From assembly GCA_016183805.1 (NCBI GenBank), contig JACPDX010000034.1, positions 1,122 through 65,121 of the forward strand: 64,000 bases of DNA, in the 5' to 3' direction. Within the stretch, counting starts at the first letter, position 1; the number at the start of each line of letters is the position of its first letter. This document shows, piece by piece, positions 1 through 64,000 of this stretch. This DNA comes from Bacteroidota bacterium. GTDB lineage: Bacteria; Bacteroidota; Bacteroidia; Flavobacteriales_E; Vicingaceae. The translations under genes and the position numbers were made by a program. Under the pieces are notes generated by a model, which was given only the letters and a program-made list of their open reading frames with translations, ran no database searches and had not been told where the DNA came from.

Positions 1-396
1 ATTAACCCTTCTTCGATTAAAGATGTTGCTGTAGCCATTGTAAAAGAAGCGAATGAGCTTAATCAAGAAGTTTGGAATGTGTATTTAATTAACATGGGTT
101 CAGAAAAAATACACCAAGTTTTAGTTTCCTCGAGAGGATATTTAAAATTAGAAAGCGGAGAAGAAACGAAGACAACCACCTTACGTCACGCATTAGGCGA
201 TATTGAAGCCATGAGTTTTTCCAAAATTGAACCTATTATGGAAGATGTTTTTGGGTTACATAACGAATTTTGGGTAAGTTTTTTTAAAGACAACGAGTTG
301 TTAGATAAAAAATACATTTTTTTGGCAGAAACCATTAAAGACGAAAATCTGATTTCTATTCCAATTCTTTTCAAAAAAGGAATTATGATTAAATAA
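1..396 (+). CDS. Conserved Bacteroidota hypothetical protein, 5'-truncated by window edge
   Basis: Frame +1 is open from base 1 (INPSSIKDVAVAIVKE...WNVYLIN) into the listed ORF; KTTTLRH, LHNEFWVSFF and DKKYIF resemble a common Bacteroidota uncharacterised family. Confidence 0.75.
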   Translation: MNPSSIKDVAVAIVKEANELNQEVWNVYLINMGSEKIHQVLVSSRGYLKLESGEETKTTTLRHALGDIEAMSFSKIEPIMEDVFGLHNEFWVSFFKDNELLDKKYIFLAETIKDENLISIPILFKKGIMIK

Positions 397-427
397 ACCT
401 AACAGGTTTCAAAAACCTGTTAGGTTT
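395..427. repeat. REP-like palindrome / probable terminator
   Basis: AAACCTAACAGGTTT (395-409), CAA loop, AAACCTGTTAGGTTT (413-427), followed by a T run. Confidence 0.75.
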
Positions 428-434
428 TTTTTCC

Positions 435-442
435 TACATTTG
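435..442 (+). promoter_or_regulatory. Bacteroidota primary-sigma -7 element
   Basis: TACATTTG matches TAnnTTTG, 23 nt upstream of ATG 466. Confidence 0.55.
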
Positions 443-465
443 GTTGTCAGTAAAAGAATCCTAAA

Positions 466-1125
466 ATGCTAGAAAATATTAACCTCGAAAATGATGATTT
501 CAAAAAACATTGGGAACACAAATCCAACTTTATTGGAAAAGAAAATGAGACTCCTGCTGAAACCTACTCAAGAGCTGGAATTTATGCCGAATTTGGTAAA
601 ATTGTGTGTATTTCTGTAGGATTTATCAAAATCGAAAATGGACTAAAACAACTTCGATTAAAATCGTTTTACAATCACAATGAAGCGGAATTATTGATTG
701 ATTTTTTTGAATTGTTAAACAAACATTTTAATACTCCACAGCATGTTCTGTGTGCACATAATGGAAAAGAATTTGATTATCCTTACATTGCACGAAGAGG
801 TTTGGTAAATGGATTAAATATCCCAGATATTTTAGATTTAGCAGGTAAAAAACCATGGGAAGTACAACATTTAGATACCTTACAATTGTGGAAATTTGGC
901 GATTATAAGCACTTCACATCGTTAAGTTTATTAACTACAATTTTTAATATTCCTACCCCAAAAGACGATATTGATGGTAGTATGGTAAATAAGGTGTATT
1001 GGGAAGAAAATGATTTAGAAAGAATAGCCATATATTGCCAGAAAGATGTGGTAGCTTTAACTCAATTATTTTTAAGGTTCAGAAACGAACAATTAATTCA
1101 CGAAGATCAAATATTTTACAGTTAA
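466..1125 (+). CDS. DEDD 3'-5' exonuclease (PolB exo2-like), apparently missing the ExoI motif
   Basis: RAGIYAEFGKIVCIS, ExoII HNGKEFDYPYI and ExoIII YCQKDV present; expected N-terminal FLDIET segment absent after MLENINLEN. Confidence 0.8.
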   Translation: MLENINLENDDFKKHWEHKSNFIGKENETPAETYSRAGIYAEFGKIVCISVGFIKIENGLKQLRLKSFYNHNEAELLIDFFELLNKHFNTPQHVLCAHNGKEFDYPYIARRGLVNGLNIPDILDLAGKKPWEVQHLDTLQLWKFGDYKHFTSLSLLTTIFNIPTPKDDIDGSMVNKVYWEENDLERIAIYCQKDVVALTQLFLRFRNEQLIHEDQIFYS

Positions 1126-1129
1126 TCAA

Positions 1130-1738
1130 ATGATTATCAATTTTTTAAGAAGAATTCTGAAAATCAACATCTTACTTCCCCTCTATCAAGAGGGGCAAGG
1201 AGTGTGTAATCAAAAAACACAATTTTTAGAACTCTTCTTAAAAAAATTCAACTTTTTAACTTTAATCATCCTACTAACTATTTTTTCGTGTAAAAAAGCA
1301 ACTTCCCCACATTTTGATGCCATTGTAAAATCTGAACAAGGAATTTTTAGAGGTGTTGAAATTGGAAACACCATTGAAGAAGTTAAGGTATTAGAAAACA
1401 CGACTTTTTTAGTTGATAATATGCCCGAATATTTGTATTACGACTACAAATTAGATATGGGTAATAGTTATACTATTTCGTACGATTTTTCACAAAATAG
1501 TCTTTATGAAATTGAGCTTTCAGCTTATTTCGATAAAATTGATGATGCTAATAATTTATTTACAGAATTGACATCACATTTTTTTGAACGTTATGGAAAA
1601 AGTAAAATTGCAACCGATGGCTACACCTCTTGGCGGACAAAAAGTAAAAAAACAGGCAATATTATCGAAATTGCTATGATAAACGATAGTCAGGAATACG
1701 GTTACATTTCTATCCTAATTAGCGACTTAAATTATTGA
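1130..1738 (+). CDS. Hypothetical lipoprotein (start uncertain)
   Basis: KKFNFLTLIILLTIFS-C lipobox at about residue 54; preceding N-terminal segment contains a GC-rich hairpin. Confidence 0.65.
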   Translation: MIINFLRRILKINILLPLYQEGQGVCNQKTQFLELFLKKFNFLTLIILLTIFSCKKATSPHFDAIVKSEQGIFRGVEIGNTIEEVKVLENTTFLVDNMPEYLYYDYKLDMGNSYTISYDFSQNSLYEIELSAYFDKIDDANNLFTELTSHFFERYGKSKIATDGYTSWRTKSKKTGNIIEIAMINDSQEYGYISILISDLNY

Positions 1739-1855
1739 TTGATAAGGAATAAATGTTCATTCATCTAATCTTTTATCAGGTATTAAGGTCGATAGTTGTT
1801 TAATCTTTTTTTTAAACTTATCTTTAAAGCCTTTTTTAAGTATATAATTCAATTC

Positions 1856-3664
1856 ATGGAAAACAGAACGCTTTTAGAAATCAAAAATTTAGTTACTGAG
1901 TTTAGAACTGAAGAAGAAACCGTTAAAGCTGTAAATGATGTGTCTTTTACACTTAACAGAGGTGAAACCATTGGTATAGTCGGTGAGTCAGGGTCAGGTA
2001 AATCGGTTACTTCACTTTCGGTAATGAGGTTAATTCCGAGCCCTCCCGGAAGAATAGTTTCCGGCGAAATGCTTTTTTACTCACAACATGGTGTGATTGA
2101 TTTAGCTAAAACTCCTGAAAGAACCATGAGAACATTTCGAGGTAACGAAATTGCCATGATTTTTCAGGAACCAATGACATCATTAAATCCTGTTTATACT
2201 TGTGGAGACCAAGTTGCCGAAGCAATTATTGTTCATCAAAAAGTGAATAAAAAAGAAGCCAAATTAAGAACCATAGAATTATTTAAAAAAGTACAATTAC
2301 CACGCCCTGAAGTCATTTTTGACACCTATCCACATCAAATTTCGGGTGGGCAAAAACAACGGGTAATGATTGCTATGGCAATGTCGTGCAATCCTTCTAT
2401 TTTAATTGCTGACGAACCTACTACCGCACTTGACGTAACTGTTCAAAAAACCATTTTGGAGTTGATGAACAAACTACAATTAGAGCATGATATGGGTATC
2501 ATGTTTATTACACACGATTTAGGTGTAATTGCAGAATTAGCCGATAAAGTAGTGGTAATGTACAAAGGTAAAGTGGTTGAACAAGGTTCTGTATTGGAAA
2601 TATTTAATAACCCACAACATCCATATACCAAAGGTTTATTAGCTTGCCGTCCACCATTAAACAAACGATTGAAATGGTTGCCAACTGTTGCCGATTTTAT
2701 GACAATTGATAATGAAGGCATCATGCACGAAACCAACAAATCGGTTGAGGAAGTTACCAACAGTTTGATTATTTCGAAAGAAGAAACTGACAAACAACAC
2801 GAAATTCTTTATGCAAAAGAACCTGTGTTGCAAATTAAAAATCTTAAAACATACTTCCCTATCAGCAAAGGATTGTTTGGTAAATCAACAGAATATGTAA
2901 AAGCGGTAGATGATATTACTTTTGATGTTTATCCCGGAGAAACACTTGGCTTAGTTGGGGAGTCGGGTTGTGGTAAAACAACATTAGGACGAACTATATT
3001 AAAATTAATAGAACCCACTGAAGGACAAATAATATTTGAAGGGCACGATTTAACTCATTTAGGAGCAAAAGATATGCGGGAGTATAGAAAAAAAATGCAA
3101 ATTATTTTTCAAGATCCATACTCCTCTTTAAATCCAAGAATTACCATTGGCGAAGCCATTATGGAACCAATGAAAGTTCACGGTGTTTTAGCAAATGATG
3201 CTGAACGAAAAGCACGTGTAATGGAATTGCTGAGAAGAGTAAACTTGCCGGAACACCATTTTTATCGTTATCCACATGAGTTTTCTGGTGGTCAACGTCA
3301 ACGTATTTGTATAGCACGTTCACTATCTTTAAATCCTCGCTTTATCATTTGTGATGAATCTGTTTCTGCGTTAGATGTTTCTGTTCAAGCACAAGTTTTA
3401 AACTTGTTAAATGAGTTGAAACAAGAATTTGGATTTACCTATATTTTTATTTCTCACGATTTATCGGTGGTTAAATTTATGAGCGATAGAATGATAGTGA
3501 TGAATCAAGGAAAAATTGAAGAAATGGGCTTGGCTGATGACATTTACAACAATCCACAAACAGAATATACCAAAAAATTAATTGGTGCAATTCCTAAAGG
3601 TGAGTTGGAAGATATTAAAGCGGCTATTGCTAAGAAAAAAGCTAATTTGAGAGCAGAGGTTTAA
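1856..3664 (+). CDS. Peptide/nickel-type ABC transporter ATP-binding protein with two fused ATPase domains
   Basis: Two Walker A motifs ([16 protein letters not shown]), two signatures ([16 protein letters not shown]), Walker [10 protein letters not shown] and CDESVSALD; ATG 1856 preferred over TTG 1796. Confidence 0.92.
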
Positions 3665-3954
3665 AAATTTAATTTCTGTTGTTTATTTTTTATCAAGTTT
3701 AGTTTAATCTCATCCATATTTTTAAGTTGAGAAGTAATGGGTTTGTTATTGAGCTTGATAAATTCCTGAATAATAAAACTTTTTAGGTTTTGTTTGTCCA
3801 ACAACATGTCTTTCAATTCAAAATCTTTATCATCGGCATTTACAATAATCAGGTTAAACAAATCTTCCATCAAGGCAATTTCCATCGATTCTTTAAGTAT
3901 CAAGTTGTACTTTTTTATTAGGGCTTTAAGTTTTATTTGTTGTGCTTTGGTCAT
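3661..3954 (-). CDS. Hypothetical protein
   Basis: Open frame from ATG 3954 (or TTG 3978); stop overlaps the ABC gene stop; no recognised motif. Confidence 0.45.
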   Translation of the reverse strand: MTKAQQIKLKALIKKYNLILKESMEIALMEDLFNLIIVNADDKDFELKDMLLDKQNLKSFIIQEFIKLNNKPITSQLKNMDEIKLNLIKNKQQKLNF

Positions 3955-4006
3955 TTTGTTCGGTTGGAATTTGCTCAAGCTAATTTAAGCATTAAATTGC
4001 AATTTT

Positions 4007-4039
4007 AGAAGCCAAGCTTTCTTAAAAAGCTTGGCTTCT
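4007..4039. repeat. REP-like palindrome
   Basis: AGAAGCCAAGCTTT, CTTAA loop, AAAGCTTGGCTTCT; near-identical copy at 17230-17262. Confidence 0.7.
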
Positions 4040-4051
4040 TTTTTCGCTGTC

Positions 4052-4134
4052 GTCTTTCCTGGGAAGGCAGGAGTCTAGTTTTTTATTTATTGGTTTCTGG
4101 CTATCTTATCTTCGTTTCACTTCGTAAGGAATGA
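4052..4134. repeat. Degenerate REP doublet (GTCATTCC...GGAATGAC-like class)
   Basis: GTCTTTCCTGGGAAGGCAGGAGTCT (4052-4076) and CTTCGTTTCACTTCGTAAGGAATGA (4110-4134) resemble common Flavobacteriales intergenic repeats. Confidence 0.4.
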
Positions 4135-4256
4135 AGTTGGACAAAAAAAGTCTAAAACTAATAATTGGAGTGTGATTTAAATAATAACGTTGGACAACAA
4201 TTTTTATATTGGCGTTAATTAAGGAATTTTTTAACTTTTTTTGTTTTTTATTTCAT

Positions 4257-4676
4257 CTATATCAGGGGAGTCCAGATCATCTGGATGCTTGTGTTATTAC
4301 GAATAACTCCTTCAATATAAGTCATTGTGAGAACCTTGGTCTTTGACACCCTCCATTCGTGACCATCATTGTCTCTGTATCCACAATGCTTATTCACTTC
4401 ATCATCAGGATACCAGAATTGGAATTCTTCATGTGGAATGGGTGTAATTTGTTTTACTAATATTGGGATTCGTTTACCATCAATTTTTTTTGTAAGAATT
4501 ATAGCTTTTTTACCAATAGAGAAAATAAAATCACCATCTAAACTATAATCAATTTCATCTTTTGTTAGAATTATTTCATCTATGGGCATAGTGTTGCCGA
4601 ATATTGTTCTAAGATATAACCATTTACTTATTCGGTCTATACAATAAATTTCTTTAATTATTTGTTCTTTGGTCAT
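4257..4676 (-). CDS. Hypothetical protein
   Basis: About 139-codon open frame from ATG 4676 in AT-rich DNA; no recognised motif. Confidence 0.55.
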   Translation of the reverse strand: MTKEQIIKEIYCIDRISKWLYLRTIFGNTMPIDEIILTKDEIDYSLDGDFIFSIGKKAIILTKKIDGKRIPILVKQITPIPHEEFQFWYPDDEVNKHCGYRDNDGHEWRVSKTKVLTMTYIEGVIRNNTSIQMIWTPLI

Positions 4677-4732
4677 AAGCAATAAATTTACTCAAATAAA
4701 TAAAAACATCTTGTCATCTAATTAAAAAATAT

Positions 4733-4740
4733 TATTTTTG
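4733..4740 (+). promoter_or_regulatory. -7 promoter element for tRNA-Leu
   Basis: TATTTTTG, 10 nt upstream of the tRNA. Confidence 0.65.
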
Positions 4741-4750
4741 CAGTCCTTTT

Positions 4751-4832
4751 GCAGGCGTGGTGGAAGTGGTAGACACGCTAGACTTAGGATCTAGTGCCGC
4801 GAGGTGTGAGAGTTCGAGTCTCTCCGCCTGTA
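4751..4832 (+). tRNA. tRNA-Leu (anticodon UAG)
   Basis: Acceptor GCAGGCG/CGCCTGT, anticodon arm CTAGA-CTTAGGA-TCTAG, long variable arm, T loop TTCGAGT, discriminator A; full CCA not encoded; upstream of tig as commonly found. Confidence 0.96.
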
Positions 4833-4838
4833 CAAAAG

Positions 4839-4873
4839 AAAAAGGTACAAGGTTTTTGCCTTGTACCTTTTTT
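4839..4873 (+). terminator. Intrinsic terminator after tRNA-Leu
   Basis: AAAAAGGTACAAGG / CCTTGTACCTTTTT hairpin with T tail. Confidence 0.8.
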
Positions 4874-4912
4874 AAGTTTTAAACTAATTATTTTTCATAA
4901 AAAGTATTACGA

Positions 4913-6268
4913 ATGAACATTACACAAGAAAAAATAGACCAGTTAAATGCTGTAATTAAAATACAGTTGTCGGAAGCTGATTATAAAAAAAATGTAGATA
5001 AAGTACTAAAAGACTACCAAAACAAAGCCACAGTTCCTGGTTTTAGAAAAGGGCATGTGCCTATGGGAATGGTTAAAAAAATGGTAGGCGTTAATGCAAT
5101 GGTGGATGAAATCAATAAGGTGTTGTCAGCATCCTTGCAACAATATATCAACGATGAAAAACTGGATGTTTTAGGAAATCCACTTCCAAAATTAAACGAA
5201 CAAGAAAAAATTGATTGGGAAAACCAAAAAGATTTTGAATTCAGATATGATGTTGGTTTAGCACCAAAATTTGAATTAGAGTTAAGCGATAAATTAAAAT
5301 TCGACCAATACGTTATTAAAGTATCCAAAAACGATATCAATAAATATATAGAAGATTTATCGAGAAGATATGGTAAAATGACTAATCCAGAAGTTTCTGA
5401 TGCTGACGATATGTTGTTTGGTAAATTTGAAGAGTTAGAAAATGGAGAATTTAAAGCAGGAGGAATCGTTCATTCTTCAGTGGTTATTATTAAATCGGTA
5501 ACCGATTCATCGTTACAAAAAAAATTAACAGGCTTAAAAGCTGGTGATGTTGTTGAATTTGACCCTAAAAAAGTTTCAGAACACGAAAGTGATGTGGCTA
5601 CTGCTCTTGGCGTACATGTAAACGAGCTAAAAGGCATTACCAATAAATTTAGATATACGGTTGAGAAAATCAACAAAATCCTTCCTGCCGAAGTAAATCA
5701 AGAATTGTTTGATAAAGTTTTTGGTACTAATAAAATTACTTCCGAACAAGAATTTAGAGGTAAAATTGAAGAGCAACTATCGCAAGGGCTTATTGTAGAT
5801 AGCGATAGGAAATTAAAATCGGATATTCAGGAAGAATTGTTCAAAAAATTAAATCTTGCTTTGCCTGATGCATTTTTGAAAAGATGGATTGCTGCTACCA
5901 ACGAAAAACCTGTAACACCTGAACAAATTGAACAGGATTATGACCAATATTCAAAAGAATTAAAATGGCAATTAATCGAAAATAAAATCATCAAACAATT
6001 TGATATTAAAGTTTCAAACCCTGAAGTAGTAGAATATACCAAAGGATTACTTAAAAATCAATTGGCAAGTATGGGTTTGCCAACAGATGATGATAAAGAT
6101 TTAACTGAAACTGCCAACAGGGTTTTGCATAATCAGGAAGAAGCAAGAAATATTTATATGATGCTTTATGATATAAAAATGATGGAAATGTTTAAATCCA
6201 CTTTTAAACTAAATAAAAAAGAAATCTCGTATGAAGATTTTGCCAAAATAGCTTACAACAAAAAATAA
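4913..6268 (+). CDS. tig: Trigger factor
   Basis: Ribosome-binding signature VPGFRKGHVP; 451 aa; tRNA-Leu-tig-clpP order. Confidence 0.95.
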   Translation: MNITQEKIDQLNAVIKIQLSEADYKKNVDKVLKDYQNKATVPGFRKGHVPMGMVKKMVGVNAMVDEINKVLSASLQQYINDEKLDVLGNPLPKLNEQEKIDWENQKDFEFRYDVGLAPKFELELSDKLKFDQYVIKVSKNDINKYIEDLSRRYGKMTNPEVSDADDMLFGKFEELENGEFKAGGIVHSSVVIIKSVTDSSLQKKLTGLKAGDVVEFDPKKVSEHESDVATALGVHVNELKGITNKFRYTVEKINKILPAEVNQELFDKVFGTNKITSEQEFRGKIEEQLSQGLIVDSDRKLKSDIQEELFKKLNLALPDAFLKRWIAATNEKPVTPEQIEQDYDQYSKELKWQLIENKIIKQFDIKVSNPEVVEYTKGLLKNQLASMGLPTDDDKDLTETANRVLHNQEEARNIYMMLYDIKMMEMFKSTFKLNKKEISYEDFAKIAYNKK

Positions 6269-6276
6269 TAAGATTT

Positions 6277-6304
6277 AGCCTCGCAATTTTGCGAGGCTTT
6301 TTTT
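6277..6304 (+). terminator. Intrinsic terminator after tig
   Basis: AGCCTCGCAA / TTGCGAGGCT plus T run. Confidence 0.85.
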
Positions 6305-6306
6305 AT

Positions 6307-6335
6307 CTTTTGGAAAGTTTAAAACTTTCCAAAAG
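6307..6335. repeat. REP-like palindrome
   Basis: CTTTTGGAAAGTTT-A-AAACTTTCCAAAAG directly behind a separate terminator. Confidence 0.7.
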
Positions 6336-6363
6336 TTCTTTCTACAAATAAAGCTTTAAATAC

Positions 6364-6371
6364 TAAATTTG
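6364..6371 (+). promoter_or_regulatory. -7 promoter element for clpP
   Basis: TAAATTTG between the tig terminator and clpP ATG. Confidence 0.6.
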
Positions 6372-6411
6372 TCGAGTCAATTTTAACGCAAAATCAAAAC
6401 CCAAAATAATT

Positions 6412-7089
6412 ATGTTTGATAAAGACGAATTCAGAAAATATGCAACTAAACACCGAGGAATTAGTAGTTTAGTTTATGATCAGTACCAATCTATTCACGC
6501 CGATTATATTTCGCCAACAATTATCGAAGAACGCCAAATGAATGTTGCTTCAATGGATGTTTTTTCTCGTTTAATGATGGATAGAATTATTTTTATGGGA
6601 ACAGGTATAAACGATTATGTAGCAAACATTATCCAAGCACAATTGCTTTTTTTAGAATCGGTTGATGCCAAAAAAGATATACAAATTTATGTAAACTCTC
6701 CGGGTGGAGGTGTTTATGCAGGTTTAGGAATTTATGATACCATGCAATATATTGCACCCGATGTAGCTACCATTTGTACTGGTATGGCAGCCTCTATGGG
6801 TGCTGTATTGTTGTGTGCCGGTGCTGCTGGTAAAAGAACCGCATTACCTCACTCAAGAGTAATGATTCACCAGCCGCTTGGTGGAGCTCAAGGACAAGCT
6901 TCCGACATCGAAATTACCGCTCGCGAAATTCAAAAATTAAAAGTTGAATTGTACGAAATTATTGCAAAACATTCCAATCAACCCTACGACAAAGTATGGG
7001 CTGATAGCGATAGAGATTGCTGGATGATTGCAAAAGAAGCCAAAGAATATGGAATGATTGATGAAGTTCTAGTTAGAGATAAGAAATAA
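6412..7089 (+). CDS. clpP: ATP-dependent Clp protease proteolytic subunit
   Basis: YVNSPGG, GMAASMG (catalytic Ser), RVMIHQP (His), DRD motif. Confidence 0.97.
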   Translation: MFDKDEFRKYATKHRGISSLVYDQYQSIHADYISPTIIEERQMNVASMDVFSRLMMDRIIFMGTGINDYVANIIQAQLLFLESVDAKKDIQIYVNSPGGGVYAGLGIYDTMQYIAPDVATICTGMAASMGAVLLCAGAAGKRTALPHSRVMIHQPLGGAQGQASDIEITAREIQKLKVELYEIIAKHSNQPYDKVWADSDRDCWMIAKEAKEYGMIDEVLVRDKK

Positions 7090-7095
7090 ATCAAA

Positions 7096-7125
7096 TAAAA
7101 AGCAACCAATATTGGTTGCTTTTTA
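7096..7125 (+). terminator. Palindromic terminator after clpP
   Basis: TAAAAAGCAACCAAT/ATTGGTTGCTTTTTA perfect inverted repeat. Confidence 0.7.
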
Positions 7126-7152
7126 TTTTTAATACTAAACCAAATAATATAA

Positions 7153-8442
<1,290 letters not shown>

Positions 8443-8473
8443 AAAACAACTGCAAAACACAGTTGCTTTTATG

Positions 8474-8505
8474 AAGCCCTGAAGTTAAAATTCAGGGCTT
8501 TTTTT
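8474..8505 (+). terminator. Intrinsic terminator after eno
   Basis: AAGCCCTGAA / TTCAGGGCTT plus T run. Confidence 0.8.
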
Positions 8506-8542
8506 ATTTTTTAAAAATCATGAAACTATTTCAGTCGTTTTA

Positions 8543-8574
8543 TTTGGAAATCAAAGTTTCCTTCGTTAAATTCG
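8543..8574 (+). promoter_or_regulatory. Probable gltA promoter
   Basis: TTTG (8543-8546), 20-nt spacer, TAAATTCG (8567-8574; one mismatch to TAnnTTTG). Confidence 0.5.
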
Positions 8575-8614
8575 TAGAGCAAATCGAATATTCACTGATA
8601 AAAAACACATAATC

Positions 8615-9916
8615 ATGTCTGAAACAGCAAAATTAGAACTTAATGGGAAGGTTTTCGAATTCCCCGTTATGGAAGGTACTGAAAATGAGAAAGCAATTGA
8701 CATCTCAAAACTCAGAGATTTAACAGGGTACATTACCATGGATCAAGGGTTTAAAAATACTGGAGCTTGTTCGAGTTCCGTAACCTTTTTAGATGGCGAA
8801 TTGGGTATTTTAAAGTATCGTGGTTACAATATCGAAGATTTGGCAGAAAAGTCTAACTTTTTAGAGGTTTCGTTCCTGCTTATTTTTGGAAATCTTCCAA
8901 CCAAAGCAGAATTAGAAAATTTCGAAAATGACATCAGAAAATATACGTTAGTAAACGAGGAAATGAAGGGCATTATTGATGGCTTCCCTAAATCGGCTCA
9001 TCCAATGGGTATTCTTGCTTCATTAACAAGTGCTCTCACAGCATTTAATCCGAAATCGGTTAACGCGAACAACGATAAAGAAATGTATGATGCTGTTTGT
9101 AAAACCATGGGTAAATTCTTGGTTATTGCTACTTGGACCTACAGAAAAAATATGGGGTATCCGTTGAATTATTATGATAATACCAAAGGATACGTGGAAA
9201 ATTTTATGCGTTTAATGTTTGAATTACCAACAGGTCCATACAAAATTGATCCTGTTGTTGTACAAGCTTTAGATAAATTATTCATTTTACATGCTGACCA
9301 CGAACAAAACTGTTCTACATCTACAGTAAGAATTGTTGGTTCTTCACATGCCGGTTTATTTGCTTCTATTTCTGCAGGAGTTTCAGCACTTTGGGGCCCA
9401 CTTCACGGTGGTGCAAATCAAGCTGTATTGGAAATGTTGGAAGAAATTAGAGTAAATGGAGGTGATGTGGCCAAATTTGTGTTAAAAGCTAAAGATAAAG
9501 ATGATCCATTCCGTTTAATGGGTTTTGGACACAGGGTTTACAAAAACTTCGATCCAAGAGCTAAAATCATTAAAAAAGCAGCTGATGATGTGTTAAATAG
9601 AATGGGCATTCAAGATCCGATTTTAGAAATTGCTAAACAATTAGAACAAACTGCATTACAAGATGAATATTTTAAATCAAGAAATTTGTATCCAAACGTT
9701 GATTTCTACTCAGGTATTATTTATCGTGCTTTAGGTATCCCAACCGATATGTTTACTGTTATGTTTGCAATAGGTCGTTTACCGGGATGGATTGCTCAAT
9801 GGAAAGAGATGAGAGTTAATAAAGAGCCAATTGGTCGTCCACGTCAAATTTTCACAGGTTCTACCAATCTCAAATATGTTGATATTTCGAAACGGTTAGA
9901 ATTTCAAAAGTTATAA
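8615..9916 (+). CDS. gltA: Citrate synthase
   Basis: LHADHEQNCSTS, GPLHGGANQ, MGFGHRVYK, YPNVDFYSG. Confidence 0.97.
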   Translation: MSETAKLELNGKVFEFPVMEGTENEKAIDISKLRDLTGYITMDQGFKNTGACSSSVTFLDGELGILKYRGYNIEDLAEKSNFLEVSFLLIFGNLPTKAELENFENDIRKYTLVNEEMKGIIDGFPKSAHPMGILASLTSALTAFNPKSVNANNDKEMYDAVCKTMGKFLVIATWTYRKNMGYPLNYYDNTKGYVENFMRLMFELPTGPYKIDPVVVQALDKLFILHADHEQNCSTSTVRIVGSSHAGLFASISAGVSALWGPLHGGANQAVLEMLEEIRVNGGDVAKFVLKAKDKDDPFRLMGFGHRVYKNFDPRAKIIKKAADDVLNRMGIQDPILEIAKQLEQTALQDEYFKSRNLYPNVDFYSGIIYRALGIPTDMFTVMFAIGRLPGWIAQWKEMRVNKEPIGRPRQIFTGSTNLKYVDISKRLEFQKL

Positions 9917-9938
9917 TTAACATAACTGTATAAATTAG

Positions 9939-9968
9939 AAGGTTGTTCGGAAGAACAACCTTTTTTTT
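9939..9968 (+). terminator. Intrinsic terminator after gltA
   Basis: AAGGTTGTTC-GGAA-GAACAACCTT plus T run. Confidence 0.85.
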
Positions 9969-10033
9969 GATATAAAATTAGAGGAGGAGTTATACCGCTA
10001 TGCTTGAACATATTTTGTCGAACTGTGGTTGCT

Positions 10034-10354
10034 TTAGAGCTCCTCTTTTAATTCTAATAAGAATTTTTTTATCTTTTCTAGTGATGTAATCAACTCCACA
10101 TTTTCGATAGTTTCTTTTCTGCTGTTCTTGAGCTTGTTTTTAGCTCCATCTAAAGTAAAACCTCTTTCTTTTACCAAGTGATAGATAATTTTAAGGTTAT
10201 CAATGTCTTGAATAGTAAATAAACGATTGCCTTTGTTGTTTTTCTTCGGTTTAATAATGTCGAACTCTTTTTCCCAAAAACGGATTAAAGAAGCATTAAC
10301 GTTAAACATTTCTGCAACTTCACCAATTGAGTAATATAATTTTGAGTCTGACAT
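10034..10354 (-). CDS. MerR-family transcriptional regulator
   Basis: YYSIGEVAEMFNVNASLIRFWEKEF HTH and GNRLFT wing. Confidence 0.9.
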   Translation of the reverse strand: MSDSKLYYSIGEVAEMFNVNASLIRFWEKEFDIIKPKKNNKGNRLFTIQDIDNLKIIYHLVKERGFTLDGAKNKLKNSRKETIENVELITSLEKIKKFLLELKEEL

Positions 10355-10398
10355 TGAACAAATTTATTAAAAAAGAACTGAAGAATCCAAGTATAATT

Positions 10399-11148
10399 TT
10401 ATTTGTAATATTTTAAAAGCAATTTTTCTCCATCAAATACAGCGTAAGAGTTATAATTAATCCATTCACCTAAATTAATATAAGATGATTTTTCGTTTAA
10501 TTTGATTTCAATGGGTAAGTGTCGATGACCAAAAATAAAATAATCGATGTGCTCTTTTTTTAAATAATCTTTTGCAAAAATGGCTAACCATTCATTTTCT
10601 TCTCCCAGAAATTGCTCATCATATCCGGCATTTACTTTTCTGCTTTTGTGACTCCAATAGTTAGCAATACCCATTCCTAAATTGGGATGTAATCTGGCAA
10701 AAGCCCATTGGCAGAGTTTATTGGCGAAAATTTTCTTTATCATTTTATAACCGTAATCTCCTGGACCTAAACCATCTCCATGACCAATAAAAATTTTTTT
10801 TCCGTTAAACGTTTTAACCACATTCCCTTCTATCATTTTAACACCAAGTTCTTTTGGAATATAATCAAAAATCCACATGTCGTGATTTCCTCTAAAAACA
10901 AAAATATCAATGCCTTTGTCAGTCAGTTCTGCAATTTTTCCTTGTAATCTCACAAAACCTTTAGGAATAGCGTGTCTATATTCGAACCAAAAATCAAAAA
11001 TATCACCAACAAGGTAAATTTCTTTAGCATCTTTACTGATTTCATCCAGCCATTTCACAATTCTTTTTTCACGAATTAAACTCTCCTCATAGTTTGGAGC
11101 TCCTAGATGAAAATCTGAGGCAAAATATATGTTTGTTTTGGTGTTCAT
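10399..11148 (-). CDS. lpxH: UDP-2,3-diacylglucosamine diphosphatase (LpxH-like metallophosphoesterase)
   Basis: SDFHLG, GDIFD, GNHD, HGD and GHRH calcineurin-like motifs. Confidence 0.85.
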   Translation of the reverse strand: MNTKTNIYFASDFHLGAPNYEESLIREKRIVKWLDEISKDAKEIYLVGDIFDFWFEYRHAIPKGFVRLQGKIAELTDKGIDIFVFRGNHDMWIFDYIPKELGVKMIEGNVVKTFNGKKIFIGHGDGLGPGDYGYKMIKKIFANKLCQWAFARLHPNLGMGIANYWSHKSRKVNAGYDEQFLGEENEWLAIFAKDYLKKEHIDYFIFGHRHLPIEIKLNEKSSYINLGEWINYNSYAVFDGEKLLLKYYK

Positions 11149-11190
11149 GGTTTTACCTTGCTAAAGTAATTAATTTGCTTTAGATGAGGT

Positions 11191-14100
11191 TTAAAATTCA
11201 AATTTCCGAACCATTTCAAATGGTTTTATTAAATTAAGATTTAAGGTAAACCTAATCTTTTCTACATATTTGAGTTGATTCAAATCGCTTGATAATTTAA
11301 TGGGAAAGTAAATTTCACACATGTTTGGAATAAGAATTAACGAAGCTCCAAATCCATAAGCAATTGGAGAAACTTCATCAACTTCATCTCCTTTGTAATT
11401 TCTTGTGGTATATCCGGTTAAACCGAAATCGGCGTACAAACCTATAAATTTAATAGGGGTATTACTTTTTAAATTGATGGCATTTAACCATTTGTCTGAA
11501 GATGAAACAGTAGTGTAATTTTTAAATCCACCATCCGTAATCATAGCTTGTTGATTCAAATGCCCTTCAGTAGTATTTCTTCCAAGTAAAATATGTTCAT
11601 ACAAATAATCGGAATTTCCATTTAGGTTGTAGTTAAATCTTGAACTAGCGTTGTCGTTGTATAAGAATCGACCAACAAAAAAGCGTAAGTCTAAACCAGT
11701 TCCTTTTTTACGGTAGGCAAATTTGTAATTGGCTTCTAAATTAATTTTAACAAATTCAATAGATTGCTGCACATTTACACTTACTTGGTATGGGTTGATA
11801 GGGTTTTTACTTTTTAACCCAACCTTCAAATTATTCACATAATACCTTTCAAAACGCAAATCGTAATAAACATTTCCTTCGTTATTTCTCTTGTAACTGG
11901 CAACTTCTTCAAAAATATTTACAAATTCATAGCTTAAAAAATATTGTTTAAATTGCCGTTCTCTTCGTTTTCTAAAATCAATGTTTATTTGTGGAGATAA
12001 CTTATAGTACTCCAACGATTGAGTTACAGTGCTATTGGGCTTTTCAAAATTCAAATAACTAAACGATGAAGATTTTGTTCCAATAGCAATGTCTTCAAAA
12101 ATGCCGTTGGGTGTGATGTGGTAAAAGATGTTGGCATAACCGTTTACATTTTTTGAACCAAAAGCATACATTGGAGCCAATACATATTCAAACTTTTTGG
12201 TGGGTAGAGAGGCATTATAGATTGCACCACCCAACATAAAATTATCATTGCTGTTCCAACCACCAATTGGAGTAATAAATAATTGGGTTTTATCAGGGTT
12301 TTCAATACTTCCAAACAATTGAATGCGTAATGGTTCTATCGTTTTAAATAAACCTTTGGCTTTTAAGGTGTTGTTTTTTCTTGATATTTCAGGTATTTCG
12401 AGAGTTGCATCAATCTTATAAAAGTCATAATCGTCCAACTTAAATTTTAGCAATCCTCTATTACCGACAGATTCGTACCACTGTGTATAAATAATGGAAT
12501 CGTTTTTTATTCCGGAAACAGAAAAAGGTCCATTAATTTGACCATTATTATTAATTTTCAATAAAATAGAATCGGTACTTGAAGTGTCTTTTTTAGTTCC
12601 TGTTATTTTATAATCAATTTTACGAGTTGTTTTAATTACACCATCAAAAAACCAACTCAAGTTTTTACCTGTTCCATCTTCAAAAATTTTCCTTAAATCG
12701 TTGGGTTGTGGGTGTTTAAACTGCCATTCGTTATAGTATCGTTGCATACATCTATCGAACAATTCATCACCCAAATAAGCTTTTAAATAATCGAAAACAA
12801 TTGCTGTTTTAGAATAAACAATTCCGCCATAATTCAAAGAAGTATATTCTGCCGATTTTTCTTCAATGGGCTGATCTTGGTTCCTTCTTGCATTTATTAA
12901 ATAAGCGAGTTCGTATTGACTTTTATGAGGGTAATGGGCTAAATCAAAAAATTTTAAAAAATTTCTGGTAGAAGTAGAGTCGGAACTTATTAGTTTTGCA
13001 TCAGGATACTTTGTTTCAATGTAACGATTTTCATTGAATGAGTTTAAGCCCTCATCCATCCATGGGTGATCACGCTCGTTACTTCCTAAAATGCCATAAA
13101 ACCAATTGTGCCCAACCTCATGCATGATGACGGTTTCTAAACCAAAATCATTTCCAGACTCTCCAATTACAGTAATGTTTGGATATTCCATCCCGCCACC
13201 GGCACTCAATGCTCCATCAACAGCAGTTACATGATTGTAAGGATAATCGCCATTCCATAATGAATAATAGTAAGTCGCATCATTAATGTATGCTATACTT
13301 TTTTTCCATAAATGAGCTTCATTATTGGTAAACATTGCCCAAGTAGTAACTTTTCGTTTGGAGTGAGGTAAAGCAACTTCCCCTTTTAAAACATGGTAAC
13401 GTTTGTCGGCAAACCAAGCAAAATCGTGTACATTTTCTTGATGAAAATGTAAGGTTTTTACCGTGTCGTTTGAAGCAGGAAACGCCATATCTGTCGAAAA
13501 ATCAATTATTTTACTGGTTTCCTCAGCCAATTGATTTAACCACGCCAATTCTTTCTCACCGTTTACTAAGTCTCCTGTAGCACCAACCACATAATTTTTT
13601 GGTAATCGAATTTTCACATCAAATGTCCCATATTCCGAATAAAATTCGCCTTGGTCTAAATAGGGCATCTGATTCCATCCATTTTTATCATAAACAGCAG
13701 GCTTTGGATACCATTGTGTTATTTGGTAGGATTGACCCATGTGACCTAATCGGGAAAAAACACCTAGCGGAATCTTTACACTAAAAGGAGTCGAAATTTC
13801 TATAGTTTCACCTGGCAATAGTATTTGAGGTAAAAATACTCGACAAATATCTTCATTTTCTAAGGTATATTCCCATTGAAGTGTATTTCCATTTGAGGTA
13901 AAATTAAGGCCATCAATAAATCCAAGTTTAGAGTCGTGGGCATAATACAATTTGGTATCACCCTCCTCCAGTTTTTGTTTACTTAAAGCAGATTTGTAGT
14001 TTTTATAAGCATTTGGCCACAAGTGAAAATAAATAAATTCAAGTTTGTCTGGAGAATTGTTGGTGTATTCAATCTTTTCTGTTGCATCAAGTTGATGAGA

Positions 14101-14223
14101 AACATCATTTAATCGAACATCAATGTCGTAATTAACTTGTTGCTGAAAATAAGGTTTATTTTCTTGGGAAAATAAATTAGTGGTTATTAAAATCAAAAAG
14201 GAAATGTACGTTGTAATTCTCAA
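11191..14223 (-). CDS. M1-family zinc aminopeptidase with long beta-rich C-terminal region
   Basis: Signal peptide; GGMEYP, HEVGH(N)WF, WMDEG, YSKTA motifs. Confidence 0.9.
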   Translation of the reverse strand: MRITTYISFLILITTNLFSQENKPYFQQQVNYDIDVRLNDVSHQLDATEKIEYTNNSPDKLEFIYFHLWPNAYKNYKSALSKQKLEEGDTKLYYAHDSKLGFIDGLNFTSNGNTLQWEYTLENEDICRVFLPQILLPGETIEISTPFSVKIPLGVFSRLGHMGQSYQITQWYPKPAVYDKNGWNQMPYLDQGEFYSEYGTFDVKIRLPKNYVVGATGDLVNGEKELAWLNQLAEETSKIIDFSTDMAFPASNDTVKTLHFHQENVHDFAWFADKRYHVLKGEVALPHSKRKVTTWAMFTNNEAHLWKKSIAYINDATYYYSLWNGDYPYNHVTAVDGALSAGGGMEYPNITVIGESGNDFGLETVIMHEVGHNWFYGILGSNERDHPWMDEGLNSFNENRYIETKYPDAKLISSDSTSTRNFLKFFDLAHYPHKSQYELAYLINARRNQDQPIEEKSAEYTSLNYGGIVYSKTAIVFDYLKAYLGDELFDRCMQRYYNEWQFKHPQPNDLRKIFEDGTGKNLSWFFDGVIKTTRKIDYKITGTKKDTSSTDSILLKINNNGQINGPFSVSGIKNDSIIYTQWYESVGNRGLLKFKLDDYDFYKIDATLEIPEISRKNNTLKAKGLFKTIEPLRIQLFGSIENPDKTQLFITPIGGWNSNDNFMLGGAIYNASLPTKKFEYVLAPMYAFGSKNVNGYANIFYHITPNGIFEDIAIGTKSSSFSYLNFEKPNSTVTQSLEYYKLSPQINIDFRKRRERQFKQYFLSYEFVNIFEEVASYKRNNEGNVYYDLRFERYYVNNLKVGLKSKNPINPYQVSVNVQQSIEFVKINLEANYKFAYRKKGTGLDLRFFVGRFLYNDNASSRFNYNLNGNSDYLYEHILLGRNTTEGHLNQQAMITDGGFKNYTTVSSSDKWLNAINLKSNTPIKFIGLYADFGLTGYTTRNYKGDEVDEVSPIAYGFGASLILIPNMCEIYFPIKLSSDLNQLKYVEKIRFTLNLNLIKPFEMVRKFEF

Positions 14224-14234
14224 AATCTAAACAA

Positions 14235-14870
14235 TTATTTTTTTTCGTTTGCAGCTATACGCACTGATATTTTTTCACTAATCATTGAAGTCAAAATATC
14301 AATGGCAACTTTATTTTCTCCACCTACAGGTATTATTAAATCAGCATATTTCATGGTAGGTTCAATAAACTGATTGTGCATAGGTTTTAAAGTTTTTTCA
14401 TATCTGGACAATACTTCTTCTAAATCCCTACCTCGCTCATTAATATCTCTTTTTATTCGTCGAATTAAACGTAAATCGGCATCGGTATGAACAAATATTT
14501 TTATGTCACATAATTTTCGTAGAGCTTCATTAGTAAAAATTAAAATTCCTTCAACAATTAAAATTTCTTTTGGATGAATTACAGTATAATCTTCTGTTCT
14601 GGAGTGGGTGGTATAAGAATAAATAGGTTGTTCAATGGGTTGGTTATTTTTTAATGTAGATAAATGGCTTAATAATAAATCAAAATCAATTGAATTGGGA
14701 TGGTCGTAATTAATTTTTTGACGTTCTTCAAAAGTTAAATCGGTATTATAATTATAATAAGAGTCTTGCATTAAAATAGCCACATTTTTTTCGGGTACAA
14801 CGTGTGCAATTTTTTGAACAACTGTTGTTTTTCCTGACCCTGTTCCTCCTGCAATGCCAATTATTATCAT
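14235..14870 (-). CDS. udk: Uridine kinase
   Basis: GIAGGTGSGKTT, NYDHPNSIDF, IVEGILIF, RRIKRDINERGR. Confidence 0.95.
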   Translation of the reverse strand: MIIIGIAGGTGSGKTTVVQKIAHVVPEKNVAILMQDSYYNYNTDLTFEERQKINYDHPNSIDFDLLLSHLSTLKNNQPIEQPIYSYTTHSRTEDYTVIHPKEILIVEGILIFTNEALRKLCDIKIFVHTDADLRLIRRIKRDINERGRDLEEVLSRYEKTLKPMHNQFIEPTMKYADLIIPVGGENKVAIDILTSMISEKISVRIAANEKK

Positions 14871-14872
14871 TA

Positions 14873-14907
14873 GTCTAGTTTTTAATCTCTAATCTTAAAT
14901 TGTAAAT
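14873..14907 (-). repeat. Degenerate heptamer tandem array
   Basis: ATTTACA ATTTAAG ATTAGAG ATTAAAA ACTAGAC; encodes the PNP tail IYNLRLEIKN and its stop. Confidence 0.55.
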
Positions 14908-15714
14908 AGTAGCCAATAATTCTTTAATCAAAAAAGTCATGATTGGTTCTGAATTTTTAGCTATTTCTTGAACTTCTTCATGGCTAATTTCTACAATTTT
15001 TCCTTTTACACCCAAATCAGTAATTATAGATAAAGCTACACAAGGCAAACCAATATGATTGGCAACAATTACCTCAGGAACCGTACTCATTCCTACAGCA
15101 TCTGCACCAATAATTCTGGCATAATTATATTCTGCAGGAGTTTCATAAGTTGGTCCTGATAAAGCTGCATAAACACCTTCTTGAAGCTTAATTTTATTGG
15201 TAGATGCCACCTCTTTAATAATGTTGTTTAATTTAATAGAATAAGGTTCACTCATGTCAGGAAATCGTGGGCCAAGTTCATCAATGTTTTTACCACGCAA
15301 AGGGTTGTCGGGTAATAAATTGATGTGGTCATTAATGAGCATAATATCACCAATTTCAAAAGTATTATTTACGCCACCGCTTGCATTACTTAAAATAAGT
15401 TGTTTAATGCCTAATGCATGTAAAACTCGTATTGGAAAAGTACATTGTTGGGCAGTATATCCTTCATAATAATGAAACCTTCCTTTCATGGCAACGATAG
15501 CGATACCATTTAATTTTCCAATAATTAAACTTCCTTGATGACCTTCAACAGTAGAAATAGGGAAGTGAGGAATTTTTTCATAAGGAATAGAAATTTCAAT
15601 CTCAATATTGGTAGTCAAGTTTCCAAGTCCACTTCCTAAAACAATACCTACTAAAGGTTTTGTATCGGTTAACGATTCAATATAATTTTTAGCTTTTTGT
15701 ATTTGCTCTAACAT
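14875..15714 (-). CDS. punA: Purine-nucleoside phosphorylase (trimeric PNP type)
   Basis: VLGSGLG, GRFHYYEGY, GPTYETPAE, GADAVGMSTVPE. Confidence 0.92.
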   Translation of the reverse strand: MLEQIQKAKNYIESLTDTKPLVGIVLGSGLGNLTTNIEIEISIPYEKIPHFPISTVEGHQGSLIIGKLNGIAIVAMKGRFHYYEGYTAQQCTFPIRVLHALGIKQLILSNASGGVNNTFEIGDIMLINDHINLLPDNPLRGKNIDELGPRFPDMSEPYSIKLNNIIKEVASTNKIKLQEGVYAALSGPTYETPAEYNYARIIGADAVGMSTVPEVIVANHIGLPCVALSIITDLGVKGKIVEISHEEVQEIAKNSEPIMTFLIKELLATIYNLRLEIKN

Positions 15715-16756
15715 ACTTTAATATTTTATTATCGAATTCCTCTTTGTCGTTTCCATGAAAGCATACTTCTATAGGCAAATAAAAAATTGGAAGTTCCTCA
15801 ATTTGTTCTTTAATTTCGGGCAAAGATAATCTCATAATATCTTTTTCTGTAGATATTATTAATTTATTATTTCCAAATAAATTAGCAAAGGCAGTTTTAA
15901 TATTATCTATGTCTTGAATATTAAAAGAATGATGGTCGGGATACTTAATATGTTCTACACTACTATAGTAATCTTTTAGGTGATAAAATAATGGTGCAGG
16001 TTTAGCTATCCCGGTAATTAACAAAACAGAACAGTTAGTATAGTCTTGAAAATTTATTGCTTCTGCATGTGCAGTATAAGGAACCAAATCGCCATATTTT
16101 GTATAGGAGAAAAATATCTCCTGATATGGTTTGGGGTTTAACTCCTCTTTTATTCGCCTTCTATCCAGAGGAGAAAGTATTTCAGGAGTTTTAGATACAA
16201 CGATAATGTCAGCTCTTGAACTTCCAATCGACCATTCTCTTAATCGCCCAGAAGGCAAAACAAAATCATCAATATAAAGTTTAGAGTAATCAGTAACTAA
16301 AATATTAATACCCGGCTTTACTGCTCTGTGTTGGTATGCATCGTCTAAAATAATAATTTTAGTTTCAGGTGATGAATTTTTAATAGTTTGAATACCTCGA
16401 ACCCTTTTTTCATCAACTGCAACAATAATATTATCAAATTTAGTTTTATATTGTAAAGGCTCATCACCAATATCATGTATGGTTGAATTTTCATTTGCCT
16501 GAATAAATCCTTTGGTATTTCTTTTATAACCTCTGCTTAATGTGGCTACCTTGTATTCATTCAAAAGCCTGATTAAATATTCAACATGTGGAGTTTTACC
16601 AACACCACCCACATTTAAATTTCCTACAGAAATAATGGATAAACTAAATTCAATTGATTGGAGCAATTCAAAATCATATAATTTGTTTCTTAAATAGGTA
16701 GTTACCCCATATATTAATGAAATAGGATACAATAATATGCTCAATAATTTGTTCAA
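15689..16756 (-). CDS. lpxK: Tetraacyldisaccharide 4'-kinase
   Basis: VGNLNVGGVGKTP, LSRGYKR, IGDEP, ILDDAYQHR, LPSGRLRE, STEKD. Confidence 0.95.
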   Translation of the reverse strand: MNKLLSILLYPISLIYGVTTYLRNKLYDFELLQSIEFSLSIISVGNLNVGGVGKTPHVEYLIRLLNEYKVATLSRGYKRNTKGFIQANENSTIHDIGDEPLQYKTKFDNIIVAVDEKRVRGIQTIKNSSPETKIIILDDAYQHRAVKPGINILVTDYSKLYIDDFVLPSGRLREWSIGSSRADIIVVSKTPEILSPLDRRRIKEELNPKPYQEIFFSYTKYGDLVPYTAHAEAINFQDYTNCSVLLITGIAKPAPLFYHLKDYYSSVEHIKYPDHHSFNIQDIDNIKTAFANLFGNNKLIISTEKDIMRLSLPEIKEQIEELPIFYLPIEVCFHGNDKEEFDNKILKYVRANTKS

Positions 16757-16869
16757 TAATTATAGTTTAATAAACTTGGATTTGTTCGTAAATGTGATAA
16801 AAAATAAGTTGCATTACAATTATTTCATAAAAATAATTAAAAAACTTGCATTTTAAATAAAAATTGCTT

Positions 16870-16877
16870 TAACTTTG
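16870..16877 (+). promoter_or_regulatory. -7 promoter element for small lipoprotein gene
   Basis: TAACTTTG with TTG about 21 nt upstream; ATG lies only 6 nt downstream. Confidence 0.55.
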
Positions 16878-16883
16878 TATGTG

Positions 16884-17138
16884 ATGAGTACAAGTATTAA
16901 AATATCAAATCTAATAAAAGGGTTGTTACTTATGGTAATAACTACTTTTGTATTTGCTTGTTCTAAGTGTGAAGGGCCAACCCCAATGTCTTCATCAAAT
17001 TCATCCAATTCCAAATCTTCGTCTTCAATTATTTCTAACGATAATTTACCTTCAACTGAAAAAACATCGGGGGTAGTTGGGGGTGATGACAAAGAAGATG
17101 ATGACGATAATAGAGGTGGTTTTCCAAAAAGAAAATAA
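16884..17138 (+). CDS. Small Ser-rich/acidic lipoprotein
   Basis: Hydrophobic stretch with lipobox VFA-C, Ser-rich linker, GGDDKEDDDD tail; own promoter. Confidence 0.6.
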   Translation: MSTSIKISNLIKGLLLMVITTFVFACSKCEGPTPMSSSNSSNSKSSSSIISNDNLPSTEKTSGVVGGDDKEDDDDNRGGFPKRK

Positions 17139-17229
17139 CATTCTTCTTCTCCTAAAAAGATATAATACAATATCTTCTTTAATTTTCTATTAACCAAGTT
17201 TCGCAAACTTTTTTATTATTGTATATTAA

Positions 17230-17262
17230 AGAAGCAAAGCTTTTTTACAAAACTTTGCTTCT
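17230..17262. repeat. REP-like palindrome
   Basis: AGAAGCAAAGCTTT / AAAACTTTGCTTCT; same family as 4007-4039. Confidence 0.65.
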
Positions 17263-17283
17263 AATCAAAGAAAAAAAATCAAA

Positions 17284-17313
17284 ACACAAAACCATCTATT
17301 TTTCAACCGTTAA
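17284..17313 (+). promoter_or_regulatory. Bipartite motif ACACAAAAC-N13-ACCGTTAA, copy 1
   Basis: Identical halves and spacing at 27618-27647. Confidence 0.6.
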
Positions 17314-17366
17314 TCAAATACTGTGTATAAGTTTCCAACATTCTTTATAAATTTACACTATAATTA

Positions 17367-17399
17367 TTTGGATTAAAAAATATATATTCTATATCTTTG
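17367..17399 (+). promoter_or_regulatory. Primary-sigma promoter of the TonB receptor operon
   Basis: TTTG (17367-17370), 21-nt spacer, TATCTTTG (17392-17399). Confidence 0.7.
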
Positions 17400-17449
17400 G
17401 CTCCTCTTAATTTGCACGAATAATAATTTTATAGATTAAATTACTGAAT

Positions 17450-20400
17450 ATGTTGAAAAGACTAGCTGTTTTTACGTTGTCCATGTTTATCGGATTTGTT
17501 GCTTATGCACAATCAGGGACAATAAAAGGTAAAATGATTGATAAGGCAACAAACGAACCGTTACCTTTCGCCAATATTGTTGTTTTTAAAGGTGGAGCCC
17601 AAGTGGCAGGAACCATGACAGATATGGATGGCAAATACACCATTTCAGCATTATCTCCAGGTACTTATGAAATTCAGGCTTCTTATGTAGGTTATCAACC
17701 GGTAAAAATGTCGGGTGTTGTAGTTAATGATGGAAAAATTACCTTTTCAGATATTAAAGCAGGTCAAGGTATTGACTTGGAGGGTTTTGAATTGTTTGAT
17801 TATGAAGTTCCATTGATTTCTAAGGATCAAACTTCTTCTGGTGGTACTGTTTCAAGAGAAGATATTGCTAAAATGCCAGGGCGTTCTGCTGCATCTATAG
17901 CACAAACTGTAGGTGGAGTAAACGTTAATGAAGATGGTTCATATAACATTAGAGGTTCGAGAACATCGGGTACCGATACTTATATAGATGGTATTCGTGT
18001 TAGGGGTTCAGCTAATTTACCGAATGCTGCCATTGAACAAGTTACTGTTATTACCGGTGGTATGCCTGCTGAATACGGTGATGCTACAGGTGGTATAGTT
18101 AGTATAACAACTCGTGGAGCCTCTAAAGAATGGTTTGGAGGACTAGAATATTTAACTTCAGGCTTTAAATCTGGTAAAAAAGTTGTCGGTTTAGATCAAT
18201 TTGGGTATAACTTGTTAGGTTTTAACTTAGCCGGACCTTTATTTACTAGGAAGGATACTGCTGGTAATAAAACTGATGCTATTGCCGGTTTCTTTATTTC
18301 AGGTGAGTTTAAAAGTGAAGTTGATTCACGACCATCAGCTATAAATAATTATAAAGTGAATGATGAAGTAATGGATGAGTTGAATGCAAATCCCTACATT
18401 AGAAGGCTTGATGATGCCAATAGCATAATAAACAGTGCTTCTTATGTGAAAGCAAGCGATTTAGAAACCACAAGATTCAGACAAAATGTTGGAAGAAAAG
18501 GAATGAATTTGTCTGGTAAAATAGATATTTCTCCTACTAAAAATACGACCATTACTTTAGGAGGAACATTTGATTTTGAGGATAGAAATGCTGAAGTTCG
18601 TAGTACATCAGGAGCATATTCATTATTTAATTCACAAAAAAACCCTCAAGTTATTGATCGTACATGGAGAACTTACGCCAGATTTACACAACGTTTTGAT
18701 AACAATGAAGATAAAGACAATCCTGCTTTAATTAAAAATGCATTTATTTCTTTACAAGCAGATTATTCAAATGTTTTTAATAAAGTTCAAGATGAAGATC
18801 ATCAAGATCAATTAGCAAATTACGGTTACATTGGTAAATTTAAATCTACTAAAGAACAAACGTTTAACATGGGTCAATCTCCAGAAACATTTATTTCGCT
18901 TGATGCAAACGGTAACGCTGTAGATACCATTAGAGGGTATTTAGCAACAAACGAAGTAACCCTTTATGAGTTTACCAGAGATGAGATAAATCCTATTTTA
19001 GCTAACTACACTGATAATTATTATCAAATTTTTGCCAACGATCCTATCGGTAATTGGGAGCGTCCTTCACAGGTTCAAGGTCAAGGAGGACTGTTAAATG
19101 GTGATAGTCCAGGTTCGGTGTATAATTTATGGTCTTCTATGGGTACCCAATACAATGGTTACCAAATGACTAATCAAGATCAATGGAGAATTACTATTGC
19201 TGGTAGTGCCGAAATTAAAGGGCATTCCATTAAAGTTGGATTTCAATATGAACAACGAACAATTAGTTCGTACAATATTTCACCTGTCGGTTTATGGACA
19301 ACAGGAAGAGGTTTAGTAAATACACATTTAGACAATAGAGATTTTACCGAAGGAAATTATAGCGTTGGAACTTCTCCTTTTTATTGGCCGACTTCAGATT
19401 CTACTAGTGCCACAGGTTTTGATACGTTATATCAATATACTTTTCAACCATTTTATGGAGCCAATCAAACTCAATTTGATAAAAATATCAGAGCAAAATT
19501 AGGATTAGCTGAACAAGGGTTAGATTGGATAGATTTTGATTCTTATGGTAATGGTTTATGGTCTGTATCTGATTTTACTGCCGATGATTTATTGAATAAC
19601 TATGGTCAAAACGGTATTAATTATTATGGTTATGATTACACCGGTAAAAAATTATCAGGAAATCCTTCATTAGATGATTTTTTCTACGATACAGATGACA
19701 ATGGAAATTTAAAAAGAGAATTAGGTGCATTTAAACCAATTTATATGGCAGGTTATATTCAGGATAAATTTGCTTTCGAGGATTTAATTTTTAACATTGG
19801 TGTTCGAGTAGATAGATATGATGCCAATCAACCCGTTTTAAAAGACAAATATTCTATGTTTCCTGTGAAAACCGTTTCTGAAGTAGGTAATATTCCTGAT
19901 AAACCGTCGAATATTGGTAATGATTTTGTAGTATATGTTGCCGATGCAGGAGACCCTTCTGTGAATGCTATTGTTGGTTATCGTGATGGCGATACTTGGT
20001 ATGATGCTGATGGTAAAGAATTAACCGATCCATCTGTTCTTCATGCTACCGGCACTCCAAACCCATGGTTGGTTGATGCAAACGATAATTCGGTAATAAA
20101 AGATTTAAGCCCTGCTTCTTTTAAAGATTATGTGCCTCAAATTAATGTATCTCCTCGTATTGCGTTTTCTTTCCCAATATCTGATGAAGCCTTGTTTTTT
20201 GCACACTACGATGTGTTAACTCAACGACCTTCATCAAACAGTAGTTTGCAATTGATAGATTATTTGTTGATACAAAATAATACCAATAGAATCAATAACC
20301 CTGATTTAAAGGCAGAAAGAACCATCGATTATGAATTAGGATTTCAGCAAAAATTGAATAACTATTCATCATTAAAAATTGCAGCTTTTTATCGTGAACA

Positions 20401-21208
20401 AAAAGATATGATTCAAGTAGTTAGAGTAACAGGTGCTTATCCTGAAAATTATTTGTCCTACGGTAATCAAGATTTTGGTACAGTTAAAGGTATGACCTTT
20501 TCTTATGATTTAAGAAGAAAAGGTAATTTTTCGATGAGAGCATCTTATACGTTGCAGTTTGCTGATGGAACAGGTTCCAGCTCGACAACATCGCTAAATT
20601 TAGTTTCTAGTGGTAACAGTAATCTAAAAACATTAATGCCTTTGTCTTTCGATCAACGTCATGTGATTGTATTAGCTTCAGATTATAGATACGGTGCCGG
20701 AAAAGATTATACAGGCCCTGTACTTTTTGGTAAAGAAATCCTAGCAAATACTGGTGCCAACATTATTTTTAGAACAGCATCGGGTGAACCTTATACCAAA
20801 ACATCAAGAGTTGTGAATAGTTCGGTAATATCTGGAGCATTTAACAGCCCAATGGTTGGTTCATTTAATACTTCTCGGTTGCCTTGGACAACTACTGTGG
20901 ATTTAAAAGTGGATAAAAATATTGATTTAAAATGGGGTAAAGGTGAAGGAGAAGAAAGAACTAAAGCGTACTTAAATATATATTTCCAAATTTTGAATGT
21001 ATTAAACACTCAAAATATATTAGATGTGTATTCTGCTACAGGAAATGCTGATGACGATGGGTTTTTGGCTGCTGCCGAATGGCAAACATTAATTTCAGCC
21101 AATGCTGATGAACAAGCTTTTAGAGATTTATATCAGGCAAAAATGGCAGATCCAGCGAATTATGCTTTACCTCGAAGAATCAGATTAGGATTACAGTTAA
21201 ATTTTTAA
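17450..21208 (+). CDS. TonB-dependent receptor with N-terminal carboxypeptidase-regulatory-like domain
   Basis: Signal peptide; GTIKGKMID...PLPFANIV N-domain; plug IRGSR...YIDG...IEQVTVITGGMPAEYGDATGGIVSITT; LKAERTIDYELG; C-terminal PRRIRLGLQLNF. Confidence 0.92.
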   Translation: MLKRLAVFTLSMFIGFVAYAQSGTIKGKMIDKATNEPLPFANIVVFKGGAQVAGTMTDMDGKYTISALSPGTYEIQASYVGYQPVKMSGVVVNDGKITFSDIKAGQGIDLEGFELFDYEVPLISKDQTSSGGTVSREDIAKMPGRSAASIAQTVGGVNVNEDGSYNIRGSRTSGTDTYIDGIRVRGSANLPNAAIEQVTVITGGMPAEYGDATGGIVSITTRGASKEWFGGLEYLTSGFKSGKKVVGLDQFGYNLLGFNLAGPLFTRKDTAGNKTDAIAGFFISGEFKSEVDSRPSAINNYKVNDEVMDELNANPYIRRLDDANSIINSASYVKASDLETTRFRQNVGRKGMNLSGKIDISPTKNTTITLGGTFDFEDRNAEVRSTSGAYSLFNSQKNPQVIDRTWRTYARFTQRFDNNEDKDNPALIKNAFISLQADYSNVFNKVQDEDHQDQLANYGYIGKFKSTKEQTFNMGQSPETFISLDANGNAVDTIRGYLATNEVTLYEFTRDEINPILANYTDNYYQIFANDPIGNWERPSQVQGQGGLLNGDSPGSVYNLWSSMGTQYNGYQMTNQDQWRITIAGSAEIKGHSIKVGFQYEQRTISSYNISPVGLWTTGRGLVNTHLDNRDFTEGNYSVGTSPFYWPTSDSTSATGFDTLYQYTFQPFYGANQTQFDKNIRAKLGLAEQGLDWIDFDSYGNGLWSVSDFTADDLLNNYGQNGINYYGYDYTGKKLSGNPSLDDFFYDTDDNGNLKRELGAFKPIYMAGYIQDKFAFEDLIFNIGVRVDRYDANQPVLKDKYSMFPVKTVSEVGNIPDKPSNIGNDFVVYVADAGDPSVNAIVGYRDGDTWYDADGKELTDPSVLHATGTPNPWLVDANDNSVIKDLSPASFKDYVPQINVSPRIAFSFPISDEALFFAHYDVLTQRPSSNSSLQLIDYLLIQNNTNRINNPDLKAERTIDYELGFQQKLNNYSSLKIAAFYREQKDMIQVVRVTGAYPENYLSYGNQDFGTVKGMTFSYDLRRKGNFSMRASYTLQFADGTGSSSTTSLNLVSSGNSNLKTLMPLSFDQRHVIVLASDYRYGAGKDYTGPVLFGKEILANTGANIIFRTASGEPYTKTSRVVNSSVISGAFNSPMVGSFNTSRLPWTTTVDLKVDKNIDLKWGKGEGEERTKAYLNIYFQILNVLNTQNILDVYSATGNADDDGFLAAAEWQTLISANADEQAFRDLYQAKMADPANYALPRRIRLGLQLNF

Positions 21209-21238
21209 AAGAATTACCTACTTAAAAGATAGATAGAT

Positions 21239-24200
21239 ATGAAAAACCAACGTAATAATACTACCAAACTTGTTTTAGCATGTGTTGCATTACTTGCTTT
21301 TGGTTCGCTTCATGCACGTATGGCGAATAATAATACCAATGGAAATGGAAATAAAGGTGGTGGCAACAATCCAACACCTACGGCTGGTTGTTCTCCGGCA
21401 GTTGCATTGGCATCGCTTGAATTTAACAATGTTAGAGCCAGAATCGATGCTACCGGAGGTAGTATGTTTCAAGACAGAGCTAACAGTATTGCTGCTTATA
21501 ATGTTCCTAAACAGAATTCAGAAAACGATCCCTTATATACAGCTTTGTATGCCGGTTCATTGTGGATTGGTGGTGTTGATGCTGCAGGACAATTAAAAGT
21601 AGCTGCCGTAACTTTTAGAAGTGGTGGTGCTAATGATTTTTGGCCCGGTCCTTTGGATAATACTGCAGAAGTTGATGCAAACACTTGCGAAGTTTTTGAC
21701 CAATTTTTTGGAATTTCTCGTCCTATGGTTAACGAATTTGTAGCTTGGTTTGCCGACAAAGATGCTTACCCTGATTACCAAATACCTGCTGCCATTTTAA
21801 ATTATCCGGCTAGAGGAAATACGGTAAAAAAGAAACAATATGCATATTATGTGGCTGATCAATTAGCTCCTTTTGTTGATGTTGATGGAGATACTTATTA
21901 TGACCCTGCTCAAGGCGATTATCCTTGGTACGATTTAAAAGGAACTAACGATTGTAGAACAAACAGAGAAGTCCCTTTGTTTGGAGACACCACCTTATGG
22001 TTTGTATTTAATGACAAAGGAAATACACATTCCGAATCTCAAGGTTTATCCATTGGTATGGAAATTAGAGGTCAAGCCTTTGCTTTTGCTACCAATGACG
22101 AAATTAACAACATGACTTTTTACAATTATGTATTGATTAACCGATCGAATTTCACCTTTCAAAATACCTATTTTGGGCAATGGATTGATGCGGATTTAGG
22201 TAATTCTGGTGATGATTTTGTGGGTTGTGATGCGTCCAGAGGTTTAGGATATTGTTACAATGGTGATGCTAATGATGAAGATGCGAATGGTGTTACCGGT
22301 TATGGCTCTACACCACCTTATATTGGTGTTGATTTTTTTGAAGGTCCTTACATGGATAATGATGGAATTGATAACCCATTAACAACAGATATACCAACGG
22401 CAATAGCCCAAAATGGGATTCCTTATGCCGGTTTAGGTATTGGTTATGGTGATGGTATTATTGATAATGAACGTTACGGAATGCGTAAATTTGTTTATTA
22501 TAATAATGGTGGTCCTGCCGTTAGTGCAGACCCTAATAATGCAGCTGAATATTATAATTATTTACGTGGGATATGGCTTGCTGGCGGTGGCAACATGACA
22601 TGGGGAGGTGATGGTATTCCTGCAAATAATAATAGTAATATTCAAGCAGACTTAATGTTTCCGGGAGAATCCGACCCGTTGAATTGGAGTACAAAAGGTG
22701 AGCCTGTTCCTCCAGGTACTGAAGATTGGACTGAGTCTAGTGTACCTAATAATCCTGCTGATAGGCGTTTTATTCAATCGGCAGGTCCGTTTGAGTTGAC
22801 ACCTGGTGCGGTTAATAACATTACTGTTGGAGTGGTTTTTGCTAGAGCTTTAAGTGGGAATAACCTTTCTTCATTAACCTACCTACAGGTAGCAGATGAT
22901 AAAGCACAAGCTTTGTTCGACAATTGTTTTAGAATTTTAGAAGGCCCCAATGCACCTGATGTTACCATTCAGGAATTAGAAAATGAATTGATTTTATTTT
23001 TATCGAATAATAACCCCATTTCTAACAATTACAAAGAGGGAGCCAACCTTAAAGACCCCTTTATTTCTATTCCGGATACCTTGGATGGTGTGTATCAAGG
23101 CACTGATGAAGATAAGGATACGTTGAAATATTATAAGTTTCAAGGTTATCAGGTTTATCAAATTAAAAACACCAATGTTTCTGTTAGTCAATTAACTGAC
23201 CCTAGTTTATCCCGTTTAATTGCTCAGGTCGATATCAACGATAACATTGGACAAATTGTTAATTACACTTACGATGTATCAATCAATGCAAATGTTCCAA
23301 AAGAAATGGTGAATGGGAAAAACGCAGGAATTAATCATTCTTTTAGAATAACAGAGGATGCTTTTTCTACCAGTACCAATAAAAAATTGGTGAATCATAA
23401 AACCTATCATTTTATTGCTATTGCTTATGCGTATAACAATTGGAAAACTATAGATCCTCAATATTTTGCTGCCGGTGGCCAGTTAAAACCATATTTGGCA
23501 AGTAGAACAAGTTCTACAGGAGGGGGTATTCGATCATATTCAGGAATACCTCACAGTCCAAAACCAACCAATGGGGGTACTATTTTGAACTCAGATTATG
23601 GCGATATGCCTGAAATTACCAGAATTGAAGGTGCCGGTAATGGAGGATTGGTTTTAGAATTAACCTCAGCTTCAGAAGTTCAAATTGTTTCAGCTAACTT
23701 TATGGATTATCCGGTTTACCAAGCTGGTTATGGTCCACTTGAAGTAAAAGTAATTGACCCGTTGAATGTTAAAAAAGGAACCTATTATCTACAATTTTTA
23801 GATACAACTACAGCTCCTGTAGGTGTTAATCCGTTAGATGATGCTTATTGGAGAATGATAAATGGCTCGGATACCACTTATTCCGAGAGAAACATTGGTT
23901 TTAGAAATGAACAATTGTTTAGTGATTTAGGTTTTTCAGTTACTTTAAGCCAAACTACCTCTCCTGGTGTTGAAACTAGTGTGGGTGAAAACAATGGATT
24001 TATTTCTACTACTATTTCTTATGCTAATCCTTTAAAACCATGGCTATCAGGTGTTTTTGATGCTGATGCTGCTAATGATTTGAATTGGATAAGATCTGGT
24101 ATACAAAGTTTTTATCAGGCACCAGTTGGTGGAGACCCTGGTTTCCCAAAAGATTATGATGATGCTGGAGATTATATCGTAGCAGATTCTATAACCATTT

Positions 24201-25438
24201 TTTATGATCCGGAACAAAAGTTTGAAAATATGTTGAACGGTACTTGGGCTCCGTATCGATTGGTATCTACAGTGGTGATAGGAAATAACAAACCTATTTC
24301 TAGGATAAAAAATGCTCCTGGGATTGTTGATCATTTCGTTTCTGGGGCTACATCAAACTATTTTACGACAGTTACACATGCTTCATCTAAATTAGCCAAT
24401 TCAGAATCAGTTGATATTGTTTTTACCAATGATCAAAGTAAATGGACTCGTTGTGTAGTTTTTGAGACAGGTAGCGATAAAAATGCAGTAGAAGGAAATG
24501 TGGCCTATTTTTCAAAACGATTTGCCGCCAATGTGGATAAAAATGGCAACCCTGATAGTACATTAAATCCATTAGGAGCTACAGGAAATGGTATGAGTTG
24601 GTTTCCTGGTTATGCCATTAATGTGGAAACCGGTGAACGTTTAAACATGGCATTTGGTGAAGACAGTAAATACATCAATTTTAACGGTAGAGACATGAAA
24701 TGGAATCCAACTGCTGATTATTATAAATGGGATACTATTAATATGGTGTTAGACACGGTTCTTGGTGCAAGGCATTATACCTACGTATTTAATACCAGAT
24801 ATGATGAATGTAAAAAGTTAGACAGTTTGTTGTCTTTATCTAGACCATCGCCTATTAGTAGTCCTTCTACTGCTCAAGGAAAAACTCAAAAATACATTGC
24901 AGAATCAGCGATGTGGGTAGGTTTTCCTGTGGTTGCTGGTGGTCAATCGTTACTATCAAATGATGCGAGAATAAAAATTAGAGTTACAACACCTTATAAA
25001 AATTTAACTACAGCAAACACTGCTAATCCAACAACTTTTGGTAACAGTCAGCGACCCATGTACATGTTTACGATGGATGCGTTTGCTGCTGAAACTGGTG
25101 ATGCCACGGCTGCAAAAGAAGTATTGGATATGATTAAGGCGGTACCTAATCCTTATTATGCATATTCGGAATACGAAAATGATAAATTCGACAACAGAAT
25201 TAAAATAACAAATTTACCGGAGAACTGTACCATTTCAATTTACAACGTTGGTGGTACCTTAATGAGAAGATATGTTAAAGGAGATTCCAAAACGAGTTTA
25301 GATTGGGATTTAAAAAATCACGCAGGTATTCCTGTCGCCGGAGGAGTTTATCTTATCCATATTGAAATACCGGATGTAGGCGAAACGGTTATCAAATGGT
25401 TTGGAGTTGCCAGACCAACAGATTTGAATGGATTGTAA
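21239..25438 (+). CDS. Large T9SS cargo protein with type-A C-terminal sorting domain
   Basis: Signal peptide, N/G-rich linker, Dx[DN]xD motifs, CTD VPNPYY...ISIYNVGGTLMR...WDLKNHAGIPVAGGVYLIHI. Confidence 0.82.
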   Translation: MKNQRNNTTKLVLACVALLAFGSLHARMANNNTNGNGNKGGGNNPTPTAGCSPAVALASLEFNNVRARIDATGGSMFQDRANSIAAYNVPKQNSENDPLYTALYAGSLWIGGVDAAGQLKVAAVTFRSGGANDFWPGPLDNTAEVDANTCEVFDQFFGISRPMVNEFVAWFADKDAYPDYQIPAAILNYPARGNTVKKKQYAYYVADQLAPFVDVDGDTYYDPAQGDYPWYDLKGTNDCRTNREVPLFGDTTLWFVFNDKGNTHSESQGLSIGMEIRGQAFAFATNDEINNMTFYNYVLINRSNFTFQNTYFGQWIDADLGNSGDDFVGCDASRGLGYCYNGDANDEDANGVTGYGSTPPYIGVDFFEGPYMDNDGIDNPLTTDIPTAIAQNGIPYAGLGIGYGDGIIDNERYGMRKFVYYNNGGPAVSADPNNAAEYYNYLRGIWLAGGGNMTWGGDGIPANNNSNIQADLMFPGESDPLNWSTKGEPVPPGTEDWTESSVPNNPADRRFIQSAGPFELTPGAVNNITVGVVFARALSGNNLSSLTYLQVADDKAQALFDNCFRILEGPNAPDVTIQELENELILFLSNNNPISNNYKEGANLKDPFISIPDTLDGVYQGTDEDKDTLKYYKFQGYQVYQIKNTNVSVSQLTDPSLSRLIAQVDINDNIGQIVNYTYDVSINANVPKEMVNGKNAGINHSFRITEDAFSTSTNKKLVNHKTYHFIAIAYAYNNWKTIDPQYFAAGGQLKPYLASRTSSTGGGIRSYSGIPHSPKPTNGGTILNSDYGDMPEITRIEGAGNGGLVLELTSASEVQIVSANFMDYPVYQAGYGPLEVKVIDPLNVKKGTYYLQFLDTTTAPVGVNPLDDAYWRMINGSDTTYSERNIGFRNEQLFSDLGFSVTLSQTTSPGVETSVGENNGFISTTISYANPLKPWLSGVFDADAANDLNWIRSGIQSFYQAPVGGDPGFPKDYDDAGDYIVADSITIFYDPEQKFENMLNGTWAPYRLVSTVVIGNNKPISRIKNAPGIVDHFVSGATSNYFTTVTHASSKLANSESVDIVFTNDQSKWTRCVVFETGSDKNAVEGNVAYFSKRFAANVDKNGNPDSTLNPLGATGNGMSWFPGYAINVETGERLNMAFGEDSKYINFNGRDMKWNPTADYYKWDTINMVLDTVLGARHYTYVFNTRYDECKKLDSLLSLSRPSPISSPSTAQGKTQKYIAESAMWVGFPVVAGGQSLLSNDARIKIRVTTPYKNLTTANTANPTTFGNSQRPMYMFTMDAFAAETGDATAAKEVLDMIKAVPNPYYAYSEYENDKFDNRIKITNLPENCTISIYNVGGTLMRRYVKGDSKTSLDWDLKNHAGIPVAGGVYLIHIEIPDVGETVIKWFGVARPTDLNGL

Positions 25439-25441
25439 AAA

Positions 25442-25497
25442 GTGACAAGGGACTGGGGACAAGAAACTAGAAACCAGTAGCTAAAAACTAAAAACTT
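25442..25497 (+). repeat. Degenerate heptamer tandem array
   Basis: GTGACAA GGGACTG GGGACAA GAAACTA GAAACCA GTAGCTA AAAACTA AAAACTT. Confidence 0.6.
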
Positions 25498-25512
25498 AAA
25501 AAAGGTTTGAAT

Positions 25513-26554
25513 ATGAAGAATATTAGAATTGTAATAACGCTATTTTTTGCAGGATTAACTGCCACGACGTCAGTTTTTGCCGGAAATGAAGACAGAGCTG
25601 GTGAGGCAGGAGCTTCACAATTACTAATTAATCCATGGGTTAGAAGTGTGGGTTTTGGAGGTGCAAATACTGCATCAGCTATTGGCTTAGAAGCTATGAA
25701 TTTGAATATTGCCGGAATGGCTTTTACCAAAAAAACAGAAGTAATGTTTTCCAATAAAACTTGGTTAAAAGGAAGTAATACTTTCGTTAATTCATTTGGT
25801 TTAACTCAAAAAGTTAGTGAAACAGGTGTTTTAGGTGTTTCTATTATGTCTATGGATTTTGGCGACTTAGATGTTACCACAGTTGACTTACCGGAAGGTG
25901 ACGGAAGTACTTTTTCACCGAGTTATTTGAATTTTGATATAGCTTATGCTAAGAAGTTTTCTAACAGTATTTCGGGTGGTCTTGTTGTTAAAGTGATTAC
26001 TGAATCTATTTCAAATATTAGCAGTACAGGTGTTGCCTTTAATGCCGGTGTTAAATACGTTACCGGCGAAAACGACCGTATTAAATTTGGAATTTCCTTA
26101 AATAATGTTGGACCATCTATGCAGTCAACAGGTGAAGGATTGTCTTTTACAAATGTTGACATAAATACAGGTATTACATCAACTCAGCAACGTAAATCGG
26201 CAACTTATCAGTTACCTTCATTATTAAACATTGGTGCTACTTACGATTTTTATGTTGCTGCTGTTAAAGATTCTGCTTCTAATCAGATTAAAGCTAATCA
26301 TAGAATTACTCTTGCTGGTAACTTTACTGCAAATTCGTTTACTAAAGACCAATACCGACTTGGTTTAGAATATGGGTTTAGAAATATGTTTATGGTCAGA
26401 GCAGGTTATGTACTGGAGAGTACAACATGGTTTGATTCAAATTTAAGAACTTCTGCATATACCGGACCTGCTTTTGGAGGTTCATTAATTGCACCTCTTG
26501 GAAAATGAACGTTTTTCCGGAACACACAGTATTGGTATCCGTTTAGATTTATAA
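25513..26554 (+). pseudogene. PorV-family outer-membrane barrel, frameshifted near 26506
   Basis: GNEDRAGEAGASQLLINPWVRSVGFGGA and GLEAMNLNIAG are PorV-like; TGA at 26506-26508, while the family-like terminal strand FSGTHSIGIRLDL* continues in the +1 frame to 26554. Confidence 0.75.
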
Positions 26555-26579
26555 TAGAATTTATATAAATAAATTATAA

Positions 26580-26609
26580 AAGAGAACCCGGCGACGGATT
26601 CTCTTTTTT
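26580..26609 (+). terminator. Intrinsic terminator ending the receptor-cargo-PorV operon
   Basis: AGAGAACCCG-GCGA-CGGATTCTCT plus T run. Confidence 0.75.
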
Positions 26610-26630
26610 CGCTTTAAAACCCTTAGAGTT

Positions 26631-27104
26631 ATGGCACAAATTAATTACTATACCGAAGATGGTCTAAAAAAATTGAATGAAGAGTTAGATCAATTAAAAA
26701 ATGTTGAAAGGGCTAGTGTTTCTGCACAAATTGCTGAAGCAAGAGACAAAGGAGATTTATCAGAAAATGCTGAATATGATGCAGCAAAAGAAGCACAAGG
26801 ACTTTTAGAATTAAAAATATCTAAATTGGAAGCCATTGTTGCTAATGCACGGGTAATTGATGAATCACAATTAGATACTTCAAAAGCCTTGATATTTTCT
26901 AAAGTGAAGATTAAAAATATTGCCAATAAAATGGTGATGGAATATACCTTGGTTTCTGAAAAAGAAGCTAATTTAAAAGAAAAAAGAATTTCTGTCGATT
27001 CGCCTATTGGAAATAGTTTGTTGGGTAAATCGGTTGGTGATGTGGTTGAAGTTAAAGTTCCTACAGGGAAAGTTAATTTCGAAATTTTAGAAATTTCCAG
27101 ATAA
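26631..27104 (+). CDS. greA: Transcription elongation factor GreA
   Basis: EARDKGDLSENAEYDAAKE, ISVDSPIG. Confidence 0.97.
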   Translation: MAQINYYTEDGLKKLNEELDQLKNVERASVSAQIAEARDKGDLSENAEYDAAKEAQGLLELKISKLEAIVANARVIDESQLDTSKALIFSKVKIKNIANKMVMEYTLVSEKEANLKEKRISVDSPIGNSLLGKSVGDVVEVKVPTGKVNFEILEISR

Positions 27105-27487
27105 TGCAACCTTCTATTTTTACTAAAATTATTACTAAAGAAATTCCTGCCTACATCATTGATGAAAGTGATGATTTTATTGCTTTTTTAGATGTCTTTC
27201 CTTTGGCTAAAGGTCATGTTTTAGTGGTTCCTAAAAAACAAGTAGATTATATTTTTGATTTAGAACCGGCAATTTATTCCGGTTTATGGTTATTTGCTAA
27301 CACCATTGCAAAAAGATTGCAAAAAGCAATTCCTTGTAAACGTGTTGGAATTGCTGTTATTGGACTAGAAGTACCTCACGCACATGTTCATTTAATCCCG
27401 CTTCAATCTGTTGAGGACATTAATTTTACTAGATCCAAGTTAACATTAACCAAAGAAGAGTTTGAGGAGCTGACGATGATTATTTAG
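27104..27487 (+). CDS. HIT-family hydrolase
   Basis: SIFTKII, PLAKGHVLVVPK, histidine triad VPHAHVHLIP. Confidence 0.93.
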   Translation: MQPSIFTKIITKEIPAYIIDESDDFIAFLDVFPLAKGHVLVVPKKQVDYIFDLEPAIYSGLWLFANTIAKRLQKAIPCKRVGIAVIGLEVPHAHVHLIPLQSVEDINFTRSKLTLTKEEFEELTMII

Positions 27488-27617
27488 GTTTCATTATTTA
27501 TTCAATTTTTTTTCTTATTAGATCCAAAATAATCCAAATGAGTCTTTTTTTTACCCTTTTTCGTCTAAAAAACACTTGTTTTTAGAAACCTAAAATGCAC
27601 AAAAAGCATCGTTTTTG

Positions 27618-27647
27618 ACACAAAACTGGTCAAATACATACCGTTAA
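27618..27647 (+). promoter_or_regulatory. Bipartite motif ACACAAAAC-N13-ACCGTTAA, copy 2
   Basis: Matches 17284-17313; extra CACAAAA half 21 bp upstream (27598-27604). Confidence 0.6.
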
Positions 27648-27733
27648 AAAGAAAAATTGAACATTGCTTTTATTTGCTTTTTTCGTGATATAATATTGTA
27701 TTTAATTATTAATCTTTAAAAAACAATATTATT

Positions 27734-30211
27734 ATGAAAACAAAATCTTTTTTCATGCTTTTTTTAGTATTCTTTCTAACAAAAAGTATGGTCTCTCAAA
27801 ACCCTGTATGGTCATTACCTCCTTACTATCTAGATAATTTAAATAATCTAAATTTATTACCAAGCTTTGGAGTGTATTCTGGACAACAAGCTGAAATAAC
27901 TCATAATTCGTATGCAGATGCAAATGGCAATATCCTTTTTTTTATTGTTGATGATATGCTTTATACAGATAATGGGGCTTTTCCACTTATCTTTTCGAGT
28001 CAATCAAAATTTACTATGGGTACAGAGGTTATGATTGTTCCTTTTGAAAATGATTGTAATAAATTTTATTTATTTTATAGCCTCGCTATGTCAGGTTCGC
28101 CGAGCACTGGTTTTAATAAATTTACGCCGATTTATGGAATACTGAACCTAAATGATAATGGATACCCTTCATTTTCAGGCCCTGATTTCCTGGTAAATAT
28201 TCCTTCTACTAATTATAGTGATTTTAATTATGGTTTTGAAATAGATAAGAGCTCTGAACCTACTAATGCTACGACAACATTAAATATGAATAATGAAAGG
28301 TTTGTTTTTTTTCAATTAAAAACCAAAGTATTAACTTATAAAATTACTTCAACTGGGCTTTTTTATGTCGGTGTTATTGATATGCCCTACTATAGAAATG
28401 GAAATTGTATGGGAGAAATGGAAGTAGTAGAATTAGCGAGTTCATATCGTCTAGCATATAGTTTTAGAATTGTTATTAATCCTCTTAATCAACAATTACC
28501 AATAACTGCCTATGCAATGATCACTTATTTAGATATAGATAAAAATACAGGACTGGAAATACCATCTTCAAAATATACCATTTCTTATCCAGAAGATAAT
28601 AATCAACCTGTTAATAATAAGGTATATATTCATGGAATAGAGTTGACTCCAGATGGTAACCTTTATATTTCGCACAGTCAATCAACATTAACACCTGGTA
28701 TTATTGATTTTTTCAATATAAATTCACCAACTTTACCAATTCTACCTGTTTCCAATATTCCATTAATCGATGCTTTAGATTTTCAAAACTCTCAAATAGA
28801 ATATAAAAATAATAAACTCTATTTTGTTTGTGGTAATCGTTTAGCGACATATGATATCATATTAGATGACTGGAATAATAATGAAAAATCACTTGGATTT
28901 GTCTATAACCCAGTTTTTGCTACACAGATATGGAAAAAAACATTTCTCTTAATAGACCAAATAGATGGTATGGATTATAGTGCAATTGCTAATATTGGTG
29001 TTTCGGTGACTGGAAATACCAATTTTTGTGCTGGAGATGCATTAACATTTAACGGTTCTATTACACAAGGTTATGCTACTGGTTATTTTTGGGAAATAGC
29101 AGAGTCTGACGCTCAAGGAGTTCCAACAACTAATGGATATGTGTGGAGTCAATCATATACAGGTAGCCCATCAGGTTCGTTTACTTTTCCAACCTTACCA
29201 TTAGTTTGTGGTAAATTTTATAAAATAAAACTAGCTGCATATAATGAATGTAACCCTTGGTCAGAAACAAATTTGGTAATTAAAATTAATTGTTTACCAA
29301 CGGTTAATTCAAATAATATAACTTTATGTGCTAATGACCCTAATCCTTTATTAACAAGCGGGCATGGGAAAGGGTATACTTATAGTTGGACTATGTCCCC
29401 ATCTACTACTGTTGTTGGTACTACTTCAAACTTGCAACTTCCAATAGCAGGTCAATCCTCTCCTGAAGGAACATATTGTGTAGAGGTTACCCAAAATTCA
29501 ACAGGTTGTTCTAATACAGGTTGTTCAACGGTACAATATGACCCAAGATTGAATAATACCCCATATTTTGAACAAAATGTGACTTGTGTTAGTGGTGATA
29601 ATTCAATTACTGTTAGTGTTACGGTAAGTGGACTTAATGGTTATGTACCCCAAAATATGGTAAATGTTTTTTATTTATATCATTATAATACATCAACATC
29701 AGCGTGGGAATATACTAACCAAGCTTATTGGGACTTTAATAATTCTACAACTTTTGTTTTTGGCGGACCAACTAGCTCTCTCGGTTTTACCATGATTCAA
29801 GGTGAAACATATTTTATTCAAAGGGGAATAGGAAGTTATCCAGATAACTGTTTACCTACAGTTTATTTTATAGGTAATTCAATTAATTGTACTGCAAAAG
29901 GATTATCACCTAAATCGTACAAAATTTCTGAAGAAGAATTACAATCACTTAATATAAATCATGATTTATTTAGTCAGCTCAAAATCAATATTTATCCAAA
30001 TCCATCAACGGGTAATTTTACGTTATCACTTAATCAAGAAGTTGAAAATGGAACTGTTCAAGTATTGGATTATATTGGTAAAATAATTTTAGAAAAAAAT
30101 AGTTTAGAAAGTAACATGAATATTGATATTTCAAGTATGCCTTCGGGTTTATATTTTGTAAAAGTGGTTTCTGCTAACGGTATTAGCATGGAAAAACTAA
30201 TCAAGAATTAA
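27734..30211 (+). CDS. T9SS type-A cargo with propeller-like N-half and Cys-containing Ig/PKD-like repeats
   Basis: Signal peptide; canonical CTD INIYPNPSTGNFT...LDYIGK...MPSGLYFVKV...EKLIKN. Confidence 0.88.
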   Translation: MKTKSFFMLFLVFFLTKSMVSQNPVWSLPPYYLDNLNNLNLLPSFGVYSGQQAEITHNSYADANGNILFFIVDDMLYTDNGAFPLIFSSQSKFTMGTEVMIVPFENDCNKFYLFYSLAMSGSPSTGFNKFTPIYGILNLNDNGYPSFSGPDFLVNIPSTNYSDFNYGFEIDKSSEPTNATTTLNMNNERFVFFQLKTKVLTYKITSTGLFYVGVIDMPYYRNGNCMGEMEVVELASSYRLAYSFRIVINPLNQQLPITAYAMITYLDIDKNTGLEIPSSKYTISYPEDNNQPVNNKVYIHGIELTPDGNLYISHSQSTLTPGIIDFFNINSPTLPILPVSNIPLIDALDFQNSQIEYKNNKLYFVCGNRLATYDIILDDWNNNEKSLGFVYNPVFATQIWKKTFLLIDQIDGMDYSAIANIGVSVTGNTNFCAGDALTFNGSITQGYATGYFWEIAESDAQGVPTTNGYVWSQSYTGSPSGSFTFPTLPLVCGKFYKIKLAAYNECNPWSETNLVIKINCLPTVNSNNITLCANDPNPLLTSGHGKGYTYSWTMSPSTTVVGTTSNLQLPIAGQSSPEGTYCVEVTQNSTGCSNTGCSTVQYDPRLNNTPYFEQNVTCVSGDNSITVSVTVSGLNGYVPQNMVNVFYLYHYNTSTSAWEYTNQAYWDFNNSTTFVFGGPTSSLGFTMIQGETYFIQRGIGSYPDNCLPTVYFIGNSINCTAKGLSPKSYKISEEELQSLNINHDLFSQLKINIYPNPSTGNFTLSLNQEVENGTVQVLDYIGKIILEKNSLESNMNIDISSMPSGLYFVKVVSANGISMEKLIKN

Positions 30212-30232
30212 GTTTAGTTTAGTGTTTTTTGT

Positions 30233-30268
30233 AAACAAAGGTTCAGCATTGCTGAGCCTTTGTTTTTT
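30233..30268. terminator. Bidirectional terminator between cargo gene and ruvC
   Basis: AAACAAAGGTTCAGCA / TGCTGAGCCTTTGTTT. Confidence 0.8.
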
Positions 30269-30824
30269 ATTTAAGATTTGCTTTTTTAGGATTCTGAGTA
30301 ACATAAGCTTTCCATCCACTATAGCTTTTTTCACCACTTGTTGCATTTTTTTGAAAAGAATGACATAAAGCGACTGCTAAACCATCGGTAGCATCTAGGT
30401 GTTTAGGCAGAGTTTTAATTTTAAGTAAAGAAACCAACATGGCAGCAACCTGTTCTTTTGATGAAGTTCCTTTACCGGTAATGGATTGTTTTATTTTACG
30501 TGGAGAATATTCGAAAACAGGAATGTTTTTTGAAAGGGCAACAGCGATGGATATACCTTGTGCCCTCCCAAGTTTGAGCATCGATTGGGCATTTTTTCCT
30601 AAAAATGGAGCTTCAATAGCAACTTCATCAGGTTTATATTCGGTTATTAAATAATCGGTGCGTTCGAAAATTTTTTGTAGTTTTAAGAAATGAGTTTCCA
30701 ATTTCTTTAATTCGATTGAACCCATTGCAATTAATTCAACTTTGTTATTTTTGACATGAATAATTCCATAACCCATAATGAGTGTTCCCGGGTCAATTCC
30801 TAATATAATTTTATCTTTAACCAA
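30267..30824 (-). CDS. ruvC: Holliday junction resolvase RuvC
   Basis: ILGIDPG, VAIEAPF, KLGRAQG, GKGTSSKEQV, DATDGLAVA; TTG 30824 preferred start. Confidence 0.95.
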   Translation of the reverse strand: MVKDKIILGIDPGTLIMGYGIIHVKNNKVELIAMGSIELKKLETHFLKLQKIFERTDYLITEYKPDEVAIEAPFLGKNAQSMLKLGRAQGISIAVALSKNIPVFEYSPRKIKQSITGKGTSSKEQVAAMLVSLLKIKTLPKHLDATDGLAVALCHSFQKNATSGEKSYSGWKAYVTQNPKKANLK

Positions 30825-30838
30825 AAAAAGTGTTTTAG

Positions 30839-31765
30839 TTGAATAATAAGGCAAGATACAAATATTTTAATTTAGTTGTAAAAACTTTAATTGGTATAGC
30901 ATCAGTACTTTTTATTTACTTCAAAATTAAAGATAGTTTTATCGCCCAATACCAAGATTTTTTTTCATTATCGATTAATTATTTCTTTTTGTTTCTTGTA
31001 TTTTTACTCAGTTTTTTAAATTGGGGAATCGAAACATATAAATGGCGGTTCGCAGTTTTAAAAATACAGTATTTAGATTTTTTTACTGCGTTAAAAATTA
31101 TATTTACAGGAATTACACTTAGTTTAATAACTCCCAATCGGGTGGGTGAAATACCTGCTCGTGCGTACCTTTTAAATAATCCAGTGCATTTAAAATCAAT
31201 TGTTTATGTAACCGTTATTAGTTCGTTTTCGCAATTAATCGTTACATTAATGATTGGTTTGTTAGGGGTGGTTTATACTTTAAGCTTGATTGATATTCAT
31301 TTAAGCGGAACATTTGTTGTATTTATAACATGTTTAACCATATTACTTTTTTTGATGTTTATTTTTTCTAATCAACTAAAAAATTTCTTCTTAAAAATAT
31401 TTCATAAAGATAATTTCGTTCAATTTAATAGTATAGAAATCCTTAAAATTTTAGGGTTTAGTTTTCTTCGGTATTTTGTGTTTTGTATTCAGTATTTACT
31501 AATATTAGAGGCTTTAGAAATACATTTTACCGAATTTATTATGTTGTGGTTAATTCCGGTTTGCTTTTTATTAGCGTCTTCAATTCCTACTTTTGTTTTA
31601 TCAGAAATAGGAGTTAGAAGTTCGGTTGCTATTCTTGTTTTTGGAGTACTCACCAATAATGATTTAAGTATTGTTTTAGCCGCTAGTTTGTTATGGATGA
31701 TTAATATTGGTTTACCTGCAATTTATGGATTGTTTTTTTTGAAACAAATTAAAATAAAAAATTGA
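30839..31765 (+). CDS. Lysylphosphatidylglycerol-synthase-like TM protein (UPF0104 flippase-like)
   Basis: Multi-pass hydrophobic; WGIETYKWR, TPNRVGEIPAR, SEIGVRSS. Confidence 0.8.
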   Translation: MNNKARYKYFNLVVKTLIGIASVLFIYFKIKDSFIAQYQDFFSLSINYFFLFLVFLLSFLNWGIETYKWRFAVLKIQYLDFFTALKIIFTGITLSLITPNRVGEIPARAYLLNNPVHLKSIVYVTVISSFSQLIVTLMIGLLGVVYTLSLIDIHLSGTFVVFITCLTILLFLMFIFSNQLKNFFLKIFHKDNFVQFNSIEILKILGFSFLRYFVFCIQYLLILEALEIHFTEFIMLWLIPVCFLLASSIPTFVLSEIGVRSSVAILVFGVLTNNDLSIVLAASLLWMINIGLPAIYGLFFLKQIKIKN

Positions 31766-32886
31766 CACTATTACTATATATATATACGGCAATCATCTTA
31801 GTATATGTTTTTTCGTTTGTTCTTGTAACAATCGGGTTTTACAAACAAATAATGCATCAGAATAAGTTGCTTATTACAAAAAACGAAGAGTTAAAAATTA
31901 GTGTCGTAATTGCTGTTCGGAACGAAGAATTAACGATAGGCAACTGTGTTGAATCAATATTTAATCAAAAAAATAATCATGATTATTTTGAAATTATTAT
32001 TGTTGATGATCACTCAACAGATGACACTATTGAGGTATTAAGAAGATTGGCTGAAAAGTATAAAAATGTAAGTTTCTATCAATTGTCGAATACTTACTCA
32101 AAAAAAGAGGCTATCAAGTATGGCGTTAGTTTAGCTAATAACAAAATTATTGCAACCACCGATTCAGATTGTATATTACCTCTAAATTGGTTAAATTCAA
32201 TTTTAAATAAGTTTAATGCAGAAAACGACTTTCTTTTTGGACCTGTTGTTTTAGAGGATAAACCTACGTTTTTAAATAAATTCCAACAATTAGATTTTTT
32301 TGCTATGCAGGGTTTAACATTTGGTACTTCATATTTTAATTACCCAATTTTATGTAATGCGGCAAATATGGGGTTTAAAAAAGACGATTACATGAGTTTT
32401 AATGATAAAATGGAAAACAAAACACCATCAGGTGATGATGTTTTCTTATTACACCAATTCAAAAAAAACAAACGAGTTATTACTGCTTTTTTAAACAAAA
32501 ATTTCATTGTGCAAACAGCGGCTGAAGATAATTTTATGGGTTTCATTCATCAGAGAATACGATGGGCCTCTAAAAGTAAATTATATAAAAATAATTTGTT
32601 GCTGTTTTTTAGTTATTTAGTGTTTTTTAGCAACGTGTCTATGTTGTTCATCTACTATCACATTGCATTTATCGAACAAAACAGGGGTGTTTATATAATC
32701 TTGTTACTAAGTAAATGGGTTATTGATTTTATATTATTATTTTTGATTGCATCTTTCTTCAATAAAAGAAAATTGATGAAATATTTTTTGCCAACACAAT
32801 TCTTATATCCTTTTTATATTATTGGTGTAGGTTTTATTTCTCAGTTTATTAAATTTACATGGAAAGGAAGAACATATAATGGGTAA
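31762..32886 (+). CDS. GT2-family glycosyltransferase, membrane-bound
   Basis: SVVIAVRNEE, VDDHSTD, TTDSDC, GDDVF, QRIRWASK. Confidence 0.92.
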   Translation: MTLLLYIYTAIILVYVFSFVLVTIGFYKQIMHQNKLLITKNEELKISVVIAVRNEELTIGNCVESIFNQKNNHDYFEIIIVDDHSTDDTIEVLRRLAEKYKNVSFYQLSNTYSKKEAIKYGVSLANNKIIATTDSDCILPLNWLNSILNKFNAENDFLFGPVVLEDKPTFLNKFQQLDFFAMQGLTFGTSYFNYPILCNAANMGFKKDDYMSFNDKMENKTPSGDDVFLLHQFKKNKRVITAFLNKNFIVQTAAEDNFMGFIHQRIRWASKSKLYKNNLLLFFSYLVFFSNVSMLFIYYHIAFIEQNRGVYIILLLSKWVIDFILLFLIASFFNKRKLMKYFLPTQFLYPFYIIGVGFISQFIKFTWKGRTYNG

Positions 32887-34036
32887 AGAAAACAAAGAAA
32901 TATACTCTAAATCATTAACGTATCACGCATGGCAAAGGCTTAAAAAAAATAAGCTTGCAGTTTTTGGGATGTTAATCATACTGGCTGCTACTTTAGTTGC
33001 ATTAATGGGGCCTGTTATACGTCCGGATTCTTCACCAAAAGCAAATAATCAAATACTTGAAATTACAACTCGAAAACCGGGATTTACTATTGATATATTA
33101 AAGATTAGAAAAAATGAAGAAAAACAATCGAGAAGTTTTTGGGCTTTATTTTCGACAGGTTTAGAAAGTAACTATAAACTTATACCGATTTATGATTACA
33201 GTTTTGAAGGTACCAATATTGTTGTTGAAAAATACACAGGAAATGAAATAAACAACGGTCAAATTTTGAGATTTAATTTAGCGGAAGTAGTGTATCCTTT
33301 GGATGAATTACAGCATGAAATAGAAAATAATAATATAGTAAGTCAGAGTTATATTTTGGGAACCGACAAATATGGCAGAGATTTACTGAGCAGACTAATG
33401 GCAGGAGCATGGATTTCGTTGTCAGTTGGATTTATTTCCGTATTTATTTCTTTAGTTATTGGTATTTCACTTGGAGCAATTGCAGGTTATTATAGAGGTT
33501 GGGTAGATGATGTAATTATTTGGGTAATCAATGTGGTTTGGTCTATTCCAACTTTATTATTGGTTATTGCTATTACATTGGCTTTAGGTAAAGATTTTTG
33601 GCAAGTTTTTGTTGCTGTTGGTTTAACCATGTGGGTTGAAGTAGCTAGGGTAGTACGTGGGCAAGTATTAAGTTTGAGAGAAAAGGAATTTGTTGAAGCA
33701 GGAAAAGCTTTAGGGTTTAATGATAAAAGAATAATTTTAAAACACATTATTCCTAATGTGTTAGGTCCTGTAATTGTAATCTCTGCAATAAATTTTGCCG
33801 CAGCAATTTTAATTGAAGCAGGATTGAGTTATTTAGGAATCGGAGCTCAACCACCTCAAGCTACTTGGGGTAAAATGATTTCTGAACATAAAGGTTATAT
33901 AATAACTGGAGATGCCTATTTAGCCATTTTGCCGGGCGTTGCAATTATTTTAATGGTATTGGCTTTTGTATTAGTTGGGAATGGTTTGCGTGATGCCTTA
34001 GATTCAAAATCGGTTGATGATTTGCCTACTGTTTAA
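32879..34036 (+). CDS. Peptide ABC transporter permease (OppC/DppC-like)
   Basis: LGTDKYGRDLLSRL, EAA loop EFVEAGKALG, KHIIPN, GLSYLGIG, GNGLRDALD. Confidence 0.9.
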   Translation: MGKENKEIYSKSLTYHAWQRLKKNKLAVFGMLIILAATLVALMGPVIRPDSSPKANNQILEITTRKPGFTIDILKIRKNEEKQSRSFWALFSTGLESNYKLIPIYDYSFEGTNIVVEKYTGNEINNGQILRFNLAEVVYPLDELQHEIENNNIVSQSYILGTDKYGRDLLSRLMAGAWISLSVGFISVFISLVIGISLGAIAGYYRGWVDDVIIWVINVVWSIPTLLLVIAITLALGKDFWQVFVAVGLTMWVEVARVVRGQVLSLREKEFVEAGKALGFNDKRIILKHIIPNVLGPVIVISAINFAAAILIEAGLSYLGIGAQPPQATWGKMISEHKGYIITGDAYLAILPGVAIILMVLAFVLVGNGLRDALDSKSVDDLPTV

Positions 34037-35424
34037 AATAAAAGAAGGCAACTCGTAAAAATTATTATTCCCAAAACCATTAACATTAGCGTGTAAGGCA
34101 AAATTTGTTTTGCTTTTAAACCAGTGATACCAAGCAACGGTAATGCCCAAAATGGTTGAAGCATATTGGTGAGTTGGTCGCCATAGGCTAAGGCTAAAAT
34201 ACTTTTAGGCAGAGAAATTCCTAGTTCTAATGCCGATTGAATAATAATAGGCCCTTGAATAGCCCATTGACCACCACCACTAGGTACAAAAACATTTACT
34301 AATCCTGCACTTAAAAAAGTATAAATTGGAAAAGTAACTTCAGTAGAAACGGCGATAAAAAATTCAGAAATATCAGTTACTAGCCCAGAGCCTTTCATTA
34401 TTCCCATAATGCCAAAGTATAATGGAAATTGAATAAGAATGCCAGATGCACCTACAATAGCGTCATCAATTGCTGAAAGAAAACTACTAAAATTTGAATG
34501 AAACAAAATGGCCAAAGACAATAGAAGTAAATTGATGTTGTTTGGTGTGAAAAAATCTAAAAAATTATAGTGATAATCAACAACAATTTTATAAGAAATA
34601 AAGAGTAAAATAATACCACCAAAAAACAAAGAAAATAGCTTAGAATGGTCAAGTTTTTCGGCTCCGGAAATAATGGAGTTGTTGAACAATTCGGTTTTGT
34701 TTGAAGGTAATGTGATTAATTGGTGTTTTGTTTTTTTACCAATAAAATACATGGCAATAGGCAAAATTGTAATTACTAAAAAGATAACTACAAGGTTCAT
34801 GTTAGAACCGACAGTTTCCCAGTAGGAAATTCTTTCTGGCAACAAAGTGATTTGTTCAGTAGAAAGAAATCCGCTCATCATTTCTTTAAGATGATTTGGT
34901 TCAGCCACTTTACTTAACGAAGAACCAGATAAACCACCATGCCAAACCATTAAGCCAGAATAACCAGCTGCTCCAATTAATGGATAATTTATTTTCAATT
35001 TATTTTTTTGAGCAAATTCTGCAATTTTTCGAGCGAAAATAGCTCCAAAAATTAAGCCTAGTCCCCAATTGAATAAACTTACCAATATGGTTAAAAGCGT
35101 AACTAAGAAAGCAGCTTTAGCCGTATTGGTACACTGTTTAACCAATAATTTAATAATAGTATCTACAGGTTTAGAAAGAGCTAAAACATGCCCAAGCACT
35201 AGCATTAACATCATTTGCATAGCAAAAACCAATGATGACGAATTCCAAATACCTTCCTCCCAATGTTTTAGTAATTCAAAAGTGTATGAGATAGATGATT
35301 GATGGGGCGAGTTAGTGAAAATTAAGGCAATAAAAAAAGTTACAATAGAGAGCACTATGGCTATAGTAAATGGAGTGGGGAGGAGGTATTTAAAAACTCT
35401 TGTATAACTATCTGTAAAACTCAT
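34033..35424 (-). CDS. atoE: Short-chain fatty acid transporter (AtoE family)
   Basis: LPTPFTIA, FAMQMMLMLVLG, WHGGLSGS, PSGGGQWAIQGP, YGDQLTNMLQPFWALP. Confidence 0.85.
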   Translation of the reverse strand: MSFTDSYTRVFKYLLPTPFTIAIVLSIVTFFIALIFTNSPHQSSISYTFELLKHWEEGIWNSSSLVFAMQMMLMLVLGHVLALSKPVDTIIKLLVKQCTNTAKAAFLVTLLTILVSLFNWGLGLIFGAIFARKIAEFAQKNKLKINYPLIGAAGYSGLMVWHGGLSGSSLSKVAEPNHLKEMMSGFLSTEQITLLPERISYWETVGSNMNLVVIFLVITILPIAMYFIGKKTKHQLITLPSNKTELFNNSIISGAEKLDHSKLFSLFFGGIILLFISYKIVVDYHYNFLDFFTPNNINLLLLSLAILFHSNFSSFLSAIDDAIVGASGILIQFPLYFGIMGIMKGSGLVTDISEFFIAVSTEVTFPIYTFLSAGLVNVFVPSGGGQWAIQGPIIIQSALELGISLPKSILALAYGDQLTNMLQPFWALPLLGITGLKAKQILPYTLMLMVLGIIIFTSCLLLF

Positions 35425-35434
35425 TTAGGTTTAT

Positions 35435-36271
35435 TTAGCCAAGTAAAATTTTCCAAGCATTTATGATTTCACCCTTTTCAATTAGTTTTTTTGCCTCAGT
35501 ATAAATATCAACAGTATTCTTCGAATAGTTATTTATTTCTTCTTGTATTGGTAGAGCTTCTACACTGGCTAACAATGCTAAATCATTACCACTAAAAAAT
35601 TTATTTTTTTTAATGTGTTCAGGAATTTGGTCAATGCCGATACCAATAGTAGTTAAAGGTTTTGCAATTTCGAACATGGAGTTTTCGTCGGCTCTACAAT
35701 ACCAATTTCCTCCCATACGACTAACCAAATCAATTTTCTTTTGGTCAATCAACCCATTTTCATCTAATAATTCCTCTTTTATATGAATCCTTAAAACTTC
35801 ACAAATAATAAGGTTTCCAGCACCTCCATTTTGACCAAGTTCTATTATTTGGTTTACTTTACACTCAAACTGAACAGGCGATTCTTTAACTCTAAATGGT
35901 TTTACTAGGTCAGATTTTATTGGAGTTAAACCTGCTTTTATAAATTCATCAACATCTTTTGCATAAGGAGAACTTGATAGTGACATTTGTTGTACAATAT
36001 CATAATTTACTACATTTATAACTACTTCAGGAACTTCTTTTACATTATCAAAAGTATTTTTAGTTTGCCCTGTTTTACCACTTCGTGCAGGAGAAAAAAT
36101 TAAAATGGGCGGAGCGGCACTAAACACATTAAAAAAACTGAACGGACTTAAATTTCTATTTCCATTTTTGTCTATAGTGCTAGCAAAAGCAATAGGTCGA
36201 GGGCCTATTGCCCCCAACAAATATTGATGAATTTTTTGAGTAGTTAAATCACTTGCGTTTACAGAAAGCAT
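35435..36271 (-). CDS. Flavin reductase-like family protein
   Basis: PRPIAFAST, NLSPFSFFN, PFRVKESPVQFEC, RMGGNWY. Confidence 0.88.
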   Translation of the reverse strand: MLSVNASDLTTQKIHQYLLGAIGPRPIAFASTIDKNGNRNLSPFSFFNVFSAAPPILIFSPARSGKTGQTKNTFDNVKEVPEVVINVVNYDIVQQMSLSSSPYAKDVDEFIKAGLTPIKSDLVKPFRVKESPVQFECKVNQIIELGQNGGAGNLIICEVLRIHIKEELLDENGLIDQKKIDLVSRMGGNWYCRADENSMFEIAKPLTTIGIGIDQIPEHIKKNKFFSGNDLALLASVEALPIQEEINNYSKNTVDIYTEAKKLIEKGEIINAWKILLG

Positions 36272-36273
36272 TT

Positions 36274-37083
36274 TTAAGGGATTACTAATTCATAATTATT
36301 CTCGTATATCGACACATTAATTTTATCATCACAGCCAGATCCAAAATTTAAAATACGAGTAGTTAAATTGTTGGGCTTAACATCCACTATGCCTGAATTT
36401 ATCCAATTGCAGTTTCCCGCTAAATTTAAATCGGTTGTAATTTGTGATGTAAAACTATTTCCTTTAAAAGCTATTCCTGTATTTGAGCCACTTATCGAAT
36501 AAATATCGTCACTGGTTTCTATAGTTGATTTCCCTTGAATAATACGTAATTGATGATTCCCGGAGTAAAATATTTTTTGATTATTGGTATTTAAAATTTT
36601 CAGTTCATTAAAACTTATCGAATAAGTAGGAAACGAATCGGTTAAACCAATATATTGATATGACATGGAACCAGACATAACAGTAAAACCGTTATAGCTG
36701 AAATCAGAAAATACTAGGGTAGTTGTTGTGCCAGTATTGTCGTAAAAGCCATTAAAAGAAGCAGACAAGGAACCATTTCTAACAATTCCATTATAGTTAC
36801 AGTTGCTATTAAACTTTATAGTTAATGTTTTAGGGTTGCTTAATGTATCAACAGTAATAGTATCGCAATTAAAAACAGTATTTGTATCCATAGTAGTTGA
36901 TGATACAATTCCTGAAGAAGAGTAGGCGGCTTGATGGATGGTTTTAAAAACATCATAAACCAAATTAGTTGAAAACGCCACATCAGCTGAAGAATTTGTG
37001 GTAACATCTTCGTCTCTATCAGATTTTTTGCAACCAAGTAGTACAACTGTAACTATTAAGATAATGAAGCTTCCTTTTTTCAT
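36274..37083 (-). CDS. Uncharacterised lipoprotein
   Basis: Lipobox LLG-C; beta-rich with Cys pairs; TLTIKFNSNC...RNG pattern common in Bacteroidota lipoproteins. Confidence 0.75.
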   Translation of the reverse strand: MKKGSFIILIVTVVLLGCKKSDRDEDVTTNSSADVAFSTNLVYDVFKTIHQAAYSSSGIVSSTTMDTNTVFNCDTITVDTLSNPKTLTIKFNSNCNYNGIVRNGSLSASFNGFYDNTGTTTTLVFSDFSYNGFTVMSGSMSYQYIGLTDSFPTYSISFNELKILNTNNQKIFYSGNHQLRIIQGKSTIETSDDIYSISGSNTGIAFKGNSFTSQITTDLNLAGNCNWINSGIVDVKPNNLTTRILNFGSGCDDKINVSIYENNYELVIP

Positions 37084-37113
37084 AATTGAAAGAAATAATT
37101 AATAAAAACTAAA

Positions 37114-37623
37114 TTAGTTTATTTTTTGATATACAGCAAAAGTATAAGAATGTTTGTGTTTTTCATCTTTTTCATGAAATTCATTCTTTTCCATTTTCCA
37201 TTGTTTTAAATCTAATATTGGAAAAAAAGTATCGCCTTCAAAATTTTCGTGTACATGAGTAATGTACAATTTGTCAACAAGATTTTTTTCTAGAGCCTCT
37301 TTATAGATTTGACCACCTCCAATAATAAAAACTTCGTTTTCACCATTTCCTTTTGCAAAGTTTAAAGCATCTTCTAACGAATGTTTAATGACACAATTTT
37401 CTTCTTTAAAACTTGAATCTTTTGTTAAAACAATATTTGTACGATTTATTAGAGGTCTAAATTTTTCTGGAATAGAAACATAATTTTTTCTACCTGTAAT
37501 AATATGGTGGTTTAAAGTAGTTTCTTTAAAATACTTCATATCGTTTGGTAAATGCCAAATTAAATTATTGTTATAACCAATAACATTGTTTTCAGCAACA
37601 GCTACTATTAAAGAAACTATCAT
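37114..37623 (-). CDS. folA: Dihydrofolate reductase
   Basis: VIGYNNNLIWHLPNDMKYFK, ITGRKNY, RPLINR, IIGGGQIY, GDTFFP; ATG 37623 overlaps the upstream TGA (ATGA). Confidence 0.95.
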   Translation of the reverse strand: MIVSLIVAVAENNVIGYNNNLIWHLPNDMKYFKETTLNHHIITGRKNYVSIPEKFRPLINRTNIVLTKDSSFKEENCVIKHSLEDALNFAKGNGENEVFIIGGGQIYKEALEKNLVDKLYITHVHENFEGDTFFPILDLKQWKMEKNEFHEKDEKHKHSYTFAVYQKIN

Positions 37624-39371
37624 AGTTTTCTCAACCATTTTTTGTAAACAATATTTTCGGAATCATCTTTTTTTGTCAGGTTGTAACTTGTTGATTTGCT
37701 TTCAATTAAAGGAAATTCTATAGTTTGTATAATATTATCCCGACTAATTAATACAGAAATTTTATCGCCTATTTTTTTATAGTTAATGAAATCACTAAAA
37801 CTGCCTTCAAACCTTAACCCATTTACGGCAATAATTTCGTCGCCAACATTTAAACCGCTATCGTAGGCTGATGTATTACGAGTAATACTTTTGATATAAT
37901 TGTTGGAAAAAGAAATTCCTAAACTGATTTTTTTGTTGTCGAGTATCAACATTTCATAATTCGCATAATTAAAAATGGTTTTGTAATCAAAAGTCTCAGT
38001 ACCAAAAACATATTTATCAAAGAATGGGGTTAAATCTAATCCGGAAATTTGCTCCAAGGCTTTTCTCATTTCTGTAATATTAAATCCACGTGCTTGTTTT
38101 TTATAATATTCTTGATAAAGAAATTTCATTGCATCATCTAACGATTTTTCCCCTTGTGTGGATTCTGCAATCATTAAATCTAACATGTTGGCAATAACAG
38201 CACCTTTGGTATAATATGAAATGCTTGTATTGTAGCTATTTTCATTGGGTCGATATCCTTTTATCCAAGCATTAAAACTTGATTCTGCTGCAGATTGAAC
38301 TTTGTTTCCAGGTTGATTTTCAATACTATTGATAGAACCGGCTAGTTTCCGGATAATTTCATCTTCAGTATATATTCCAGCTCGATACAACAAAAGTTCA
38401 TCATAATAGCTGGTAAAACCCTCCATTACCCAAAGCAAGTCAGTATAGTTTTCATTGTTGTAATCAAACGGACCTAAAACATCGGGTCTGATTCTTTTTA
38501 CATTCCACAAATGAAAATATTCGTGAGCAACCAAACTCAAAAACCCTTTGTAATCCTCTCCTTCATAAGTCCACCTGTTTACTTGAAGCGTGGTAGAGCT
38601 TAAGTGCTCTAAGCCACCCCCACCTTTTGTTAAATTGTGAATAATAAAAGTGTATTCCTTGTTCGGATTTTCTCCAAAAACATCGGTTGCAGCTTCAATT
38701 ACCTTTGCCATGTCTGTTTTTAATTTTTCCACATTATAATTACCTTGTCCATACATAGCCACGTAATGTGTTAATCCGGCAGCATTAAAACTAAATGTTT
38801 CATGATTACCAATTTCTACAGGGGAATCTACTAAAATATCATAATTTGGAGCTTCATATTTAAACTCGGTAGTGCTTGTTTTTTTTAGAGATGTACTCAC
38901 TTTTTTCCAATCCTTGTAAGGAATTATTTTTAGAGTAGTAGGTTGATTTTTTAGTTCGTCAATATACATAAACATACTTGTACCATTAAAATAACCATGT
39001 GAGGCATCTACAAAACTGTTTCTCACACTCAATTCATTTGCATAAACAAGGTAACTTACTTTAATGTCTGTTGCATTGTTGGAGTATATTCTCCAAGTAT
39101 TTTTGTTGAGCTGTGTAGTTTTTATTTCTTTTTGATTAGAAAAAACCTGAAATTTTTCAACATTTTTTGAGAACTCTCGTATAAGGTACGAACCGGGTGC
39201 CCAAACAGGCATTTGGATGTCAAGGTATTCTTTTTTATAGTCGGTTATGAATATGCTAACTTCAAAATAATGAGTGTGTGGTTTAGACATATTCACTTCA
39301 TAGTTAACAGATGAAGAAGAAAATAGTGATTGTGAAATAAAAATTGAAATAATAAAGATAAATATTTTCAT
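37620..39371 (-). CDS. M61-family glycyl aminopeptidase with C-terminal PDZ domain
   Basis: PVWAPGSY, GGGLEH, HEYFHLWN, WVMEGFTSYY, SYYTKG, PDZ GLNVGDEIIAVNG. Confidence 0.93.
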   Translation of the reverse strand: MKIFIFIISIFISQSLFSSSSVNYEVNMSKPHTHYFEVSIFITDYKKEYLDIQMPVWAPGSYLIREFSKNVEKFQVFSNQKEIKTTQLNKNTWRIYSNNATDIKVSYLVYANELSVRNSFVDASHGYFNGTSMFMYIDELKNQPTTLKIIPYKDWKKVSTSLKKTSTTEFKYEAPNYDILVDSPVEIGNHETFSFNAAGLTHYVAMYGQGNYNVEKLKTDMAKVIEAATDVFGENPNKEYTFIIHNLTKGGGGLEHLSSTTLQVNRWTYEGEDYKGFLSLVAHEYFHLWNVKRIRPDVLGPFDYNNENYTDLLWVMEGFTSYYDELLLYRAGIYTEDEIIRKLAGSINSIENQPGNKVQSAAESSFNAWIKGYRPNENSYNTSISYYTKGAVIANMLDLMIAESTQGEKSLDDAMKFLYQEYYKKQARGFNITEMRKALEQISGLDLTPFFDKYVFGTETFDYKTIFNYANYEMLILDNKKISLGISFSNNYIKSITRNTSAYDSGLNVGDEIIAVNGLRFEGSFSDFINYKKIGDKISVLISRDNIIQTIEFPLIESKSTSYNLTKKDDSENIVYKKWLRKL

Positions 39372-39514
39372 AGGTTGTAATGTTAAAAAAAGTTAAAAGT
39401 AAAAGTAACGAATAATAATTTCTTGGTAAAACTGTTAAATGTGTTAAGAAACAAAAATTAGTTTTTTTTTAATGAAATAATTTCTAAATTTATTCTCCTA
39501 AAATATTCTGAGCT

Positions 39515-39706
39515 ATGTCTAAAAAAACGTTAGAGTACACAAAAACACTCTTGAAAAAAGTAAGTTTTGATGTTAAACTATTCAGAAAAGAATTAGCAAA
39601 AGCGTATCAAAACCTGTTAGAAGAAGAAATTGAGGAGTTGAGAGAATGGGTAATTGTAAATTTTGGCGTTCAGTATTATTTGAACCCTATTTATGTTGTA
39701 AAGTAA
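39515..39706 (+). CDS. Small conserved Bacteroidota protein (63 aa)
   Basis: EYTKTLLKKVSFDxxLFRKEL pattern recognised from Bacteroidota small hypothetical proteins. Confidence 0.7.
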   Translation: MSKKTLEYTKTLLKKVSFDVKLFRKELAKAYQNLLEEEIEELREWVIVNFGVQYYLNPIYVVK

Positions 39707-39713
39707 TTAGCAA

Positions 39714-40100
39714 TTAAATTAACTCATATTCAATTGCAAATACATTACATTTTAACGTCGCTTTAATTTTATTGATGTCGCTTATGATTCTGTAATCATC
39801 AGGGTCATAATGCCAGAATATTTTTACCTCATCTGCATGTTCGGTAGTTAAGGTGTCTAGATTTTTAAGTATCTCAAATAAATATTTAGCAGATTCGGCA
39901 TTATAATATTCTAAATCAATTAATACATTGGTAATATGTTTTGGATTGTTGATGTATTGATTTACTACATCTATTATTCTTGGATAAAATTCCTTAGTAT
40001 TATCTAATGTAGATTTTCCTGTGAAATTTATAATTCCGTGTTCAAAGTCGATTAAAATTCTTGGGATTTTGGCAGATTCTTTAATTTCAAATTTATTCAT
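39714..40100 (-). CDS. DUF1987/SiaC-like protein, divergent
   Basis: IKESAKIPRI..D...G.I.F.GKS..DN..EFY, LEYYN.ES.K.LF.IL, V.IFWHYD pattern. Confidence 0.72.
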   Translation of the reverse strand: MNKFEIKESAKIPRILIDFEHGIINFTGKSTLDNTKEFYPRIIDVVNQYINNPKHITNVLIDLEYYNAESAKYLFEILKNLDTLTTEHADEVKIFWHYDPDDYRIISDINKIKATLKCNVFAIEYELI

Positions 40101-40176
40101 TGTTTTTCTTCAAAGTTAATTTTGAAGAACTTTTGAAAAGGAAATTTAATATTATTAGTTCGTTATTAAAATATTA

Positions 40177-40614
40177 TTACAACATTTTCACTTTCGCTAT
40201 ATCACTCTTATCAAATGGATAAGCGTTAAATGTCCCCATGGCTTTAGCCACCACTTCCCCTTTTTGGTTGTATATTTCACCAGAAGTTGAAATAATACGT
40301 TTCCCAGCGTTATCAACCCTTCCATAACCCTTTAAAACATCACCTAAATAAGCAGGTTTAAAGTAATTGAGTTTAAATTCAACAGTAGAAACTAATTTTT
40401 TATCCTGAGCAACCAAACTTAAAGCAGCGACACCAATTACACCATCCATCAATGCTGCAATCATGCCGCCATGTATGGTGTTTAATGTTGCTAAATGTTT
40501 TTCAAGAACTTCCGTTTCATAAATAATTTCACCAGGTTTTACCACAGTAAGTTTCATGTTGTTTTCTCGTCCGAAATTATTTACTTGATGGTATATTTCA
40601 ATTAAATGTTGCAT
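40177..40614 (-). CDS. PaaI-family hotdog thioesterase
   Basis: HGGMIAALMDGVIG, TVEFKLNYFKPA. Confidence 0.9.
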   Translation of the reverse strand: MQHLIEIYHQVNNFGRENNMKLTVVKPGEIIYETEVLEKHLATLNTIHGGMIAALMDGVIGVAALSLVAQDKKLVSTVEFKLNYFKPAYLGDVLKGYGRVDNAGKRIISTSGEIYNQKGEVVAKAMGTFNAYPFDKSDIAKVKML

Positions 40615-40652
40615 AAGTTTAAAAATTACGGTGATAATAATCAGTAATACTG

Positions 40653-40660
40653 CAAAAATA
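40653..40660 (-). promoter_or_regulatory. -7 promoter element for thioesterase gene
   Basis: TATTTTTG on the minus strand upstream of ATG 40614. Confidence 0.5.
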
Positions 40661-40709
40661 GTATCATAAAGTTTGGTAATTTAGTAATTCCAAATTAAAA
40701 TAAAAAAAA

Positions 40710-41570
40710 ATGAATTTAAAAAATGTAAAAACAATCCTATTAGTATCAGTTTTAGTGCTGTTATTTTCTTGTAAAGATGAAGAAATGGAAAATAAAATTG
40801 CTGATTTAGAAAATCAAAATACAGAATTGAATAACGGTTCAACAGAAAAAGACAATCAAATTGAAACCTATATTCAGTCGTTGAATGAAATTCAAGACAA
40901 CTTGGCTGCAATTAAAGAAAAGCAAAAAATTGTTACTTCTAGCTTTAACATGGGAAAAGGTGAATTAAATACCAATGTTAAAGACATGATTATTAATGAT
41001 ATGGGTTTGATTAATAATTTATTGGAAGAAAACAAACAAAAACTTGCGTCCTTAAATTCCAGATTAAAAAAATCTAATTTAAAAATTACTGAATTAGAAA
41101 AAATGATTGAAAACATGGCTTCACAGCTTCAAGAAAAAGATGCTGAAATAGTTAGTTTACAAACACAATTAGCTAATGCCAATGAACAATTAAAAGTCTT
41201 GTTTGAGGAATACAACAACAGACTTGAAGAAATTGGAACTCAGACTGATAAAATGAATACCGCATATTATTGTTTTGGAACTTCTAAAGAACTTAAAGAA
41301 AAAGGAGTTTTAACCAAAGAAGGCGGTTTTATTGGACTAGGTAAATCTGAAAAATTATCTGCTGATTTTAACAAAGATTATTTTACCCAAATTGATATTA
41401 CTTTAATAAAATCTATCGATTTAAAAAGTAAAAAGGCTAAAGTGATTACTACTCATGCCACAGATTCGTATAAAATTGAAGGTGACAAAGTATCAGTTGA
41501 TAAACTGGTAATCACAAATCCGGAAAAATTTTGGGCATCTTCAAAATACTTGGTTATTGTTGTAGAGTAA
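40710..41570 (+). CDS. Coiled-coil surface lipoprotein (Cbp1-like)
   Basis: Lipobox LFS-C, long heptad region, YCFGTSKELK, ADFNKDYFTQIDI, FWASSKYLVIVV. Confidence 0.72.
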   Translation: MNLKNVKTILLVSVLVLLFSCKDEEMENKIADLENQNTELNNGSTEKDNQIETYIQSLNEIQDNLAAIKEKQKIVTSSFNMGKGELNTNVKDMIINDMGLINNLLEENKQKLASLNSRLKKSNLKITELEKMIENMASQLQEKDAEIVSLQTQLANANEQLKVLFEEYNNRLEEIGTQTDKMNTAYYCFGTSKELKEKGVLTKEGGFIGLGKSEKLSADFNKDYFTQIDITLIKSIDLKSKKAKVITTHATDSYKIEGDKVSVDKLVITNPEKFWASSKYLVIVVE

Positions 41571-41614
41571 AATAACATCGTAGCCCAAGTTTAAACTTGG
41601 GCTACGATGTTATT
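41571..41614. repeat. Perfect 44-bp REP-like palindrome between convergent genes
   Basis: AATAACATCGTAGCCCAAGTTT/AAACTTGGGCTACGATGTTATT; overlaps the GT4 stop. Confidence 0.8.
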
Positions 41615-42903
41615 TTATTTAAAAGAGTAGCAAAATCTCCTGCTAATTTTTTTCTACTGTATTTTTCGAAATCTTCGCTATTAATGTGGAGGTTTTGTTT
41701 TTTATACCCTTCGTAATATTGAGTTAAACTATTTTTTAATCCTTCATCATCATTAAAATCCACAACAACTCCAGCTTTCGATTCAAGTATTATTTTTGCT
41801 GAATCTCCGGCAGGTTTTCCAATACAAAGTATAGGACGTTTTGCACCTAAATATTCATATAATTTACCCGGCACAACCCCATTGATATTAGGGACATCAT
41901 TTAATGGTAAAAGCAATAATTGGGATTTAATTAATTCATCAATCACTAGTTGATGAGGAAGGTGGTTTATCCTATTTAAATTCGTTTCTAAACCAAAATG
42001 TTTGATATCATCAATTGCTGAAATATCAAGTTGCCCAATAAATTTAATTTCCAAATCTTCATCAAAACCAACAATTTCATTTTTCAACTCCTTTAAAACT
42101 TCCCACAATATTTTGGGGTTTCGATCTTCATTTAAAGAACCTGCATGAGTGATGGTGAATTTTGTATCTAAAATGGGATTTGATGGAGATTTAAAATCTT
42201 CAGGGTCAAAACCATTGGTAATAACTTCAACATCTCTATCAATCAATTTTTTAAAATCTTTTGCCCAGCTCCAACTAACTGTTACTATTTCAGTGGCATG
42301 TTGCAAAACTTTTTGTTCAAGTTTACGATGTTTTTTATCTGCCCATTTTGATAGCATTAATTTGTGATAAAAGTCGATGTTTGTCCAAGGGTCTCTAAAA
42401 TCGGCTATCCAAGGAATTTTATGTTTTTTGGTTATGTTATATGCAATAAGATGAGTAGAGTGAGGTGGTCCGGTCGAAATAATGGCATCAATTTTATGTG
42501 TAGCCAAATAATTGATAAGAAATTTGCTCGATGGTTTTATCCAAAACATTCGAGCATCGGGAATAAACACATTTCCACGAACCCAAACCGACAGTTTTTG
42601 TAATGCTGAATTTCCTTTACTTTCTTGTCCTAATCCTGGAGCAATTTTTTCGTCTTTATGTTTGCCTAATAATTTTTTATAAAGTGAAAAAGGTTCCCAT
42701 ATCGGTACTCTTAACGTTTCAATGTTTTTTGGGATTTCACTTAGCATACTTTCATCAACGACCGATGCCTCGCCATTTTCAGTTGTGAAAATCACAGGTT
42801 CCCAACCAAAATCTCTCAAATATTTGGTAGTTTTTAACCAACGCTGAACTCCACCTCCACCCATAGGAGGCCAATAATAAGTAATGATTAAAACTTTTTT
42901 CAT
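41602..42903 (-). CDS. GT4-family glycosyltransferase
   Basis: VLIITYYWPPMGGGGVQRW, STGPPHS, ADFRDPW, PGKLYEYL; ATG 42903 preferred. Confidence 0.9.
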   Translation of the reverse strand: MKKVLIITYYWPPMGGGGVQRWLKTTKYLRDFGWEPVIFTTENGEASVVDESMLSEIPKNIETLRVPIWEPFSLYKKLLGKHKDEKIAPGLGQESKGNSALQKLSVWVRGNVFIPDARMFWIKPSSKFLINYLATHKIDAIISTGPPHSTHLIAYNITKKHKIPWIADFRDPWTNIDFYHKLMLSKWADKKHRKLEQKVLQHATEIVTVSWSWAKDFKKLIDRDVEVITNGFDPEDFKSPSNPILDTKFTITHAGSLNEDRNPKILWEVLKELKNEIVGFDEDLEIKFIGQLDISAIDDIKHFGLETNLNRINHLPHQLVIDELIKSQLLLLPLNDVPNINGVVPGKLYEYLGAKRPILCIGKPAGDSAKIILESKAGVVVDFNDDEGLKNSLTQYYEGYKKQNLHINSEDFEKYSRKKLAGDFATLLNKITS

Positions 42904-42910
42904 GAATAAA

Positions 42911-43909
42911 TTAAAATTTAGCACATGGAGCAAAAAACTTTGCTTTTCTCTTTTTTTTCTTTTTTGTAGCTATCTCGTAAATTAAAGATATCTCATGTGA
43001 TCCATATGAGTTTGCTGCTAATCTAGAAATAGTTGCGTCATAACTATATCCAATACTCATGTTCAAATCGATAAACGAATAGCCTAAAATTATTGAAACT
43101 GCATCGTTGTTAAGAACACCTTCATAAGACTTTATTAAAGGGAGCCCTCTATACCAAACACCAAAAACAAAAGGTTCTTGAGTGTAATATAAACCTAAAT
43201 CAAGTTGGTCGAATTTATTTTGTGCTTTATAATGAAAAGCTACATTAAAGTATTTAGCGGTATTTCTTTTTTCTCCATCGGCTAAGGTGTATTTATATCC
43301 ACCATGAGCAGAAAATTTCAAGTATAGAGGGCTCTCATTGTTGGTTAACGATTGGTTGGGTTGATTGATATGGTTAAAAGCAAAACCTCCCCAAAATTTC
43401 TCATTGTACAATAAAATACCAGTACCAAGGTCTAGATAAGACTGATTTTCTAAAGCAAATGATTCGGTTGTGACTCCATCGGTATAAAGTTGGTCGTTAA
43501 AAATTAAGTCAGAATAATCTAAACCAGTTCGGATGTAATTAAATTTTAAACCCGGTTGAATCCAAACTTTTTCTTTTAATTGAAATCGGTATGCGTATAA
43601 TGCTCCAATTTGTGTTGTGGTTAAAGGCGATGAGCCAGCTCGTTCTTGCCCAACTAATAATCCTATTCCACTATTAAATTCTGCAAGGTTGTAATCATAC
43701 GAAAACAGCATGTTGTTAAAATGACCAGGAATTCCAGCCCACTGATTTCGATAATTTGCGATAAAACGATGTTCAATAGTTGAACCAGTAAATCCAGGAT
43801 TCAAATATAAAGGAGCAGCATTAAATTGAGTGAATTGCATGTCTTGTGCAAATCCAAAAATGGAAAAGCAAATAAGAATTAATGACAGTATTAACCTTAG
43901 TTGAAGCAA
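42911..43909 (-). CDS. PorP/SprF-family T9SS outer-membrane protein
   Basis: QDMQFTQF..APLYLNPGFTG, YRNQWAGIP, IGYSYD, GSHEISL. Confidence 0.92.
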   Translation of the reverse strand: MLQLRLILSLILICFSIFGFAQDMQFTQFNAAPLYLNPGFTGSTIEHRFIANYRNQWAGIPGHFNNMLFSYDYNLAEFNSGIGLLVGQERAGSSPLTTTQIGALYAYRFQLKEKVWIQPGLKFNYIRTGLDYSDLIFNDQLYTDGVTTESFALENQSYLDLGTGILLYNEKFWGGFAFNHINQPNQSLTNNESPLYLKFSAHGGYKYTLADGEKRNTAKYFNVAFHYKAQNKFDQLDLGLYYTQEPFVFGVWYRGLPLIKSYEGVLNNDAVSIILGYSFIDLNMSIGYSYDATISRLAANSYGSHEISLIYEIATKKKKKRKAKFFAPCAKF

Positions 43910-45445
43910 TTATTTTTTTTGTAATTTAAAAATGATTGGGTTACTACTTTTAATGTCGTAAACTAAATCTTCTGTTTTTGGATGATAGCCTTCTGCTTGA
44001 ATTACATAATTGTATGTTTTCTCAGGTTCAACAAGCATGATAAATTTTCCACTACCTTCTTTTGATTTATAAATCCCTTGAATTTTTGCTGTTTCGTTTT
44101 CAATTAAAGTAATTTTTGCAGATATTGGGGATGAATCACTCTCGCTGTAAACTTCCCCTTTTATAACTTGAAGTTGCTCAAACTCATCTTTTAAAACCAC
44201 TTTATAAATGTCTTGACCACCATAACCGCCTTGTTGTGCAGAAGAATAATAACCAATTTTACCATCCGCTGCTAATACAAAGAAAATATCATCGGTTACC
44301 GTATTTATTGGATATCGAAGGTTATCCGGATTTGTCCACACACCATTCTCGTCAATCTTTGTTTTAAAAATGTCATATCCTCCCATGTTTTGATGCCCGG
44401 TAGAACTGAAATAAAGTGTTTTTCCATCAGAATGAATAAAAGGAGCATCTTCATCCTGTTCAGTATTTATTGTTGGCCCAAGATTTTGAGCTTTTCCCCA
44501 TGTTCCGTTTGGAAGTCTTTCTACCTTATAAATATCTTTTCCTCCAAAACCACCTTCTCGATTGCTTGAAAAATAGATAATTTTGTCGTTTGCAGTAATA
44601 GATGCACTAGTTTCAACAAAACCCGAATTTATGTTGTCAGGAAGTTTAATTGGAGTTTCCCATTCATCTAAACCCATTCTGCTTTCGTATAAACTTCCCG
44701 AGTATAAATCGGGGTTAGTTCTAAAAATAAATAATAATTGTCCATCGGGTGATAATCCAGCACAAGCATCATTGGTTTCAGTATTTATTCCTGCTTTCAT
44801 TTGGACCGGTTTTTCCCATGAATTGCCGGATTTTTTTGAATAATAAATGTCTTCAAAAAATCTACCATTTGGGTCGAGCTTATTACCTGTACTTTCAGGT
44901 CTTCGTGAGGTAAAATACATAGCTCCTTCATCAGCAGATATTAACGGAACATATTCATCATATTTGGAGTTAATAATTGCACCAACATTTTGAATAGCAA
45001 CATTTCTAGGTTTTGAAATAACTTCTTCAGCATAAATCGACTTATTAATTAATCTGTTTATTTCGTCATTTGTTAAATCTTTTTTACCATTAATAATTTT
45101 GTAACCGTTATAAAAGTTGATGGCTTTTTTAAATTTTTGCTGAATATGAGCTATTGCCGCTTTATATCGGAACAATTCTAGACTTACGCCACTTGTGGTC
45201 TTTAAAAAATAATCTTCAGCGTTTTGATATTTTTTTAATTCATAATAACAAACGCCCAGTTTAAAGGCTGTTGTAGTATTGGTCGAATCCAAGCTATATG
45301 CTTTTAGGAACAATTGTTCGGCTCCAAAATAATCCTGAACATTAAACTTGTCTTCGGCAGATTTTAGAATTTTTTTAATATCTACGTCTTGGCTAAACGC
45401 ACAAAAACAAATTGATATTAAACTAACTAATAGTAGTTTTTTCAT
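43910..45445 (-). CDS. TPR + PD40 repeat protein (PorE-like architecture without OmpA domain)
   Basis: N-terminal TPRs; PD40 repeats (INSKYDEYVP, YFSSNREGGFGGKDIY, GYDIF, GGQDIY); ends after a CarboxypepD-reg-like domain. Confidence 0.82.
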   Translation of the reverse strand: MKKLLLVSLISICFCAFSQDVDIKKILKSAEDKFNVQDYFGAEQLFLKAYSLDSTNTTTAFKLGVCYYELKKYQNAEDYFLKTTSGVSLELFRYKAAIAHIQQKFKKAINFYNGYKIINGKKDLTNDEINRLINKSIYAEEVISKPRNVAIQNVGAIINSKYDEYVPLISADEGAMYFTSRRPESTGNKLDPNGRFFEDIYYSKKSGNSWEKPVQMKAGINTETNDACAGLSPDGQLLFIFRTNPDLYSGSLYESRMGLDEWETPIKLPDNINSGFVETSASITANDKIIYFSSNREGGFGGKDIYKVERLPNGTWGKAQNLGPTINTEQDEDAPFIHSDGKTLYFSSTGHQNMGGYDIFKTKIDENGVWTNPDNLRYPINTVTDDIFFVLAADGKIGYYSSAQQGGYGGQDIYKVVLKDEFEQLQVIKGEVYSESDSSPISAKITLIENETAKIQGIYKSKEGSGKFIMLVEPEKTYNYVIQAEGYHPKTEDLVYDIKSSNPIIFKLQKK

Positions 45446-45450
45446 TTTTT

Positions 45451-48400
45451 TTATCTTAATAATGTAATATCGCCTACAAATGTTTCAGATCTACCATCTA
45501 CAAATGTAACTTGAATTTTATATACATACACATCTTGTTGTACGAGTTTTTCACGATAATAACCATCCCAACCAATTTTAATGTCGTTACTCACAAAAAG
45601 TAATTCTCCCCACTTATTAAAAACATTCAATTCATAGGTTTCAGCACCAAATATGATTGGGTGAAAAACATCGTTATCAAGATTTCCTGCAACTATAATT
45701 CCGCCTGTACTACCGCCAGAATTTGGAGTAAATGCGTTTGGTATTTTTATAATTCCTTCTGCTTTTGCTTCAACTGCCGAAACTATTCTAAAAGTATCTT
45801 TACAGTTATTTATTGATGTGGCAATTAATGAAATATCAAAAAATCCGGGCTGTGTATAAAAATGTTGTGGGTTTAAATCGGACGAAGTAGTTCCATCACC
45901 AAAATCCCATGCATAAGTTGATGCAAATTCACTTAGATTGTAAAGGGAAATTGCCTGACTAGGAATAGTTACCACCGAAGGGGTTACTGTGAAAAATGCA
46001 CTTGGAATTTGATAAACTTCAATAATTTGTGTTTGTATTTGAGTGTCAACTCCACCATCGCCAGTTGCTGTTAATGTTACAGAATAAATACCGGGATTAT
46101 AATAGGTATAATTAGGATTAACTTGAGTCGAAAAATCTCCATTTCCAAAATTCCAAGTGTATTGATTGGCGTAAAGCGAATTATTAACAAACTGAACCCG
46201 TAAAGGACGACAACCTGTTGCTGATCCATTAAAACTTGCTATGGGAACAGGTGGGATAATTTGTATAGTTTGAAAAGCTGTATCAGAACAATAAGTACCA
46301 CTTACAATAACACTTATATCAAAATCACCCCAAGTTGCATAAATGTGATTTGGTGGAGAAGGTAAAATGGATGTTGTGGTATCTCCATAATTCCAATTGT
46401 ATTGCCATGTTCCAAAAGAGGTGGTGTTGGATATGGATATAGCAGTACTTGGAAAAGTCTGACTAGAAGGAGAGGCAATAAATGAAGCAACAGGCGTAGT
46501 GTGTACAGTAATGTTTTGATATAATGTATCTCTACATCCATAAAAAGATTCGGCAATTAAACTCGCTGCATAAGTAATGTCAGATGGGGAAGTGTTAGTA
46601 TATACATGGCTTGGACTAGGGGCATTATCTAATGCTGAACCATCGCCGAAATTCCAAATAAACGTATTTGCTCCTATGGAAGTATTTACAAAATTAATTG
46701 TTAACGGACTACAGCCTGAAGAATCTGAAATAAAATTAGCGACAATTTCGGGATAAACAGTAATGGTTTGAGTCGCCGTATCTAAGCAACCATTGGTTGT
46801 TTCCGAAATGAGCGTAATGGTGTAGTTTTGTACAACTCCGGTATTGTTAACATAGGTATAATTAAAATTTGGAGCTAACGTATCGAAAACAGTTCCGTTA
46901 CCTAAATTCCAGTGGAAAATATTACCATTTGATGAGTTGTTGCTTATTGTTATTGGAAGTGGTTGGCAACCAACAATAGTATTTGTGTTAAATAATGCAA
47001 TAGTTGGTGGATACACCAAAATCTGTTGAAAAACAGTATCAAAACAACCATAAACAGATTCAATAATTAATCTCACATTAAAATATTGATTTACAACTCC
47101 TGTATTAATAAATTGATGTGTTGGGTTTGGTGAATTATTTATTGGTGAACCATCACCAAAATCCCAATAATGATTGACTGCACCAATTGATAAACTCGTA
47201 AATGTTGTTGTAAATGGAGTACATCCAAAAGTATCTGCCTGCATTAATGCTGTAACATCCGGATAAATAGTTATTAGCTGGGTTGCGGTATCTTTACAGC
47301 CTTGATTGGTTTCTGCTATTAATGTGGTGTTTATATTTTGTAACATACCACTGGTATTGGTGTAAATATGAGTAAAACTAGAACTAAGTGTATCAAAAGT
47401 TGTTCCATCACCTAAATTCCAATGATAGAAAGAACCTCCGGTTGAATTATTGGTAAAAGTTATAGGAAAAGGATGACAACCATTGGTATCATTTACGGTA
47501 TATTGTGCCAAAGGGTTTGGAAAAACTAAAACCTGACCATAAGTGGTGTCTGTACATCCAAAAGGTGATGTTGCAGATAAGGTAACATTATATATTAAAT
47601 TGTTGGTTAAATTGTTGGTAAAAGTATGACTTGGAGTAGGTCCGGAACCGATAGTACCATCACCAAAATCCCAGTTGTAGACAACCGCTCCAATAACTGA
47701 AGGAAAAGTAACAACTAAAGGGCTACAACCTGAATCTGGGCTAATACTAAAACCAAATTGCGGTTCAGGATAAACAGTAATGGTTTTTGTTATTGTATCT
47801 AAACAGCCGTTTGAGCTAGTAGCGGTAAGAAGTATTGTGTAATTATTGATGAACAATGTTAGGTTTTGATAAATATGAGTGGGGTTATTACTGTTATTAA
47901 TTGGAGAACCATCACCAAAATCCCATGTTTGAGAAACATGCCCGGTGGAAGTGTTGGTAAAATTGACCACCAAAGGGGCACAATCCAACAAGGCATTATC
48001 AGTAAATGAAGCTATTGGGTTTGGAAAAACAGTGATAGGATTTATAGAAGTATCGGTGCATCCAAAAGTAGTTTGAGCAATTAATTGAACTTGATAAGTG
48101 GTATCTGTTCCAAAAGTGTTGGTAAAAAGATGAGAAGGGTTTGAATTGGTATCTAAGGGAGAGCCATCACCAAAATTCCAAGAAAAATTAACGGCATTTA
48201 TTGATGAAGTATTAGTGAAATTAACCAATAAATCAGCACAACCATTGTTTGTGTCGGTAGTAAAATTTGCAACAGGAATGTTTTCAACGTTAATTTGAAC
48301 GGTATCGGTTCCCGAACAGAAGGCTGTATTCACTATCAAAATCATGTCGTAGAAACCGGGCAGACTATAAATATGATTTGGATTTTGCTGAGTGCTTGTT

Positions 48401-49992
48401 GTACCATCATCGAAATCCCAATTCCATGAAATTATCGGGTCGCCAATGGCTGATGTTGAGTTGTCAAAAAATGTAGCTATAGCATTTACACATACACTTG
48501 TTGGCGTAAAAGCAGGTACAGGTGATTGGTAAACCGTTAAAACCCTTGTTCTGCTATGAGTACATCCATTTAAATTTTCAACGGTAAGTTGAACATTATA
48601 ATTTCCGGGTGAGCCATAAAATTGTGTGGGTGGGTTTTGTAGTGTGCTTGTGACGGTATTCCCAAAATCCCAATTCCACGAAATAGCGTCGGCTGATGAA
48701 GTATTCGTAAAATTAACGTACATACTGTCGCAACCATTATTGTTGTCGAAAGTAAAATTGGCCACAGGGCTATTTAAAACATGTAAGTTAACAGAAGCAG
48801 TATCAGAACAGCCTCCACTTCCACCTGTAATATTTGCAACAATATTAATGATGTAATCACCAGAATTGGCATAAGTATGAGTTACATTTCCTCCAGCGGA
48901 AGCAATCCAACCTGAACCATCGCCAAAATTCCAAAAATAAGAGTTGGCTCCGACTCCCGATAAATTATTGAAAGTAACAGTTTGTCCTTCACAAATGGTA
49001 TCAATGGAAGCTGCTAATGCTGCAAAAGGAGGGGCTACAATTTGGATAGTAATGTATGCAGTATCTAAACCACAAAAACTACTGTCCACCATCATTACAT
49101 CATAAGTGCCAATTCCAGGATATGCCATGGTATAGGGCAGAGCAGGAGGCCAAGGCACCCATCCCACAATAGAATCGTAACCATTTCCCCAGTAATCGCC
49201 AAAATTCCACCATTCGTAACGTTGGGCAATATTTCCTTGAGCTAAACAATTTCTATTGGTAATATTATTAAAAGTAACTTGAGTATCGGGGTAACACAAT
49301 AAAGTTGCAGAAGCATTTATTGCAGCATCATCAATGTCCCAAATTCGTATTGGATTAAATGTTGCGGTACTACTTCCTCCTTGTACAGTATTACAATAAT
49401 TTTCGGCAGTTAAAGTTACTTGAGTAACACAATTAACGGTTCCTTGTAAATAGGTATGAGAAATGGTTTGCCCAACGTTGGTGTAATCGGTAATTAAAAG
49501 AGGGCTTCCATCTCCAAAATCCCAAGTAAATGTTGTAGTTTGAGAAGTGTTTGTACTGCTATTTATAAATTCTAAAGGCGATGGAGCACAAGTTTGAGTT
49601 AACCCACCAACAGGAATTTGAATAGACGCACTTGTTGCTTGTTCCATAACTACAACTCCTTGTATGATACACCCTGTTGAGGTTTCTGTAAACACCACAT
49701 TAAACGTATCAACGGTAGAATTATAAAGGTGAGAGATGTTATTACCCGGTATTAGAGAAGCTCCATTGCTAATGGGACTTCCATCACCCCAATCTATTGT
49801 CCAGCTCCCAATTACATCTGGAGAATTAATGTTTAAGGTAAAGTTGTTACCGCTACAATCAAACCAATATGGATTATTGTTTGGGTTACCGTAAAAATCG
49901 TTAAGTTGTGGACATTGGGCAAATATGGAACTGCTACTTATAAAAAGCATTAGAATAACGACATATTTCACCATGTGTTTTATCATTCTCAA
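45451..49992 (-). CDS. Multi-PKD-domain protein with type-B (gliding-motility-associated) C-terminal domain
   Basis: Many WDFGDG/WNFGDG PKD repeats; CTD IPNAFTPN...NDVF...FNKWGELLF...GWDG...DVYVYKI...GDITLLR; start may be ATG 49986 or 49974. Confidence 0.93.
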   Translation of the reverse strand: MRMIKHMVKYVVILMLFISSSSIFAQCPQLNDFYGNPNNNPYWFDCSGNNFTLNINSPDVIGSWTIDWGDGSPISNGASLIPGNNISHLYNSTVDTFNVVFTETSTGCIIQGVVVMEQATSASIQIPVGGLTQTCAPSPLEFINSSTNTSQTTTFTWDFGDGSPLLITDYTNVGQTISHTYLQGTVNCVTQVTLTAENYCNTVQGGSSTATFNPIRIWDIDDAAINASATLLCYPDTQVTFNNITNRNCLAQGNIAQRYEWWNFGDYWGNGYDSIVGWVPWPPALPYTMAYPGIGTYDVMMVDSSFCGLDTAYITIQIVAPPFAALAASIDTICEGQTVTFNNLSGVGANSYFWNFGDGSGWIASAGGNVTHTYANSGDYIINIVANITGGSGGCSDTASVNLHVLNSPVANFTFDNNNGCDSMYVNFTNTSSADAISWNWDFGNTVTSTLQNPPTQFYGSPGNYNVQLTVENLNGCTHSRTRVLTVYQSPVPAFTPTSVCVNAIATFFDNSTSAIGDPIISWNWDFDDGTTSTQQNPNHIYSLPGFYDMILIVNTAFCSGTDTVQINVENIPVANFTTDTNNGCADLLVNFTNTSSINAVNFSWNFGDGSPLDTNSNPSHLFTNTFGTDTTYQVQLIAQTTFGCTDTSINPITVFPNPIASFTDNALLDCAPLVVNFTNTSTGHVSQTWDFGDGSPINNSNNPTHIYQNLTLFINNYTILLTATSSNGCLDTITKTITVYPEPQFGFSISPDSGCSPLVVTFPSVIGAVVYNWDFGDGTIGSGPTPSHTFTNNLTNNLIYNVTLSATSPFGCTDTTYGQVLVFPNPLAQYTVNDTNGCHPFPITFTNNSTGGSFYHWNLGDGTTFDTLSSSFTHIYTNTSGMLQNINTTLIAETNQGCKDTATQLITIYPDVTALMQADTFGCTPFTTTFTSLSIGAVNHYWDFGDGSPINNSPNPTHQFINTGVVNQYFNVRLIIESVYGCFDTVFQQILVYPPTIALFNTNTIVGCQPLPITISNNSSNGNIFHWNLGNGTVFDTLAPNFNYTYVNNTGVVQNYTITLISETTNGCLDTATQTITVYPEIVANFISDSSGCSPLTINFVNTSIGANTFIWNFGDGSALDNAPSPSHVYTNTSPSDITYAASLIAESFYGCRDTLYQNITVHTTPVASFIASPSSQTFPSTAISISNTTSFGTWQYNWNYGDTTTSILPSPPNHIYATWGDFDISVIVSGTYCSDTAFQTIQIIPPVPIASFNGSATGCRPLRVQFVNNSLYANQYTWNFGNGDFSTQVNPNYTYYNPGIYSVTLTATGDGGVDTQIQTQIIEVYQIPSAFFTVTPSVVTIPSQAISLYNLSEFASTYAWDFGDGTTSSDLNPQHFYTQPGFFDISLIATSINNCKDTFRIVSAVEAKAEGIIKIPNAFTPNSGGSTGGIIVAGNLDNDVFHPIIFGAETYELNVFNKWGELLFVSNDIKIGWDGYYREKLVQQDVYVYKIQVTFVDGRSETFVGDITLLR

Positions 49993-50035
49993 TTAATACG
50001 TAAATTTGCAAAAAAAGGTACAGATAATCAAGGTT

Positions 50036-51268
50036 TTAACCTTTAAAAGTGATGAATAAAAAATATATCGTAAAACCAATAAAATAAATTATTCCCATAC
50101 CACTCAATATTTTCATGTAAATGTTGGGTTGATGTTCTTTAGGAACCTCGGAACTGGTAATGACCATATAATTTAAAATTGCAATAACAGGAGAGGTCAT
50201 AAAGGCTAAAATGGTTGTAAAATCGATTAATGTTCGCATGTTTGTCATAAAATAAGCAATAATAATGGTTACCCCAAATAATAATAGAATTAACCAAATC
50301 CAATATTGTCTTTTTTCATTAATGTTTGGGTTCAATAGTTTTAAGGTGGACGCTAAAATTCTTGGTTGAGCATCTAAACAAGTTATAGTTGTACTTAACA
50401 TGGTTGTAAAAGCAGCTAAAGCTATTATTATATAACTCCAAGAACCAATATTTTTAGTATAAATGTTGATTAATTGAGTTGCAAATTTTGGAGCACTTTT
50501 TTCTAATTCAATACCCGAACCGTATATTGACAATGCACCAAGAGCCACAAAACAGAGAGCTAAAACTAACGTGCCCCAGTAGCCAATATTAAAATCCAAC
50601 AACGAAGATTTTAGTTTAAACTTTTTAGTTTCTTTCATTTTTTCAACCGTCCATAACGAATGCCAAACGGATAAATCTAATGGTGCCGGCATCCAACCCA
50701 TTAAAGCAATTAAAAATAAAATATGTGATTTGTCACTGAAAGAAAATGAAGTCATGTATTCCTGATATTGAATATTGTTTCCTGTAAAAGCTGCAACAAG
50801 AGCAATAATGGTTGAAATACTTAATACCAGAATAATCACTTTCATGCTTTTATCAAGCATTTTAAATTTACCTAAAAGTAATATTAGGGTGCAGATTAAA
50901 AGTAAAATGAAAGAAACTAACCACAGCGGAATGGTAAGACCTGTTATTTCTGATGCGATACCGGCAGTAACAATAGTAACAGTAGATTGAATAATAAACA
51001 TGCTGCTAAATGTGATGGCAAGAAATAAATAAATGGGCCATTTACCAAGCGACATGTAACCTTGCAACAAGTTTTTTCCGGTAACAGAAGCATATCTGGG
51101 GCCGTATTCAAAAAATGGATATTTTAAAACATTTGCAAACACAACTGCCCAAACCAATCCATAACCAAATTCTGCTCCGGCTCTTGTGGATTGCACCAAG
51201 TGAGAAACGCCAATGGCAGCACCAGCATAAAGTAATCCTGGACCAAGTATTTTATACCATTTACTCAT
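50036..51268 (-). CDS. Nramp-related (APC-fold) membrane transporter
   Basis: GPGLLYAGAAIGVSHLVQSTRAGAEFG, MGWMPAP, multi-pass; lacks canonical DPGN. Confidence 0.78.
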   Translation of the reverse strand: MSKWYKILGPGLLYAGAAIGVSHLVQSTRAGAEFGYGLVWAVVFANVLKYPFFEYGPRYASVTGKNLLQGYMSLGKWPIYLFLAITFSSMFIIQSTVTIVTAGIASEITGLTIPLWLVSFILLLICTLILLLGKFKMLDKSMKVIILVLSISTIIALVAAFTGNNIQYQEYMTSFSFSDKSHILFLIALMGWMPAPLDLSVWHSLWTVEKMKETKKFKLKSSLLDFNIGYWGTLVLALCFVALGALSIYGSGIELEKSAPKFATQLINIYTKNIGSWSYIIIALAAFTTMLSTTITCLDAQPRILASTLKLLNPNINEKRQYWIWLILLLFGVTIIIAYFMTNMRTLIDFTTILAFMTSPVIAILNYMVITSSEVPKEHQPNIYMKILSGMGIIYFIGFTIYFLFITFKG

Positions 51269-51308
51269 AACACGAAAAAAAAACTAAGGTAATATAAAAA
51301 CTTTGATA

Positions 51309-51490
51309 ACCCATTGTGCATTTAGTAGAATTTTTAATAAAAAAGGTGTCAGTTCGAGTTTTTTCTGAAAGAAAAAGTATCGAGAACACATCTTTTATAT
51401 TGAAAATTTGCCTTCTCGATATAAATTTCTCTTATTTCAATCGTGAAATTCACTCGAATTGACAAATTTTCTTACAAATGCACAAGGGGT
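51309..51490. mobile_element. 182-bp MITE-like element (IS982-type ACCC ends)
   Basis: TIRs ACCCATTGTGCATTT (51309-51323) and AAATGCACAAGGGGT (51476-51490), 14/15 complementary; TTTGATA direct repeats at 51302-51308 and 51491-51497; no ORF. Confidence 0.75.
51348..51463. repeat. Nested inverted-repeat (REP doublet-like) core inside the MITE
   Basis: GTCAGTTCGAGT (51348-51359) pairs with ACTCGAATTGAC (51452-51463); TATCGAGAA (51378-51386) pairs with TTCTCGATA (51413-51421). Confidence 0.75.
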
Positions 51491-51545
51491 TTTGATAGTA
51501 TTTATTTTAAAGTAATTAATTTTAGCCGATACAAAACCTATAAAA

Positions 51546-53975
51546 ATGGATATTTTCAAAAATCAACTCCTTAAACACATCATTGGAGTTTTAGTTTTAA
51601 TTAGTGTTTCGGCGGTCTATTTTTATCCCGAATTACAAGGAAAAAAAATATTGGCACATGATGAGGTAAGTTCAATTGCTGCTGCAAAACAAATGCAGGA
51701 TTATGAAAAGAAAGGGGAAACCATTTTATGGGGAAATACTTTGTTTTCGGGGATGCCATTGTTTCAGGTTGCATACAAAGTAAAAGCAAATTTGCTTCTT
51801 TTTTTTCTCGACACCCACAAACTTTTTCCAAAAGGCATGTGGCTTTGTTTAATGTTAATGCTGGGATTTTATATTAGTTTATCTATTCTGGGTTATAACA
51901 CCGAATGGAGTATTCTTGGAGCTGTAGCATTTTCATTATCCACCTGGTTTTTATTGTCGATAGAAGGAGGGCATACCACTAAAATTATTGCTATTTCATT
52001 TATTCCGCCATTAATTTCCTCCATATTAATTACTTATAAAGGGAAATGGCTAATTGGCGGAGTTTTAACGAGTTTGTTTTTGAGTTTAGCTATTATGGCA
52101 AATCATCCACAAATTGTATATTATTCGTTGTTTTTAATTGCTGCTTTAGTTGTTGTTCAGCTTTTTCAAGCAATTAAAGAAAAAAAACTCCCAGTTTTTA
52201 TTAAACGTTCGTTCATTTTATTGGCTTTCGGAATATTGGGTGTTTTACCAAATATTACCTTATTATGGACAACTTACGACTATAGTTCAGAAACCATAAG
52301 GGGGGGGAAATCGGAATTAACCAAAGAGGTTAAACAATCGACAGGACTAGATATAGATTATGCCATGCAGTGGAGTTATGGCAAAGCAGAAACTTTAAAC
52401 CTATTAATTCCGGGACTTTATGGTGGGGGAGCCAAACTCGATGAAAACTCTGAAACTTATAATGATTTAGCTAAAAAAGGAGTCCCAAAAAATCAACTCA
52501 AAGATTTTCTTAAAAATGTACCGTTGTACTACGGAAACCAACCATTTACAACAGGACCTTCCTACATGGGAGCAGCATTAATTTTCTTGTTTGTGTTGCT
52601 ATTTTTCATTTCAAAAAGCAATTTTAAGTGGGTATTATTATCGGCTACAATAATTTCAATCGTATTTGCTTTCGGAAAAAACTTTTTGGTGATAAACGAA
52701 TTCTTTTTTGACCATGTTCCGATGTTCAATAAGTTTAGAACACCCTCCATGTGGCATTCGTTGGCTATGATTTCTATTACGATGGGAGCAATTACTTCTC
52801 TTCAACTTATTTTTAAAGCGGAAGTTGACAAGGAAAAACTTAAAAAAGGGTTGATTTATTCGATGTCTATTTTAGGTGGATTGGTACTTTTTGTATTGTT
52901 TTTTGGTTCGTCGTTTATTTCTTTTAATGGAGCCTACGATGCTCAGTTAACACAATCAGGAGTTTCTGTTGATTTATTGATTGAAGATAGGATATCGATG
53001 ATGAGATCAGATGCTTATAGAACGTTTTTTATTCTTGCTGCTACTTTCGGAATTCTTTGGTTAATGAATATCCAAAAATTGGCAAATTTAACAGTTGCCA
53101 AAGTATTATTAGCCCTCTTAATTATTGGCGATTTATGGATGGTGGATAAAAGGTATGTAAATGAAGACGATTTTGTAAAAGCTAAATCGGTTGAACAATC
53201 TATTCATGCAACAGCAACCGACCAACAAATATTAACTGACAAAGAATTAAATTACCGTGTTTTTAATACTACGGTAAGTTCGTTTAATGATAACAACACT
53301 TCTTATTTTCATCAATCTGTTGGTGGATATAGTGCAGCTAAATTAATTCGTTATCAGGATTTGATTGAAAATCATTTGAGTAAAGGAAACATGAATGTGT
53401 TTAACATGTTAAATACAAAATATTTTATTACGGGTAAACCCGGTCAAGAAGTGCCTCAACAGAATCCTACGGCTTGTGGAAGTGTGTGGTTTGTAAACCA
53501 AATCGATTGGGCTAAAAACGCCGATGAAGAAATGGCAAAGTTGACTGATTTTAATCCTAAAACTACTGTAGTTATTGATGAGAGATATAAGGAATATTTA
53601 AATGGATTTAATCCTGATTCTACAACAAACGGTTCTATTGTTTTATCCTCTTTTCATCCTGATAAAATGGAATATACTTCAAATTCTACAGCCGACAATT
53701 TTGCTGTTTTTTCTGAAATTTGGTACAAAGGAAATGTAGATTGGAAAGCATATATTGACGGAAAAGAAACTGAATTTATTCGTGTAAATTATTTGCTTAG
53801 AGGAATGAAAATTCCAGCAGGAAAACATGAAGTGAAATTTGAATTTTATCCTAAGCCACACTACGTTGGAAGCAAAATTTCGTTGGCAACTTCTGCAATT
53901 ATTTTAATTATGCTTGCGGGATTAGTGGTAATGTTGGTGCTTAAAAAACCATTGCCCGGAATGAAAGAGGATTAA
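51546..53975 (+). CDS. YfhO-family membrane protein (GT-C-like)
   Basis: 809 aa multi-TM; WGNTLFSGMP, NHPQIVYY, PMFNKFR, GGYSAAKL, C-terminal FSEIWY...RVNYLLRGMKIPAGKHEVKFEF. Confidence 0.87.
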   Translation: MDIFKNQLLKHIIGVLVLISVSAVYFYPELQGKKILAHDEVSSIAAAKQMQDYEKKGETILWGNTLFSGMPLFQVAYKVKANLLLFFLDTHKLFPKGMWLCLMLMLGFYISLSILGYNTEWSILGAVAFSLSTWFLLSIEGGHTTKIIAISFIPPLISSILITYKGKWLIGGVLTSLFLSLAIMANHPQIVYYSLFLIAALVVVQLFQAIKEKKLPVFIKRSFILLAFGILGVLPNITLLWTTYDYSSETIRGGKSELTKEVKQSTGLDIDYAMQWSYGKAETLNLLIPGLYGGGAKLDENSETYNDLAKKGVPKNQLKDFLKNVPLYYGNQPFTTGPSYMGAALIFLFVLLFFISKSNFKWVLLSATIISIVFAFGKNFLVINEFFFDHVPMFNKFRTPSMWHSLAMISITMGAITSLQLIFKAEVDKEKLKKGLIYSMSILGGLVLFVLFFGSSFISFNGAYDAQLTQSGVSVDLLIEDRISMMRSDAYRTFFILAATFGILWLMNIQKLANLTVAKVLLALLIIGDLWMVDKRYVNEDDFVKAKSVEQSIHATATDQQILTDKELNYRVFNTTVSSFNDNNTSYFHQSVGGYSAAKLIRYQDLIENHLSKGNMNVFNMLNTKYFITGKPGQEVPQQNPTACGSVWFVNQIDWAKNADEEMAKLTDFNPKTTVVIDERYKEYLNGFNPDSTTNGSIVLSSFHPDKMEYTSNSTADNFAVFSEIWYKGNVDWKAYIDGKETEFIRVNYLLRGMKIPAGKHEVKFEFYPKPHYVGSKISLATSAIILIMLAGLVVMLVLKKPLPGMKED

Positions 53976-53976
53976 A

Positions 53977-54054
53977 GATTTACGATTTTGGATTTACGAT
54001 TTACAACTTGAGAATTTACAACTTGAGAACTGAGAACTGAAGACTGAGAACTAA
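53977..54054 (+). repeat. Degenerate heptamer tandem array (about 11 units)
   Basis: GATTTAC GATTTTG GATTTAC GATTTAC AACTTGA GAATTTAC AACTTGA GAACTGA GAACTGA AGACTGA GAACTAA between convergent genes. Confidence 0.75.
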
Positions 54055-56030
54055 CGGTTAAAAATATAGTATTCCCACCAAAGAGCTAAGTTCAAGACAA
54101 ACCATAATTGTTTCCCATTCTTTTTTTCAAAAATGGTGTTAATATAACTTTCGTTTAAATAGCCCGTATGTTCATTAAATAGTGCTATTTTTTCTCTGGC
54201 AATATTGCCTAGGTCATCCATCATCCAATCGTAAACAGGAGCATCAAAACCTTGTTTTTTTCGATGAATAATGCTGTCAGGAATAATATTTTTTATGGCT
54301 TGTTTTAAGATGTATTTGGATTCCCCTTTTGTTGTTTTCAACTTTGTTGGAATTCCCATTGCGTAGCTTACAAATCTGTCGTCTAAAAATGGAACTCTTG
54401 CCTCTAAAGAAACAGCCATACTCATTTTATCAACCCTCATCAATAGCAATTCCGGTAGTCTCATTTTTAAATCAATGTAACTCATCCAGTTTAAGTTGCT
54501 TTTTTCAGTTGCTTTTTGTTTAAAATTTTGATAATGTTTATCTACTATTTCCCATGATGAATAGTTGGGTTGTATTTTGTCTATAAATTTTTTGGATAAT
54601 AATTTATTCTTTTGCGTTTCAGTAAAAGCTTCGGCACCACTCCAGAAAATTTTCTTTCCCTCGATTCCTCGTTTTAACCATTCGTAATAAACAGTATCGT
54701 TTTTTCCTAATGATTTCAATAAATTTAAAATCAGTTTTTTAAAACCCTTCGGAACAATTGTAATATCATTTAAATTTTGTAATCTCAACATGTATTTCCA
54801 AGAGGAGTAGCCCCAAAATAATTCGTCGCTTCCTTCTCCAACTTGGCAAACTGAAATATTATTTTCTTTTGCAAGTTTAGAAACATAATAAACCGGCATA
54901 CAAACCGGGTCACCAATTGGTTCATCTTGATGGTGGATTAGTTTTGGTAGAAAATCGATAAAATCTTGTTGAGTAAGTATTTGCTGATAATATTCACAAT
55001 TTGCATGTTTCGCAGCTTGTTGTGCATATTTGAATTCGTTGGTGTACGATTTTAAGTTTTCATCATTTTCATAACCAACAGAAAAAGCTTTTACCGGGTA
55101 GGTAGCTATTTTTGAAAATAAAGCCGCATTTAAACTGGAATCTATTCCACCGGATAAGAAAATACCAACAGGAATATCAGATACACCGTGGTAATTAACA
55201 CTTTCTGTTAACTTTTCTAATACCTCTTTAGTAATGATTTCTTCACTTGAAGTATTTAGAATCACATCATCAAAAACATCCCAATATTCTATAGGATTTT
55301 CGAACTTGCCATTTTCAATTTTAATTAAATGACCGGCAGGTAATTTATAAATGTTTTCAAATAAAGTTTGTGGGGCAGGAACCGTTAAAAAAGAGAGGTA
55401 ATTATACATTCCTTCATGGTTTATAGCTCTTTTTATTGAAGAATCTTCAATAATGGCTTTTATCTCACTTCCAAAATAAACCCTCCCATTTTGATGAGTG
55501 TAATACAAAGGTTTAATTCCGATTCGATCTCTTATCAACCATAAAGTATCTTTTTTTTCGTCCCAGAGAGCAATAGAAAACATTCCTCTAAACTTTTTAA
55601 GACAATCAATACCCCATTCAATGTATGCGTTTATTATTACTTCGGTATCGGAGTGATTGGTTTGAAATTGGTGTCCTTTTTTTAGAAGTTCTGCTTTTAT
55701 TTCTTGATAGTTATAGATTTCACCATTAAAAAGAATGGTAATGTTTTTGTCGATACTTTGCATAGGTTGCAAAGCATTTGTACTTAAATCTATAATAGAC
55801 AACCTTCGATGAGCAAGGGCGATGGTTCTTTTTGAAGGTTCCCGAAAAACTAAAGCTTCCGGTCTTTGATTTTTAAAATTTAAGATATCCTGATCAGAAT
55901 ATTTGCCAAAGAAAGCAAATCCTTCACCATCAGGTCCCCTGTGACTGATAACATCATTCATGCTAGAAAAGACCCCTAAACTGATAGGTTCAGCGTTTGT
56001 TAATCCTACATATCCTACAAATCCACACAT
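54051..56030 (-). CDS. asnB: Asparagine synthase (glutamine-hydrolysing)-family amidotransferase, polysaccharide-locus type
   Basis: MCG N-terminus, HRGPDG, HRRLSIID, RDRIGIKPLYY, LSGGIDSS, GEGSDELFWGY, LEARVPFLD. Confidence 0.92.
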   Translation of the reverse strand: MCGFVGYVGLTNAEPISLGVFSSMNDVISHRGPDGEGFAFFGKYSDQDILNFKNQRPEALVFREPSKRTIALAHRRLSIIDLSTNALQPMQSIDKNITILFNGEIYNYQEIKAELLKKGHQFQTNHSDTEVIINAYIEWGIDCLKKFRGMFSIALWDEKKDTLWLIRDRIGIKPLYYTHQNGRVYFGSEIKAIIEDSSIKRAINHEGMYNYLSFLTVPAPQTLFENIYKLPAGHLIKIENGKFENPIEYWDVFDDVILNTSSEEIITKEVLEKLTESVNYHGVSDIPVGIFLSGGIDSSLNAALFSKIATYPVKAFSVGYENDENLKSYTNEFKYAQQAAKHANCEYYQQILTQQDFIDFLPKLIHHQDEPIGDPVCMPVYYVSKLAKENNISVCQVGEGSDELFWGYSSWKYMLRLQNLNDITIVPKGFKKLILNLLKSLGKNDTVYYEWLKRGIEGKKIFWSGAEAFTETQKNKLLSKKFIDKIQPNYSSWEIVDKHYQNFKQKATEKSNLNWMSYIDLKMRLPELLLMRVDKMSMAVSLEARVPFLDDRFVSYAMGIPTKLKTTKGESKYILKQAIKNIIPDSIIHRKKQGFDAPVYDWMMDDLGNIAREKIALFNEHTGYLNESYINTIFEKKNGKQLWFVLNLALWWEYYIFNR

Positions 56031-56073
56031 GAGTTTTTATAATTATTGAGCAATATTAATGGTTTTGATAAAA

Positions 56074-57969
56074 TTAAAACAACTTTTTTCCATATCCGCG
56101 TGAAAACAGTTGAGAATTAAAATTTTGTTCGAAAGGTTTGTTACAATAATCGGTTATGGCGATTTTATCGTCAAAAATTTCAAATTTTCTAATATGAATT
56201 ATTCCGTAGTATTCAACCTTCAGTTTTATCGAATTTTTGGTTAATTCTAATAATTCGCACTTAGTTTCTTTTTCCAAATAAAATAGCCCATTTTTTGATG
56301 AAATAAATTTATTTTGTTCAATTCCATTTACAATAATGGTATGATGAGCCTTAGTTGAGCGAAATTTATTTCTCATTTCAATGTTGGATGTATAACAATA
56401 ACTTCCGGCATCTTGTATAACATCCTTTCCATTAACAAATAGCTCAAAAGATAACTTGTCGTTATGCACATGCCCCCAACTGTGATGCATTTTTTTATTC
56501 GAAATAGAACTTATCGCTAAATAAAAGTTTGCAGATTTAAAAATGGATATTCCAAAATACGGAAAGTGTTCAAATGAAAGATTCTTGATTAGATTCTCAA
56601 TTTTTTCATAAGATATTTCATGCTTTTTTGTGTATTCTAAAATTTTTATTGCTGATTTTGCTGGTGAAAATGATATGAGATTTAAATTTGTTTCAATTTT
56701 TTTGCTATTAGCTAAATTCCTAATAATAATGCTTTCAATAGGGAATTTGTTTTTGTATTCTGAGAAAATGTTGTCATCAATAATTCCGCTAAATGCAGCA
56801 ATTAATCCCTCGTAATTCAATAAATTTTCATCGTCGTTTTGTTCAACATACGATAGTTTAAAATACCGACCACTATCGTTATCTCCAAATTGCGGAGCTT
56901 CTCCGTTGGGTTTTAAAATGGCTAAAATAAAATGAGCTATTTTAGCAAGTCTATTTTTAAATTCAACACTAAAATTATAGTTGTTTCGAAGCATTAAAGC
57001 GGCTGAATAACCCATCATTTCAGCACTTAAACAATGATAGGTGGTTGAACCTTCAAAATTTCCGCCGTCGTTAAAAAATTGTTTTGCAACTTCTTTTTCT
57101 ATTTCCTGCAAGGAGAATTCTAACCATTTTACCGTTTCTTCAGTTTTGTTTAGATAGCTGCTTACAAAAAGCAGTCCTGATAAATTAAACAAATAATGAT
57201 TGCCGGTTAAACCCTCTTTATATTCTAAGTGGTTGAAGATAAACTGTCCGTGGTGATAAATAGAATTGGAAAAAATCTTCTTAAATTCATCATCTAAAAT
57301 ATGGTTAGCATCAATCTGACTAAAAATATCATGAGCAATAAGCAGGTTTGAAACTCTTATGCCAACATCCATGGTACAAGCCCATTGAACCCCCATTCCA
57401 ATCGGATTATTTACAATAAAATCAAGCGATTGATTTTTAAATTCATTAATTAGTTCGTTTTTATTTGTGGCGTAAATTGCAAAAAGTGCTAATCGGGGTA
57501 AATGTTGCAATCTTCCTAATTCCCATGGGTGTTTTATGTCAACGCCATTTTTAGTTTTTTGCTTATCAAAAGGATTTTTTATATCGAAATCATAATCGGC
57601 AATAATTTCTTTCTGCCAATCAATTTGTTGGTAGTTTTTAGCAAATAAACCAGCAATTTTAGTCGAAGTAGATTTATGAATAGATAAAACATCAATTTGA
57701 TTATTTTTTTTATTTCTATTAACCCAATCACTACCAAGATAATTAAATTGGTGGTTTAGATAATTTTCTATTATGGTCGAATTAATTGTTAACTCAGGGT
57801 AATCATTTGGATTTAAAAAATTGTTTAGGGTTAGATTAGCTGATTGAAGTCTGTCGTCGGTTAAATGGTAACGATAGTTTTTTTTAGGTAAAATATTTTT
57901 TACAACTCTTTTAATTAAAACATTAAAAGGAAGGTTTGATGCTAATTTTATGTTATCTAGTAAATTAAT
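56074..57969 (-). CDS. Heparinase II/III-family protein; true frame extends to an ATT at 57969
   Basis: Frame open upstream of the listed 57510 start through HQFNYLGSDW, IDWQKE, VDIKHPWELGRLQH; EGSTTYH, HNDKLSFEL; no ATG/GTG/TTG in the extension. Confidence 0.82.
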   Translation of the reverse strand: MNLLDNIKLASNLPFNVLIKRVVKNILPKKNYRYHLTDDRLQSANLTLNNFLNPNDYPELTINSTIIENYLNHQFNYLGSDWVNRNKKNNQIDVLSIHKSTSTKIAGLFAKNYQQIDWQKEIIADYDFDIKNPFDKQKTKNGVDIKHPWELGRLQHLPRLALFAIYATNKNELINEFKNQSLDFIVNNPIGMGVQWACTMDVGIRVSNLLIAHDIFSQIDANHILDDEFKKIFSNSIYHHGQFIFNHLEYKEGLTGNHYLFNLSGLLFVSSYLNKTEETVKWLEFSLQEIEKEVAKQFFNDGGNFEGSTTYHCLSAEMMGYSAALMLRNNYNFSVEFKNRLAKIAHFILAILKPNGEAPQFGDNDSGRYFKLSYVEQNDDENLLNYEGLIAAFSGIIDDNIFSEYKNKFPIESIIIRNLANSKKIETNLNLISFSPAKSAIKILEYTKKHEISYEKIENLIKNLSFEHFPYFGISIFKSANFYLAISSISNKKMHHSWGHVHNDKLSFELFVNGKDVIQDAGSYCYTSNIEMRNKFRSTKAHHTIIVNGIEQNKFISSKNGLFYLEKETKCELLELTKNSIKLKVEYYGIIHIRKFEIFDDKIAITDYCNKPFEQNFNSQLFSRGYGKKLF

Positions 57970-59244
57970 CTTGTTGTATTTTATATACTTTGTTAACTAC
58001 ATTTTTAAAACTAATATTCACGACAATAAAAAATACTATTGCGACAAAAACCTGACCATACAAAGCTCCTTGAATTTGGTAAAACTTAACCAAATACCAA
58101 TAAGGAATTACTGTAATTAACAGAACAATTAATGCGATTTGAAATGCAACATTAACATAACCGATAGCTAATAAAAATGGACCTTTTAACGACACCCAAC
58201 TTCGTATTGCCCAACTCAAAGTTAATACTTGAAAGTAAAACATCGAATTATCATATTTTCCTAAAAACAAGTAATGAATAACAATAGGAGCGACGAATAC
58301 AGCAAGTACACCTACTGCTATAATTGTTAAACAAAAAATTTTGTTTGATTTTTTAAAAGCTTTAAGTATTTGTTTGTCGTTACTAGAAAATTCAGAATAA
58401 TAAGGAGTTACAAATTGTTGAGCCGTTGAGGTTACAATACGTAATCCTGAAATTAGGGTTAAAGCAAATCCATAAAAACCAATCTCTTCCGGATTTTTTA
58501 CCAGATGATTTAAAAAGAAAATATCTAAATAAAGCGATAAGGTATTTATGGTATTTCCCAAAAATGCATATTTGGCCAATTCCCAATTTTTTTTAAAATG
58601 AACATGAGTTGTTTTATTCCAATTTTTTATAAACTTGGTTTTAGCCATCAGAAGAATGGTACTTATTAAAAACCCAATAATAAAATAATTCCAACAATAA
58701 ATCCCGTTACACCAAAAAGATAGGTTAAGCTTATAATAATTGCCACGTGAATTATTCTGGCAACAATAAGTAAAACAGATACTTTTTTAAACTCTTTTAG
58801 TGCTTGGTAATAGGCTATTAATAAATTATTTAAAGCAAGTAATGGTATAGATAAACAATAGTAAATAAATAAATTATTAGTTAATGTGTCATTCGAAATT
58901 AGGTTGAAATATGACAAAATAATACCCAACAAAACGGTCAAAAAACTAAATAATAGTGTAGTTTTTATGGCTGAAGCAAAAAGGGTCTGTTTTTCATCGT
59001 TAGTAACATTTTTCTCGGAACACAATTTTAAAATGGAGGTATTAAAACCCAAGCCGGCAATAATAACACCTACAGCAGCAAAGGTTTGCAATGATTTTAT
59101 TCTTCCTATATCATCAGCCAATAAAATCCAAGCAACAAACAACTGCGAACCAAACTCGATTAAATGTATAAGCGAGTTTGCCGAAAACAAATGGAAAAAT
59201 CCTTTGCTGTATACATCGTTAAGTATGTTGTATATTTTTTTCAA
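57965..59244 (-). pseudogene. wzx: Wzx-type oligosaccharide flippase split by a frameshift near 58670
   Basis: Two hydrophobic ORFs (192 and 227 aa) joinable via IGFLISTILLMAKTK in the adjacent frame; combined size and GLGFNTSILK, EEIGFYGFA patterns fit Wzx. Confidence 0.78.
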
Positions 59245-59380
59245 AGATTAATTTTTTTACGAAGATAAACTTTCTAACTATTTCTTGATGTAAAAAATGG
59301 AACTAAACCCTGTTAATCTATTTATATAACTAATTTGGTGGACTAACTTTAAAAAATAATCAAATTAGTTATTGATTAAT

Positions 59381-59388
59381 TACATTTG
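59381..59388 (+). promoter_or_regulatory. -7 promoter element of the two-component pair
   Basis: TACATTTG, 9 nt upstream of ATG 59398. Confidence 0.6.
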
Positions 59389-59397
59389 AATCTACAA

Positions 59398-62300
59398 ATG
59401 AGAAAGAACAAACATATATTACTAATACTATTATTTCTTAGTATATGCAAAACAATCTTTTCACAAACATACCATTACAAACATTATACGGTCGAGGATG
59501 GATTACCTAGTTCTGAGGTGTATTCAACTTTTCAGGATTCGAAAGGGTACATTTGGTTTGCAACTGATGCAGGAGTAAGTAGATTTAATGGTTATGAATT
59601 TAAAAATTTTGATGTTAAAGATGGCTTAACTGATAATACTGTTTTTTTAATAAGAGAGGATTCGAAAGGAAGAATCTGGTTTGGTACTTTTAATAAAAAA
59701 CTATGTTATTTTTATAACGATAGTATTTATCCATTTGAACACAACGATAAAATTTTAAAAACCATAGACGGACATGCTATTTTAAATTCATTTGCGATTG
59801 ATAAAGAAGGAACTGTTTGGATGGGGTTTGCATTATATGGAATGCTTAAATGTTCAAAAAATGGAAAGGCAGAATTATTATCCAGTAAAGAAGAAAATAA
59901 ACTAATAATTTATGAAATAGATGATCAACAGGTTTGGACTTTATCAAGAGATGAAGCAGTAATTCTTAATATTTTCAAGAACAACATTCCAGAGAGGCAA
60001 AATGTAAAAGTTGAATATCACAACAAAACAAATGTAGTAAGTTTAGGGGAATTTAATATGTTATTTAGCTCTGGTAAAACCGAAGGATCATTTAATTTCA
60101 TTTTTCATAAAACTGACAATAATAAAATACTTTTTTTCGAAGATAGTCTTGGTTTTTTAGACTTAAAAGCAAAATATATTTTAAATAATTCGGTTAGTTT
60201 AAAAAATATGTTTCATAATAGAATACTTTCCACATCCTCATTTGATGATTGTTTATGGATATGTGTAGAAAATGAAGGTATTTATCAATTTAAAACTGTT
60301 AATCAACAATTAATTTTTGAAGAAAACATTTCTATTAACAAATTGGTTTCAAGAATATTTAAAGATGCTTCGGGAGGATATTGGATTACTACACTGAATG
60401 AGGGGGTTTATTATTTAAAAACAAGGAAATTTAAACATGAGAATTATATATTATCTTCAATTGATATTAATCCTGAAAATAAATTAATTTATTTAGGATT
60501 GAAAGATAAAAGATTAATTCAGAAAAGTATAAGTATTAAGAACTCAACGACAAAACAAATAGCAAAATTTGACGATATTCCAAATACTATACTATACGAT
60601 AACAAGGATAAAAGTATACTATCAGATGGCTATTTCAATTATTTTAAAAAAAATTATAAAAATGGAACTTCTAAGAAAATTAATGTAATCCATCCATCAA
60701 CAAAAGCTTTCATCATTGATTCTAATTTGATTTATCGGGTAAATAGTAACGGACTTTCTAAAATTGTTGATGATAAAGAGGTCTATTATTCATTTGTAGA
60801 AGGTAAAGAAAGATATTGGTGTACAAGTTTAGTAAAGGATGGAAAAAGAATATGGATAGGAACGAATGATGGTTTAGTTTGTTTTGATGGTGATACCTAT
60901 AAGATTACTGAACCGTTTAAGAATCATAAACTTTTGAAGACTTCAATTACCTGTTTAGAAAAATTAAATAACGACATCATTTTAATTGGCACAAAGAGTT
61001 TCGGACTTTTATTGATGCAAAATGAAAAAATTATTGCAGTTGTCAACCAAAAAAAAGGACTTGCAAGTGATTTGGTTCGGTGTATTCATATTGACCATCA
61101 ACATGAGATTTGGGTAGGAACAAACAAGGGACTATCAAGGTTAAATTACAAATCACCGGAAAATTTTAATATTCAGAATATTACCACCAATCATGGGTTA
61201 ATATCAAACGAAATATCACACATTCGTTCGTATAAAAACACCATTTTTTTGGTTACTCCCAAAAACCTTGTTGAATTTGATAAAACTAATCTAACAATTA
61301 ACAAAACACCATTGCCCATCTACATTACTAAATTTAAGGTAAATGATGTAGAAAAAGATTTAAAGAAAAATCCGTCAATTGAACTTTCGTACGATGAAAA
61401 TAGAATAGATATACATTTTGAAAGTTTAAATTATAAAAGTTTAGGAGATATTAATTATAAGTATAGGTTATTGGATGTAGATACTACTTGGCAAAATACC
61501 TCACAAACAACGGTTAGTTTTTATGCATTACCGCCGGATAATTATACTTTTGAGGTAAAAGCACAAAACGAAGATGGATTTTGGAGTAAACCGGCAACTT
61601 ATTCTTTTAAAATTAAACCTCCTTTTTGGCTAACTTGGTGGTTTATTGGTTTTGAAGTTGTTTTTATCATCCTTATTTTGATGATTATTTTTAAATACAG
61701 AGAGGCTCAATTGTTGATAAAAAGTAAAAATTTACAAAGGATGGCCGAAAATGAGAAGAAAATTATGGAATTGGAACTCAAGGCATTAAAATCTCAAATG
61801 AACCCTCATTTTATTTTTAACACCTTAAACTCTATTCAACATTTTATTTCAACTAATAATTTTAAAGATTCGAATAGGTATATCACCAATTTTTCCAGGC
61901 TAATCCGTATGGTTTTAAATCAATCGGATAAAAGTTATATTACTTTACGGGAAGAAACAGAAATGCTTAAATTGTACTTAAGTTTAGAACAAGTGAGATT
62001 TAGTAATGAATTTGAATTTGTAATAAACTTTGATGATAGTATTGATTTAGATTTTGATAAAATTCCGCCAATGTTATTGCAACCCTTTGTTGAAAATGCT
62101 ATATGGCACGGATTGATGAATAAAAAAGAAAAAGGACATATTGAAATTAAATTTATTATAGATGGAGATTATTTATTATGTACAGTTACAGATAATGGGA
62201 TTGGTAGGGTAGCAGCCGAAGAAATTAAAGCAACACGAAAAATTCAAAATAAATCGGTAGGCATGACCATAACCAAAGAAAGGCTAAACATTATTAATAG

Positions 62301-62400
62301 CGAGATATATGAAAATATGAATGTTGAGGTTATTGATTTGTACGATAAAAATAATCTCCCTTCAGGAACAACAGTAAAAATTAAAATAGCATTAACCTAA
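59398..62400 (+). CDS. LytS-type sensor histidine kinase with periplasmic beta-propeller and Y_Y_Y domains
   Basis: YTVEDGLPSS and DSKGYIWF propeller repeats; NYTFEVKAQN (Y_Y_Y); one TM; ALKSQMNPHFIFNTLNSI; PFVENAIWHG; VTDNGIG. Confidence 0.93.
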   Translation: MRKNKHILLILLFLSICKTIFSQTYHYKHYTVEDGLPSSEVYSTFQDSKGYIWFATDAGVSRFNGYEFKNFDVKDGLTDNTVFLIREDSKGRIWFGTFNKKLCYFYNDSIYPFEHNDKILKTIDGHAILNSFAIDKEGTVWMGFALYGMLKCSKNGKAELLSSKEENKLIIYEIDDQQVWTLSRDEAVILNIFKNNIPERQNVKVEYHNKTNVVSLGEFNMLFSSGKTEGSFNFIFHKTDNNKILFFEDSLGFLDLKAKYILNNSVSLKNMFHNRILSTSSFDDCLWICVENEGIYQFKTVNQQLIFEENISINKLVSRIFKDASGGYWITTLNEGVYYLKTRKFKHENYILSSIDINPENKLIYLGLKDKRLIQKSISIKNSTTKQIAKFDDIPNTILYDNKDKSILSDGYFNYFKKNYKNGTSKKINVIHPSTKAFIIDSNLIYRVNSNGLSKIVDDKEVYYSFVEGKERYWCTSLVKDGKRIWIGTNDGLVCFDGDTYKITEPFKNHKLLKTSITCLEKLNNDIILIGTKSFGLLLMQNEKIIAVVNQKKGLASDLVRCIHIDHQHEIWVGTNKGLSRLNYKSPENFNIQNITTNHGLISNEISHIRSYKNTIFLVTPKNLVEFDKTNLTINKTPLPIYITKFKVNDVEKDLKKNPSIELSYDENRIDIHFESLNYKSLGDINYKYRLLDVDTTWQNTSQTTVSFYALPPDNYTFEVKAQNEDGFWSKPATYSFKIKPPFWLTWWFIGFEVVFIILILMIIFKYREAQLLIKSKNLQRMAENEKKIMELELKALKSQMNPHFIFNTLNSIQHFISTNNFKDSNRYITNFSRLIRMVLNQSDKSYITLREETEMLKLYLSLEQVRFSNEFEFVINFDDSIDLDFDKIPPMLLQPFVENAIWHGLMNKKEKGHIEIKFIIDGDYLLCTVTDNGIGRVAAEEIKATRKIQNKSVGMTITKERLNIINSEIYENMNVEVIDLYDKNNLPSGTTVKIKIALT

Positions 62401-62410
62401 ATTAAAAATT

Positions 62411-63166
62411 ATGATAAATGCAGTAATAATTGATGATGAAGAAAAATCAAGAAAAATTTTAATACGATTGATTAATGAAATAACTGATGATGTAAAGATT
62501 GTTGGAGAGGCAGGTTCTGTTAATGATGGTTTTAGTGTTATCAATCAATTAAATCCGGATTTAATTTTTTTAGACATTGAAATGCTTGATGGAACAGGGT
62601 TTAATTTATTAGAGAAATTTGCAGAAATTAAGTTCGATATTATTTTTACCACAGCCTACGATCAATATGCCATACTTGCATTTAAATATAGTGCCTTAGA
62701 TTATTTGCTAAAGCCCATTAATATTGACGAATTGGAAAATGCTATTTCCAGAGTTAAAAAGGATGAAACAAGTGTTCATGATAAATATGCTTTGATAGAA
62801 AATTTGTTACAAAACATGACATTAAATTCAACGCCCCAACGCATAGCAATAAAAGGAGCAAACTCAATTGATTATATTAATATCAATGAAATTCTTTATT
62901 GTACGACAGACTTGTATTTGACTGAATTTAACATGTTAAATGGTTCTAAAGTCTACTCTATAAAAACGTTAAAAGATTATGAAGAATTATTGGATGAAGA
63001 CACTTTTTTTAGAATAAGTAAATCCCATTTAATCAATTCAAACTTTGTGGCTTCTTATAAAAAAGACACCTCCATTGTAAAAATGTCGAATAATTTTGAG
63101 ATTGAAATAACCAGAAGGAGGAAGAGAGAATTTATAGAGTTTATGGACAAAAAATTGATGAATTAG
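62411..63166 (+). CDS. LytTR-family response regulator
   Basis: IIDDE, FLDIEM (phospho-Asp), FTTAY, DYLLKP; LytTR FFRISKSHLIN. Confidence 0.94.
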   Translation: MINAVIIDDEEKSRKILIRLINEITDDVKIVGEAGSVNDGFSVINQLNPDLIFLDIEMLDGTGFNLLEKFAEIKFDIIFTTAYDQYAILAFKYSALDYLLKPINIDELENAISRVKKDETSVHDKYALIENLLQNMTLNSTPQRIAIKGANSIDYININEILYCTTDLYLTEFNMLNGSKVYSIKTLKDYEELLDEDTFFRISKSHLINSNFVASYKKDTSIVKMSNNFEIEITRRRKREFIEFMDKKLMN

Positions 63167-64000
63167 TGGTAAAAATGGTTGATTTGTTGTAAAACAATTT
63201 TTTCATCAAATTGTTTCATCACAGTTTCTTTTGCGTTTGTTTTCAACTTATTTTTCAAAATATCATCATGTAGTAAATTGTTGAGGTGACCGGTTAATTC
63301 ATTTACATCGCCTGGTTCAAAAAGAAGTCCGTTTTCGCCTGATGTAATTACTTCCGGAACTCCCGAAATATTGGAAGCTATTACCGCACAATCAGACAAC
63401 ATAGCCTGAACAAATACCAACCCCAAACATTCTATTTTTGAGATGGTGGTGAAAATAAAAATATCGGCTAACGAGTAAAATTCAAATAAATCCGATTCAG
63501 AAACAGCTCCCGGAAATAAGCATTGATTTTCCAGATGGGCTTCCCTGGCAATGCTTTTTAATTCATCATAAAAACCATAATCAGGACCAACAAACACAAA
63601 CATAATGTCTTTATCTAAATCTTTAATATTTTTAGCCGCTTGTAAAATTAAATCAGGGGCTTTTCTTCGCATCATTTGCCCAACAAATAAAATACATCTT
63701 TTACCTTTAAGTTGAGGATGTTTTTCTAAAATAGTTGAAAAATTGTTTGCATTGTTGTTAAACTTATCAATATCACAAACATGATAGGTTAAATGAATTT
63801 TTTCTTTAGAAATTTTAAACTCATCAATCACAGATTGGCAGTATTTTGTGGGGCTCGATATTTTAGTGGCAAAAGCTAAAACATCCTTGGTAATTTTATT
63901 AAATTGCATAGAATATTCATCAATACGTTCAATTTCGTCTTTGTGAGGAACTAATTCTCCAAACGTTGTTAGTAATAATGGAATGTTATATTTTTTAGAT
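63163..64000 (-). CDS. GT4-family glycosyltransferase, 5'-truncated by window edge
   Basis: Frame open from the window end (SKKYNIPLLLTTFGE...); FVGQMMRRKA, ECLGLVFVQAM, SNISGVPEVI, NGLLFEPGD. Confidence 0.9.
   Translation of the reverse strand, partial: SKKYNIPLLLTTFGELVPHKDEIERIDEYSMQFNKITKDVLAFATKISSPTKYCQSVIDEFKISKEKIHLTYHVCDIDKFNNNANNFSTILEKHPQLKGKRCILFVGQMMRRKAPDLILQAAKNIKDLDKDIMFVFVGPDYGFYDELKSIAREAHLENQCLFPGAVSESDLFEFYSLADIFIFTTISKIECLGLVFVQAMLSDCAVIASNISGVPEVITSGENGLLFEPGDVNELTGHLNNLLHDDILKNKLKTNAKETVMKQFDEKIVLQQINHFYH

What the first reader, a model, noticed from the sequence alone, without database searches (positions are those of the whole stretch)
17284..27647. Identical bipartite motif ACACAAAAC-N13-ACCGTTAA upstream of two separate T9SS type-A cargo units
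Seen: copies at 17284-17313 (before the TBDR operon) and 27618-27647 (before the orphan 825-aa cargo) share 17 identical bases with identical spacing, while the 13-nt spacers differ. Copy 2 has a further CACAAAA one 21-bp period upstream (27598). Established: LytTR proteins bind repeats on a roughly 21-bp period and ACCGTTAAT fits the classical LytTR half-site; ECF sigma promoters use AAC...CGT elements. Inference: a shared operator or ECF promoter defines a regulon of secreted surface proteins, possibly served by a LytTR regulator such as the one at 62411.
Basis: partly seen in the sequence, partly recalled or inferred. Interest (0 to 1): 0.75.

Follow-up and report, generated by a model that had tools for sequence, protein, structure and literature searches.

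The report
Operator for a LytTR response regulator
The repeated motif is real and conserved, and is most likely the DNA docking site of a sensor-kinase/LytTR regulator pair that switches on genes for type IX-secreted proteins in an uncultured groundwater Vicingus-like bacterium; it is a new example of a familiar kind of control element, not a new kind.

Summary
They are the only matches in 64 kb even with 3 mismatches (0.02 expected at up to 2 mismatches), and they are not part of a longer repeat.

The same bipartite site (nYACAAAAM-N13-ACCGYTWA, spacer always 13) recurs in relatives. In 6 of 6 related loci where the orthologue of the window's LytTR regulator (62411-63166) is followed by a gene on the same strand, the site lies directly after the regulator gene. 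In four of them a type IX-secreted cargo gene follows.

A matrix built only from sites outside the window ranks 27640 first and 17306 second of 127,942 window positions.

Boxes form arrays on a strict 21-bp period. The proximal half-site and the 13-bp spacer match the experimentally used E. coli BtsR/YehT operator (ACCGCTTA-N13-ACCACTCA).

A Bacteroidetes -7-like box (TAnnTTTG, one mismatch allowed) starts 43-46 nt after box 2 in 10 of 15 sites (0 of 5000 random shifts reach this). That places the site upstream of a housekeeping-sigma core promoter.

The ECF-promoter reading fails: AAC is missing in 7 of 12 sites and CGT in 3 of 12.

There are no transcription-start or binding data. The site before the TBDR operon is the weaker member, and that operon has no detectable type-A sorting domain.

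The parts
17284..17292 (+). Site 1, distal box (ACACAAAAC; 8-mer CACAAAAC at 17285-17292)
   Evidence: In orthologous TBDR promoters this box is only loosely kept (ACACAAAAA, ACACAAATC, ACCACAAA, ACCAGAAA, ACCTCAAA), with a spacer of 11-13.
17306..17313 (+). Site 1, proximal box (ACCGTTAA)
   Evidence: Kept as ACCGTTAA or ACCGTTAG in 8 of 9 orthologous TBDR promoters (protein identity 70-93%). It marks the 5' edge of the conserved block. A matrix trained without window sites ranks it second of 127,942 window positions.
17367..17399 (+). Canonical Bacteroidetes housekeeping promoter of the TBDR operon: -33 TTTG (17367-17370), 21-nt spacer, -7 TATCTTTG (17392-17399)
   Evidence: Sequence read. 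Conserved in all 9 orthologues. The TAnnTTTG consensus at -12 to -5 is taken from PMC9723704. It starts 79 nt after box 2.
17450..26508 (+). Downstream operon of site 1: TBDR-like protein (17450-21208), 1399-aa protein without known domains (21239-25438), PorV/PorQ-family protein (25507-26508)
   Evidence: The operon is conserved in Vicingaceae and beyond.
27598..27605 (+). Site 2, extra distal box CACAAAAA, 21 bp before the next box
   Evidence: L001a has the equivalent TCCAAAAC, also 21 bp upstream.
27618..27626 (+). Site 2, distal box (ACACAAAAC)
   Evidence: Kept as ATACAAAAC, TCACAAAAT and GCACAAAAC before the cargo homologues in L001, L002 and L060.
27640..27647 (+). Site 2, proximal box (ACCGTTAA)
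   Evidence: A matrix trained without window sites ranks it first of 127,942 window positions.
27691..27698 (+). Probable -7 promoter box (TAATATTG) of the cargo gene, starting 44 nt after box 2
   Evidence: The same offset (43-46 nt) is seen in 10 of 15 sites, and 0 of 5000 random shifts reach this. That it is the -7 box is an inference; no transcription-start data exist.
27734..30211 (+). 825-aa T9SS type-A cargo gene, the target of site 2
   Evidence: PF18962 E=6e-16 and TIGR04183. It is an accessory gene: absent between HIT and RuvC in L009 and L010. Only 14 homologues were found, the best at 45% identity.
59386..62400 (+). Sensor histidine kinase: beta-propeller (Reg_prop) and Y_Y_Y sensor domains, one membrane helix, LytS-type His_kinase (PF06580) and HATPase
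   Evidence: Orthologues at 41-76% identity.
62411..63166 (+). Response regulator with receiver and LytTR DNA-binding domains; proposed binder of the motif
   Evidence: LytTR E=7e-13. Orthologues at 47-94% identity. 28% identical to E. coli BtsR.

Best explanation
The motif is the operator of the two-component system encoded at 59386-63166. That system pairs a kinase with a large periplasmic beta-propeller/Y_Y_Y sensor and a LytS-type kinase core with a receiver-LytTR response regulator. Proposed mechanism: on an unknown extracytoplasmic signal the kinase phosphorylates the regulator. The regulator then binds as two or more protomers to 8-nt boxes spaced 21 bp apart, which puts them on one face of the helix. 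The promoter-proximal box ACCGYTWA is the strong site. The distal box(es) are CACAAAAM or ACC-type. A-tracts lie in the 13-nt spacer and just after box 2. In cargo-type promoters the array sits about 60 and 81 bp upstream of the start of a housekeeping-sigma promoter and activates it. [quoted passage not shown] In this lineage the conserved TBDR-like/1399-aa/PorV-like operon is probably a target too. Shown here: the motif, its conservation, its linkage to the regulator gene, the 21-bp arrays, its phasing with -7-like boxes, and its identity with the E. coli BtsR half-site and spacer. Inferred: actual binding, activation rather than repression, the transcription start sites and the signal.
For: 1. 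Chance is excluded: there are 2 matches where 0.02 are expected.
2. Phylogenetic footprint: promoters of cargo orthologues at only 39-45% protein identity keep the two boxes and the 13-nt spacer while the rest diverges.
3. Linkage to the regulator: in L001, L030, L056, L057, L058 and L060, the orthologous kinase/LytTR pair is followed directly by the motif. In L001, L030, L056 and L060 a PF18962 cargo gene comes next. In L057 the next gene is cut off by the contig end, and in L058 the cargo gene is missing. L060 was reached independently, through cargo homology. L057 shares the window's YfhO neighbour, which links the two genomic contexts. L055 has a site in front of the kinase gene itself.
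4. Non-circular test: leave-one-locus-out matrices rank every held-out site first or second in its locus. The window sites rank first and second of 127,942 positions. In 624 kb of unrelated loci nothing scores above 16.2, while the 12 canonical sites score 21-39, although those 12 are the training set of that full matrix.
5. Target enrichment: for 10 of 15 sites, the first gene or operon downstream encodes a PF18962 protein.
6. LytTR hallmarks: the boxes form arrays on a strict 21-bp period. Examples are CACAAAAA/CACAAAAC/ACCGTTAA, TCCAAAAC/TACAAAAC/ACCGTTTA, ACCAAGAA/ACCAAGAA/ACCGTTTA/ACCACTGA and ACCGTTAA/ACCGCTTA.
7. Known operator: the E. coli BtsR/YehT binding-site oligo carries ACCGCTTA-N13-ACCACTCA (PMC4847170). 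The 13-bp spacer is stated in PMC4222967. The site lies upstream of btsT.
8. Phasing with the core promoter: a TAnnTTTG-like box starts 43-46 nt after box 2 in 10 of 15 sites, and 0 of 5000 random shifts reach this.
9. The conserved DNA after site 1 has no RNA structure (0 predicted pairs; z = 0.01) and no Rfam match, so it is conserved as DNA.
Against: There are no binding, transcription-start or expression data, and no RNA runs hold this organism. The two boxes of the canonical site are not repeats of each other, unlike classical LytTR operators, so box 1 could belong to another factor. In the window the regulator is about 32-42 kb from its proposed targets. Site 1 is weak by the held-out matrix (score 9.6). 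In TBDR orthologues its distal box drifts (spacer 11-13), and one orthologue (L006) lacks box 2. Site 1 also lies 79 nt, not 44 nt, from its -7 box. Box2-N13-box2 pairs are not enriched overall (15 against 13 in reversed-sequence controls), so those variants count only through their location. Several sites are related by descent, so there are fewer independent observations than sites. The LytTR domain is only distantly related to BtsR (28% identity over the whole protein), so the shared half-site could be convergence.
Confidence: 0.75

Rival explanations
1. ECF sigma-factor promoter: box 1 supplies the -35 element (AAC) and box 2 the -10 element (CGT), so transcription would start a few bases after CGTTAA.
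For: AAC...CGT is the classic ECF signature. In Flavobacterium psychrophilum an ECF-type motif with a CGT -10 box (SM6) drives T9SS component genes, and in P. gingivalis an ECF sigma controls T9SS genes (PMC9723704). Both window copies do have AAC-N15-CGT.
Against: Among the 12 canonical sites, AAC is missing at that position in 7 (AAAAT, AAAAA, AAAAG, ATTTT). CGT is replaced by CGC or CAT in 3. The invariant bases are instead ACA in box 1 and CC..T.A in box 2. In two sites the distal box is a second ACCGYTWA-type box. Extra boxes recur at 21 bp, which a promoter does not need. The AAC-CGT spacing is 15, shorter than the usual 16-17 (from my own knowledge). The motif is phased with a sigma-A-type -7 box 43-46 nt downstream. 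No ECF sigma or anti-sigma gene was found among the window ORFs that I scanned or among the genes called beside the sites in related loci, whereas a LytTR pair is adjacent in six.
Confidence: 0.05
2. Binding site, wholly or in part, of a different transcription factor. For example, box 1 could be read by a second protein, or the LytTR pair could simply be a frequent neighbour of the cargo island without reading the motif.
For: Box 1 (CACAAAAM) and box 2 (ACCGYTWA) are unlike each other. In the window the regulator is not adjacent to either site. The TBDR promoter carries a long further conserved block (17314-17366) that must bind something else.
Against: The motif follows the regulator gene in both genomic contexts, PolA-linked and YfhO-linked, and it precedes the kinase gene in L055. 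Box 2 plus the 13-bp spacer equals the operator of a characterised LytTR regulator. The 21-bp arrays fit tandem LytTR binding. The only other DNA-binding regulator found among the scanned window ORFs is a MerR protein at 10034-10354.
Confidence: 0.15
3. No function: a chance match, or the remnant of a dispersed repeat or mobile cassette that carried the cargo gene.
For: The 825-aa gene is an accessory insertion between HIT and RuvC. The orthologous spot in L002 carries repeat DNA.
Against: 0.02 matches are expected by chance. Similarity is limited to the boxes. The site before the TBDR operon is at a fixed, conserved place in 8 of 9 relatives. Held-out matrices recover all sites.
Confidence: 0.02

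Closest known systems
E. coli BtsS/BtsR (YehU/YehT) and its operator in the btsT (yjiY) promoter
   Same: A LytS-type kinase core (PF06580) paired with a receiver-LytTR regulator. The operator has two 8-nt boxes separated by 13 bp, and the half-site is ACC[G/A][C/T]T.A. ACCGCTTA occurs verbatim here in L056, L030b and L056c, and ACCGTTTA-N13-ACCACTGA in L055 mirrors ACCGCTTA-N13-ACCACTCA.
   Different: BtsS is a 7-transmembrane pyruvate receptor (title of PMC10653868). Here the sensor is a roughly 720-aa periplasmic beta-propeller/Y_Y_Y domain with one membrane helix. The regulators are only 28% identical. The distal box here is usually CACAAAAM, not a repeat of the proximal box. The targets are T9SS cargo genes, not a pyruvate transporter.
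AgrA, ComE and PlnC-type LytTR operators of Firmicutes
   Same: Pairs of 9-11-nt boxes with 11-13-nt spacers (about a 21-bp period) upstream of the promoter (PMC4847170). The AgrA box ACAGTTAAG differs from ACCGTTAA(A/T) at one or two positions (PMC11039898).
   Different: Those systems sense peptide pheromones through polytopic kinases and autoregulate their own operons. Here autoregulation is seen in only one relative (L055). The boxes are heterologous, and the phylum and promoter type (-33/-7) differ.
ECF-controlled T9SS promoters (F. psychrophilum motif SM6; P. gingivalis PorXY-SigP)
   Same: Dedicated transcriptional control of T9SS-related genes in Bacteroidota, with a CGT-containing element (PMC9723704).
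   Different: Those act on genes of the secretion machinery through a sigma factor. Here the motif lacks conserved AAC and CGT, lies upstream of a sigma-A-type core promoter, and controls cargo genes.
Bacteroides hybrid two-component systems of polysaccharide utilisation loci
   Same: The same periplasmic sensor architecture (Reg_prop propellers plus a Y_Y_Y domain), and a TonB-dependent receptor-like operon among the putative targets (and my own knowledge of the family).
   Different: Hybrid systems fuse kinase, receiver and an AraC output in one protein. Here kinase and regulator are separate proteins and the output domain is LytTR. No SusD-like gene is present.

Membership tests
LytTR-type response-regulator operator | Two boxes of 8-11 nt separated by 11-13 nt (about a 21-bp period) | tested here: met
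   The spacer is exactly 13 in all 12 canonical sites and in three box2-type pairs (L002, L030b, L056c). The 8-mers lie on a 21-bp period, with three- and four-box arrays. The definition is from PMC4847170.
LytTR-type response-regulator operator | The boxes are (imperfect) direct or inverted repeats of one sequence | tested here: inconclusive
   Canonical sites pair unlike boxes (CACAAAAM with ACCGYTWA). Distal boxes repeat each other (CACAAAAA/CACAAAAC; ACCAAGAA twice). A few sites are true ACCGYTWA repeats (L002, L030b, L056c), but such pairs are not enriched overall.
LytTR-type response-regulator operator | Half-site resembles an experimentally defined LytTR site | tested here: met
   ACCGCTTA-N13-ACCACTCA in the E. 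coli btsT promoter compared with ACCGYTWA-N13 here. AgrA ACAGTTAAG.
LytTR-type response-regulator operator | A cognate LytTR regulator is encoded and genomically linked | tested here: met
   Regulator at 62411-63166. The motif lies directly downstream of its orthologue in 6 of 6 loci with a following gene on the same strand.
LytTR-type response-regulator operator | Site lies upstream of, or abuts, the core promoter it controls | tested here: met
   A -7-like box starts 43-46 nt after box 2 in 10 of 15 sites, and 0 of 5000 random shifts reach this. The transcription starts themselves are not known.
LytTR-type response-regulator operator | The regulator binds the site and changes transcription | not testable with these tools
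   No RNA data exist for this organism. EMSA, DAP-seq or reporter assays are needed.
ECF sigma promoter | Nearly invariant AAC in the -35 element | tested here: not met
   AAC is present at the aligned position in 5 of 12 canonical sites.
ECF sigma promoter | Nearly invariant CGT in the -10 element | tested here: not met
   CGC in L056, CAT in L060a and L055hk, and further CGC and CAC boxes in variant sites.
ECF sigma promoter | An ECF sigma/anti-sigma gene next to at least one regulated promoter | tested here: not met
   None among the scanned window ORFs or among the genes called around the sites in L001, L002, L055-L058 and L060. Whole genomes were not available.
T9SS type-A cargo (the regulated genes) | C-terminal sorting domain PF18962/TIGR04183 | tested here: met
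   This holds for the 825-aa protein and for 9 other downstream genes or operons in relatives. It does not hold for the TBDR-like, 1399-aa or PorV-like proteins of unit 1.
Dispersed repeat or mobile-element end | Similarity extends beyond the boxes, with copies scattered without positional bias | tested here: not met
   The alignment of the two regions is similar only at the boxes. No repeat family covers them. All strong sites are intergenic and point at the downstream gene.

The most novel reading that the evidence does not exclude
This would be the first defined operator and regulon for the abundant but uncharacterised Bacteroidota two-component pairs that join a polysaccharide-sensor-like periplasmic beta-propeller/Y_Y_Y domain to a LytS-type kinase and a LytTR regulator. 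It would show that such a system couples an extracellular (possibly glycan) cue to the expression of fast-evolving T9SS cargo. It would do so through an unusual heterologous operator: CACAAAAM distal boxes with a BtsR-like ACCGYTWA proximal box, in arrays of up to four boxes. The half-site would be shared with E. coli BtsR across phyla.
Probability: 0.5. Interest if true: 0.6.

Novelty: new member of a known kind. Interest (0 to 1): 0.5.

Why it matters
Regulation of type IX secretion is known mainly for the machinery genes (PorXY and ECF sigma factors). How individual cargo genes are switched on is largely unknown. Two searches of the paper library returned no paper that links a LytTR regulator to T9SS cargo or gives its binding site.

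A defined operator gives a way to predict the regulon in any Vicingaceae genome. It also provides a ready EMSA or reporter target. And it gives a handle on a very large class of Bacteroidota propeller/Y_Y_Y kinases whose outputs are unknown.

The result is still a comparative prediction of an ordinary type of element, a two-component operator.

Tried and rejected
- **RNA evidence:** no RNA runs hold this organism. Only groundwater and soil DNA metagenomes do, so start sites could not be mapped.
- **Source genome:** the exact 825-aa protein is not on record, so the source genome could not be scanned whole.
- **Known RNA families and RNA structure:** none for the conserved DNA after site 1.
- **Sigma-70 consensus scan:** uninformative, because Bacteroidetes use -33/-7 elements.
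- **Motif before the kinase gene:** present only in L055, not in the window or in L052-L054 and L057. Autoregulation is therefore not general.
- **Box2-N13-box2 pairs:** a degenerate pattern gave 15 pairs against 13 in reversed controls, and an earlier looser scan gave 14 against 26. There is no overall enrichment.
- **Cargo homologue P0008 (L059):** it has no motif, no CTD on record and no adjacent regulator pair. Not every homologue belongs to the regulon.
- **Solved structures:** the search matched only the receiver domain.
- **Palindrome reading (AAC...GTT):** rejected, because it is not kept in relatives.
- **Position of the -7 box:** an alternative -7-like box 15-24 nt after box 2 (for example TAGTTTGY in L001, TATWTTGT in L055) could not be excluded as the real -7 box. 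That would put box 2 at about -38 rather than -60.


Full report
**Observation.** The two copies are exactly as described. ACACAAAAC-N13-ACCGTTAA lies at 17284-17313 and at 27618-27647, both on the + strand. They are the only matches in the 64-kb window even with three mismatches. At up to two mismatches 0.02 matches are expected, and no shuffle of 100 reached two. The 13-nt spacers differ. An alignment of the two upstream regions and a repeat search show that similarity is confined to the boxes, so this is not a dispersed repeat. The extra CACAAAA(A) at 27598 lies exactly 21 bp before CACAAAAC at 27619.

**Gene context.** Site 1 precedes three genes: a TonB-dependent-receptor-like gene (17450-21208), a 1399-aa gene with no known domain, and a PorV/PorQ-family gene. 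Site 2 precedes an 825-aa protein with a type-A T9SS sorting domain. None of the unit-1 proteins has a detectable type-A domain, so the title's 'two type-A cargo units' holds only for the second. The window is 32% G+C. It comes from a Vicingus-like member of the Flavobacteriales seen in groundwater metagenomes.

**Orthologous promoters of the cargo gene.** The cargo protein is rare and evolves fast: 14 homologues, the best at 45% identity. It is an accessory insertion between the HIT and RuvC genes, and is absent at that spot in two relatives whose TBDR-like protein is 84-85% identical. Even so, its orthologues keep the motif:
- ATACAAAAC-N13-ACCGTTTA in L001.
- TCACAAAAT-N13-ACCGTTTA in the syntenic L002.
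- GCACAAAAC-N13-ACCATTAA in L060.

The surrounding DNA has diverged.

**Orthologous promoters of the TBDR operon.** Across nine orthologues (70-93% protein identity), ACCGTTAA or ACCGTTAG is kept in eight, and it marks the 5' edge of a strongly conserved block that runs to the ATG. The distal box is only loosely kept and its spacing varies from 11 to 13.

**Link to the LytTR regulator.** In L001 the cargo orthologue lies directly after a kinase/regulator pair that is 46% and 48% identical to the window pair at 59386-62400 and 62411-63166. I then collected more orthologues of the kinase and, independently, more cargo homologues.
- In all six loci where the regulator gene is followed by a gene on the same strand (L001, L030, L056, L057, L058, L060), the motif sits in the intergenic region right after the regulator.
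- The next gene is a PF18962 cargo in L001, L030, L056 and L060.
- In L058 the cargo is gone but the site remains.
- L057 shares the window's YfhO neighbour, which ties the two genomic contexts together.
- Second sites follow further downstream in L001, L030 and L060, before more CTD genes or unknown genes.
- L055 has one site before the kinase gene and one before an arylsulfotransferase-like CTD gene.
- L056 has one before a 279-aa CTD gene.
- Closer relatives with the window's gene order (L052-L054) have a convergent gene after the regulator and no adjacent site, as in the window.

**Non-circular test.** I built 30-nt matrices leaving out every site of the locus being scanned. Each held-out site ranks first or second among all positions of its locus. 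A matrix with no window site ranks 27640 first and 17306 second of 127,942 window positions. With the full matrix, the 12 canonical sites, which are its training set, score 21-39. The next best hit (15.7) is the L055 cargo site. In 624 kb of unrelated Bacteroidota loci nothing exceeds 16.2. For 10 of the 15 sites, the first gene or operon downstream encodes a PF18962 protein.

**Anatomy.** The spacer is 13 in every canonical site, so the 8-mers CACAAAAM and ACCGYTWA lie 21 bp apart. Invariant bases are ACA in the distal box and CC..T.A in the proximal box. Further boxes appear at the same period:
- CACAAAAA/CACAAAAC/ACCGTTAA (window site 2).
- TCCAAAAC/TACAAAAC/ACCGTTTA (L001).
- ACCAAGAA/ACCAAGAA/ACCGTTTA/ACCACTGA (L055).
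- ACCGTTAA/ACCGCTTA (L056).

In several TBDR orthologues the distal box is ACC-type (ACCACAAA, ACCAGAAA, ACCTCAAA), exactly 21 bp upstream. A-tracts fill the spacer and follow box 2 (AAAGAAAAA).

**Phasing with the core promoter.** A Bacteroidetes -7-like box (TAnnTTTG, one mismatch allowed) starts 43-46 nt after box 2 in 10 of 15 sites. No run of 5000 random shifts reaches this, and it still holds without the closest duplicates. The -7 box lies at -12 to -5 (PMC9723704), so the boxes would be centred near -60 and -81.

**Site 1 differs.** Its perfect promoter (TTTG-N21-TATCTTTG, 17367-17399) starts 79 nt after box 2. The DNA between box 2 and that promoter is conserved but has no RNA structure or Rfam match. 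It is therefore probably further protein-binding DNA.

**Comparison with known systems.** LytTR regulators bind two 9-11-nt repeats separated by 11-13 nt (PMC4847170).
- The E. coli LytS/LytTR pair BtsS/BtsR (YehU/YehT) binds a direct repeat with a 13-bp spacer (PMC4222967).
- The published binding-site oligo reads ACCGCTTA-N13-ACCACTCA. I located it 132-189 nt upstream of btsT in E. coli genomes. ACCGCTTA occurs verbatim in three sites here, and the L055 pair ACCGTTTA-N13-ACCACTGA mirrors the E. coli operator.
- The AgrA box is ACAGTTAAG (PMC11039898).
- The window regulator has a clear LytTR domain (E=7e-13) but is only 28% identical to BtsR.
- The kinase shares the PF06580 core with BtsS. 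Its sensor, however, is a large periplasmic propeller/Y_Y_Y domain like that of Bacteroides hybrid two-component systems, a comparison that rests on my own knowledge of that family.

**The ECF alternative.** There is a real precedent: the CGT-containing SM6 promoters of T9SS component genes in F. psychrophilum (PMC9723704). The alternative still fails here, for five reasons:
- AAC is missing in 7 of 12 canonical sites and CGT in 3 of 12.
- The distal box can be replaced by an ACCGYTWA-type box.
- Extra boxes recur at 21 bp.
- The motif is phased with a sigma-A-type -7 box downstream.
- No ECF sigma gene was found among the window ORFs that I scanned or among the genes called beside the sites in related loci.

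**Verdict.** The motif is a genuine, conserved cis-regulatory element. The best explanation (confidence about 0.75) is that it is the operator of the LytTR response regulator at 62411-63166. It would define a small regulon of T9SS-secreted accessory proteins and, less securely, the TBDR-like/PorV-like operon.
- Shown: the motif, its conservation, its linkage to the regulator gene, its periodicity, its phasing, and its identity with a characterised LytTR operator.
- Inferred: binding, activation, the start sites and the signal.
- Weak points: the two boxes are unlike each other, site 1 scores low and has a different distance to its promoter, some sites are related by descent, and no experimental data exist.

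It is a new member of a known kind of element. It is of moderate interest because cargo-level regulation of the T9SS and the output of this large kinase class are otherwise uncharted.

Noticed in passing
window 17314-17449: About 135 nt of non-coding DNA between site 1 and the TBDR-like gene is conserved almost base for base in nine relatives (70-93% protein identity). It includes a block upstream of the -33 element (TGTGAATAAGTTTCCAA.ATTCTT.ATAAATTTAC, loosely CRP/FNR-like). It has no RNA structure and no Rfam match. It probably binds a second regulator.
   Followed up: partly
window 17230-17262: A perfect 10-bp inverted repeat (AGAAGCAAAG...CTTTGCTTCT) lies just upstream of site 1 and is kept in the closest relative, L004. 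No T-run follows on either strand, so it is not a classical terminator. The 117-aa ORF at 16853-17206 (-) has no family match and may not be a gene, which would leave roughly 700 bp of intergenic DNA.
   Followed up: no
window 27488-30266; L009 20034; L010 20050: The 825-aa cargo gene with its promoter is an accessory insertion between the HIT and RuvC genes, absent in two close relatives. Cargo orthologues are only 39-45% identical where the neighbouring TBDR-like protein is 74% identical (L002). The cargo is therefore evolving very fast or being replaced.
   Followed up: partly
L002 8995-9590: The 1-kb gap before the L002 cargo orthologue holds two 182-nt direct repeats (95% identical, 301 nt apart) and further shorter repeats with small hairpins (TCCCGATATCCATCGGGA). 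They look like a tandem pair of miniature mobile elements.
   Followed up: partly
L054 13016-13778; L060 4204-7068: In L054 the regulator gene is split into 196-aa and 63-aa pieces. L054 is on the same contig as L009, which lacks the cargo gene at the HIT-RuvC spot. In L060 the kinase gene is split into 670-aa and 271-aa pieces. These are either assembly errors or decaying systems.
   Followed up: no
proteins P0190, P0193, P0195, P0196, P0225: These are relatives of the kinase in which the propeller/Y_Y_Y sensor is fused directly to a LytTR domain, with no kinase or receiver listed among their domains. They would be one-component versions of the same signalling idea.
   Followed up: no
window 17450-26508 and loci L004-L013: The three-gene unit (TBDR-like 1252 aa, 1399 aa without known domains, PorV/PorQ-family) is strongly conserved across Vicingaceae. 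It is recognisable down to 43-46% identity in other Bacteroidota MAGs. Its function is unknown, and NCBIfam gives a weak hit to a 'PorV2' model.
   Followed up: partly
window 41602-51268: A second, unrelated T9SS unit lies on the minus strand: a 1513-aa PKD-repeat protein with a type-B (CHU_C) sorting domain. By synteny with L052 and L054, PD40/TPR and PorP/SprF genes follow it. It has no copy of the motif.
   Followed up: partly
L055 11809; L056 12958; L057 12961: Weak matrix hits (scores 12-15) recur at the 3' end of the kinase gene, just before the regulator gene, in three loci. This may be coincidence from shared coding sequence, or an internal site.
   Followed up: no
window 57965-59244 (-): Two adjacent ORFs (227 aa and 192 aa) each match half of a polysaccharide-synthesis (flippase-like) protein that is a single 414-430-aa gene in relatives (L053-L055). 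The gene is probably frameshifted or a pseudogene in the window.
   Followed up: no

What the first reader, a model, noticed from the sequence alone, without database searches (positions are those of the whole stretch)
17450..26554. SusD-less module: TonB-dependent receptor + giant T9SS type-A cargo + dedicated PorV paralog
Seen: three tightly spaced co-oriented genes under one TAnnTTTG promoter, closed by one terminator, with no SusD lipoprotein, hydrolase or sensor. Established: Bacteroidota TBDRs usually pair with a SusD lipoprotein lid, and PorV binds type-A CTDs and shuttles cargo from the T9SS translocon. Inference: a self-contained uptake or adhesion system in which a T9SS-exported 1399-aa protein replaces SusD and is delivered to, or held beside, its receptor by its own PorV paralog. 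I know of similar triads in FCB genomes only as uncharacterised annotations. This is the best candidate here for an undescribed system.
Basis: partly seen in the sequence, partly recalled or inferred. Interest (0 to 1): 0.82.

Follow-up and report, generated by a model that had tools for sequence, protein, structure and literature searches.

The report
Conserved TonB receptor–T9SS protein–PorV-like barrel operon
Three neighbouring outer-membrane genes (a TonB-dependent transporter, a 1399-residue secreted protein of unknown fold, and a small barrel related to PorV and PorQ) form a unit kept together in many environmental Bacteroidota, and it probably builds a cell-surface complex that nobody has studied.

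Summary
The three co-oriented genes are real. They are a TonB-dependent transporter (17450-21208), a 1399-aa protein with a C-terminal T9SS-type domain (21239-25438) and a PorV/PorQ-family barrel (25513-26554).

The order transporter, cargo, barrel recurs in 60 of 82 cargo copies from species-representative genomes of Flavobacteriales and Bacteroidales. It also recurs in a relative only 34-40% identical, where the barrel is fused to an OmpA peptidoglycan-binding domain.

- The transporter is a classical TBDT, not SusC-type, so "SusD-less" is not an anomaly.
- The cargo's C-terminal domain is only borderline type A. It best matches the uncleaved CTD of PorZ and is the most conserved block of the protein.
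- The barrel gene looks truncated in the window because of a 41-nt assembly deletion at 26506. Public reads show the gene is intact.

The cargo has no Pfam family and no structural analogue, yet its family spans about 7,000 clusters at 50% identity.

Best reading (inferred): the cargo leaves through the T9SS, stays bound by its retained CTD to its own barrel as PorZ does to PorQ, and works beside the transporter as a capture or lid protein. No physical interaction, substrate or expression was shown. This is a new variant of known kinds and is testable in Vicingus serpentipes, which carries the transporter and barrel genes.

The parts
17367..17399 (+). Candidate Bacteroidota-type promoter: TTTG (17367-17370) and TATCTTTG (17392-17399), about 50 nt upstream of the transporter's ATG
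   Evidence: Sequence. The same elements keep their position in close relatives L003 (identical) and L004 and L001 (TATCTTTA). The motif alone is not enriched in the window, and no transcript data exist.
17450..21208 (+). TonB-dependent transporter, 1252 aa: signal peptide, CarboxypepD_reg N-terminal domain (aa 24-97), flexible linker with a possible TonB box (FELFDYEVPLI), plug (aa 126-216), a barrel of about 22 strands with roughly 350 aa of extra extracellular loops, ending ...LQLNF
   Evidence: Pfam hits. AF2 model of aa 100-1252 has pLDDT 82 and pTM 0.80. Foldseek matches classical TBDTs at E 1e-25 to 1e-20 with TMt 0.6-0.8, and no SusC appears in the top 50. No SusC/RagA family hit in NCBIfam. 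1793 homologs were found, 48-92% identical among the 120 listed.
21239..25438 (+). Cargo, 1399 aa: Sec signal peptide, low-complexity N/G/P/T linker, about 1250 aa of mostly beta passenger of unknown family, and a C-terminal T9SS-type domain
   Evidence: No Pfam or NCBIfam family for the passenger. More than 5132 homologs, 45-83% identical over the full length. 7139 clusters at 50% identity with E<=1e-3. AF2 model of aa 51-1250 has pLDDT 78 and pTM 0.65. Only weak partial fold matches: GH94/GH116/GH65 N-terminal beta-sandwich domains, FN3, and phage tail-tip protein J.
25136..25435 (+). C-terminal domain of the cargo (about aa 1300-1399): T9SS CTD-like beta-sandwich, closest to the PorZ CTD
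   Evidence: NCBIfam local match to the PorZ CTD at 1.8e-8; TIGR04183 at 19.9 bits, below the cutoff of 23. The family profile hits only PorZ (5m11_A) in PDB sequences, weakly at E 0.42. It is the most conserved block of the protein, 0.77 against 0.56-0.73.
25513..26554 (+). PorV/PorQ-family outer-membrane barrel. The window lacks 41 nt after 26506, so the ORF as written stops at 26508. The true product is about 360 aa and ends ...GTHSIGIRLDL
   Evidence: NF033709 at 118.5 bits (cutoff 90). PorQ model 58.5 bits (cutoff 220) and PorV model 56.7 bits (cutoff 250). Full-length V. serpentipes homolog scores 133 bits. The family profile hits only F. johnsoniae PorV 6h3i_F in PDB sequences, at 2.5e-6. 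The deletion is shown and shown to be an artefact.
26578..26607 (+). Terminator-like hairpin followed by a T-run, between the barrel gene and greA
   Evidence: Scan. Fold at -14 kcal/mol, z = -3.1.

Best explanation
This is a conserved outer-membrane module of three proteins.

Step 1 (shown by sequence only). All three proteins have Sec signal peptides. The transporter and the small barrel end in typical outer-membrane-protein C-termini, so they are probably inserted in the outer membrane.

Step 2 (inferred from the CTD and from T9SS genes in the same window). The 1399-aa protein crosses the outer membrane through the type IX secretion system.

Step 3 (inferred by analogy with PorQ-PorZ and PorV-PorU). 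Its unusually conserved, PorZ-like C-terminal domain is not cut off. It stays bound to the cognate PorV/PorQ-family barrel, which collects it at the translocon and then serves as its membrane anchor.

Step 4 (inferred from gene linkage only). The anchored protein sits beside, or over, the co-encoded classical TonB-dependent transporter. There it acts as the surface capture, processing or lid partner for an unknown substrate that the transporter imports. This is the role that lipoproteins such as BtuG, XusB, TbpB or SusD play for other transporters.
For: Synteny:
- The order transporter, cargo, barrel is kept in 60 of 82 cargo copies in species-representative genomes of Flavobacteriales and Bacteroidales.
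- It is kept in four further relatives.
- It is kept in a relative only 34-40% identical.

Transporter:
- It has a plug, a barrel fold like classical TBDTs, a disordered linker with a conserved hydrophobic strand before the plug, and a terminal Phe.

Barrel:
- It is a member of the PorV/PorQ family but an orthologue of neither PorV nor PorQ.

Cargo CTD:
- It best matches the PorZ CTD.
- It is the most conserved part of the protein. That fits a retained interaction domain better than a disposable signal.
- In the distant relative the barrel is fused to an OmpA peptidoglycan-binding domain. That fits a fixed anchor better than a roaming shuttle.

T9SS context:
- The organism has T9SS substrates and accessory genes in the same window: a canonical type A protein, and a type B protein with PorE-like and PorP/SprF genes.

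Published precedent:
[quoted passage not shown] PorQ collects PorZ independently of PorU and PorV (PMC10947112).
- Cognate PorV-like barrels have been proposed to protect CTDs from cleavage (PMC10202324).
- A TonB-dependent receptor co-purified with PorV in Cytophaga hutchinsonii (PMC8564354).
Against: - No interaction was tested. No complex prediction was possible with these tools.
- No substrate clue was found: no riboswitch, no sigma/anti-sigma pair or STN domain, and no enzyme family in the cargo.
- Three transporter-cargo pairs lack an adjacent barrel (L042, L043, L079).
- At least 8 cargo copies have neither partner gene beside them, and tandem cargo copies without partners exist. The cargo can therefore be encoded apart from both.
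- Some homologs do pass the type A CTD cutoff (25.9 and 24.8 bits), so ordinary cleavage by PorU is not excluded.
- greA is linked almost as tightly as the three genes, in 56 of 60 triads. Conserved adjacency here need not mean shared function.
- No transcript data were found.
Confidence: 0.45

Rival explanations
1. The cargo and barrel form a surface-anchored protein, such as an adhesin, a structural coat protein or a surface enzyme, that has nothing to do with import. The large TonB-type barrel is a co-assembled platform or T9SS-associated accessory like PorF, not a nutrient transporter for a cargo-bound ligand.
For: - The cargo passenger is all beta, with FN3/Ig-like and beta-sandwich pieces like those in adhesins and phage tail tips.
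- P. gingivalis PorF is described as a TonB-dependent-receptor-like T9SS component, and its C. hutchinsonii homolog co-purified with PorV (PMC8564354).
- Cargo copies occur without a transporter gene beside them.
- The module sits among housekeeping genes (lpxK, greA) with no nutrient-regulation signature.
Against: - The transporter keeps a conserved plug and a linker that could hold a TonB box. That argues for real TonB-driven transport.
- The cargo is far more conserved, at 45-83% over 1400 aa, than typical adhesins.
- Homology of the transporter to PorF could not be tested here.
Confidence: 0.25
2. The cargo is an ordinary T9SS type A substrate. [quoted passage not shown] The PorV-like barrel is an extra shuttle or has an unrelated channel role. 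The three genes share an operon but form no complex.
For: - TIGR04183 scores are near or above the cutoff in several homologs, and 13 of 34 give weak Por_Secre_tail hits.
- NCBI names homologs 'T9SS type A sorting domain-containing protein'.
- Cargo copies without a neighbouring barrel keep the same CTD.
Against: - The CTD is the most conserved block of the protein, and it matches the uncleaved PorZ CTD better than the type A model.
- The canonical type A protein next door scores 55-59 bits against 19.9 for this one.
- Barrel adjacency is kept across orders and at 34-40% identity.
- A barrel fused to OmpA cannot shuttle.
Confidence: 0.2
3. The TonB-type barrel works outward, as Oar does for PopC in Myxococcus. 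It would export or release something connected with the cargo.
For: - A TBDT needed for protein secretion is known (PMC6434023).
- The transporter shares with Oar-type proteins an N-terminal CarboxypepD_reg domain and a large size (the comparison with Oar is from my own knowledge).
Against: - The cargo already carries a T9SS signal, and T9SS genes are present.
- No hit to an Oar-like barrel family was listed in Pfam at E<=0.01.
- The fold matches are importers.
Confidence: 0.05

Closest known systems
PorQ-PorZ and PorV-PorU pairs of the T9SS attachment complex (Porphyromonas gingivalis)
   Same: - A T9SS-exported protein is held on the cell surface by a PorV/PorQ-family barrel through a CTD that is not cleaved.
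- The cargo's CTD here matches the PorZ CTD best.
- The barrel passes the PorV/PorQ family model.
   Different: - The passenger is unrelated to PorZ: only the CTD aligns, at 33 bits against an equivalog cutoff of 260.
- The barrel is neither PorQ nor PorV by the equivalog cutoffs.
- The pair is encoded with a TonB-dependent transporter.
- CTD retention is not shown here.
Type B CTD proteins with cognate PorP/SprF-like barrels (for example SprB-SprF; PG1035-PorP-PorE)
   Same: - The logic is the same: the cargo gene lies next to the gene for its own barrel, which is used for secretion or anchoring.
- The window holds such a module at 42911-49992.
- The OmpA fusion of the barrel in a distant relative recalls the link to peptidoglycan through PorE.
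   Different: - The CTD gave no type B or CHU_C hit.
- The barrel belongs to the PorV/PorQ family, not the PorP/SprF family (TIGR03519 was not hit).
TonB-dependent transporters with surface-exposed partner proteins (SusCD, RagAB, BtuB-BtuG, XusA-XusB, TbpA-TbpB, HasR-HasA)
   Same: - A TBDT gene sits beside the gene for a large surface protein that could capture the ligand or cap the barrel.
- The transporter model matches BtuB, XusA, TbpA and HasR among others.
   Different: - Known partners are lipoproteins or free hemophores. Here the partner would be delivered by the T9SS and held by a separate barrel.
- The transporter is not SusC-type and no SusD is present.
- The partner's fold has no known analogue.
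PorF (PG0534) and CHU_1606, a TonB-dependent-receptor-like protein associated with the T9SS
   Same: A TonB-type barrel is functionally or physically linked to PorV and the T9SS (PMC8564354).
   Different: - PorF-type proteins are about 90 kDa, while this transporter is 1252 aa.
- Homology could not be tested because no PorF sequence was at hand.
- PorF is not known to be encoded with a cargo and a PorV paralog.

Membership tests
TonB-dependent transporter (classical) | N-terminal plug domain inside the barrel | tested here: met
   PF07715 Plug at 3.6e-12, aa 126-216. The plug is modelled with pLDDT of about 70-85.
TonB-dependent transporter (classical) | 22-strand beta-barrel fold | tested here: met
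   AF2 pTM 0.80. Foldseek hits to PirA, Cir, PhuR, PfeA, BtuB and FhuA at E 1e-25 to 1e-20 with TMt 0.6-0.8. My own count of barrel strands from the DSSP string is about 22-23.
TonB-dependent transporter (classical) | TonB box before the plug, and dependence on TonB | tested here: inconclusive
   A conserved hydrophobic stretch (E)FEVIEYEVPLI lies in a disordered linker between the N-terminal domain and the plug. No TonB-box model or experiment was available.
SusC/RagA transporter with SusD partner | SusC/RagA family signature (TIGR04056; accession from my own knowledge) in the transporter | tested here: not met
   No SusC/RagA family hit among the NCBIfam hits at E<=0.01. No SusC or RagA structure in the top 50 Foldseek matches.
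SusC/RagA transporter with SusD partner | Adjacent SusD/RagB lipoprotein gene | tested here: not met
   The downstream gene is the 1399-aa protein with no SusD Pfam hit. Neighbours in relatives are lpxK, greA and a HIT gene.
PorV/PorQ family barrel | Score above the family cutoff of NF033709 | tested here: met
   118.5 bits for the truncated window copy and 133 bits for the full-length V. serpentipes homolog; the cutoff is 90. The family profile hits only PorV 6h3i_F in PDB sequences, at 2.5e-6, and does not hit FadL.
PorV (orthologue) | Equivalog score of NF033710 (cutoff 250) | tested here: not met
   56.7 and 63 bits.
PorQ (orthologue) | Equivalog score of NF033711 (cutoff 220) | tested here: not met
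   58.5 and 63 bits.
T9SS type A CTD cargo | C-terminal domain that passes TIGR04183 (cutoff 23) or PF18962 (cutoff 27) | tested here: inconclusive
   The window protein scores 19.9 bits and has no PF18962 hit. Homologs score 16.1-25.9 bits. 13 of 34 give weak PF18962 hits, the best at E 0.0064. The neighbouring canonical cargo scores 55-59 bits.
T9SS type A CTD cargo | T9SS-dependent export, CTD cleavage by PorU and A-LPS attachment | not testable with these tools
   This needs a T9SS mutant and mass spectrometry in a cultured carrier.
PorZ | Full-length match to the PorZ equivalog (two beta-propellers plus CTD; cutoff 260) | tested here: not met
   33.3 bits, aligned only to model positions 668-751 of 757, which is the CTD.
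Type B CTD cargo with PorP/SprF barrel | CHU_C or type B CTD in the cargo, and a TIGR03519 barrel next to it | tested here: not met
   No such hits for the cargo or the barrel. The real type B module in the window scores 239 bits for PorP/SprF.

The most novel reading that the evidence does not exclude
This would be a so far undescribed way of building a TonB-dependent uptake machine. The surface partner would not be a lipoprotein. It would be a giant T9SS-exported protein of a new fold that keeps a PorZ-like CTD and is held next to the transporter by its own PorV/PorQ-family barrel, which in some lineages is tied to peptidoglycan by an OmpA domain. That would add a third cargo-anchoring route to the T9SS, beside A-LPS attachment and type B/PorP anchoring. 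It would also link T9SS and TonB-dependent import in one widespread, near-housekeeping complex of environmental Bacteroidota.
Probability: 0.35. Interest if true: 0.8.

Novelty: new variant of a known kind. Interest (0 to 1): 0.62.

Why it matters
The cargo family is very large: about 7,000 clusters at 50% identity and hundreds of species-level genomes. It is highly conserved and entirely unannotated, so even a first functional clue would annotate thousands of genes.

If the model holds, T9SS cargo can be permanent subunits of outer-membrane transport complexes. It would also mean that PorV/PorQ-family paralogs are cargo-specific anchors rather than spare shuttles. That would widen the known roles of the T9SS and the known architectures of TonB-dependent transporters in Bacteroidota.

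The module is compact and has a clear promoter region. Vicingus serpentipes, a cultured species, carries the transporter and barrel genes, so knock-outs, pull-downs and cryo-EM could test the model directly.

Tried and rejected
- PDB sequence searches with the single cargo, transporter and barrel proteins found nothing useful. Only family profiles gave PorV for the barrel and a weak PorZ CTD hit for the cargo.
- Foldseek of the cargo model against PDB and BFVD gave only weak partial matches with TMq <= 0.17: GH94/GH116/GH65 N-terminal beta-sandwich domains, FN3, and phage tail-tip protein J. I rejected 'glycoside hydrolase or phosphorylase' because the model shows almost no helices and no hydrolase family hit exists.
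- I first read the barrel gene as a pseudogene with a 41-nt deletion and frameshift. I rejected this after public contigs showed the missing letters.
- I asked whether cargo copies with neither partner gene beside them form an old separate subfamily with another CTD. They do not: they are scattered in the tree as recent duplicates and keep the same CTD.
- The Rfam scan for a riboswitch or leader that could point to a substrate found nothing.
- The search for RNA runs to test co-transcription listed none.
- The recently described Bacteroidota BAM accessory barrels (BamG is FadL-like) are not related to this module by anything found here.
- The small lipoprotein ORF upstream (16884-17138) was considered as a fourth member. 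It is conserved only in the closest relatives, so I rejected it.

Full report
THE GENES

The + strand between 17450 and about 26554 carries three co-oriented ORFs. They are separated by gaps of only 30 nt and 74 nt.

Gene 1 (17450-21208, 1252 aa) has a signal peptide, a CarboxypepD_reg N-terminal domain, a TonB plug and a TonB-receptor barrel.

Gene 2 (21239-25438, 1399 aa) has a signal peptide and no Pfam or NCBIfam family at normal thresholds.

Gene 3 (ATG at 25513) passes the curated cutoff of the NCBIfam PorV/PorQ family, 118.5 bits against 90. It falls far below the equivalog cutoffs for PorQ (58.5 against 220), PorV (56.7 against 250) and PorV2.

The neighbours are housekeeping genes. 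By synteny with annotated relatives, an M1 peptidase, PRK, PNP_UDP_1 and lpxK lie upstream on the other strand, and greA and a HIT gene lie downstream. There is no SusD, hydrolase, sigma/anti-sigma pair or sensor.

AN ASSEMBLY FAULT INSIDE GENE 3

In the window gene 3 stops at 26508. That frame encodes ...ERFSGTHSIGIRLDL, which is the conserved last strand of the homologs.

Alignment with the closest full-length relative shows that the window lacks 41 nt after 26506. I laid Logan contigs of four public groundwater metagenome runs on this stretch. Two related runs carry 40 extra letters exactly there. In the two runs that hold 95-96% of the window's words, contigs break at 26487-26506 at about 5x depth, and their loose ends read the missing sequence.

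The deletion is therefore an artefact of the assembly. The real gene encodes about 360 aa, like its relatives at 360-363 aa.

PROMOTER AND TERMINATOR

TATCTTTG at 17392-17399 and TTTG at 17367-17370 fit the Bacteroidota -7 and -33 elements (consensus from my own knowledge). Both keep their position in close relatives. By itself TAnnTTTG is not enriched in the window, with 81 matches against 117 expected. None lies in the two intergenic gaps.

A hairpin at 26578-26607 folds at -14 kcal/mol with z = -3.1. A T-run follows it.

One transcript is plausible but not shown. No RNA run holds the sequence.

IS THE LINKAGE MORE THAN CHANCE?

Yes. The cargo has more than 5132 homologs, 45-83% identical over the full length among the 120 listed. 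A full-library search of the 50%-identity representatives finds 7139 clusters at E<=1e-3 and 1910 at E<=1e-30. Most are 1300-1500 aa long.

The 80 best loci come from Flavobacteriales (labelled Vicingaceae, Crocinitomicaceae, Cryomorphaceae, Salibacteraceae, Parvicellaceae) and from Bacteroidales including Lentimicrobiaceae.

Among 82 cargo copies in these loci:
- 60 have the transporter directly upstream and the PorV-like gene directly downstream, and 56 of these are followed by greA.
- 3 have the transporter but no barrel beside them.
- 8 have neither partner gene within the fetched flanks of about 6 kb.
- The rest touch contig ends.

A representative only 34-40% identical (L086) again shows transporter, cargo, PorV-like, greA.

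Cargo copies with neither partner gene beside them are scattered through the cargo tree as recent duplicates. L071 is sister to the triad copy L036 of the same MAG, and the two copies in L064 are sisters. They keep the same CTD. Tandem copies without partners also exist.

The closest named species is Vicingus serpentipes. Its transporter is 73% identical to the window's. Its barrel is 78% identical to that of L004, a close relative of the window.

THE TRANSPORTER

An AF2 model of aa 100-1252 has pLDDT 82 and pTM 0.80. It shows a disordered linker, a plug and a large barrel with long extracellular insertions.

Foldseek matches classical TonB-dependent transporters at E 1e-25 to 1e-20 and TMt 0.6-0.8: PirA, Cir, PhuR, PfeA, FptA, FusA, BtuB, FhuA, XusA and TbpA. 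No SusC or RagA is in the top 50, and NCBIfam gives no SusC/RagA hit. The label 'SusD-less' is therefore true but not anomalous, because only SusC-type transporters pair with SusD.

A conserved hydrophobic stretch, (E)FEVIEYEVPLI, before the plug could be the TonB box. The extra loops are about as conserved as the barrel, 0.56-0.69 against 0.60-0.73. That is compatible with a conserved protein or ligand interface but does not prove one.

No riboswitch or other Rfam element lies in the region.

THE BARREL

A profile of 26 family members hits only F. johnsoniae PorV (6h3i_F, E 2.5e-6) among all PDB sequences. It does not hit FadL. It is an orthologue of neither.

In the distant relative L086 the same barrel (hhalign probability 100%, 344 columns) carries a C-terminal OmpA-like peptidoglycan-binding domain. 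That suits a fixed anchor better than a mobile shuttle.

THE CARGO

The last roughly 100 aa form a T9SS-type C-terminal domain. TIGR04183 scores 19.9 bits against a cutoff of 23. Homologs score 16-26 bits, and 13 of 34 give weak PF18962 hits.

The best match is the CTD of PorZ: 1.8e-8 in NCBIfam. PorZ (5m11_A) is also the only PDB sequence found by the family profile, weakly at E 0.42. By contrast, the canonical type A protein three genes downstream (27734-30211) scores 55-59 bits.

The CTD is the most conserved block of the whole protein. Its mean majority-residue frequency is 0.77, against 0.56-0.73 for the passenger blocks.

The passenger model (aa 51-1250) has pLDDT 78 and pTM 0.65 and is almost all beta. 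It has only weak, partial fold matches with TMq <= 0.17, to the N-terminal beta-sandwich domains of GH94, GH116 and GH65 enzymes and to FN3-rich phage tail-tip proteins. No catalytic family is recognisable. Many invariant Asp, Asn, Gly, Trp and Cys residues suggest calcium sites and disulfides; this is my inference.

THE ORGANISM HAS A T9SS

The window also holds a type B CTD protein rich in PKD domains (45451-49992, - strand). A PorE-like gene and a PorP/SprF-family gene scoring 239 bits lie next to it. This is a textbook case of cargo plus cognate barrel and a useful internal comparator.

HOW IT MOST LIKELY WORKS

Published work shows the following:
- PorZ and PorU are T9SS substrates whose CTDs are not cleaved.
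- PorQ, a PorV-family barrel, collects PorZ at the translocon and holds it on the surface independently of PorU and PorV (PMC10947112).
- A review proposes that cognate PorV-like barrels protect CTDs from cleavage (PMC10202324).
- In Cytophaga hutchinsonii a TonB-dependent receptor homologous to PorF co-purified with PorV (PMC8564354).

By analogy I propose that the 1399-aa protein is exported by the T9SS. Its PorZ-like CTD then remains bound to its own PorV/PorQ-family barrel. The anchored protein works next to the co-encoded transporter as a capture, processing or lid partner.

What is shown: the gene identities, the synteny, CTD similarity and conservation, and the fold of the transporter. 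What is inferred: export, CTD retention, contact with the transporter, and import of a substrate. I put this at 0.45.

RIVALS

- Surface protein plus anchor, with the big barrel as a platform or PorF-like accessory and no import role (0.25).
- Ordinary cleaved type A cargo, with only an operon in common (0.20).
- Outward, Oar-like use of the transporter, as in PMC6434023 (0.05).

COMPARISON WITH KNOWN SYSTEMS

The module combines two known logics: a CTD bound to a cognate barrel, as in PorQ-PorZ, and a TBDT with a surface partner, as in BtuBG, XusAB, TbpAB and SusCD. This combination appears in none of the papers my searches returned.

The module is not a member of the SusCD class, and the cargo is not PorZ. 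The barrel is not PorV or PorQ proper. The pair is not a type B/PorP pair.

I rate it a new variant of known kinds, of moderate to high interest. The size and conservation of the unannotated cargo family and the existence of a cultured relative make it worth an experiment.

Noticed in passing
window 26506: The window lacks 41 nt inside the PorV-like gene. This shifts the frame and removes the last two strands of the barrel. Public contigs of the same and related groundwater samples carry the missing letters, and coverage there is only about 5x, so it is a mis-join in the assembly and not a pseudogene.
   Followed up: yes
window 26631-27487; loci L006-L086: greA, usually followed by a HIT-family gene in the relatives whose genes were listed, sits directly downstream of the PorV-like gene in 56 of 60 triads and also in the distant relative L086. 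This is so even though a terminator-like hairpin separates them in the window. I have no explanation for this very deep adjacency.
   Followed up: partly
L086 11354-13138: In a relative only 34-40% identical, the PorV-like barrel is fused to a C-terminal OmpA-like peptidoglycan-binding domain (594 aa). I do not know of a described PorV/PorQ-family barrel with this fusion.
   Followed up: partly
window 16884-17138 (+): A small ORF of 84 aa has a lipoprotein-like signal (..VFAC S), a Ser-rich middle and an acidic, conserved tail (VVGGDDKEDDDDNRGGFPKRK). A TAACTTTG motif lies at 16870-16877. It is conserved in L003 and L004 but not in L001.
   Followed up: partly
window 42911-49992 (-): A complete type B T9SS module is present: a 1513-aa protein rich in PKD domains with a CHU_C tail, a PorE-like protein of 511 aa that lacks the OmpA end of the PorE model, and a PorP/SprF-family barrel scoring 239 bits.
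   Followed up: partly
window 27734-30211 (+): An 825-aa protein has a strong canonical type A CTD (55-59 bits) and no other recognisable domain. It lies two genes downstream of the triad, after greA and the next ORF, which relatives annotate as a HIT-family gene.
   Followed up: no
L042 and L062 (both on contig PACT01000037.1, about 44 kb apart, opposite orientation): One locus has transporter plus cargo without a barrel. The other has cargo plus barrel plus greA without a transporter. The two cargo copies are sisters with nearly identical C-termini. This looks like an inversion by recombination between two cargo paralogs, or a mis-assembly.
   Followed up: partly
L088 7001-15403; L064; L010: Some genomes carry tandem or nearby duplicated cargo genes, for example 1381 aa followed by 1415 aa in L088 with no transporter or barrel beside them. 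The family expands by local duplication.
   Followed up: partly
L047 2022-5736; window 59386-62400: In L047, a cargo copy with neither partner gene beside it lies directly downstream of a Reg_prop/Y_Y_Y histidine kinase and a LytTR response regulator. The window carries a similar kinase at 59386-62400, far from the triad. This may be a regulatory link for the extra copies.
   Followed up: no
L030, L054, L062 (upstream of the cargo copy): In three loci where the cargo copy has no transporter gene upstream, the upstream neighbour is a roughly 1030-1110-aa ORF. In L054 it is a UvrD/PD-(D/E)XK helicase-nuclease; in L030 and L062 I judged it similar by eye from its C-terminal sequence only. This suggests a second recurrent insertion site for duplicated cargo genes.
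   Followed up: no

What the first reader, a model, noticed from the sequence alone, without database searches (positions are those of the whole stretch)
51302..51497. 182-bp MITE with ACCC-ended TIRs, 7-bp target duplication and a nested palindromic core
Seen: TTTGATA-[ACCCATTGTGCATTT...AAATGCACAAGGGGT]-TTTGATA. The TIR extends imperfectly to about 27 bp (21/27). Inside are two further inverted-repeat pairs, so the element could fold as a three-tier stem-loop. It sits in the divergent promoter region between the Nramp-like and YfhO genes. Established: IS982-family ends start with ACCC and make short target duplications. Inference: a non-autonomous IS982 derivative carrying a REP doublet, which may alter expression of both neighbours.
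Basis: partly seen in the sequence, partly recalled or inferred. Interest (0 to 1): 0.7.

Follow-up and report, generated by a model that had tools for sequence, protein, structure and literature searches.

The report
IS982-family MITE between two genes
This is a real 182-bp non-autonomous transposon (a MITE) with the end sequences of ISRa1-like IS982 insertion sequences; it landed in the short conserved control region between a metal-transporter gene and a membrane-protein gene of an uncultured groundwater Vicingus bacterium, and it is an ordinary kind of element.

Summary
AAATGCACAAGGGGT / TTTGATA at 51302-51497. It is not chance. The element is 10-25x deeper than its flanks in six groundwater metagenomes. 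Copies of 173-187 bp, 80-97% identical, occur in other Vicingus and Flavobacteriales genomes, with their own AT-rich 7-9 bp target duplications. Three relatives have an intact 84-88 bp intergenic region, one with a single TATCAAA exactly at the insertion point. The family consensus terminus ACCCGTTGTGCATTT is identical to the ends of about 70 full-length (966-994 bp) ISRa1-like elements. Their transposase scores as IS982 (NF033520), and they make mostly 7-8 bp duplications. So "IS982-derived MITE" is supported. "REP doublet" is not: the inner hairpin modules never occur without a terminus beside them, and each arm is colinear with the left end of the IS (terminus, A-tract, TTGTYCA box, hairpin, GTAT box). 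The MITE is two left-end-like arms head to head. No cognate transposase lies in the window, but ~1-kb IS982-like contigs occur in three of four of these metagenomes tested. An effect on the neighbouring genes is plausible but untested. Verdict: new member of a known kind, modest interest.

The parts
51302..51308 (.). Left copy of the 7-bp target-site duplication, TTTGATA
   Evidence: Relatives L124, L125 and L126 have one copy only at this point; L125 has exactly TATCAAA on the other strand.
51309..51490 (.). The 182-bp MITE, 94% identical to the family consensus (11 differences)
   Evidence: Depth 10-25x the flanks and contig breaks at its ends. Full-length copies elsewhere. Identity to consensus. 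Longest ORF touching it is 48 aa.
51309..51323 (+). Left terminal inverted repeat ACCCATTGTGCATTT (consensus ACCCGTTGTGCATTT; position 5 mutated G>A)
   Evidence: Identical consensus at the ends of ISRa1-like IS982 elements.
51345..51392 (+). Left arm module: GGTGT-CA-GTTC-GAGT, hairpin TTTTTCT/GAA/AGAAAAA (51360-51376), then GTATCGA-GAAC-ACAT
   Evidence: Colinear with the IS982 left-end box-hairpin-box layout. The whole module is inverted in copy L079.
51393..51406 (.). Central AT-rich spacer between the two arms
51407..51466 (-). Right arm module, read on the minus strand: TTTGT-CA-ATTC-GAGT, hairpin GAATTTCAC...(G)AGAAATT, then ATATCGA-GAAG-GCAAA. This copy is degenerate against the consensus GAAT-ACAAA.
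   Evidence: The hairpin is replaced by other hairpins (CCGTCAGCTGACGG, TTCCGCAGTATTGCGGAA) in other copies, while the flanking boxes are kept.
51476..51490 (-). Right terminal inverted repeat (minus strand ACCCCTTGTGCATTT; position 5 mutated G>C)
51491..51497 (.). Right copy of the target-site duplication, TTTGATA
51269..51545 (.). Divergent intergenic region. It is 88 bp and strongly conserved in relatives; here it is 277 bp because the insertion splits it 33 bp from the Nramp start codon and 48 bp from the YfhO-like start codon.
50036..51268 (-). Nramp-family divalent metal transporter gene (left neighbour)
   Evidence: (PF01566, 76 bits).
51546..53975 (+). YfhO-like membrane protein gene (right neighbour)
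   Evidence: PF09586, 29.5 bits. Synteny is kept in L124 and L126.

Best explanation
The element is a non-autonomous transposon (MITE) of the IS982 family, ISRa1-like clade.

Shown:
- Its 15-bp termini (family consensus ACCCGTTGTGCATTT) are the same as those of about 1-kb ISRa1-like insertion sequences.
- Copies sit at many different sites, each flanked by an AT-rich 7-9 bp duplication, as the full-length ISs are.
- This copy sits where relatives have an uninterrupted 84-88 bp intergenic region.
- Each arm keeps the layout of the IS left end (terminus, A-tract, TTGTYCA-like box, hairpin, GTAT box), so the element is two left-end-like arms head to head. That is what produces the nested palindrome.

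Inferred:
- An ISRa1-like DDE transposase supplied in trans binds the termini, cuts the target with a 7-9 nt stagger, and repair gives the duplication.
- The insertion predates the split of the window organism from uncultured Vicingus sp. ERP124720_co1_76. The two are 93.9% identical over 8 kb and share the insertion, including the same mutation at position 5 of each terminus.
- In one groundwater population a 192-bp deletion (element, one duplication copy and 3 bp) has probably removed it again.
- The insertion moves the distal half of a conserved divergent control region 189 bp away from each gene, so it probably changes their expression. The direction and size of that change are unknown.
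For: Multi-copy:
- Depth inside 51292-51496 is 55 vs 5 (X1), 520-640 vs 25 (X4) and 555-583 vs 20-27 (X6).
- Contigs break at 51307/51314 and run on into different sequences.

Other copies:
It still gave 21 contig blocks in Vicingus sp. WB02no2_33_17, plus copies in uncultured Vicingus sp. ERP124720_co1_76, Bacteroidetes GWA2_31_9 and three Flavobacteriales MAGs.
- BLAST shows 173-187 bp copies at 80-97% identity.

Target duplications of 17 Vicingus-type copies (16 insertion events, since L097 and the window copy are the same orthologous insertion): 7 bp in 9 (8 independent), 8 bp in 3, 9 bp in 3, 7 bp with one mismatch in 1, none in 1.

Empty sites:
- L124 and L126 (Nramp 77-78% identical, same gene order) have 88 and 84 bp between the genes.
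- L125 (85%) reads AATAAATAC-TATCAAA-GTTTTT, with a single copy of the duplicated heptamer.
- X4 holds both filled junctions and a joint from 51306 to 51499.

IS982 link:
- A 339-bp element with the same termini (L016) still encodes the first 52 and last 34 residues of an IS982 transposase.
- L023 has the C-terminal half of one next to an exact terminus.
- ISRa1 on a Riemerella plasmid is 979 bp, with ACCCGTTGTGCATTA...AAATGCACAACGAGT and a 9-bp duplication. Its transposase scores 262 bits against NF033520, cut-off 130.
- 71 full-length relatives in metagenomes carry ACCCGTTGTGCATT[T/A] at both ends. Where exact duplications are seen they are 7 bp (10), 8 bp (5), 9 bp (1) and 6 bp (1).

Arm architecture colinear with the IS left end.

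IS982-like contigs of 1038-1080 nt occur in the same metagenomes X2, X3 and X6.

An IS982-derived MITE in Bacteroidota has been published: MITECca01 from ISCca4 in Cardinium (PMC9769881).
Against: - No IS982 transposase gene lies in the 64-kb window or in the roughly 30 Vicingus blocks fetched. The IS982-like contigs in the metagenomes cannot be assigned to this organism, and X4 showed none at 80% likeness. A source of transposase in this genome is therefore not shown.
- Beyond about 20 nt the arms resemble the IS left end only in layout and short boxes (10-11 of 14 in the first box), not in strong sequence identity. No full-length IS carries the MITE's TTCGAG / TATCGAGAA boxes. The direct parent is not identified.
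- This copy has a substitution in each terminus and 11 differences from the consensus, so it may no longer be mobile.
- 28 of 61 scorable full-length IS copies in metagenome contigs show no duplication. I attribute this to chimeric assembly of repeats but did not show it.
Confidence: 0.9

Rival explanations
1. The element is a MITE that has been domesticated. It persists here because it now supplies a regulatory function to one or both neighbours, for example a promoter element or an insulating structure in the divergent control region of the metal transporter.
For: - The insertion splits an 88-bp region that is more conserved than the flanking coding sequence among relatives.
- It is retained in two lineages only 93.9% identical to each other.
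- IS982-family members are known to create fusion or outward promoters, for example IS1187-cfiA and ISAba825-blaOXA-58 (PMC9330008, PMC7335449).
- A sigma-70-style hybrid match (TGCACA in the terminus, 18 nt, TATATT in the flank) points at the Nramp gene.
Against: - Promoter-like matches are no more frequent than in shuffles (3 vs 2.2), and Bacteroidota use a different promoter consensus (my knowledge).
- No terminator-like site was found.
- No transcript data exist.
- The element has been lost in one population without an obvious replacement.
- Retention in two lineages is equally expected for a neutral old insertion.
Confidence: 0.12
2. The element is a MITE mobilised by a transposase of another family, and the resemblance to IS982 ends is coincidental.
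For: No cognate transposase was found next to any copy or in the window. Short AT-rich duplications are made by several families.
Against: - The 15-nt consensus terminus is identical to that of dozens of IS982 (NF033520) elements from the same phylum.
- Deletion derivatives with the same termini still carry IS982 transposase fragments.
- The duplication lengths match.
Confidence: 0.03
3. The interior is a REP doublet (BIME-like) that was captured between IS982 ends.
For: Two hairpin-forming modules lie in inverted orientation.
Against: - All 41 module instances in the held DNA lie within 120 nt of a terminus, in fixed orientation. The two other pattern matches look like chance.
- No module occurs elsewhere in the 64-kb window.
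- The modules are colinear with the IS left end.
Confidence: 0.03
4. The element is a native cis-regulatory palindrome or structured leader RNA of the Nramp gene (a metal-sensing operator or riboswitch) that merely looks like a transposon.
For: It lies directly upstream of a metal-transporter gene and folds strongly.
Against: - Relatives with the same gene pair lack it entirely.
- The same sequence sits at many unrelated sites with their own target duplications.
- No Rfam family matched at gathering score, and at E<=10 only weak eukaryotic-type matches appeared.
Confidence: 0.01

Closest known systems
ISRa1 (IS982 family; Riemerella anatipestifer) and its about 1-kb relatives in Bacteroidota
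   Same: - Terminal 14-15 nt: ACCCGTTGTGCATT[T/A].
- AT-rich target duplications, mostly 7-8 bp.
- Left-end layout of terminus, A-tract, TTGTYCA box, hairpin and GTAT box.
   Different: - The window element is 182 bp with no transposase gene.
- Both of its arms are left-end-like.
- Its boxes read TTCGAG / TATCGAGAA, which no full-length IS carries.
- Its hairpins are longer.
MITECca01 / MITECca02 of Cardinium, derived from ISCca4 (IS982 family) (PMC9769881)
   Same: A short (about 240 bp) non-coding element in a Bacteroidota genome, with the inverted repeats of an IS982-family IS, spread to many copies mostly in intergenic regions.
   Different: A different parent IS and host. The paper's text does not give the sequences, so I could not compare them. 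The Cardinium genome holds intact parental copies, whereas no parent was found here.
Internally deleted IS982 copies with the same termini (L016, 339 bp, in Bacteroidetes bacterium GWF2_33_38; also L080 and L103)
   Same: The same 15-nt termini and the same left-end boxes.
   Different: They still contain recognisable transposase coding fragments (52 N-terminal and 34 C-terminal residues in L016). The window element has none.
Foldback-type bacterial MITEs such as the Neisseria Correia element and enterobacterial ERIC (from my knowledge, not tested here)
   Same: A small palindromic multi-copy element in intergenic regions that can fold as one long hairpin and can affect neighbouring transcripts.
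   Different: Unrelated sequences and parent families. No evidence here for promoter, terminator or RNase processing activity.
REP / BIME elements
   Same: Short imperfect palindromes in intergenic DNA.
   Different: REPs are free-standing, lack terminal inverted repeats and target duplications, and are linked to RAYT transposases. The modules here are never free-standing.

Membership tests
MITE (bacterial non-autonomous DDE transposon) | Short (under about 300-500 bp) and without a transposase gene | tested here: met
   182 bp. The longest ORF touching it is 48 aa. No tblastn match to IS982 transposases in the window.
MITE (bacterial non-autonomous DDE transposon) | Terminal inverted repeats | tested here: met
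   14/15 in this copy. Family consensus ACCCGTTGTGCATTT at both ends.
MITE (bacterial non-autonomous DDE transposon) | Target-site duplication that differs from copy to copy | tested here: met
   15 of 17 Vicingus-type copies have exact duplications of 7-9 bp. One more has a 7-bp duplication with one mismatch, and one has none. L097 and the window copy are the same orthologous insertion (TTTGATA); all other copies have different AT-rich sequences.
MITE (bacterial non-autonomous DDE transposon) | Multiple dispersed copies in a genome | tested here: met
   Depth 10-25x the flanks, and contigs diverge at the element ends. At least 21 contig blocks in Vicingus sp. WB02no2_33_17. Not countable for the window's own genome, and there is only one copy in the 64-kb window.
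MITE (bacterial non-autonomous DDE transposon) | Empty site in relatives | tested here: met
   L124, L125 and L126. A joint in X4.
MITE (bacterial non-autonomous DDE transposon) | A cognate autonomous element in the same genome that can supply transposase | tested here: inconclusive
   None in the window or the Vicingus loci. IS982-like contigs of about 1 kb occur in the same metagenomes X2, X3 and X6, but their host is not assigned.
IS982 family (derivative of) | Inverted repeats with 5'-AC ends; conserved AC(N)6T(N)5TT pattern (PMC7335449) | tested here: met
   ACCCGTTGTGCATTT has AC at positions 1-2 and T at position 9. The TT falls at 14-15 rather than 15-16.
IS982 family (derivative of) | Termini shared with elements that encode an IS982 (NF033520) transposase | tested here: met
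   ISRa1 scores 262 bits and the L023 fragment 141 bits, against a cut-off of 130. 71 full-length elements of 966-994 bp have the same termini.
IS982 family (derivative of) | Same target-duplication length as the autonomous elements | tested here: met
   IS copies: 7 bp (10), 8 bp (5), 9 bp (1), 6 bp (1). MITE copies: 7-9 bp. The literature lists variable duplications, 7 bp for IS1187 and ISPrsp2.
IS982 family (derivative of) | Interior derived from the parent IS | tested here: inconclusive
   The arms share the layout and short boxes of the IS left end. No IS holds the MITE-specific boxes.
IS982 family (derivative of) | Mobilisation by an IS982 transposase | not testable with these tools
   Needs a transposition assay.
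REP / BIME | Free-standing palindromic units dispersed on their own | tested here: not met
   41 of 41 credible module instances lie within 120 nt of a terminus.
REP / BIME | Associated RAYT (TnpA-REP) gene | not tested
   No search was made. The window ORFs were not scanned exhaustively.
Known structured RNA (Rfam) | Match to a covariance model at gathering score | tested here: not met
   Only a tRNA at 4751-4832 in the whole window. Nothing credible at E<=10 in 51150-51650.

The most novel reading that the evidence does not exclude
The box-hairpin-box module is a functional unit of ISRa1-like IS982 transposition or its control, not just a relic. In the full-length ISs a small hairpin with many different, compensating stem sequences sits between a TTG-containing box and a TAnATT box just upstream of the transposase start codon. 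In the MITEs of several genera (Vicingus, Chryseobacterium, Tenacibaculum, a Flavobacteriaceae MAG) the flanking boxes TTCGAG and TATCGAGAA are kept while the hairpin between them is swapped or even inverted. If the transposase, or a host factor, recognises this structure, the MITE family would give a handle on the IS982 transposition pathway, which the 2020 review describes as still to be uncovered in detail.
Probability: 0.12. Interest if true: 0.5.

Novelty: new member of a known kind. Interest (0 to 1): 0.3.

Why it matters
For this genome it is an annotation point. The 277-bp gap between the Nramp and YfhO-like genes is an 88-bp conserved control region interrupted by a transposon, and repeat-induced contig breaks in related MAGs come from the same family.

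More generally, it documents a MITE family tied to ISRa1-like IS982 elements that has spread through uncultured Vicingaceae, with relatives in other Flavobacteriales. I found no description of it in the searchable literature. The 2020 IS982 family review does not mention MITEs, and the one published IS982 MITE is in Cardinium.

Filled, ancestral-empty and deleted alleles of one site are all available in public data. That makes it a convenient natural test of how such insertions affect a divergent promoter in Bacteroidota.

Tried and rejected
- Rfam at gathering score on the whole window, and at E<=10 on 51150-51650: nothing relevant.
- Exact-protein look-up of the window's Nramp: not on record. 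Its identical cluster representative gave only a contig that breaks inside the element.
- Looking for a transposase next to the single termini hits in 13 loci: none.
- NCBIfam scan of the 52-aa remnant peptide: too short, no hit.
- The search for homologous proteins with the same peptide: found only itself and cost one search. tblastn of the peptide against plasmids then identified it.
- Literature search for the terminus string: no paper.
- RNA-seq runs for the locus: none listed.
- Sigma-70 promoter and intrinsic terminator scan: 3 promoter-like sites against 2.2 expected, and 0 terminators. The scan is not suited to Bacteroidota.
- By eye I looked for the Bacteroidota -33 TTTG / -7 TAnnTTTG pattern in the filled and empty intergenic regions. 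I found only 7/8 matches (TAGTTTTT before the Nramp gene, TAATTTTA before the YfhO-like gene) and draw no conclusion from them.
- A K-turn-like reading of the tandem G.A / A.G in the module's internal loop: considered and dropped, because a C-G pair separates the G.A pairs from the 3-nt bulge.
- The outer stem of the module (GGTGT/ACACC, TTTGT/ACAAA) covaries within Vicingus copies but is not kept in the other genera.

Full report
WHAT IS IN THE SEQUENCE

The window reads, on the plus strand, TTTGATA (51302-51308), ACCCATTGTGCATTT (51309-51323), 152 further bases, AAATGCACAAGGGGT (51476-51490) and TTTGATA (51491-51497). The termini match 14/15, and 21/27 when extended without gaps. Two inner inverted-repeat pairs of 19 nt are present (I3 84%, I4 79%).

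As single-stranded DNA the 182 bases fold to -37.9 kcal/mol, against -14.7 +/- 2.8 for dinucleotide shuffles (z = -8.4).

The element lies between a minus-strand Nramp gene (50036-51268, PF01566) and a plus-strand YfhO-like gene (51546-53975, PF09586 just above its cut-off).

There is no second copy in the 64-kb window. No Rfam family matches. No ORF longer than 48 aa touches the element.

A 15-nt inverted repeat with one mismatch is not rare here: 18 in the window and 8.5 on average in shuffles. One with an abutting 7-bp direct repeat occurred once in the window and never in 20 shuffles.

ORGANISM

A neighbouring protein carries PKD repeats and a CHU_C type IX secretion domain. The closest Nramp homologues are from Flavobacteriales and Vicingaceae MAGs. 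The locus is found in groundwater metagenomes.

An 8-kb block of "uncultured Vicingus sp. ERP124720_co1_76" (L097) is 93.9% identical to window 45810-53808. The window therefore comes from an uncultured Vicingus-like flavobacterium.

IT IS MULTI-COPY AND DISPERSED

I laid Logan contigs of eight groundwater runs on the locus. In six of them depth rises inside 51292-51496:
- 5.3 to 55.7 in X1 and about 5.4 to 47 in X2.
- About 20 to 208 in X3 and about 25 to 520-640 in X4.
- About 7 to 40 in X5 and 20-27 to 555-583 in X6.

X7 (depth about 4) shows no rise. Contigs stop at 51307-51314 and at about 51485-51490 and run on into different sequences. The only contig that carries the identical Nramp protein also ends inside the element.

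BLAST of the element against these found full-length copies at 80-97% identity:
- Vicingus sp. WB02no2_33_17: 21 contig blocks, many at contig ends.
- Uncultured Vicingus sp. ERP124720_co1_76: L097, L089, L076.
- Bacteroidetes bacterium GWA2_31_9: L058.
- Three Flavobacteriales MAGs: L091, L120, L107.

An alignment of 13 copies has 86% mean column identity. The window copy differs from the consensus at 11 positions, including position 5 of each terminus.

TARGET DUPLICATIONS AND EMPTY SITES

Seventeen Vicingus-type copies were scored. They represent 16 insertion events, because L097 is the same orthologous insertion as the window copy. The flanking repeats are:
- Exact 7 bp in nine (eight independent).
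- Exact 8 bp in three.
- Exact 9 bp in three.
- 7 bp with one mismatch in one.
- None in one.

Apart from the shared TTTGATA, the repeats are all different AT-rich sequences.

I fetched the loci of three Nramp homologues. L124 (78% identical) and L126 (77%) have the same gene order, with 88 and 84 bp between the divergent genes. The window has 277 bp.

In the alignment the relatives run straight through the insertion point. L125 (85%) reads AATAAATAC-TATCAAA-GTTTTT, with one copy of the heptamer that is duplicated in the window. That 88-bp region is more conserved than the adjacent coding sequence.

L097 carries the same insertion at the same site, with the same two terminus mutations.

Run X4 contains both filled junctions (contigs 51277-51343 and 51454-51528) and a contig joining 51306 directly to 51499, at depth 22.6. 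That joint removes 192 bp: the element, one duplication copy and 3 bp that all three outgroup relatives keep. The more distant L097 also has the insertion. I therefore read the X4 allele as a secondary near-precise deletion rather than the ancestral state. This is an inference, because I could not read the contig itself.

WHICH TRANSPOSON FAMILY

The consensus terminus across all hits is ACCCGTTGTGCATTT.

One element with these ends, L016 (339 bp, Bacteroidetes bacterium GWF2_33_38), has an ATG followed by MNNFEASYEKILEFLKTISEKENFLKQIRKPKLSDIELISINFTSEYLSIDS. By tblastn this peptide matches the N-termini of annotated IS982-family transposases on Riemerella (ISRa1), Empedobacter and Bacteroides plasmids at 58-60% identity.

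On plasmid NZ_MN129785, ISRa1 is 979 bp. It begins ACCCGTTGTGCATTA, ends AAATGCACAACGAGT, and is flanked by TTACTATGA on both sides. Its transposase scores 262 bits against NCBIfam NF033520 "IS982 family transposase" (cut-off 130). A half-gene next to an exact terminus in L023 scores 141 bits. L016 also keeps the last 34 residues of the transposase.

A scan of JGI metagenome contigs with an alignment of three such transposases returned 80 loci. In 71 of them an element of 966-994 bp is bounded by ACCCGTTGTGCATT[T/A] and AAATGCACAACGGGT or close variants. Where an exact flanking repeat is present it is 7 bp (10), 8 bp (5), 9 bp (1) or 6 bp (1). Many copies show none, which I attribute to chimeric assembly of repeats without having shown it.

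The IS982 review gives the family features as about 1 kb, 5'-AC ends, the pattern AC(N)6T(N)5TT and variable direct repeats. It lists 7 bp for the Bacteroidota members IS1187 and ISPrsp2 (PMC7335449).

WHAT THE INTERIOR IS

Each arm of the MITE, read inward from its terminus, has:
- An A-rich stretch.
- (G/T)(G/T)TGTCA(G/A)TTCGAG.
- A hairpin.
- GTATCGAGAA, then a short complement of the first box.

Across copies the hairpin is replaced by quite different hairpins: TTTTTCTGAAAGAAAAA, GAATTTCAC...GTGAAATT, CCGTCAGCTGACGG, TTCCGCAGTATTGCGGAA. The flanking boxes stay the same. The pair flanking TTC...GAA changes in step, G-C in left arms, A-T in right arms and C-G in a Chryseobacterium copy. In L079 the whole left module is inverted, and in L086/L088 a hairpin loop is inverted.

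MITEs with the same termini and the same two boxes occur in Chryseobacterium sp. JUb7, a Tenacibaculum genome and a Flavobacteriaceae MAG.

A pattern search over all held DNA (about 1.2 Mb) found 41 modules. Every one lies within 120 nt downstream of a terminus. The two other matches look like chance. None of the 80 IS982 loci has these boxes.

The left ends of the full-length ISs have the same order of parts. They run terminus, A-tract, AAAGTTGTTCATT, a small hairpin with many different compensating stems (GACTT/AAGTC, GCCTT/AAGGC, CTGCT/AGCAG and others; 33 of 49 distinct sequences fold with at least 4 pairs), GTATATTnnTTTG, and then the ATG. An alignment of MITE arms with IS left ends is colinear through these parts.

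I conclude that the MITE consists of two left-end-like arms facing each other. That explains the "three-tier" palindrome without any REP. The identity outside the terminus is low, and the direct parent is not identified.

SOURCE OF TRANSPOSASE

No IS982 transposase is encoded in the window or in the Vicingus blocks fetched.

I laid four of the groundwater runs on a full-length IS (L172) at 80% likeness. Contigs of 1080, 1070 and 1038 nt in X2, X3 and X6 match the conserved 3' part of the transposase gene and the left end. Their loose ends read the IS promoter region and SQLCDQFMI. X4 gave nothing.

ISRa1-like elements are therefore present in these communities, but I cannot place them in this genome.

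EFFECT ON THE NEIGHBOURS

The insertion lies 33 bp (duplication) or 40 bp (element) from the Nramp start codon, and 48 bp from the YfhO-like start codon. It pushes the other half of the conserved region 189 bp away from each gene.

A sigma-70-style scan gives three promoter-like matches against 2.2 expected, and no terminators. One match combines TGCACA in the terminus with TATATT in the flank and points at the Nramp gene. This consensus is not the one Bacteroidota use (my knowledge).

IS982-family members are documented to activate neighbours through fusion or outward promoters (PMC9330008, PMC7335449). No RNA data are available. An effect is plausible but not shown.

COMPARISON AND VERDICT

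The closest known things are ISRa1 and its relatives (same ends, same duplication) and the Cardinium MITECca01/02 derived from the IS982-family ISCca4 (PMC9769881). All defining MITE features that can be tested here are met, except for a resident source of transposase. The REP/BIME reading fails its main test.

This is a new member of a known kind. The finding is correct and well observed, of modest interest, with one mildly interesting loose end: the conserved box-hairpin-box module shared by the IS left end and the MITE arms.

Noticed in passing
L127-L206 (metagenome IS982 loci), first 90 nt of each element; e.g. L138:1156-1245: ISRa1-like IS982 elements have a small hairpin with many different, compensating stem sequences and an A-rich loop. 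It sits between a conserved AAAGTTGTTCATT box and a GTATATTnnTTTG box just upstream of the transposase ATG. It looks like a conserved structure inside the transposase promoter or leader.
   Followed up: partly
L079:4811-4997; L086:3202-3383; L088:7197-7378: Segments bounded by short inverted repeats are flipped in some MITE copies. In L079 the whole left module (GTGT...ACAC) is inverted. In L086 and L088 the loop of the right hairpin is inverted.
   Followed up: no
L040:343-578 and L043:2694-2929: A 236-bp variant of the MITE carries an extra ~54-bp segment (ACCACGAAGTAGCATCAATACAAAAGTTTAAAATAGACAACTGATTGATA) between the arms. Several contig-end copies (L017, L105; L026, L030, L045, L052, L096) continue into this or another shared segment (TTAAACTACTATACAA), so there are further subfamilies.
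   Followed up: no
window 51306/51499, in run X4: The 'empty' allele in one groundwater population lacks 3 bp that all outgroup empty sites keep. The loss is 192 bp rather than 189, which fits a secondary deletion of the MITE between the TA at 51307-51308 and the TA at 51499-51500.
   Followed up: partly
L143:763-1994: A full-length IS982 (903-1880) sits between a second, outer pair of similar termini (763 and 1994). This may be an IS inserted into a MITE-like element of the same family.
   Followed up: no
L121:1415-2393 (ISRa1 on plasmid NZ_MN129785): This ISRa1 copy is flanked by a 9-bp direct repeat, TTACTATGA. The IS982 review table lists DR = 0 for ISRa1.
   Followed up: no
window 41568-41617: A perfect 50-bp palindrome (25-nt arms, no spacer: TAAAATAACATCGTAGCCCAAGTTT / AAACTTGGGCTACGATGTTATTTTA). 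It fills the gap between two convergent ORFs (40710-41570 on the plus strand, 41602-42933 on the minus strand) and slightly overlaps both. It may be a bidirectional terminator.
   Followed up: no
window 45451-49992 (minus strand): A 1513-aa protein with at least 12 PKD domains and a CHU_C type IX secretion signal. Its DNA shows repeats spaced at multiples of about 255 bp.
   Followed up: no
window 51269-51301 and 51498-51545; L124:3913-4000; L126:3917-4000: The 88-bp divergent intergenic region between the Nramp and YfhO-like genes is almost invariant among relatives whose Nramp proteins are only 77-85% identical. This suggests dense regulatory content.
   Followed up: partly
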